The notes below the pieces were generated by a model. That model was not told where the DNA came from and made no database searches. It saw only the letters and a list, made by a program, of their open reading frames with translations. From positions 1,110,001 through 1,142,000 of the forward strand of contig NC_015913.1 in the NCBI RefSeq assembly GCF_000270205.1: a stretch of DNA of 32,000 nucleotides, given 5' to 3'. The first letter of the stretch is position 1; each line of letters begins with the position of its first letter. The position numbers were made by a program, and so were the translations under genes. Shown here one piece after another: positions 1 through 32,000 of this stretch. The stretch is from Candidatus Arthromitus sp. SFB-mouse-Japan. GTDB taxonomy: Bacteria > Bacillota > Clostridia > Clostridiales > Clostridiaceae.

Positions 1-380
1 GCCTTAAACTCAAAGAAATCTCATATATAAATTCTTTTGCAATAGGTGCTGGAGAATTAAAACATGGAACGATTGCACTTGTTGACGATAAAACTTTTGT
101 TGTTGCTCTCTCAACTCAAGAAAAATTAATAGAAAAGATGATAGCTAATATAAAAGAAGTAAAAGCACGTGGTGCAAAAGTACTAACCGTTACAAAAGAA
201 ACTACAAAATTTTTAAATGATTGTTGTGACGAAATAATATTAATTCCTGAAACATTAGATATCTTCACTCCTCTATTATCTATAATTCCAATGCAACTTC
301 TTGCTTATTATATTTCTACACTCAGAGGTAACAACGTTGACAAACCTCGTAATCTCGCAAAATCTGTAACAGTTGAATAA
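1..380 (+). CDS. glmS: Glutamine--fructose-6-phosphate aminotransferase, C-terminal SIS-domain fragment (5' end outside window)
   Basis: Frame is open from the window edge (codons from nt 3): LKLKEISYINSFAIGAGELKHGTIALVDD... It ends ...DKPRNLAKSVTVE*, the canonical GlmS C-terminus. Stop TAA 378-380. Confidence 0.9.
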   Translation, partial: LKLKEISYINSFAIGAGELKHGTIALVDDKTFVVALSTQEKLIEKMIANIKEVKARGAKVLTVTKETTKFLNDCCDEIILIPETLDIFTPLLSIIPMQLLAYYISTLRGNNVDKPRNLAKSVTVE

Positions 381-390
381 AAAAATATAA

Positions 391-420
391 AAGGCTACTA
401 GTTAACTAGTGGCCTTTTAT
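391..420 (+). terminator. Rho-independent terminator after glmS
   Basis: Stem aaggctactag (391-401) / ctagtggcctt (406-416), loop ttaa, one mismatch, followed by TTTT. Overlaps the 3' end of the convergent gene. Confidence 0.65.
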
Positions 421-2005
421 TTATATTATTTTCCTTTATAAGCTCAATCATTACCTGCTCATTAAATCTACTGTAAAATTCATCACTGTTAGATATATCA
501 ATAAATATTTTTTTGATACTCTCCTTAGCACCTAAAATCCCTTTTAGATTATCAAATTCAGAAGACCAAAACTCAATTCCAGAATCATCTGGGTACCTGT
601 CAAAAATAACATCATATATATTATTTATTACCCAAGTAGTTTCAACATTGTCTCCTTGACTTTCAATATAAGATTTAAAATTTGAAAACTTATGTTTATT
701 AGAAACAAATAAAATTTTAAGATCATCGAGCTCATCTTCCAAAACATCTATATTAAATCTTTCTTTATAATAAATCTTAATAAACTCATCCATAGAATAA
801 TTTAGGTCATCAAGCATCATATATTTCAAATTCACAACATTATAAGAACCCAAATAATATATAGTCTTCCTAGTCTTAATCTTATCTATAAAAATCGTCT
901 TCGTTTTTCCATTGAGCGTATATTTTATAACTACATCTTCATAAATTGTTGATGGTTCAAGATTTTCAATATAAAATTTTCCATTTTTATAGACCACTTC
1001 CGCATTATCAATAGAAATATAAAATTTAGTATAGGAATTCGGATAATTTTTAAATTCATCACTCAAAAATAATTCTACAGAATCAGTACTACCCTTACTT
1101 CTATTAAGTTCATAATAATCCATAACATAAAAATCTTCATGTTGGTTCCCATACCTAAAATCCATTTTATTATCAGAAAATTCCATATAAGTTGTAACTT
1201 CTGGAATTTCTCTCTCATCCATTTTAAGATCACTTAATATCGTCCTAAAATCTTCTGTATCCATCATATTTTTAACAATACGCATATACGCATCATTATC
1301 TTTCAAATAATAATTAGTTTTATATTGATAATGTATACTTTTCCAATGCTCCAATTCTTCCGCTGTTATATATTGAGCAAATACAGCTGAAAATATTCTA
1401 CCTATAGTCTCATCTATTGAATTCACATTATATAAAACATATGGATCCTGAAGTATGTCTAAAATAAATTCTTCTGGAGTAATTTCCCTCATCAAAATTT
1501 TATGTTCCCAAATATGATAATCAATATATTTAACTGATGATCTAAGAGTATATTGCAATCTTTTTGATATAAATTGCTTCAACGGATCATTAGACTTAGT
1601 TGTCTTAAAATTTTTAATCTCAATCACATATCTATCTTTCCCACGAAAAGCTTCAATGAATACTGAATCATAAAAAAAATCTGGTATGAGATTAGATACT
1701 ACTATATCCCCGTTATCATATTCAACTTTATAATTTTTATTATTAATTATGCAATCTGCCGCATTCAAAAACTCTTTGTTCAAATGTTCTGAAGTTATTC
1801 TTATAGATGAATCTGTAATTTTTGATGAGTTAATTTCATGAGAAGTAAAGGAGTAATCAATGCAACTCTCAACATAATTCCTGAAACTTACAGTTTTTGC
1901 ATTATAAGAATTAATTGCTAAAACATTTTTTTCAAATAAAACAAAAGTGGATATGAAAATTAAACAAAAAACTACAAATATATATCTAATTTCCCTTAAA
2001 AACAT
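398..2005 (-). CDS. Secreted or membrane-anchored hypothetical protein with C-terminal DUF4214-like repeat
   Basis: 535-aa ORF. N-terminal hydrophobic segment IFVVFCLIFISTFVLF. C-terminal VINNIYDVIFDRYPDDSGIEFWSSEF...SNSDEFYSRF fits the DUF4214 signature (Y..L.R.pD..G..yW......SdEF). AAGGAGG lies upstream of ATG 2005. Confidence 0.6.
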   Translation of the reverse strand: MFLREIRYIFVVFCLIFISTFVLFEKNVLAINSYNAKTVSFRNYVESCIDYSFTSHEINSSKITDSSIRITSEHLNKEFLNAADCIINNKNYKVEYDNGDIVVSNLIPDFFYDSVFIEAFRGKDRYVIEIKNFKTTKSNDPLKQFISKRLQYTLRSSVKYIDYHIWEHKILMREITPEEFILDILQDPYVLYNVNSIDETIGRIFSAVFAQYITAEELEHWKSIHYQYKTNYYLKDNDAYMRIVKNMMDTEDFRTILSDLKMDEREIPEVTTYMEFSDNKMDFRYGNQHEDFYVMDYYELNRSKGSTDSVELFLSDEFKNYPNSYTKFYISIDNAEVVYKNGKFYIENLEPSTIYEDVVIKYTLNGKTKTIFIDKIKTRKTIYYLGSYNVVNLKYMMLDDLNYSMDEFIKIYYKERFNIDVLEDELDDLKILFVSNKHKFSNFKSYIESQGDNVETTWVINNIYDVIFDRYPDDSGIEFWSSEFDNLKGILGAKESIKKIFIDISNSDEFYSRFNEQVMIELIKENNINKRPLVN

Positions 2006-2106
2006 TCAACATTGATAACCTCCTTATATATATATACTTAATTTATCGTTAATCTTCTAATACAAATTTACAAATAAATCAATACTTATTTGAAAAAAAT
2101 ACCTAA

Positions 2107-3456
2107 TTAAGCAATTTTCTTTAATGATCTTTTTAAACCATTTACTATATTTCTAAATTCATTTTCATTAATCATAGTTTCAACAACAACACCCAAAGCA
2201 AATTCCTTAGAACATCCTTTAGATATAAGCATATCATATTTACCAATCCAATATCTTAACCCCTCATCATCGGATTCTCTATTAACGATAACCTTATAAA
2301 GTCCCTCAATCTTCGACTCAGTTGTTGGTCTTAATGTTAAAAATTCTTCTTCAGATAACAAGTTTCTCACAAAGTTTTCAAAACTAACTTGTTCATTAGA
2401 TAAACTATCAACCCAAAATCTAAATCCTTTTTCATCTGGATTTCTATTAAAAGCATTAAAATAAACACTCTTAACAAAATCATTTATATCACTTGTTTCT
2501 TGAAGAGTTTTAAATGGTGCAATATTTAATACAATTCTATTTCCACGTTTTGAATCAAAATATATTTTTAAGTCAGAATAATGTTTTGACGGAATCAAAT
2601 TATTAATAGTTAATTTACCATTCACAAATTTTATATCCAATCCTTCTATATTGCTTTTGAACTCTTTAACTCCTATAGCAAAATTTTGAATAATATCATT
2701 TAAAAATAAATCAATTTTAGTATCTTCAATATTAGACTTATTTATATCATCATTTGTCAATGTATAATATAAAATTTCTGAATTCATTGATCCTTGATTT
2801 TCATTTTTATCAGATTGAAATGTTTTAAACATACCATTATCTACAACTTTCTCAATATTTTCACCTTTAGTTACGATCTCATAAGTATAATTTAAATTTT
2901 CTCTTAATCCTGTAAGATTTAAAATTAAATTGTCTTTCTTAGGTAATTCGGCACTCTTAAATACTTGTCCATTAAGTTTCAAAACTAAATAAAGAGGATA
3001 ATATTCATCTGGTAAATTGTTTTCTACAATTTTAATTTTTACATTATTGGTACCTTCGAACTCAACTTGCGTTTTAATTCTAAGAGTACTCGCATTAATT
3101 GATGGAGAAAATATTACATTCTTAGAATCACCTTCACCGTATGAATATGAAACATAAACACGATAATTAGTTGATTGCTCTAAGTTTTTAATTTCTGTAT
3201 TAAATTGTCCTCTCCTATTTAAAACTAACTTCTCGCTCTCATAAACTTTATTGTTGTTTTCATCCAAAGCCACAACACGTAAATCTCCATTACTGAATTT
3301 TGGATCAACGTTTCCTCTAAATGAAATTGAATTTCTATGGCTTACCATATTTACATTTTGAACAAGCATTGTTTGTGATGCATTTACAGAAGTTGCAACC
3401 GTTCCGCACACGAAGATAGGAAGTGATGAAAGTAACATAGATAATTTTTTACACAT
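2107..3456 (-). CDS. Secreted surface protein: signal peptide, FN3-like beta-rich modules, two C-terminal DUF4214-like repeats
   Basis: ORF 2107-3483. Start placed at ATG 3456 (MCKKLSMLL...) because AAGGAG (3464-3469) sits 7 nt upstream, inside the longer ORF. Signal peptide ends ...VATSVNA. DUF4214 signatures: FVKSVYFNAFNRNPDEKGFRFW and LYKVIVNRESDDEGLRYW. Confidence 0.65.
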   Translation of the reverse strand: MCKKLSMLLSSLPIFVCGTVATSVNASQTMLVQNVNMVSHRNSISFRGNVDPKFSNGDLRVVALDENNNKVYESEKLVLNRRGQFNTEIKNLEQSTNYRVYVSYSYGEGDSKNVIFSPSINASTLRIKTQVEFEGTNNVKIKIVENNLPDEYYPLYLVLKLNGQVFKSAELPKKDNLILNLTGLRENLNYTYEIVTKGENIEKVVDNGMFKTFQSDKNENQGSMNSEILYYTLTNDDINKSNIEDTKIDLFLNDIIQNFAIGVKEFKSNIEGLDIKFVNGKLTINNLIPSKHYSDLKIYFDSKRGNRIVLNIAPFKTLQETSDINDFVKSVYFNAFNRNPDEKGFRFWVDSLSNEQVSFENFVRNLLSEEEFLTLRPTTESKIEGLYKVIVNRESDDEGLRYWIGKYDMLISKGCSKEFALGVVVETMINENEFRNIVNGLKRSLKKIA

Positions 3457-3513
3457 AAACTTTCTCCTTAGAGTACAATTCATTTAAATCTTTATCTTAA
3501 TAATATTTTAACA

Positions 3514-3533
3514 ATTATGTAATGAATTTGCAA
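3514..3533 (-). promoter_or_regulatory. Putative promoter element shared with the next paralogue
   Basis: Minus strand reads TTGCAA (3528-3533) - 8 nt - CATAAT (3514-3519) TGTTAA. The same arrangement occurs at 5359-5378. Confidence 0.35.
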
Positions 3534-3559
3534 CTATTTTTTTTAATAATTTTTTAAAA

Positions 3560-3592
3560 AATATAAAAAGCTTACCTATTAAAGGCAAGCTT
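3560..3592 (-). terminator. Rho-independent terminator of the 3602-5302 gene
   Basis: Minus-strand hairpin AAGCUUGCC-UUUAAUA-GGUAAGCUU followed by a U-rich run (plus-strand A-run 3565-3569). Confidence 0.7.
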
Positions 3593-3601
3593 CCGATTAA
3601 A

Positions 3602-5302
3602 TTAAATACCTAATTCTCTAATTCTACGTTGGAATTCTGATTCATTAACCATTTCAGTAACTATAGATCCTAAAGCTGAAGAATCAGAATAACCGTTCTT
3701 TTGTAAAGTATCTAATTTATCTGTCCAATATTTTAAACCTACGGCGTCAGAATTTCTATTAACAATTACTTTATATAAAGCTTCAATTTTTGCATTAGTT
3801 GTTGTATTTAAGTTTAAGAATTCTCTTTCAGACAACAAGTTTGCAACAAATTTCTCAGGTAATGTACTTCTCCTTGATAATTGAGTTTCCCAATAAGCAA
3901 ATCCTTTTTCATCAGCTTGTCTATTTAAAGAATACTTATAAACATCAACCATAAATTGTCTTAATTTAGTTTCAGAAGCTTTAGTTGTAAATATTGCAAC
4001 TGTGACTTTTCTGCTAGTTCCATTTTTATCAGTATAAGATATAGTTAAATCTTTATATTGTTTTTCAGGAACTAATCCTACAAATTCTACATTACCACTT
4101 TTATATGTCACAGTAACACCTTCAACGTTAGTTGAAAAATTTCTACCTTCATTCATGCTGTTAGCTAAACTAGTATTTGAAACTGGAATAGATACTGTAA
4201 CATCTTTTACAGCAGCTTTATTTACGTCATTTGTAGTTATTTCATAACTAATTGTCGTTGTGTTATTTGATGATGAAGCTAATGTTCTAAATGTTCCTCT
4301 ATATATTATCCTTCTATTATCTGATTGGTTAATTATTTCATAGAAATAATCTGTACCTGGAACAAGATTTGTCAACCTAAATTGTCTTGAACCTCTTGAA
4401 GTTTCGCTGAAATTAGCAACAAAATTTTTGTTATTAGAATCTCTATATAAATCTAATGATAAGGTATGATTGATGTTTGTATTATACACATCTACAATAG
4501 CTGAATCAGTTGTTCTGTTTTTAATTTCGGCATATATACTTGAATTTGATCCTCCAGACGATGTTGATGAAGATAACGTCCTAAACGTCCCCCTATATAC
4601 AACTTGGTTTCGTTCATTAAATATTTCATAATGATAATCTGTATTTTGAGCAAGATTTGTCAATCTAAACTCTCTTGAACCTCTTGAAGTTTCAAGGTAG
4701 CTATAAACTCTAGTATTATCATAATTTCTATACAAATCTAGCGTAAAATCTTCATAAGAATTTGTATATATACGCACGATAGCTGAGTTATCTGTTCTAT
4801 TTGTAACATCTGCATATACGCTTGAATTTGAACTTGATCCTCCTGATGATATTGATGAAAATAACGTTGTAAATGTTCCTGTGGATACAACTTGTCCAGA
4901 AGCATTAACTACTTCATAATAATAATCTGTGTCTTGAGTAAGACCTGTTAAGCTAAACTCTCTTGAACCTCTTGAAGTTTCATTACGCTTATAAACTAAA
5001 GTATCATCATAATCTCTATATAAATTCAACGTAAACACACCAGTTGAATTTGTATATATATCCACAATAGCTGAGTTAACTGTTATATCTGAAACATACG
5101 AAGTCACGCTTCCAGATACAGAATCTTCTATACCTCCTATGATTAAATCTTCATAATCTGGGTCTAGAATACCAATTGTTCCAAATACTCTACTTGTTAT
5201 ATTGCTTTCTTTTACACTTTGAGTATCCATAGCGGAAGCTGTTATCGCTCCAGATACGAAAAAAGAAAGTGATAAAAGCAATGTACATAATTTTTTACAC
5301 AT
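3602..5302 (-). CDS. Secreted surface protein: signal peptide, three tandem FN3-like modules, conserved C-terminal module with two DUF4214-like repeats
   Basis: ORF 3602-5329. Start placed at ATG 5302 (MCKKLCTLL...) with AAGGAG 7 nt upstream. Three ~95-aa repeats carry ETSRGSREF.LT.L...TDY.YE. C-terminal signatures: FMVDVYKYSLNRQADEKGFAYW and LYKVIVNRNSDAVGLKYW. Confidence 0.7.
   Translation of the reverse strand: MCKKLCTLLLSLSFFVSGAITASAMDTQSVKESNITSRVFGTIGILDPDYEDLIIGGIEDSVSGSVTSYVSDITVNSAIVDIYTNSTGVFTLNLYRDYDDTLVYKRNETSRGSREFSLTGLTQDTDYYYEVVNASGQVVSTGTFTTLFSSISSGGSSSNSSVYADVTNRTDNSAIVRIYTNSYEDFTLDLYRNYDNTRVYSYLETSRGSREFRLTNLAQNTDYHYEIFNERNQVVYRGTFRTLSSSTSSGGSNSSIYAEIKNRTTDSAIVDVYNTNINHTLSLDLYRDSNNKNFVANFSETSRGSRQFRLTNLVPGTDYFYEIINQSDNRRIIYRGTFRTLASSSNNTTTISYEITTNDVNKAAVKDVTVSIPVSNTSLANSMNEGRNFSTNVEGVTVTYKSGNVEFVGLVPEKQYKDLTISYTDKNGTSRKVTVAIFTTKASETKLRQFMVDVYKYSLNRQADEKGFAYWETQLSRRSTLPEKFVANLLSEREFLNLNTTTNAKIEALYKVIVNRNSDAVGLKYWTDKLDTLQKNGYSDSSALGSIVTEMVNESEFQRRIRELGI
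4256..5107 (-). repeat. Three tandem coding repeats of ~283 bp (~95 aa, FN3-like)
   Basis: Protein residues ~75-169, 170-263 and 264-358 align: ...SAIV.IYTN...L.LYR.....V....ETSRGSREF.LT.L...TDY.YE.......V..GTF.TL.SS. Confidence 0.75.
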
Positions 5303-5358
5303 AATTTTTCTCCTTAGAATACAATTCATTTAATGTTTGTTTTGATGAAATTCTAACA

Positions 5359-5378
5359 ATTATATAACACACTTGCAA
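5359..5378 (-). promoter_or_regulatory. Putative promoter element (paralogue of 3514-3533)
   Basis: Minus strand reads TTGCAA (5373-5378) - 8 nt - TATAAT (5359-5364) TGTTAG. Confidence 0.35.
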
Positions 5379-5404
5379 CCCTTTTTAAAATAATTTTTTC
5401 AAAT

Positions 5405-5434
5405 AATTAAAAGCCTACCATTAAAGGCAAGCTT
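5405..5434 (-). terminator. Rho-independent terminator of the 5444-7477 gene
   Basis: Minus-strand hairpin AAGCUUGCC-UUUAAU-GGUAGGCUU (two G.U pairs) followed by a U-rich tail. Homologous to the hairpin at 3568-3592. Confidence 0.6.
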
Positions 5435-5443
5435 TCAATTTAA

Positions 5444-7477
5444 TTAAAGACCTAAAGCTTTTACTCTAGCCTGAAATTCTGATTCATTAACCATTTCATT
5501 AACTATATATCCTAAAGCTGAAGAATCAGAATAACCGTTCTTCTGTAAAGCATCAAACTTGTCTGTCCAATATTTTAATCCTGTAGCATCAGATTTTCTA
5601 TTAACGATAACTTGATATAGAGCTTCAATTTTTGCAGTAGTAGTTGTATTTAAGTTTATAAACTCTTTTTCTGATAATAAGTTTCCAACGAATTTCTCAG
5701 GAGATGTAGTCTTCCTTGATAATTGAAGTTCCCAATAAGCGAATCCTCTTTCATCAGCTTGTCTATTTAAAGAGTATTTATAAACATCAACTATAAATTG
5801 TCTTAATTTAGTTTCAGAAACTTTAGTTGTAAATGTTGCAACTGTAACTTTTCTACTAGTTCCATTTTTATCAGTATAAGATATAATAAAGTTTTTGTAT
5901 TGTTTCTCAGGAACTAATCCAACTAATTCTACATTACCATTTGAATATTTTACAGTAACACCTTCAACATTAGTTGAGAAATTTTTACCATCTCTCATAC
6001 TATTAGCTAAATTAGTAGTTGAAACAGGTATAGATGCTGTAACATCTTTTATAGTTGCTTTATTTATGTCTGTTGTTTTAATTTCATAGCTAGTTGAACT
6101 TGATGAACTTGAAGTTCCTCCAGTTATTGTTGATCCTGATCCCGATACTGGTAATGTTCTAAATGTTCCAGTAAGTATAAGGGTTCTTCCATCAAATATT
6201 GAGTAAGTATATTCTGTATTCGAAGAAAGACCTGTTAATTTAAACTCACTTGAAGTTTGTGTTATAGGTTTAGGAATAGCTGCTCCAGTAGCTGTACTAC
6301 TTAATCCTAAAGTTAACCCACCAGGTGTATTTACTACATATGATCCTTTTAATGTTATAGTAGCTGAATTAGATGTTATATTTGAAATTTCTAAAGCCAA
6401 CTCACCTAATGTCTTGAAATCTGTTGTATTCGTACTAGTTATACCTTGATATGTATTACCATCCAAAGTAACTTCCGCAGTTGCAGCCACTGTATATAGT
6501 GTATTTGGATTCAACCCTGTCTCAAAAGTGTAAGTTAATTGGTTAGTACCTTCAGGTAGCGCATCATTATTAACAGTTTCTACATCTGTATTACCATTTT
6601 TAATACTCAATTTAATATCTTTGATACCCAAACCAGTTGTTAATCCAGCCTGATCAATTCCAAATACAGCATCTACATATTTAGATCCAATACTACCACT
6701 AGTTATAGTCATAGTTATAGCTACTTGATCTGCATACAACTTAGATCCAGCAGTAAATATATTTCCTTTAACATCAGTATTAGATGTAGGTTCTTTATCT
6801 ACTAAAACACCTGTTACAGTATTATTTTGTACATCAACAATCTTTCCAACTGTATTTTGTAACTTAGCAATAAAAGGATCTTTCAGTGTAGTAGCCGAAT
6901 CTACAAATGTAATACCTGATATAGTAACATTATCACCATATTGTATAACTGGTTTAGTATTGGCAGCATCTCTTGTTATTGTAAGTTTACTAGCTCCATC
7001 TAACTTAAGTCCAGCTGTTTTCATTAAGAATGAACCATTTTTAAAGTTTATAGTTAATGAGCCAGCTGCTAATCTTTTGGATAACTCAGCAATTATAGCT
7101 GCATCTAAATTTATATCCATAGTTATATCAATATTAATTGTTGTAACATTCGTATTTTGTAAAGCTGCTTTTAATTGATCAATAGGTGTTTGAGTAGTTC
7201 CTGTACCACCAGTTTGATCAGTTATATCAACTGTTGTTCTGCTTGATTTAAGTCTTTCATCTTCTACAGCTTGTCCTAATTCATCTGCAACAGTTTTTAT
7301 AGGCATCATTGCTAATTTATCTTCAACAATTTCAAATTCACCTTCCATAGTAGCAGAAACTTGAATTTCTGGAGTAACTTGACTTGCTAAAGCTTGCTGA
7401 TAACCTAACACTGATCCTGAACTAACTCCAACTATCGCTATACTTAATAAAAATTTAGCTAACTTCTTTCTTAACAT
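5444..7477 (-). CDS. Large secreted surface protein: signal peptide, T/G/N-rich beta-rich region, one FN3-like module, C-terminal module with two DUF4214-like repeats
   Basis: 677-aa ORF. AAGGAG upstream of ATG 7477. Signal peptide MLRKKLAKFLLSIAIVGVSSGSVLGYQQALA. The last ~214 aa are ~80% identical (manual alignment) to the C-terminus of the 3602-5302 product. Confidence 0.7.
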   Translation of the reverse strand: MLRKKLAKFLLSIAIVGVSSGSVLGYQQALASQVTPEIQVSATMEGEFEIVEDKLAMMPIKTVADELGQAVEDERLKSSRTTVDITDQTGGTGTTQTPIDQLKAALQNTNVTTINIDITMDINLDAAIIAELSKRLAAGSLTINFKNGSFLMKTAGLKLDGASKLTITRDAANTKPVIQYGDNVTISGITFVDSATTLKDPFIAKLQNTVGKIVDVQNNTVTGVLVDKEPTSNTDVKGNIFTAGSKLYADQVAITMTITSGSIGSKYVDAVFGIDQAGLTTGLGIKDIKLSIKNGNTDVETVNNDALPEGTNQLTYTFETGLNPNTLYTVAATAEVTLDGNTYQGITSTNTTDFKTLGELALEISNITSNSATITLKGSYVVNTPGGLTLGLSSTATGAAIPKPITQTSSEFKLTGLSSNTEYTYSIFDGRTLILTGTFRTLPVSGSGSTITGGTSSSSSSTSYEIKTTDINKATIKDVTASIPVSTTNLANSMRDGKNFSTNVEGVTVKYSNGNVELVGLVPEKQYKNFIISYTDKNGTSRKVTVATFTTKVSETKLRQFIVDVYKYSLNRQADERGFAYWELQLSRKTTSPEKFVGNLLSEKEFINLNTTTTAKIEALYQVIVNRKSDATGLKYWTDKFDALQKNGYSDSSALGYIVNEMVNESEFQARVKALGL

Positions 7478-7582
7478 TTTAAATTTCTCCTTATTTTTCT
7501 TAAGCTTAATTGACTATTCTCAAAAATTGTTCATAATATTTTTTAATATTGATGCTAAATCTTTTTTGTCATCTTTTTTACA

Positions 7583-7611
7583 ATTTTATTAAATTTTGTA
7601 ATATTTTGCAA
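7583..7611 (-). promoter_or_regulatory. Putative sigma-A type promoter of the 5444-7477 gene
   Basis: Minus strand reads TTGCAA (7606-7611) - 17 nt - TAAAAT (7583-7588) TGTAA, about 100 nt upstream of the ATG. Confidence 0.45.
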
Positions 7612-7641
7612 TATTTTTTTAATTTTATTGTAAATTTATTC

Positions 7642-7674
7642 AAAAAAAATGAGAGACCACTTAAGTGATCCCTC
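7642..7674 (-). terminator. Rho-independent terminator of the dehydrogenase gene
   Basis: Minus-strand hairpin GAGGGAUCAC-UUAA-GUGGUCUCUC (two G.U pairs) followed by U8 (plus-strand A-run 7642-7649). Confidence 0.75.
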
Positions 7675-7681
7675 ACAATTT

Positions 7682-8638
7682 CTAACTAACTCCATTTATT
7701 ATATTTCCATTCAAAAACTCTTGTAAATTGATCTTCAATTGATTGAACAACCTCTCTCTTGCCTCAAATGGACACCATCCATAATGTGGTGTAATCACAC
7801 AATTCTGAACTCCTAACAATACATTGCTTTCAAACATTGGCTCAACTTCAACGACATCTAGAAAAGCAATTCCTACTTTACCACTCTGAAGAGAATCCTT
7901 TAGATCCTGTTCGCTTATAAGCTGTCCTCTTGCGGTATTAATAATAATTACTCCATCCTTCATTATTGAAAGTGTTTCTTTGTTTATAATATGTCTTGTA
8001 TCATTTGTCAATGGGCAATGTAAAGATATTATGTCACTATTCTTAAATAACTCTTCTTTTGATACAAATTTTATATTATCTGTATCTTCTCTTTTTGTAG
8101 TTGTATGGACTAATACCTTCATTCCAAATACTATTGCTATCTCTGATACTTTTCTTCCAATATTCCCATATCCAAAAATTCCAAGTGTCTTTCCAGCAAT
8201 CTCAGATACTCTTCTATCATAAAAGCAAAAATCTTTTGACTTTACCCATTCACCGCTATGAACTCGCCTATTGTGTAAAGAAACTTTTCTGAAATATTCA
8301 AACATATATGCAAATACTAACTCAGATACTGCATTGGTAGAATAATTTGGAACGTTTGTAACCACTATATTATTTCTAGAACAAAATTCAACGTCTATAT
8401 GATTAACTCCTGTTGCCATCGATCCAATATATTTAAGATTGCTACACTTCTCAAGAAGCTCACTTCTCAAAGGCACTTTGCAAGTAAAAACATAAGTTGC
8501 ATCTTTGATTCTCTCAAAAATTTCATCTTCACTTGTTCTGTCATACCTTTCAACTTCATCGACACAATCTAGGAATATATTCCAATCAAATTCTCCAGGA
8601 TTAACCGAATGTGCATCTAAAACAACAACTTTTTTCAT
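7682..8638 (-). CDS. D-isomer-specific 2-hydroxyacid dehydrogenase (glycerate/hydroxypyruvate reductase-like), NAD-binding
   Basis: Rossmann motif GIFGYGNIGRKV. C-terminal ITPHYGW catalytic-His region. ATG 8638 (MKKVVVLDAH...) is preferred to the TTG at 8704 used by the ORF track. Confidence 0.8.
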   Translation of the reverse strand: MKKVVVLDAHSVNPGEFDWNIFLDCVDEVERYDRTSEDEIFERIKDATYVFTCKVPLRSELLEKCSNLKYIGSMATGVNHIDVEFCSRNNIVVTNVPNYSTNAVSELVFAYMFEYFRKVSLHNRRVHSGEWVKSKDFCFYDRRVSEIAGKTLGIFGYGNIGRKVSEIAIVFGMKVLVHTTTKREDTDNIKFVSKEELFKNSDIISLHCPLTNDTRHIINKETLSIMKDGVIIINTARGQLISEQDLKDSLQSGKVGIAFLDVVEVEPMFESNVLLGVQNCVITPHYGWCPFEARERLFNQLKINLQEFLNGNIINGVS

Positions 8639-9014
8639 TAGATCTATAACCCCATTCAAATTTAAATTCTTTATGATAGTAACACATAAATCAATACTGT
8701 TCAAATTTATTTATGAACTGAAGGTATAGTATCTTGGAAACTCTGTCCACAAACCTATATATCGTCCCAAATAATATAAACTTTACAAAGAAGTGGAAAA
8801 AATTTTTTAATTAATTTCCATAAAGTTAAATATTATTCCAGTGCTTACGATAATTTTAAAAAACTACAAATCAAGTGAGTAAGCCTTGATTAATATAGAA
8901 TTTTGATTTATATTAATATTAACATTAAATTAATTATGTAAACTTTATATTAAAATATTAAACACTAATTTGTTTGATTAATTAAAAATTCAATAATTAA
9001 GGAGATTGATTATT

Positions 9015-13270: not shown

Positions 13271-15865
13271 TTATTGATAGTTTCTCTGAGCTTCTTGAAA
13301 CCTTTTCTGATATCCATCAGCCAATTGCTTATTTAATTGACCAGCAAAGTTTTGATCTACTTTAAGTTTTGAAATATCCTCATCAGTTAGATTAGTTTCT
13401 ACGGTCTTAGATAAAACTTGTAATTTACCATCTTGTTTTCCAACACTATAATGTATATTCCCATTCATATTAGAAGCTTTTGGCTTTTTATCCTCTTCAG
13501 ATGCTGTTTCAAAATAAGTAGAAAGGGCTTGTACTTTACCTGCTTTTACAACTGATGTAGTATCTGATACAGTCACTGTTCTCTGCAAATGAGTCGTATC
13601 TCCTCTTTCTGGACTTTTAGTCTTAACCAAAGCACTTGAAGAAGTTCCAGTAGATGAACTATCTATATTTTTTTTTTGACCGGAACTAATAATTTGAGCA
13701 GTTCCAGTTAGTAAAATTTGATTTGATTTTTTCACGCTGTCTTTATTACTAGATCCTCCCCTTGTAGGAGCAGATGGCGTAATAGTAATCGAAGAAGTAA
13801 ATCTAGTAGGCGTAACTGTTGTTGATGATGATGTTTGTCCATCCTTACTTCCAGTACTAGTTGAAGTTGGCGTTGATGGTGTCACTTGTCCACCTTGACC
13901 CCCTGTAGATGGCGTTGTAGTTGAAGTTGATGATGTTTCAGTTTTCACGCCACTAGCAGTAGATCCCCCCCTTGTAGGAGCAGATGGCGTAATAGTAACC
14001 GAAGAAGTAAATCTAGGAGGCGTACTTGTTGTTGATGTTTGTCCAGTTTGAGTAGTTCCTGAAGTTTCATTAGAACTTGAACCCGTTTCTTTCACTTTTA
14101 ACTTGTTTGCTAAACCCTGAGCTGCACCAATTACACCTGTATTACCAAGCTTTACTACTCCACTACTAGAAGTTGTTGTATTTCCTTGATCAGTAGGTTT
14201 TGTTTCAGGACTTGTTTTAAGTCTGCTAAAAATTAATTTAGTTTGCTCTTCATAAACTGGATTTTTAAACGAAACTGTACCTGTAGGGGTTTGTTGTATA
14301 CTACCTTTATCAGTTTCAGTTACATTGGTTACATCTCCTTGTGTACCTGAAGTCTGTGGAATTTTTAAAGTAACGTTTTTCACTGATTCTGTATATACCG
14401 GCTTAGAATCTTTTCCTCCAATTTGTATCCTTAATTCAGTACGATATCTAACTCCAGAAGTTCCTTGAGTTGAATGTTGTCCATCTTCACTTCCAGAACT
14501 AGTCGGACTTGTCATTGTTGATGTTACCTGTTTGCTAGAAGAAGTTGAAGTTGATGGAGTCGTCACTTGTCCAGTTTGAGAAGTTCCTGAAGTTCCAGTA
14601 GAACTTGAACTTGTATCCTTCACTTTTAACTTGCTTGCTAAATTTCTAGCTGGATCCATAACACTTGGATTATTAACTTTAACTGTACCTACAGAAGTAC
14701 CAGATGTTACTGATTGTGAACTTTGACTATCAGTTTGTGAAGAAGTATTAGTAACTTTTACAATAGGTGTCTGAGTAGATTTATCTGGACTTCCTGTAAG
14801 TGTATCATTTGTTCCACTACTTACTTTTAATTTCGATGCAATTTGTTTTGCTACATCCATAACACTTGGATTATTAACTTTAACTGTACCTACAGAAGTA
14901 CCAGATGTTCCTGATTGTGAACTTTGACTATCAGTTTGTGAAGAAGTATTAGTAACTTGTACAACAGGTGTTTGAGTAGATTTATCTGGATTCCTTAAAA
15001 CAACATTTGTTCTTTCATTTACTTTTAATCCACCAGCTATTTTTTGAGCTGTAGCAATAAGTTCTGGATTATTAACTTTAACCGTTCCAACACTGCCTTT
15101 ATCTTCTACAAAACTTACACCACCATCAGGATTTTTAACCATATTTAAATTCAAACTAGAAGTTACCCTATTACTTGCTACATTACTTGCACTACTATTT
15201 GCACTTACACTTGATACTGAACTCACAGCAGAGTTAACACTATTAATAGATCCTGTTTCTTCAAGTTTAGCTTGTTGTGCTTGAATTATATCTGAACCAA
15301 TTATCCATTTTGGTTTAGAACGATATATGTAACTTGTCACTCTTCCAGTAGTAGGATCTACATATTTATCTCTTCCAATTTCTCCTTTTAAGAACAATTC
15401 AAATCTAGTTGCCATATTTCTCTCATATGTCCTTAATTCACCACTTGAAGTAACATATTGAACATACCTTTTATTTGGATCAATAGGTCCTACAGGTACA
15501 AATTCATCTACATTAACTCCAAACTTATGCGTAACTTTATGTGTTGGAAATTGACCTTGTCCTGACGTTGGAATATTAGTTTCTACTGTTGTCGCTAATC
15601 TCAGACCACTATCAGCTGGATTAGTCAAAGCTCTTCCACTCGAACCAGTATTAGAACCCAAACCACTTCCAGTTCTAGTTACTACACTTCCAGTTCTGCC
15701 AATCAAACTACTCGTAACTCTGCTAACTACAGAACCTACTCTACTTCCAACTGTGGCATTTGCTTTCTCAGCATCACTAAAATATAAAGACATGGTCGCA
15801 ACCACTGATAATACATAAAGACTTCCGCTATACAGTCCGATATTTTTTTTATTTTTAACAGCCAT
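13271..15865 (-). CDS. Secreted S/T-rich low-complexity surface protein, family member 1 (864 aa)
   Basis: Family-type signal peptide MAVKNKKNIGLYSGSLYVLSVVATMSLYFSDAEKANA. 67-aa tandem repeats (SVGTVKVNNP...). Duplicated RFTSS[VI]TITPSAPTRGGS. Non-repetitive C-terminal ~110 aa. GGAGGAG RBS upstream. Confidence 0.75.
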   Translation of the reverse strand: MAVKNKKNIGLYSGSLYVLSVVATMSLYFSDAEKANATVGSRVGSVVSRVTSSLIGRTGSVVTRTGSGLGSNTGSSGRALTNPADSGLRLATTVETNIPTSGQGQFPTHKVTHKFGVNVDEFVPVGPIDPNKRYVQYVTSSGELRTYERNMATRFELFLKGEIGRDKYVDPTTGRVTSYIYRSKPKWIIGSDIIQAQQAKLEETGSINSVNSAVSSVSSVSANSSASNVASNRVTSSLNLNMVKNPDGGVSFVEDKGSVGTVKVNNPELIATAQKIAGGLKVNERTNVVLRNPDKSTQTPVVQVTNTSSQTDSQSSQSGTSGTSVGTVKVNNPSVMDVAKQIASKLKVSSGTNDTLTGSPDKSTQTPIVKVTNTSSQTDSQSSQSVTSGTSVGTVKVNNPSVMDPARNLASKLKVKDTSSSSTGTSGTSQTGQVTTPSTSTSSSKQVTSTMTSPTSSGSEDGQHSTQGTSGVRYRTELRIQIGGKDSKPVYTESVKNVTLKIPQTSGTQGDVTNVTETDKGSIQQTPTGTVSFKNPVYEEQTKLIFSRLKTSPETKPTDQGNTTTSSSGVVKLGNTGVIGAAQGLANKLKVKETGSSSNETSGTTQTGQTSTTSTPPRFTSSVTITPSAPTRGGSTASGVKTETSSTSTTTPSTGGQGGQVTPSTPTSTSTGSKDGQTSSSTTVTPTRFTSSITITPSAPTRGGSSNKDSVKKSNQILLTGTAQIISSGQKKNIDSSSTGTSSSALVKTKSPERGDTTHLQRTVTVSDTTSVVKAGKVQALSTYFETASEEDKKPKASNMNGNIHYSVGKQDGKLQVLSKTVETNLTDEDISKLKVDQNFAGQLNKQLADGYQKRFQEAQRNYQ
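13751..14037 (-). repeat. Two ~75-bp direct coding repeats 210 bp apart
   Basis: 13751-13825 and 13961-14037 are near-identical (agatcc[t/c]cccc ttgtaggagcagatggcgtaatagtaa...) and encode P[PT]RFTSS[VI]TITPSAPTRGGS. Confidence 0.8.
14615..15094 (-). repeat. 201-bp (67-aa) tandem coding repeats, two full copies plus a partial third
   Basis: The anchor ccataacacttggattattaac recurs at 14656 and 14857 (period 201). About 130 nt following each anchor differ by only a handful of bases. Confidence 0.85.
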
Positions 15866-15935
15866 GTATTCTCCTCCATCTTTAATAATTAAAATTAAAA
15901 AACAACTTAATCCTTCTTGCTTAATTCATTTTTTT

Positions 15936-15978
15936 GTAATAATTATAACATTATTTTTGACAAAATTCATTATTTTTT
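15936..15978 (-). promoter_or_regulatory. Family-conserved promoter-like block (extended -10)
   Basis: Minus strand reads ...ATGAATTTTGTCAAAAATAATGTTATAATTATTAC, with TATAAT at 15942-15947, 77 nt from the ATG. Homologous blocks lie upstream of all five family members. Confidence 0.45.
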
Positions 15979-16017
15979 AATTTTTTATATAAATTTAATT
16001 CATATTTGCTAAAAAAC

Positions 16018-16043
16018 TTAAAAAAAGAGATCATATGATCTCT
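16018..16043 (-). terminator. Rho-independent terminator (AGAGATC-N4-GATCTCT type)
   Basis: Stem agagatc/gatctct (16026-16043), with the plus-strand A-run giving a U-run on the minus strand. Confidence 0.7.
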
Positions 16044-16070
16044 TTCAAATTTTTATAAATTTACTTTCTC

Positions 16071-16093
16071 AAAGAGAGATCCTAAGATCTCTC
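16071..16093 (-). terminator. Second, weaker hairpin of the same type
   Basis: gagagatc-ctaa-gatctctc (16074-16093). Only a short U-run follows on the minus strand. Confidence 0.45.
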
Positions 16094-16119
16094 AATAAAT
16101 TCAATTTATTATGACGTTA

Positions 16120-16321
16120 TTACAATTGTCCTGAACCAGTTGAAGTTGTTGAACTACTAGTTGTTCCAGTCGATTTGTAGTTCTACTAACAGATTCTAAA
16201 AATTGCTAAGTAAATAGATTCTTAAGACCTCTATATGAACCTTTCAAATCCTCCGTCAGAAGAAGTAGTAGTTACTTTTGTCTCTGAACTAGTAGCTGGT
16301 AATGAAATCGTACTTGTGCCA
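16120..16321 (-). pseudogene. Decayed 3' continuation of the 16322-17842 S/T-rich gene
   Basis: A frame shifted by one nucleotide relative to the 16322-17842 ORF reads NGTSTISLPATSSETKVTTTSSDGGFERFI*RS*ESIYLAIFRIC**NYKSTGTTSSSTTSTGSGQL**. Family-like S/T-rich coding is interrupted by a frameshift and several stops. Confidence 0.55.
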
Positions 16322-17842
16322 TTAAGTTGACGTTTCTTTTAATTTAATCACACTCCTACTATTTGGAGTTGGTTGTGGTGATGACAATTTAAGCCCATTT
16401 AATGTACTTGTGCTTGGTGTTGCTGTATTCGTGCTTGAAGCACTACTACTAGTTGTAGTAGTGGTTACTGAGGTAGTACTTGTACCTGTGCTACCAGTTG
16501 TTCCAGTTAATGAAGAAGGACTAACAGTTGGAGTTGGAATAGTTCCAGTGCTAGTTACTACTGTTGTTTGTGCTCCTGAAGCAGATGTTTGAATATTACT
16601 TGTACTGCTACTAGAAACAGGCATCACAGTTGTAGTTGTGCTTGCACCTACACCAGTACTTGATGTCTTCGTACTTGAACTGCTACTAGTTGCAGTAGTA
16701 GTTACTGGAGTAGTGTTTGTACTTGTGCTACTAGTTGAAGATCCTTTTAATTTAATCACATTCCTACCAGTTATAGATGGTTGTGGTGATGACAATCTAA
16801 TCCCACTTAATGTACTTTTAGTAGTAGGTGCTGGAGTCGTACTTGTACTTGATGTTGGTGTCTTCGTACTTGAACCGCTACTAGTTGCAGTAGTAGTGCC
16901 TATACTTATACTACTAGTTGTCCCAGTTGATAAAGAAGGACTGACAGTCGAAGTCGGAGTAGTTCCAGTGCTAGTTACTACTATTGTTTGTGCTCTTGAA
17001 CTAGGTGTTTGTACAGGAGCTGTACCTATCCCAGTAGTTTGCGTAGAAGTTGTAACTGTAGTTGTCATAGGAGTCTGTGTTGAAGTTGATACACTTGTAC
17101 CACCACTGGAAACAGGCGTTGTACTTGTACCTGTGTTACCATCTCTAAACCTATTATAAATATTTAGAGATTGTTCTAAAAAGCTAGGATTCCTAACCGT
17201 AACTTTATCTTTCTCTACAAACTTAACCTTATCTCCTTCTTTAATCACATATAAATTTAACCTAGATGTAAATTTCCCACTTCCTGTTCCAGTACCTCCT
17301 GAAGATGTAGATTGTCCTCCACTTTGAGTTGAAGAACCTGTAGATTGTCCCGCACCAGAAACAGATGAAGAAGAGCCGCTACTTGTTGAAGCTACAGGCA
17401 TAGTTGAAGAAGATACAGTACTAGTTGGAGCTGTAGACGTAGTTGAAGAACTAGTTTTATACATAAATCTACGCTGTCGCCCATCACTCCCCGTATATTT
17501 CTGTACACCGTATGTACCTTCTTTCCACAACAATTTTTCTTTAGGTGCTGGACCCTGTCCAGGATATAACTTTGTTTTATTATTTTCAGAGTCAAAAAGT
17601 GCAACAAGTTTCTTTACTGGTGATGTAGGATCATCGGAAACTCTAAGACCAGTTATTTTACCTGAAGTAGAAAGAATATTCCTAGTTAAACCTGATGCTG
17701 AAGAAGTAAGCTTAGCCATCATGTTTCTGACCATAGCACTAGCATCTTCACCTTTAGATAAATATACAGAAACAGCGCTAATCACTGATAATGCACAAAG
17801 ACTTCCACCATAAACTCTAATTTTCTTTTTGTTGACATCCAT
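16322..17842 (-). CDS. Secreted S/T-rich low-complexity surface protein, family member 2 (506 aa, probably 3'-truncated)
   Basis: Signal peptide MDVNKKKIRVYGGSLCALSVISAVSVYLSKGEDASA. Conserved module KLYPGQGPAPKEKLLWKEGTYGVQKYTGSDG. Two ~90-aa internal repeats ending L[SN]G[IL][RK]LSSPQP...VIKLK. Confidence 0.75.
   Translation of the reverse strand: MDVNKKKIRVYGGSLCALSVISAVSVYLSKGEDASAMVRNMMAKLTSSASGLTRNILSTSGKITGLRVSDDPTSPVKKLVALFDSENNKTKLYPGQGPAPKEKLLWKEGTYGVQKYTGSDGRQRRFMYKTSSSTTSTAPTSTVSSSTMPVASTSSGSSSSVSGAGQSTGSSTQSGGQSTSSGGTGTGSGKFTSRLNLYVIKEGDKVKFVEKDKVTVRNPSFLEQSLNIYNRFRDGNTGTSTTPVSSGGTSVSTSTQTPMTTTVTTSTQTTGIGTAPVQTPSSRAQTIVVTSTGTTPTSTVSPSLSTGTTSSISIGTTTATSSGSSTKTPTSSTSTTPAPTTKSTLSGIRLSSPQPSITGRNVIKLKGSSTSSTSTNTTPVTTTATSSSSSTKTSSTGVGASTTTTVMPVSSSSTSNIQTSASGAQTTVVTSTGTIPTPTVSPSSLTGTTGSTGTSTTSVTTTTTSSSASSTNTATPSTSTLNGLKLSSPQPTPNSRSVIKLKETST
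16337..17017 (-). repeat. Two ~270-bp direct coding repeats (period ~420 bp)
   Basis: Residues ~276-366 and ~416-502 align: ...[RG]AQT.VVTSTGT.PT.TVSPS..TGTT...TL.G..LSSPQP....R.VIKLK. Confidence 0.7.
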
Positions 17843-17905
17843 GTATTATTCTCCTTTATCAATCAAATTTTAAATAATGATTAATTTTTATTTAATTTAT
17901 TGTTT

Positions 17906-17947
17906 CGAAATAATTATACCACTTTTCTCATAAAATTTAATTTTTTT
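17906..17947 (-). promoter_or_regulatory. Family-conserved promoter-like block
   Basis: Minus strand reads ...AAAAGTGGTATAATTATTTCG, with TATAAT at 17913-17918 and a TGn extended -10, 71 nt from the ATG. Confidence 0.4.
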
Positions 17948-17987
17948 AAATTTTATTTTAATTTGATTCACACTTATAAAATTTTAT

Positions 17988-18013
17988 TTAAAAAAGAGAT
18001 CCGAAGATCTCTT
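17988..18013 (-). terminator. Rho-independent terminator (AGAGATC type)
   Basis: aagagatc-cgaa-gatctctt (17994-18013), preceded by a plus-strand A-run (U-run on the minus strand). Confidence 0.75.
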
Positions 18014-18034
18014 AAAATTCTACTTAACTACTTC

Positions 18035-18889
18035 CTATTCTAAACTTGATTCCTCTATTGTAGGAAAATTTGGAATATAACCTCCTAAACCAGGTCTATG
18101 TTTTCTACCTCCACCAGGTCTTGAATATCCATCTGTCTTATCACCTGATAGAGAAAGTAAACTTTGATCTACACTAGAAGTAAGGCCTCTAGAAGAACTT
18201 GTACTACTAGATGTTGTAGAAGTAACTGAGCTAGATGACATAGAAGAAGAACTTGATGTAACACTGGATCTACTACTTGTACCAGATGTACCAGTCGTAG
18301 TACTGCTAGTGCTTGTAGAAGCACCTGAACTAGAACTCTTAGTAGAAGGACTACCAGTACTAGTCAACTTAATTTTAGTTACAGTTCTAGTTGTTGGTGT
18401 AGGAGTTTGTGGCGTTGACAATTTAAGACCAGATAATTTTCCTGATTCACTTTGTGGGTTAGATCTGTAAATAAATCCATGCTCACTTCCATCGCTTCCC
18501 ACATATTTTTGTATACCAAATCCTTGAGTTCCTAACCATAACAATTTCTCTTTAGGATTCGAAGGCTGATTAGGATATACCTTTCTTGTACCATCTGGGC
18601 TAACTAGTGAAACAATCTTATATCCTGAACCAAAAGCAGATGGTCTAACAGAAAGACCCCTATTTTTTAAACCACTACTTGTTTTACTACTAATAATTTT
18701 CTTTACACCAACAACTCCTGAATTAAGACTATCACCAATGCCTCTAAACATTTTTGTCAATGAAAAAAGAGCACCACCACCAACTGTAGCATTGGCATCT
18801 TTAGATCCAACTACACATAAAGAAACAGCAGTAGCCATTGACAATATACAAAGACACCCACTATATTTCACAACTTTTCTTTTATTCAT
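18035..18889 (-). CDS. Secreted S/T-rich low-complexity surface protein, family member 3 (284 aa)
   Basis: Signal peptide MNKRKVVKYSGCLCILSMATAVSLCVVGSKDANA. Module KVYPNQPSNPKEKLLWLGTQGFGIQKYVGSDGSEHGFIYRS. LSGLKLSTPQ...VTKIKL motif. AAGGAG RBS. Confidence 0.75.
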   Translation of the reverse strand: MNKRKVVKYSGCLCILSMATAVSLCVVGSKDANATVGGGALFSLTKMFRGIGDSLNSGVVGVKKIISSKTSSGLKNRGLSVRPSAFGSGYKIVSLVSPDGTRKVYPNQPSNPKEKLLWLGTQGFGIQKYVGSDGSEHGFIYRSNPQSESGKLSGLKLSTPQTPTPTTRTVTKIKLTSTGSPSTKSSSSGASTSTSSTTTGTSGTSSRSSVTSSSSSMSSSSVTSTTSSSTSSSRGLTSSVDQSLLSLSGDKTDGYSRPGGGRKHRPGLGGYIPNFPTIEESSLE

Positions 18890-18960
18890 TCATCAATTCT
18901 CCTTTCCAAATAACTTAAAATTAATCAATATCATAAACCATAACATATAAGTTCATTTTT

Positions 18961-19013
18961 CTGTAACAATTATAATATTTTTTTTACAAAATTGCACTAT
19001 TTTTTCAATTTTT
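18961..19013 (-). promoter_or_regulatory. Family-conserved promoter-like block
   Basis: Minus strand reads ...GTGCAATTTTGTAAAAAAAATATTATAATTGTTACAG, with TATAAT at 18969-18974, 80 nt from the ATG. Confidence 0.4.
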
Positions 19014-19026
19014 ATCTAAAATTTTT

Positions 19027-19049
19027 AAAAAAGAGACCTTACGGCCTCT
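19027..19049 (-). terminator. Rho-independent terminator
   Basis: Minus-strand hairpin AGAGGCC-GUAA-GGUCUCU (one G.U pair) followed by U6. Confidence 0.7.
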
Positions 19050-19066
19050 AAATAAAATACAAGAGA

Positions 19067-19413
19067 TTAGTTATTCCTTGTAGTTGAGTTCTTAGGTCTT
19101 GCACCTAGCCTAGTAGAATCAATACCATTGCCACCATTAATTCCAGATACTACAGTAGGAAACATACCTTGTGGTCCCGATTCTACATTATTTGTTGGAG
19201 CACTCAAAGATCCAGCTCCACTGCTACCACTAAACCCACTATCAGCTAAAGGCCTTGGGCTATCAGTACCCGAATCATACAAATTAGGATAAGTTACTTT
19301 ACTACCATAGTTTCTTTAATTCCAGCTGAACACAAGGAAGCAACAGTAACCATTGACAACATACAAAGACGTCCACCATACTTTATAGCTCTTTTCTTAT
19401 TTTTTACATTCAT
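19067..19413 (-). pseudogene. Frameshifted small member of the S/T-rich family
   Basis: ATG 19413 with AAAGGAG RBS gives MNVKNKKRAIKYGGRLCMLSMVTVASLCSAGIKETMVVK* (stop 19294-19296). Coding continues in another frame as VTYPNLYDSGTDSPRPLADSG...ARPKNSTTRNN* (to 19067). This is consistent with a 1-nt deletion near 19297-19300. Confidence 0.6.
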
Positions 19414-19482
19414 TTACATATTTCTCCTTTTTTATACTTTAAAGTTAATCGGACTCCTAATCTCAATTGTCTAATTTATTCT

Positions 19483-19536
19483 CACTAACAATTATATCAT
19501 CTTCTTTAATAAAATTCATCATTTTTTAACTTTTTT
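19483..19536 (-). promoter_or_regulatory. Family-conserved promoter-like block
   Basis: Minus strand reads ...GATGAATTTTATTAAAGAAGATGATATAATTGTTAGTG, with TATAAT at 19491-19496, 78 nt from the ATG. Confidence 0.4.
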
Positions 19537-19583
19537 GTTAAATTTAGTTCATATTTTGATAAATATTCTAAGATTCAAATAAT

Positions 19584-19614
19584 AAAAAAGGGAAATATCA
19601 ACTTAATATTTCCC
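19584..19614 (-). terminator. Rho-independent terminator
   Basis: gggaaatat (19590-19598) / atatttccc (19606-19614), with plus-strand A-run 19584-19589. Confidence 0.7.
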
Positions 19615-19641
19615 AATAAATTCAAATTCTAAATACATATT

Positions 19642-20118
19642 TTAATTTTGTCCCCCACTAGATGTAGACACTAATGATTTGGTAGAAGTTGAAGTCCCTA
19701 ATCCACTACTACTGGTTCTAAATGGTAAACCATCAGTTGTTTGTAAAATAATTTTTTTAGTTGAACCATCCCTACCTACATAATCCTGTGTCTTAACTTC
19801 AGAATTCCCCAATAACAATACTTTTGTCTTAGGTGTATTTTGTCCTAAATATATGTGTAAATTACCTGCTGGATCCTTTAAACCAAGTATATGTTTTGAT
19901 GGATTTTCAGGATCAGGCTAAACTTTAAGACCACCTACTCCACTAGTAAGTGAGATCGCAACTTTTTGAATAGTGGCACTAGTTTTTGGTTCGATGCCAG
20001 GCAAAATTGCATTAGCTTGCTTACTCCCATTTGCATATAAAGAAACAGCAGTGATCATTGATAACATGCAAAGACTACCACTATAAATTCCAATACTTCT
20101 CTTGCGTTTAAAATTCAT
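19642..20118 (-). pseudogene. S/T-rich family member interrupted by an in-frame TAG
   Basis: MNFKRKRSIGIYSGSLCMLSMITAVSLYANGSKQANA...GGLKV, then TAG (19918-19920). The same frame continues PDPENPSKHILGLKDPAGNLHIYLGQNTPKTKVLLLGNSEVKTQDYVGRDGSTKKIILQT...SSGGQN* (stop 19642-19644). The downstream part aligns to the conserved module of members 2 and 3. Confidence 0.7.
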
Positions 20119-20176
20119 TTTATTAATTCTCCCTTTAAAATAAATATGTAAATAATTAGTTAATTTATTAAAGTTT

Positions 20177-20220
20177 CTGTGATAATTATATCATTATTTT
20201 TTACAACATTTAGCTTTTTT
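20177..20220 (-). promoter_or_regulatory. Family-conserved promoter-like block
   Basis: Minus strand reads ...TGTTGTAAAAAATAATGATATAATTATCACAG, with TATAAT at 20185-20190, 67 nt from the ATG. Confidence 0.4.
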
Positions 20221-20298
20221 TATAATTTTTTTCGCAATATTTTCGATAATTATAAAATTGTTTGCCTTTAAATCTTCTTAGAAATAAATTGATATCAA

Positions 20299-20324
20299 CA
20301 AAAAAAGAGGTTGAAAAACCTCTT
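20299..20324 (-). terminator. Rho-independent terminator of the cobO-aminotransferase unit
   Basis: aagaggtt-gaaa-aacctctt (20305-20324), preceded by a plus-strand A7 run. Confidence 0.8.
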
Positions 20325-20332
20325 AACAAAAT

Positions 20333-21472
20333 TTATCTATTTATATAATTTTCAATTCTAACTAGTCCTCTTTCAAGTTCATCAATAGAATTACAATAAC
20401 TAAGTCGCATATATCCCTCACCCATTTCACCAAAAGCACTACCAGGAACACAAGCAACTCCCGCATTCTTTAACAAATCAACACAAAAATCATAACTTTT
20501 CTCATTAGTTATACCATCAAGAGATGGAAAAATATAAAACGCTCCCATCGGCTTTTCAACTCTAAATCCCATTTTAATTAATCTATCATATATAAAATCT
20601 CTTCTCACCCTAAACTCTTCTCTCATTATTTCAACATCTCTAAGAGCCTCATCAAAACCATACAAAGTACCATATTGAACAATAGATACAGCAGAAGATG
20701 TCGCATATAAATGAACTTTATTAAGCTCCTCTATATACGGACTCTTTGCACAAATAAATCCAAGCCTTAATCCTGTCATAGAAAACATCTTGGAAAATCC
20801 AGAAACCAAAATTATTCTATCCAATAAATCCTCATATTCACAAATAGTTTCAAATTTATCATAAATGATAGTACTATACATTTCATCACTTATTATTTTA
20901 CAATATGGATACTTAGATAAAATACTATAAAACTTCTTCTTATCGTCTTCAGTCAGAGCAATTCCCGTTGGATTGTTCGGAAAACACATTACGATTCCTT
21001 TAATATCTTTACTCTTAAACTCGCTTTCTATCCTATCAAAATCAATTTTACCATCCTTATTCACACTATAAAAAACAGGATTAGCTCCTACAAATTTAAG
21101 AGTATTTTCATACGCAGGATAACCTGGACTCGGAGTTAAAACGTTATCTCCTTCATTAAAAATTGTATTGAAAGTTACAAAAAGTGCCTCACTTCCACCA
21201 ACGGTTAAAATCATTTCATCTTTAGAAAACTTTATAGAATACTCATCATCCAAATATTTAGATATCCTCTCTCTAAGCTCAGGTATTCCTTGATTCATAG
21301 TATAATAAGTTTTTCCCTCATCTAAAGCTCTCAAAATTCCTTTCTTAAGAGACTTTGGAAGTTTAAAATCAGGTTGTCCTACTGTTAAAGAAACGGCATC
21401 TGGGTAATTCCTAACCTCATTAAAAAATTTTCTTATACCAGAATACTGAACATTTTTCATATGTCTATTCAT
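20333..21472 (-). CDS. Class I/II pyridoxal-phosphate aminotransferase (possibly the DAP-pathway N-acetyl-LL-diaminopimelate aminotransferase, given nearby dapH)
   Basis: FPNNPTG motif. PLP-lysine motif SGFSKMFSMTGLRLGF. AGGAGG lies 10 nt upstream of ATG 21472. The substrate assignment is inferred from gene context only. Confidence 0.8.
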   Translation of the reverse strand: MNRHMKNVQYSGIRKFFNEVRNYPDAVSLTVGQPDFKLPKSLKKGILRALDEGKTYYTMNQGIPELRERISKYLDDEYSIKFSKDEMILTVGGSEALFVTFNTIFNEGDNVLTPSPGYPAYENTLKFVGANPVFYSVNKDGKIDFDRIESEFKSKDIKGIVMCFPNNPTGIALTEDDKKKFYSILSKYPYCKIISDEMYSTIIYDKFETICEYEDLLDRIILVSGFSKMFSMTGLRLGFICAKSPYIEELNKVHLYATSSAVSIVQYGTLYGFDEALRDVEIMREEFRVRRDFIYDRLIKMGFRVEKPMGAFYIFPSLDGITNEKSYDFCVDLLKNAGVACVPGSAFGEMGEGYMRLSYCNSIDELERGLVRIENYINR

Positions 21473-21496
21473 AACAAATAATCCTCCTAAAAACTT

Positions 21497-22030
21497 TTAA
21501 TATTCTATGCCGACTCTAGCTAAAATGCCATCATCATAATAATGTTTAACTTTATCAATCTTACTAACCAAATCAGCATTGTCTATTAAAGTTTGAGATG
21601 CATTTCTACCTGTCAAAACTAATTCAAGACTCTTCGGCTTATTCCTCATAACTTCAATTATCTCGGCTTCATCTATAAATCCTCCTTGAATTGCACCAAG
21701 AACCTCATCTAAAATTATCAAATCGTATTTTCCTGAATTTATAAATTCCTTAGCTTTATTCAATTCAACTTTAATTTCTTCTCTAAGCAAATTAAGCTGT
21801 TCTTCGTTGAGATTGTAAGTAAAACTCTTTTTGCTCTCAATCCTATAAATTTCAAATCTATCACCCAAAAGTTTAATGCTATCCAATTCAGACGTGTGCC
21901 AATTCTTAAGAAATTGAACCATCATAACTCTAAACCCCGCTCCAATACTCCTAAATGCAAGTCCTAAAGCACATGTAGTTTTCCCCTTACCGTCTCCCAT
22001 ATAAATATGTATATATCCATTCTTTTCCAA
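21497..22030 (-). CDS. cobO: Cob(I)yrinic acid a,c-diamide / corrinoid adenosyltransferase (CobA/CobO/BtuR family)
   Basis: GDGKGKTTCALGLAFRSIGAGFRVMMVQFLK P-loop region typical of the family. TTG start 22030 with GGAGGG 6 nt upstream. Confidence 0.8.
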   Translation of the reverse strand: MEKNGYIHIYMGDGKGKTTCALGLAFRSIGAGFRVMMVQFLKNWHTSELDSIKLLGDRFEIYRIESKKSFTYNLNEEQLNLLREEIKVELNKAKEFINSGKYDLIILDEVLGAIQGGFIDEAEIIEVMRNKPKSLELVLTGRNASQTLIDNADLVSKIDKVKHYYDDGILARVGIEY

Positions 22031-22175
22031 GCCTTTCCCTCCTCTAACATAAATTTTACATTACACTTTTATATTAATCCATTACTATTTAATTATTTTT
22101 TATCCTACCATCCAAAATCATCAATATATAATGTATAATACTTATGAATTAACAAAAAGGAAGGAATAATATTAA

Positions 22176-22889
22176 ATGAATTACGATATGAAAAATCCTT
22201 ATGATATCGCAAGATACATAAAAGATGCTAAAAAATCAACTCCTTTAAAAGTCTACTTAAAGGGAAATTTAACAGACGAAGATTTTAATAATTTAGAATT
22301 TTACGGATCAAACGGAAATTACACTCTATTTGGTGAAAAAGAAGACATTATTTCATTTCTATCCAAAAATCAATCTAAAATAAATAGACATAGAATTGAA
22401 AATTCAAAGAGAAACTCTGCAATCCCAATGCTGAATCTAATAGATATAGAGGCAAGAATTGAGCCTGGTGCAATAATTCGAGATATGGTAACAATAGAAA
22501 AGAATTGTATAATCATGATGGGAGCAGTTATAAATATAGGTGCTGAAATTGGAGAAGGTACTATGGTTGATATGAATGCCGTTGTTGGTGCTCGTGGAAA
22601 ACTCGGCAAAAATGTACACCTAGGAGCAGGTGCTGTTGTAGCAGGAGTTCTTGAACCACCATCAAAAGAACCATGTGTAATAGAAAATAATGTTCTTATA
22701 GGCGCTAACGCTGTAATACTTGAAGGTGTACGTGTTGGTGAAAATTCTGTAGTTGGAGCAGGTGCTATCGTAACAAAAGATGTACCTCCAAATACAGTTG
22801 TAACTGGTTCTCCTGCAAGAATTATTAAAGAAATAGATCAAGCGGTAAAAGATAGAACTAAAATCTTAGAAGATCTAAGAAGTCTCTAA
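22176..22889 (+). CDS. dapH: 2,3,4,5-tetrahydropyridine-2,6-dicarboxylate N-acetyltransferase
   Basis: N-terminal [23 protein letters not shown] domain plus a left-handed beta-helix with hexapeptide repeats ([43 protein letters not shown]). AAGGAAGGA RBS. Confidence 0.88.
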
Positions 22890-22895
22890 AAAACA

Positions 22896-22925
22896 GAAGA
22901 AGACCATCATAAGATGGCCTTCTTC
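22896..22925. terminator. Terminator hairpin between convergent dapH and the SSB-like gene
   Basis: 13-bp stem gaagaagaccatc / gatggccttcttc with one mismatch, loop ataa. A clear U-run follows on the minus strand; the plus-strand run is weaker. Confidence 0.65.
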
Positions 22926-23581
22926 TATCCAACATCCTCAGACGAATCAACAACTCTATTATCTTTATCTACTTTTTCCATTTTAGAGACTGACACCTCA
23001 TATGCTACCTTTGTTACTTTCTCAGTTTCAGAAATCTTCTTTTGATATTCTCGACTTTGCAGTCGTCCCCAAACTCTTATATTATCTCCAACTTGTAAAT
23101 TCTTACAAAATCTAGAATTCCTTCCCCATGCTATAGTAGGTATGTAATCAGATTTATTGTAAGCTCTATTAACCGCTAAAAGTACATCAGCAATTTCTCT
23201 ACCAAAAGGAGTTGTCCTATAGAGTGGTTGTTTGCAAATATAACCGTCTAAATAAATTTCATTTGGATTCTTACTTCTTTCTGTACAAGGAGTAACATTA
23301 CGAGCAAAAACAGTTAATATTAATTTATTTTTCCCATCCACAATTTTATTATAAGATCTCAATTGACCTTCCAACATTATCTCTGTTCCAATGGAAAAAT
23401 CTATTCCAACCATTATTCTTTCTGATATAGTTACACTCAAAACATCTTTCGAATCACTTAAACGCATAACCTCTATGTCAAAATTATAAAATCCTTCTCC
23501 AAACATTTCGTGACTAAATTTAGGTTCATCTACTACCTTTCCTTCGAGCCATATCCTATTATTAACTAGGTTTATATCCAT
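22925..23581 (-). CDS. Single-stranded-DNA-binding-like protein with two OB folds in one chain
   Basis: Two halves each resemble an SSB OB fold (N..WLEGKVV..P......G...Y.F.I and IYLDGYICK.P..R.TP.GREIAD.LLAVNR...SDYIP.IAWGR.......L.VGD.I...GRLQSREY). Start placed at ATG 23581 with GGAGAGG upstream; the ORF track uses GTG 23596. Confidence 0.6.
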   Translation of the reverse strand: MDINLVNNRIWLEGKVVDEPKFSHEMFGEGFYNFDIEVMRLSDSKDVLSVTISERIMVGIDFSIGTEIMLEGQLRSYNKIVDGKNKLILTVFARNVTPCTERSKNPNEIYLDGYICKQPLYRTTPFGREIADVLLAVNRAYNKSDYIPTIAWGRNSRFCKNLQVGDNIRVWGRLQSREYQKKISETEKVTKVAYEVSVSKMEKVDKDNRVVDSSEDVG

Positions 23582-23713
23582 AATACACCTCTCCACATTA
23601 GTTTTTGTTCTCTAATATGTATATTAGATAGGATTTTTTTTATTACCTTGATTGTATACAATACATTATAAAATTCATTAACATATCTTTCAATATTTTA
23701 ATTTTATTAACAT

Positions 23714-24505
23714 TTAAGTAATATTTTTCAATTGTTTCTGGACACCCATATTATCTATCTCATAATTTTCTCTATATAAAAGTTCAGATAATGTAACAAA
23801 TTCATATCCCTGATCTTTAAACTCCTTTAATATCCGCTCTAAATTCTCTGGTGTATTTTTAGCATTAGTATGAAACAGTGCAATTGATCCAGCTTGGAGT
23901 TTATTTTTTACACGTTGATATTCACTCTCCAATCCATCTTCTTTCCAGTCAATAGAATCAACATCCCATTGAATTGGAATATATCCTAAACTCTTAACTA
24001 TCTCAACAGAATTTTGATTATACTCTCCCTTAGGAAATCTAAATAATTTGCTTCTCTTGTTTGTAATTTCATAAATTTTACTATCAGTTATCTCAAGTTC
24101 TCTAACTATTCTATCTCTATCTATGTTTGTAAAATCTGGATGTATATTACTATGATTTGCTACCTCATGCCCTCTCTTATTCATCTCTTTAACAAGATCA
24201 ACATTCTCTTTGCTATAATCAATCCATTTTCCAATCAAGAAAAACGATGCCTTAGAATCATATTTATCTAATATATCTAATATTTGCATCGTATAATCCT
24301 TCCCCCAATTCACATCAAAAGTTATAGCAACTTTCTTTTCCTCCGTATCAACCCTATATATTGGTAATGATTTTTGACTGCTAAATGTAAGTACCGTTGG
24401 ATTATAAAAATACACATATGTAACTATTACTGATAAGAATAACATAAAAGCTGTTCCAATAAATGAATATTTAACCTTCTTTTTATTTTTAATTTTATTA
24501 CCCAA
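23714..24505 (-). CDS. Polysaccharide deacetylase (NodB homology domain), membrane-anchored
   Basis: N-terminal TM helix FIGTAFMLFLSVIVTYVYF. NodB motifs TFDVNWG, ANHSNIHPDF and FRFPKGEY. TTG start 24505 with AGGAGG 6 nt upstream. Confidence 0.8.
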   Translation of the reverse strand: MGNKIKNKKKVKYSFIGTAFMLFLSVIVTYVYFYNPTVLTFSSQKSLPIYRVDTEEKKVAITFDVNWGKDYTMQILDILDKYDSKASFFLIGKWIDYSKENVDLVKEMNKRGHEVANHSNIHPDFTNIDRDRIVRELEITDSKIYEITNKRSKLFRFPKGEYNQNSVEIVKSLGYIPIQWDVDSIDWKEDGLESEYQRVKNKLQAGSIALFHTNAKNTPENLERILKEFKDQGYEFVTLSELLYRENYEIDNMGVQKQLKNIT

Positions 24506-24655
24506 TTTTTTCCTCCTAATTAATTATTTTATGTAAAATATATGCTAATTTAGTTTTTAATATTAAAAATTTAAAAAAACAAAAATATTTTTATTTGTAT
24601 TATTTAGCTTTTAAGATTAGAATAACTATATATGATTAATGAGGTGAATTGATTT

Positions 24656-25171
24656 ATGCTGAAAGATATCATAGAACTTGCAGATAATAAACTTTTGATT
24701 TTATATATAATAAAAAAATTAAAACACCCTTGCTCAAATGACTGTATAACAGATATCATACTGAGTAATAATTTTTTAAATTATTTTTTGCTCCAGCAAT
24801 ATTTAATTGAATTAGTCGAAAATGAATATTTAATAATTATACATTCAAAAAATGAAGAACTATATAAAATCGCACCCCTTGGAAGAAAAATACTCGAAAT
24901 GTTTCAAAATAGAATATCTAAGTTTAAAATCGATTGTTTCAAAAATTATATGTCAGCAATCGAAAAGAAAAATCAAATCATTTCATCAGAGGTAAATATC
25001 AAATCCAATAACCTGGAAGTCACATTTTTAAAAAATAATAAACCTATATTAAATTTAATTATACCTAATCAATCCAAAGATCAAATTCAACTAATAACCA
25101 AAAATTGCAAAGATAATTCTGATCATATTTATAATTTAATTTTATCTGCCATAACTAAACAAAAAAAATGA
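24656..25171 (+). CDS. DUF4364-like protein (winged-helix-like, Clostridia-restricted family)
   Basis: DNKLLILYIIKKLKHP...NYFLLQQYLIELVENEYL matches my recollection of the DUF4364 N-terminal signature. GAGGTG RBS. Confidence 0.55.
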   Translation: MLKDIIELADNKLLILYIIKKLKHPCSNDCITDIILSNNFLNYFLLQQYLIELVENEYLIIIHSKNEELYKIAPLGRKILEMFQNRISKFKIDCFKNYMSAIEKKNQIISSEVNIKSNNLEVTFLKNNKPILNLIIPNQSKDQIQLITKNCKDNSDHIYNLILSAITKQKK

Positions 25172-25219
25172 TACTTAGTTAAGCTAAAAAGATTCGCTTA
25201 TTCTAAGTATCATTTTTTT
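25168..25219 (+). terminator. Long interrupted hairpin plus T7
   Basis: Outer stem atgatacttag / ctaagtatcat, inner stem taagc/gctta, followed by T-run 25213-25219. Confidence 0.6.
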
Positions 25220-26096
25220 AATACCCATATATTCTAGATGGATCTTCACCAATCCTTATAGTTTCCTTCTTACGGGTATACAAATCATATTTAATTAAAA
25301 GTTCTTTATCTCCTAACACAACATATAAAAATCTCCCATTCTTATAAATTCCTCTCGGATTTCCATTTACATATATCCTACCGATCTCTCGCAATTCTAA
25401 CAAATCTATTATGCTTACACAATTTCCTAAATAATTTGATACAAAAACGGATTTCGATTCATAATCAATATACATATCTACAGGTGTATTTAATTTTATA
25501 CTCTTATAATTTTGACCTGTATCAAAATCATAAATACTAAAAGTTCCATTAATTTCATCACCAAAGTTACTCTCACACACAAAGATATATTTACTATCCT
25601 TATAAAATTTTGAATTCATTGGAAAGTTTCCCGTCCTAATATTTTTTATAACATCGTTAATCTTATAATCAATCATATTTATTTGATCACTCTTGGAACT
25701 TGTAACACAGATCACTTCATATTTATTGTTTATCTCCATACTTTGTGGATAATTTCCACATTCAATCTGATAACACAAGCATTTGTTTGTCATATCATAG
25801 ACCACAAGACAATTTGTATCACTACATATTAAATAAATAAAATCATCTATAATCTTTAAGTCATTCGTAAACATTCCAATTTCCCAAGATTTAATTCCCC
25901 ATGTATTTATGTTAATCTCATAAAAATTGTAACTATTATTTCCTGCAATATAAATTTTATCATCTAAAAAATCAATTCCATGTATTCCTATAATTTTATT
26001 TTCATCTTCTAAATGTATTTTTTGATGAATACTATCCGTTAAATTAATCTTTGAAATATAATTTGATAATCCATTACAAATATACAAATCATTCAT
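25218..26096 (-). CDS. Beta-propeller repeat protein (YVTN/YncE-like), cytoplasmic
   Basis: Repeated ~40-aa blades (..P..M........I.V......N.I..ID). No signal peptide. Start placed at ATG 26096 (MNDLYICNG) with AAGGGGA upstream; the ORF track uses TTG 26147. Confidence 0.5.
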   Translation of the reverse strand: MNDLYICNGLSNYISKINLTDSIHQKIHLEDENKIIGIHGIDFLDDKIYIAGNNSYNFYEININTWGIKSWEIGMFTNDLKIIDDFIYLICSDTNCLVVYDMTNKCLCYQIECGNYPQSMEINNKYEVICVTSSKSDQINMIDYKINDVIKNIRTGNFPMNSKFYKDSKYIFVCESNFGDEINGTFSIYDFDTGQNYKSIKLNTPVDMYIDYESKSVFVSNYLGNCVSIIDLLELREIGRIYVNGNPRGIYKNGRFLYVVLGDKELLIKYDLYTRKKETIRIGEDPSRIYGY

Positions 26097-26204
26097 AGAT
26101 TCCCCTTTCCAATAGTTGCTCAACAATTCATGATATTCAAGAAACAATTTATTTCCAAATGTTTTTTTATTTAATTACATAAAAAATAGGTAAGGCTAAA
26201 TGCC

Positions 26205-27650
26205 TTACCTTTCATATACAATCTTTGAAATATCCGCTATTACTTTTTCTGCATTACTTAAATCCTTAGTATAAATTACCAAAATAAATGGTCTATCTCC
26301 AAAAACAATTCCTATATCATGATAATTCCCTTGAAATGATCCATACTTATTTGCAACAATCCCCTCAGGTATATATCTTCCCATTCTAACACCTGTTGAA
26401 CTATCTTTTAAATATTGAATAATATTTTTATAATAAGGATTATTATCCTTGTTTTCGTATAACTTAAGTAAAAATTTTCTCATCTCATTTGTTGAAAAAA
26501 GATTGCCTGTCCTATTTAATGGTTCTTCCAAAATTTTTCCATATTCTCTATAAAGACTTGTAACCTGATTAATTCCAGTTATTAACATATTAGCTGCAAT
26601 ATTATCTGAATTTAGGAGAGATCTTTTAGATAATTCAGCAAAAGTCTGTGGAGGTAAATATTCTCCCACTAGATAACCTTGTAAAACTCCTGAACCACCT
26701 TCATAATGTTGTGAATGAACATATTCAACTTTGCTATTTAAATTTATTTTACCAGATTGTACAAGATCATATAAAACAATATTAAGTGGTACTTTGTGAG
26801 TACTTCCCGCCTTAAATAATACGTCCCCATTTATATCAAATGATTCTTTTGTTGTAACGTCATAAAACGAAACAGCAACATTATTAACCATATCTCCTAA
26901 ATAAGTCAAAATTTTATTTTTCAACCTAGATGAACCTACTCTATTGATTAAATCTTGCTCAAGTCTTAGTGCCTCTTGTTTTCTCTTTTCAATCTCATCA
27001 GTATAATCCACAAGTTTTATATCATTCTCTAATAAATTATATATACTTAAAGCATCAGTCCTATTTACCGGTATATTAACATTATTCTTGTCCAACTTTA
27101 TGTTCATAAGAGATATCCTTACAGCAAATTCATCACTAAAGATTAATTTGTTCATAACATCACTAATCACTTTAGGTGAATCATTTATATTCCACCTTAA
27201 AATAAGAATCTCACTATTTTTATATGTTGAAGGGTACTCACTTCTATAGTAATATAAAATCCTTCCATCTATATAATCTAACCAATATTGTTTACCCTGC
27301 TTGTCCGTATCTCTTCCAAATATAAATCTATAAATCTTACTTATAAATTCTTCCTTAAGTTTAACTGAATCTAAAAATTCCTTAGACTCCAATACAAACT
27401 TCTCTATAAATGTTCTCGCAGATACTTTACCAGTACTAAGCATATTGTACCAATATCTAAATCCATCTGAATCAGCCTCACGTCCATAAAAAATATTGTA
27501 AGCTGACCCAATAAAATTTCCTAATAGCTTGTCTGAGGTTTGAGTTATAATCATATTTGCCTTAGAAGATACTTCCACAGTTTTATACGTAGATAAACAC
27601 ATACTTAAAATTAGAAACAAAGCTAAAAAACATTTGGAAATTCTTTTCAT
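26205..27650 (-). CDS. Secreted fusion protein: two DUF4214-like repeats plus a class-A beta-lactamase-like serine hydrolase domain
   Basis: Signal peptide MKRISKCFLALFLILSMCLS. DUF4214 signatures: FIGSAYNIFYGREADSDGFRYW and FISKIYRFIFGRDTDKQGKQYW. Hydrolase motifs: STHK (SxxK), SDN, KYG (KTG-like). ATG 27650 preferred to GTG 27653. Confidence 0.7.
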   Translation of the reverse strand: MKRISKCFLALFLILSMCLSTYKTVEVSSKANMIITQTSDKLLGNFIGSAYNIFYGREADSDGFRYWYNMLSTGKVSARTFIEKFVLESKEFLDSVKLKEEFISKIYRFIFGRDTDKQGKQYWLDYIDGRILYYYRSEYPSTYKNSEILILRWNINDSPKVISDVMNKLIFSDEFAVRISLMNIKLDKNNVNIPVNRTDALSIYNLLENDIKLVDYTDEIEKRKQEALRLEQDLINRVGSSRLKNKILTYLGDMVNNVAVSFYDVTTKESFDINGDVLFKAGSTHKVPLNIVLYDLVQSGKINLNSKVEYVHSQHYEGGSGVLQGYLVGEYLPPQTFAELSKRSLLNSDNIAANMLITGINQVTSLYREYGKILEEPLNRTGNLFSTNEMRKFLLKLYENKDNNPYYKNIIQYLKDSSTGVRMGRYIPEGIVANKYGSFQGNYHDIGIVFGDRPFILVIYTKDLSNAEKVIADISKIVYER

Positions 27651-27680
27651 CACTCTCTCCTTATTTTATAAAATTATTAA

Positions 27681-27697
27681 ATATATATATATATATA
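27681..27697. repeat. (AT)8 dinucleotide microsatellite in the promoter region of the 26205-27650 gene
   Basis: atatatatatatatata at 27681-27697, 31-47 nt upstream of the start codon. Confidence 0.9.
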
Positions 27698-27708
27698 CTT
27701 ATTCTATA

Positions 27709-27749
27709 AATAAAATAATCTTCCTTGAATTTTAAATCCAAGAAAGATT
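27709..27749 (-). terminator. Rho-independent terminator of valS
   Basis: Stem aatcttccttg (27717-27727) / caagaaagatt (27739-27749) with one mismatch. A U-rich tail follows on the minus strand. Confidence 0.6.
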
Positions 27750-27794
27750 ATTTGCACATAATGTCAAATTTATTCAGATGTAACTTTATTTCTA

Positions 27795-32000: not shown

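Follow-up and report, generated by a model that had tools for sequence, protein, structure and literature searches.

The window, the 32,000-nt stretch of DNA from Candidatus Arthromitus sp. SFB-mouse-Japan (a mouse segmented filamentous bacterium, SFB, also called Savagella) that was analyzed here, carries a run of minus-strand genes rich in Ser and Thr codons, which raises the question of what their products are and what drives their change. The earlier note had described these genes as five tandem paralogs, and our analysis bore this out, with A, B, and C as intact ORFs and D and E as pseudogenes (Table 1). Their N-termini matched one another in blastp with E = 1e-4 to 1e-8, and B and C shared 37% identity across 151 aa (E = 4e-17). 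When a profile built from the first ~150 aa was searched against 1.84e9 representative proteins, it returned 16 matches, all from SFB except a spurious Weissella repeat protein (E = 4e-4). Thus, the common N-terminus lies far above the background expected of random signal peptides, and the family is lineage-specific, as had been proposed, being multi-member and restricted to SFB rather than a set of conserved single-copy Clostridia genes. The locus is syntenic across SFB, with a variable number of members: five in mouse SFB, at least five in a rodent-type SFB contig (L042), three in rat SFB (L054), and a single A-type gene, with synteny kept, in a MAG of a distant SFB lineage (L043). Orthologs of A occur in rat SFB (BAK81457.1), SFB-turkey (a partial N-terminal record), and the distant SFB MAG, and the proteins flanking the family in mouse SFB have exact matches in CP008713 (SFB-mouse-NL) and AP012209 (SFB-mouse-Yit). 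We conclude that the family is confined to SFB and tandemly duplicated; we found no description of it in the literature searched. The A-type gene would be the ancestor, and the B to E types would have arisen by duplication within rodent SFB. A consensus scan for terminators gave 14 sites, compared with 4.2 in shuffled sequences; the terminator-like hairpins that follow individual members suggest that each is its own transcription unit.

Table 1 Features of the family locus and of the neighboring plus-strand genes (positions in the window)
Feature	Position	Strand	Description or basis
Trio protein 1	9006-9812 (likely ATG at 9015)	plus	
Trio protein 2	9939-10517	plus	
Trio protein 3	10536-11339	plus	
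Member A	13271-15865	minus	intact ORF, 864 aa
A conserved C-terminal region, aa ~770-864	13274-13558	minus	cross-lineage conservation
A 210-nt repeat, two copies, 94% identical	13750-14037	minus	repeat family D7
A 201-nt (67-aa) repeat, three copies	14605-15092	minus	repeat families D2, D3
A N-terminal folded module (predicted), aa ~105-200	15266-15553	minus	alignment and AF2
A signal peptide (putative), aa 1-37	15755-15865	minus	read from sequence by eye
Terminator-like hairpin 3′ of B	16023-16046	minus	consensus scan
Member B	16322-17842	minus	intact ORF, 506 aa
B repeat families D1, D4, D6	16325-17064	minus	repeat search
B short beta-module	17447-17620	minus	alignment
Terminator-like hairpin 3′ of C	17994-18013	minus	consensus scan
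Member C	18035-18889	minus	intact ORF, 284 aa
C short beta-module	18455-18628	minus	alignment
C signal peptide (putative)	18788-18889	minus	sequence
Terminator-like hairpin 3′ of D	19032-19049	minus	consensus scan
Member D	19067-19413	minus	pseudogene (three-frame translation)
Terminator-like hairpin 3′ of E	19590-19614	minus	consensus scan
Member E	19642-20118	minus	pseudogene in this strain (translation and alignment)

The members appear to be built to a common layout. A signal peptide specific to the family, with an AXA cleavage site, would come first; it is followed by a short stretch rich in Gly, Ser, and Arg and by a small beta-rich module without known relatives. The remainder is a long Ser/Thr-rich body, largely disordered by prediction, that contains internal repeats and a handful of conserved short motifs. 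The putative signal peptide is the best-conserved segment among the paralogs; in A, an n-region rich in Lys leads into LYSGSLYVLSVVATMSLYF, the family-specific h-region, and then into a c-region, SDAEKANA followed by TVG, that we judged by eye to be an AXA-type SPase I site. Sec export is thus inferred from sequence rules, and the 21-residue h-region, which is unusually conserved, might just as well serve as a membrane anchor that is not cleaved. In A, the segment after the signal peptide is rich in G/S/R/T/V and leads into the beta-module, with a predicted order of beta-hairpin, helix, beta-hairpin, helix. B, C, and E have a shorter core of ~60 aa (KLLW...G..KY.G.DG....Y.Y); all member types could be aligned in this module, which has invariant residues across SFB lineages. 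Folded alone with AF2, the A module reached a pLDDT of 64.6 and a pTM of 0.51; it had no structure match in the PDB by Foldseek (best E = 0.2, TM 0.19) and no sequence match in Pfam, NCBIfam, or PDB. Full-length A is predicted to be mostly disordered, with a mean pLDDT of 31.6 and 799 of its 864 residues below 50.

The bodies are as Ser/Thr-rich and as hugely variable as the earlier note had held: their S+T content is 31-44%, and they contain internal repeats of 201, 210, and ~410 nt. The 67-aa unit of A carries the motif ...VGTVKVNNPxxxxxAxxIAxKLKV..., and the length difference between A alleles of 797/798 aa and those of 864-865 aa amounts to about one such unit; the 210-nt repeat of A encodes RFTSS(V/I)TITPSAPTRGGS. 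The C-terminal region of A, from VQALSTYFE to KLKVD.NFA..LN..LADGYQ, is kept in the rat ortholog and the distant-lineage A-type protein, and AF2 predicts, with low confidence (pLDDT 36-46), beta-hairpins and a helix there. In B, the signal peptide and short beta-module are accompanied by one YTSRLNL..K.GD..FVE unit and by a duplicated S/T-rich block of ~140 aa terminating in LSG(I/L)(R/K)LSSPQP...VIKLK, and C has an S/T-rich body with the conserved C-terminal motif Y.P..(E/P)TI(P)EE. Across SFB species, the motifs LSGxKLSxPQ...RxVxKL, GARPK, and Y.P..ETIPEE are kept. None of the anchors LPxTG, SLH, CWB2, and choline-binding was found in the family, in agreement with the earlier reading. The bodies may be mucin-like and O-glycosylated, as the earlier note proposed; the window itself contains no glycosyltransferase gene.

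We then compared 15 mouse-SFB sequences, some of them MAGs. Nucleotide diversity forms an island at 13339-20280 with sharp edges at the family borders: pi is 0.005-0.038 within the family, peaking inside C (0.038 at 18292-18691), and ~0-0.007 in the flanks, the upstream flank having mostly 0-0.003 and up to 0.007 within ValRS. Between mouse and rodent-type SFB, the family proteins are 42-48% identical in amino acid sequence, whereas those of the flanking genes are 89-97% identical. Within mouse SFB, pN/pS is ~1-5 in the family (near 1 for A), as against ~0.1 in the flanking genes; pairwise pS in the family is near background (~0.01), and pN is 10-30 times higher. These results substantiate the proposal that the repertoire evolves rapidly. 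Segregating sites in A, B, and C together number 224 nonsynonymous and 48 synonymous in 1495 codons (53 and 8 in C), against 37 and 36 in 3444 codons of the flanking housekeeping genes (Fisher P = 1.5e-7). Omega exceeds 1 only modestly: 224:48 differs from a neutral ratio of ~3.1:1 with an approximate binomial estimate of P ~ 0.006. This is a simple count on related, recombining sequences, some of them MAGs, and alignment within S/T-rich repeats can overstate how many sites vary. Since synonymous diversity is also raised in the family (~3 times), recombination or conversion contributes besides selection.

Such exchange is visible in the sequences. A tract of ~50 nt in C of two sequences (L001 and L005) is identical to B, the donor, and there is mosaic recombination between strains. 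Repeats of 200-420 nt have been gained or lost in frame among strains: A ranges over 790-865 aa, the in-frame alleles of B are 473, 502, 506, 537, and 550 aa long, and all length variants of A, B, and C are multiples of three. C is intact in 15 of the 15 sequences and A in 14, and no in-frame stop was found in C (15/15), A (14/15), or B (14/15 sequences). D consists of a 39-aa signal-peptide ORF, a frameshift, and a 71-aa ORF ending ...SGPQGMFPTVVSGINGG...LGARPK; the lesion is identical in all 15 sequences, making D a fixed pseudogene, and an intact 249-aa ortholog (P0013) exists in the rodent-type SFB contig. In this strain, E spans 158 codons and is interrupted once, at codon 67, by an in-frame TAG (nt 19918-19920), 3′ of which the short beta-module is still recognizable. 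In the 15-sequence set, this 477-nt gene was knocked out independently nine times and bears a further, secondary lesion; its damage comprises four nonsense mutations, five indels, and one start-codon loss. A single haplotype, that of L003 (same contig as L049), is intact. The mouse-SFB genomes among which these losses occurred differ overall by no more than 0.4% (PMC4102870). Alternatively, the lesions could be neutral decay that set in once a shared regulatory knock-out, itself unseen, had occurred. Thus, substitution, in-frame repeat change, conversion, mosaic recombination, and outright loss all operate here, and the earlier note's proposal that repeat number and gene decay generate variation is borne out by the repeat-length alleles, the fixed loss of D, and the recurrent, independent loss of E.

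An extension of the family to eight genes, by inclusion of a plus-strand trio, was not supported. Comparisons of family and trio gave blastp E ≥ 0.7 and hhalign probabilities of 0.1%, 0.4%, and 3.1%, with the hhalign alignment spanning the xANA cleavage region only; likewise, the G/R/S-rich post-signal segment said to be common to the protein starting at 9015 and the family gave no score. Outside the signal peptide, the trio members likewise showed no detectable relationship among themselves. Judged by sequence, they are three separate SFB-specific, putatively secreted and disordered proteins, which are neighbors of the family and not members. With orthologs in SFB, they have conserved host-like short motifs of Tyr and Pro resembling SH2 and SH3 ligands. 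The family of the 9939-10517 protein has the conserved SH2-ligand-like sequences EHIYEEI and PIYENV, with DPIYDEVAGDPIYQ, TIYDKVADDPIY, and DPIYDPVADDEPIYETI in distant SFB lineages, and also PxxPxR motifs. In its tyrosine motifs alone, it resembles EPEC Tir (Y474), vaccinia A36 (Y112), and CagA (EPIYA); the A36 Y112 site lies in the context APSTEHIpYDSVAGST (PMC9333988) and is described as almost the same as the site in Tir that binds Nck (PMC2172230). Unlike these effectors, the trio proteins have predicted Sec signal peptides and lack a type III secretion context, and the likeness goes no further than motifs.

Within SFB, the family invites comparison with the Cluster.1/Cluster.3 secreted proteins, whose C-termini carry a DUF4214 motif (Pamp et al. 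2012, PMC3371716) and include the antigens P3340 and SFBNYU_003240 (PMC7474095; 2026 bioRxiv preprint 10.64898/2026.04.29.720676). Four DUF4214 genes of this type lie in the window at 398-7477. The five-gene family is similarly SFB-specific, signal-peptide-bearing, and polymorphic among mouse SFB lineages, but it lacks DUF4214, the proposed wall-anchoring motif, differs in its N-terminal module, and is far richer in S and T. It also resembles size-variable repeat antigens at the surface of other bacteria. In group B Streptococcus alpha C/Rib and Mycoplasma Vlp/Vsa, repeat gain and loss and recombination between copies lead to antigenic and size variation under host pressure. Common to these systems and the SFB family are multiple or repeat-bearing genes, in-frame repeat change, conserved 5′ ends, and inter-copy recombination; the SFB variation, however, was seen between strains and not within a clone, and the locus showed no sign of a high-frequency switch (invertible promoters, long homopolymer tracts, or a lipoprotein signal).

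Could the genes simply be functionless, lineage-specific ORFs in decay, with the high nonsynonymous rate reflecting relaxed constraint? The pN/pS of A, the two pseudogenes among five members, and the low-complexity, disordered sequences would fit. However, the ~272 point polymorphisms in A, B, and C include no stop in good assemblies, while E collected many lesions; every length change is in frame, each gene retains its own terminator, and the module, motifs, and gene order are kept in mouse, rat, turkey, and distant-lineage SFB. We therefore regard decay of this kind as very unlikely. Still less credible, to the point of being nearly dismissible, is that these are serine-rich repeat glycoprotein (SRRP) adhesins of Gram-positive cocci such as Fap1, GspB, SraP, and PsrP. 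Those proteins, from host-attached Firmicutes, are likewise exported, very rich in Ser and Thr, and variable in size, and they combine a small fold with a long low-complexity stalk. SRRPs are marked by a ~90-aa KxYKxGKxW signal, nearby accessory SecA2/Y2 and glycosyltransferase genes, LPxTG, and SAS(T/E) dipeptide periodicity. All of these defining features are missing from the SFB family, which contradicts such an identity, and its relative-less, predicted folded module adjoins the signal peptide; no SecA2, SecY2, Gtf, or other glycosyltransferase gene is present in the window, and SFB has no sortase gene (PMC7474095).

Two further readings, both of which we hold to be improbable, accept that the proteins function outside the cell. 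They may be cargo directed at the host instead of a coat, released at the holdfast, entering enterocytes by adhesion-triggered endocytosis, and acting through short motifs together with the trio. In keeping with this, they are predicted to be disordered, have motifs conserved across SFB species and no recognizable anchor, and adjoin the trio with its SH2- and SH3-ligand-like motifs, and SFB has been reported to pass a wall-associated protein into enterocytes (PMC7027583). That uptake, however, was reported for the DUF4214-type antigen P3340 only; the SH2-ligand-like pattern enriched in the trio fits 0 of the 25 tyrosines counted beyond the first 35 residues of A, B, and C, and the family motifs match no host-binding motif that we could name. 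Alternatively, they may be exposed envelope proteins diversified by phage or competing bacteria rather than by host immunity, with variation and loss as receptor escape. The diversity island, nonsynonymous excess, repeat-length change, and recurrent E loss fit this equally well, and four partial prophages are present in the SFB-mouse-NL genome (PMC4102870). Yet no phage or defense gene adjoins the locus, and SFB is best known for the strong IgA and T-cell responses to its secreted or surface proteins; the present data by themselves fit both agents alike.

The best explanation overall, which we consider somewhat more probable than all others together, is an exposed coat or secreted layer diversified at the host interface. 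A bounded island of nonsynonymous variation, repeat change, conversion, and recurrent loss is the pattern expected of host-exposed proteins. SFB hypothetical proteins with signal peptides are known to diverge faster than the proteome. The attachment factors of SFB are unidentified (PMC7474095). The T-cell antigens known from SFB are either secreted or surface proteins (PMC7027583; bioRxiv 10.64898/2026.04.29.720676). Against this reading, the known epitopes LVFDVQFSGAVPNKT (SFBNYU_003340) and SGLIYVTL (SFBNYU_003240) are absent from the window. The family proteins would thus form part of the exposed coat or secreted layer where SFB meets its host, with host adaptive immunity as the most likely selector of their change and phage as the main alternative.

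The five minus-strand genes A to E form a tandem family restricted to segmented filamentous bacteria (SFB), made up of an ancestral A type and an expansion in rodent SFB, and their variation is concentrated in amino-acid replacements, in-frame differences in length, gene conversion and gene loss. They lie head to tail between an aminotransferase and a small conserved ORF, in a window of about 30% G+C. Terminator-like hairpins follow E, D, C and B, and a scan of the region returned 14 such sites compared with 4.2 in shuffled sequence. The B-A spacer (15866-16321) is unusually long (457 nt), with the hairpin of B about 280 nt past its stop codon, and one genome annotation places the A start further upstream (876 aa). 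The aminotransferase (20333-21472) and a CobO-like protein (21497-22030) are identically encoded in two complete SFB genomes (CP008713 and AP012209), and the same proteins also occur on many mouse-gut metagenome contigs, which marks the window as a mouse SFB strain. A Lys/Asn-rich 136-aa ORF without a Pfam match (12767-13177, plus strand) is convergent with A and is kept beside the A-type gene in the mouse, rat and distant SFB lineages. Elsewhere in the window, a 223-aa protein (22925-23596, minus strand) has an SSB domain at residues 112-200 only, its N-terminal extension of about 110 aa matching no family; its annotated start lies 5 aa later in other strains.

Members of the tandem family in the window
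Gene	Coordinates	Strand	State
A	13271-15865	-	864 aa, intact
B	16322-17842	-	506 aa, intact
C	18035-18889	-	284 aa, intact
D	19067-19413	-	39-codon signal-peptide ORF, frameshift, then 71-codon remnant
E	19642-20118	-	158 codons; one in-frame TAG, codon 67

The N-termini of A to E follow the common pattern K(K/R)x(I/V)xxY(S/G)GSLCxLSxxTAxSL...(D/K/Q)A(N/S)A. By blastp, the N-termini matched one another at E = 1e-4 to 1e-8, and B matched C with 37% identity over 151 aa (E = 4e-17). Every member type was alignable over the beta-module, a small folded region that follows the signal peptide and a G/S/R-rich segment. Blastp, profile search and alignment thus place the similarity beyond the signal-peptide background, as the earlier note had supposed in proposing a five-gene paralogous family with a shared N-terminus. 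Its wider proposal, an eight-gene superfamily that would take in three neighbouring plus-strand proteins (9006-9812, 9939-10517 and 10536-11339; hereafter the trio), was not borne out: blastp gave E >= 0.7, and hhalign gave 0.1%, 0.4% and 3.1%, over the xANA cleavage region only. We detected no homology among the trio proteins themselves, and Pfam, NCBIfam and PDB sequence searches returned no match for any of the eight proteins. The note had also suggested an N-terminal HMM and a search for copy number and synteny, and these place the family in SFB alone, with gene order conserved among SFB lineages. A profile of the N-terminal ~150 residues, compared directly with 1.84 billion representative proteins and not through a word index, gave 16 matches at E <= 0.001, all of them SFB members apart from a Weissella repeat protein (E = 4e-4) that we judged spurious. 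The matches include the window and mouse proteins, BAK81457.1 of rat SFB and WP_156507955.1 of SFB-turkey; the remainder are metagenome proteins, of which those on contigs L042 and L043 show SFB gene order and P0016 resembles the SFB-turkey protein. All matches bearing names in their source records are annotated as hypothetical. A word-indexed protein search with C reached orthologues of C only, so that the exhaustive profile search was needed for the other members. A public genome collection queried with the B+C alignment and then with the flanking aminotransferase returned zero SFB genomes (nearest match 36% identical); the other SFB loci were reached via exact-protein look-ups.

Gene content differs between SFB lineages. 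The distant lineage L043 has a single member, of the A type, which lies after the aminotransferase and before the same small ORF, DUF218, a DsbA-like gene and three opposite-strand genes. Rat SFB (AP012210) has three members, namely a D-type ORF without a signal peptide, a B/C-type gene of 632 aa and an A-type gene, and the rodent-type L042 has at least five, including an intact 249-aa D/E-type gene. This distribution, with a single A-type gene in L043 and more members in rat and rodent-type SFB, identifies the A type as ancestral and the others as the rodent-SFB expansion. Compared with L042, the flanking proteins of mouse SFB are 89-97% identical, C 48% and B 42% over the alignable parts. 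The rat D-type ORF (L054:7123-7701) encodes 192 aa, and its missing signal peptide suggests that D-type genes may be decaying in rat SFB too; L042 keeps two intact D-type copies (249 and 176/188 aa).

We then examined variation within mouse SFB, whose genomes have a background divergence of at most 0.4% according to the SFB-mouse-NL genome paper (PMC4102870). The strain set comprised 15 sequences (the window, L001-L006, L044-L048, L050, L052 and L053), leaving out L049 (the L003 contig again) and the heavily frameshifted L051. Nucleotide diversity (pi), computed on the window and L001-L006, was 0.000-0.003 over most of the upstream flank, with up to 0.007 within ValRS. It was 0.005-0.038 exactly between 20280 and 13339, that is, over the family, peaking in the N-terminal half of C; it was 0.001 just past the family and then 0.004-0.006 over DUF218, DsbA and the trio. 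The ValRS gene (27795-30452, minus strand) has 16 nonsynonymous and 12 synonymous segregating sites in the 15 mouse-SFB sequences, and its bump in pi, up to 0.0067 at 28681-29480, is unusual in an aminoacyl-tRNA synthetase.

In pairwise comparisons of the family, synonymous divergence was near background (~0.01) and nonsynonymous divergence was 10-30x higher, giving pN/pS of ~1-5 as against ~0.1 in housekeeping genes. A+B+C (1,495 codons) contain 48 synonymous and 224 nonsynonymous segregating sites, whereas thirteen flanking genes (3,444 codons) contain 36 and 37, respectively (Fisher P = 1.5e-7). Over the neutral ratio of 3.1:1 the nonsynonymous excess is modest (approximate binomial estimate, P ~ 0.006), and because it comes from a simple count on related, recombining sequences, omega > 1 in A+B+C is likely but not proven. 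The reading frame is open in 15 of 15 sequences for C and in 14 of 15 for both A and B, the broken A and B frames coming from one metagenome bin each and lying within repeat regions. Differences in length are always multiples of three nucleotides: the alleles of A encode 790, 796, 797, 798, 863, 864 or 865 aa, those of B 473, 502, 506, 537 or 550 aa, and those of C 282-284 aa. Taken together, the nonsynonymous excess, the open frames and the in-frame lengths speak for selection that retains the proteins but favours their change, and against simple decay.

Sequence exchange has contributed as well. A short gene-conversion tract lies in C of L001 and L005: about 50 nt, with a 3-nt gap, match the paralogous B stretch exactly and differ from C of the window at about a dozen positions. 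Alleles of C combine a few variable blocks in mosaic fashion, suggesting that strains recombine. We saw no sign of programmed switching, since a search of the locus found neither invertible elements nor long homopolymer tracts, and no convincing inverted repeats around promoters. Phase variation of E is likewise not supported, an A5 tract being common to only two of the five E indels.

The two pseudogenes have different histories. D has the identical lesion in all 15 mouse-SFB sequences. E has nine separate inactivating alleles among the same sequences (see table), with a secondary deletion at codon 32 in L045 and L047, and is intact only in L003. Repeat-number and pseudogene polymorphism, which the earlier note had proposed to look for by comparing strains, are thus both present, as in-frame length alleles of A and B and as differing lesions of E. 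Sequencing errors are an unlikely source of the E indels, since these assemblies have their other genes intact. Since no lesion is common to all sequences, the ancestor probably had a working E that was lost repeatedly. An alternative is that the lesions are neutral decay following an unseen knock-out of regulation shared by the strains.

Inactivating alleles of E in mouse SFB
Lesion	Sequences
TAG at codon 67	window
TGA at codon 92	L001
TAA at codon 56	L002, L004, L045, L047
TAA at codon 93	L005
1-nt deletion, codon 141	L006
1-nt deletion, codon 44	L044
1-nt insertion, codon 44	L048
1-nt deletion, codon 48	L050
ATG to ATA start-codon loss	L046, L052, L053

Alignment of A-type proteins from the mouse, rat, turkey and distant SFB lineages revealed two conserved regions of ~95 residues each. 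The first, PT.K..HK.G...F...P..Y.Q...G.L.TY...G.D.Y...G...Y.YRSKP.W..G.DI..AQ, has many invariant positions, and the second is C-terminal; B, C and E retain the second half of the first block (KLLW...G..KY.G.DG....Y.Y). The bodies contain 31-44% Ser+Thr. A carries a 201-nt repeat in three copies and a 210-nt repeat in two, and B a ~410-nt repeat in two; Tandem Repeats Finder reported a single array, 39 nt x 2.2 copies, within B. Certain body motifs recur across species, namely Y(T/I)S.LNL..K.GD...FVE followed by V.V.NP.....A..IA.KLKV, LSG(V/L/I)(K/R)LS.PQ...R.V.K(L/I), GARPK and, in C-type proteins, Y.P..ETIPEE. The bodies are predicted to be mostly disordered: AlphaFold2 modelled full-length A with a mean pLDDT of 31.6 and 799 of 864 residues below 50. 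Because this model was too poor for a structure search, we modelled the beta-module alone (pLDDT 64.6, pTM 0.51), which gave the order hairpin, helix, hairpin, helix. A Foldseek search of the domain-only model against the PDB found no match (best E = 0.2, TM 0.19), and the hairpin pattern Y.G.DG....Y.Y has neither a sequence nor a structure match, so that the predicted module appears to be without known relatives.

Read by eye, A, B, C and E have a basic n-region, a hydrophobic h-region and ANA or ASA at the AXA positions (-3/-1). The proteins are probably exported through Sec, and may then be cleaved after AXA or be retained by the unusually conserved hydrophobic N-terminus as an uncleaved signal anchor. 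Reading of the sequences did not support prepilin-type N-termini or lipoproteins; a lipobox (L-[AS]-[GA]-C) would lie at the end of the h-region, and the Cys of B to E instead occupies a mid-h-region G-S-L-C context, with Tyr in its place in A. The absence of LPxTG, SLH, CWB2 and choline-binding anchors, claimed in the earlier note, held in a six-frame motif search and in Pfam and NCBIfam: LP.TG is absent from all six reading frames of the window, and no family member matched SLH, CWB2, choline-binding, LysM or SH3b. Nor did any member match DUF4214 (PF13946) in Pfam at E <= 1, in the same scan that detected this domain in the neighbour 5444-7477. SFB genomes are without sortase, and the SFB adhesins and the mode of surface protein retention are still unknown (PMC7474095).

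In composition, A to E resemble the serine-rich repeat adhesins (SRRPs), but every testable defining feature of SRRPs failed. The SRRP signal peptide is extended and has a KxYKxGKxW motif; this is absent from A to E, whose N-termini span 34-37 aa and read K(K/R)x(I/V)xxY(S/G)GSLCxLS. The dipeptide S-x periodicity over hundreds of residues is absent too, the repeats here being 201-420 nt. No accessory Sec (SecA2/SecY2/Asp) or glycosyltransferase genes were identified in the window, where a Pfam scan covered ten neighbours (DsbA-like, DUF218, aminotransferase, CobO, DapH, SSB, deacetylase, 2-hydroxyacid dehydrogenase, a DUF4214 protein and one without a match), ValRS and the remaining upstream genes were covered by precomputed Pfam labels, and the ORFs at 398-5329 and 31030-31956 were covered by reading. 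In its behaviour, the A to E family matches families of surface or secreted antigens that carry repeats and vary in size.

The window also contains four tandem secreted paralogues with repeated beta-rich units (398-7477, minus strand; 535, 458, 575 and 677 aa). At least three of the four have a similar C-terminal region, and Pfam confirms DUF4214 only in the 677-aa protein. A fifth protein (26205-27653, minus strand) has, by precomputed Pfam, a beta-lactamase-like domain and a faint DUF4214. The known SFB epitopes LVFDVQFSGAVPNKT/QFSGAVPNKTD, SGLIYVTL and IRWFGSSVQKV were absent from the window even with 2-4 mismatches. These five proteins look like members of 'Cluster.1/3' (Pamp et al. 2012), the SFB family that contains the known T-cell antigens.

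Each trio protein has its own orthologues at the same position in rat SFB and in the distant SFB lineage, with 24-40% overall identity and yet a few fixed motif islands. The product of 9939-10517 is a secreted, disordered protein (plus strand; orthologues P0025, P0027, P0028, P0030, P0031 and L043:16088-16837). Its family has the fixed motifs KAPxxPPR (a PxxPxR pattern) and P(I/V)YENVLTL, an invariant KRPAYNPNKG.AP.PP and a C-terminal (E/D)(H/P)IYEEI(D/P), for example EHIYEEI. Distant members contain arrays such as DPIYDEVAGDPIYQ, TIYDKVADDPIYQ and DPIYDPVADDEPIYETI, and the distant-lineage arrays contain DPIYDEVAG and TIYDKVADD. For orientation, pYEEI is the Src SH2 optimum and pYxN the Grb2 SH2 preference. 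Nearly every tyrosine of this protein lies within a conserved SH2-ligand-like motif. Of the tyrosines in seven orthologues, 56% match a loosely defined SH2-ligand-like pattern and 38% match [IV]Y[DE]x[IV], compared with 4% and 1% in 18 other window proteins and 0% in A, B and C. The contrast of 38% with 1% gives P = 4e-14, but the P values overstate the case, since orthologues do not sample independently.

The 9006-9812 family (plus strand; orthologues P0038 and P0039 in rat SFB and L043:16964-18400) has a conserved C-terminal PAPRT.L.TK and the motifs (V/T)VY(A/S)(S/T)(L/I/V), (V/T)IYT(S/T)VK, Y(Q/E)N and KPTPPPR; the true start of the mouse gene is probably the ATG at 9015. Its (V/T)xY(A/S)(S/T)(L/I/V) and (V/T)IYTxVK motifs presumably fit the ITIM/ITSM pattern. 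The third protein, 10536-11339 (plus strand; relatives L054:14154-14972 and L043:14623-16071), has zero tyrosines, an invariant PDAPPLPP, repeated VGKLDL and LSGLLG and a conserved C-terminal (L/M).ELK.KL. Its LKKTET, the exact thymosin-beta-4 string, is confined to mouse SFB, rat SFB having LNKTNT. A WH2/thymosin reading of this protein was rejected: with thymosin beta-4 and WASP WH2 as queries, local alignment did no better than shuffles (28-143 of 500 reached the observed score), and no Pfam or PDB match was found.

The 9939-10517 motifs come close to the Nck-binding site of vaccinia A36, APSTEHIpYDSVAGST (PMC9333988), which has been described as nearly identical to that of EPEC Tir (PMC2172230); the likeness is confined to the motifs. 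SFB attachment comes with actin accumulation and Cdc42-dependent endocytosis of bacterial protein (PMC7027583). Given these host responses and the conserved motifs, host mimicry is a lead worth testing, and 9939-10517 could be a mimic of host signalling tied to SFB-induced actin rearrangement. The trio proteins have Sec signal peptides, with no secretion-system genes nearby and no known route to the host cytosol, and our literature search found no paper linking SFB to such Tyr/Pro motifs.

Fast divergence of SFB hypothetical signal-peptide proteins (PMC7474095) and polymorphism of DUF4214 proteins among SFB (PMC3371716) are already known; in the literature searched, we found neither the A to E family nor its island of diversity nor the repeated loss of E described. 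The way the A to E proteins vary, together with known SFB biology, leads us to infer that they are exposed and under selection from outside the cell, most likely by host adaptive immunity, with phage as the main alternative. A bolder reading, which we consider improbable, would make the whole 12 kb from 9006 to 20118 a cassette for the SFB-host interface. In it, the trio would mimic host signalling scaffolds: secreted through Sec and equipped with Tir/A36/EPIYA-like Tyr motifs, PxxPxR and PPLPP, these proteins would enter enterocytes at the holdfast via adhesion-triggered endocytosis and recruit SH2/SH3 adaptors, leading to actin accumulation and Cdc42-dependent uptake at SFB attachment sites. 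A to E would supply this structure with an immunodominant and host-specific coat, and strains that lost E, each time independently, would thereby have escaped a host IgA or T-cell response.

Among commensals, SFB serve as the reference for the induction of Th17 cells and IgA and for intimate attachment that is host-specific. The locus offers a few candidates for exposed proteins, whose population genetics gives a clear signal of selection from outside the bacterium, and the trio offers a concrete, testable idea of how SFB might trigger actin rearrangement. The knock-out of E, at least nine separate times in mouse SFB, is a natural experiment. A recent paper reports in-vivo editing of SFB (PMC12969935), which would make knock-out and restoration experiments possible. 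Even if A to E prove to be only a fast-drifting coat protein, they would still be useful markers of strain type and host specificity.
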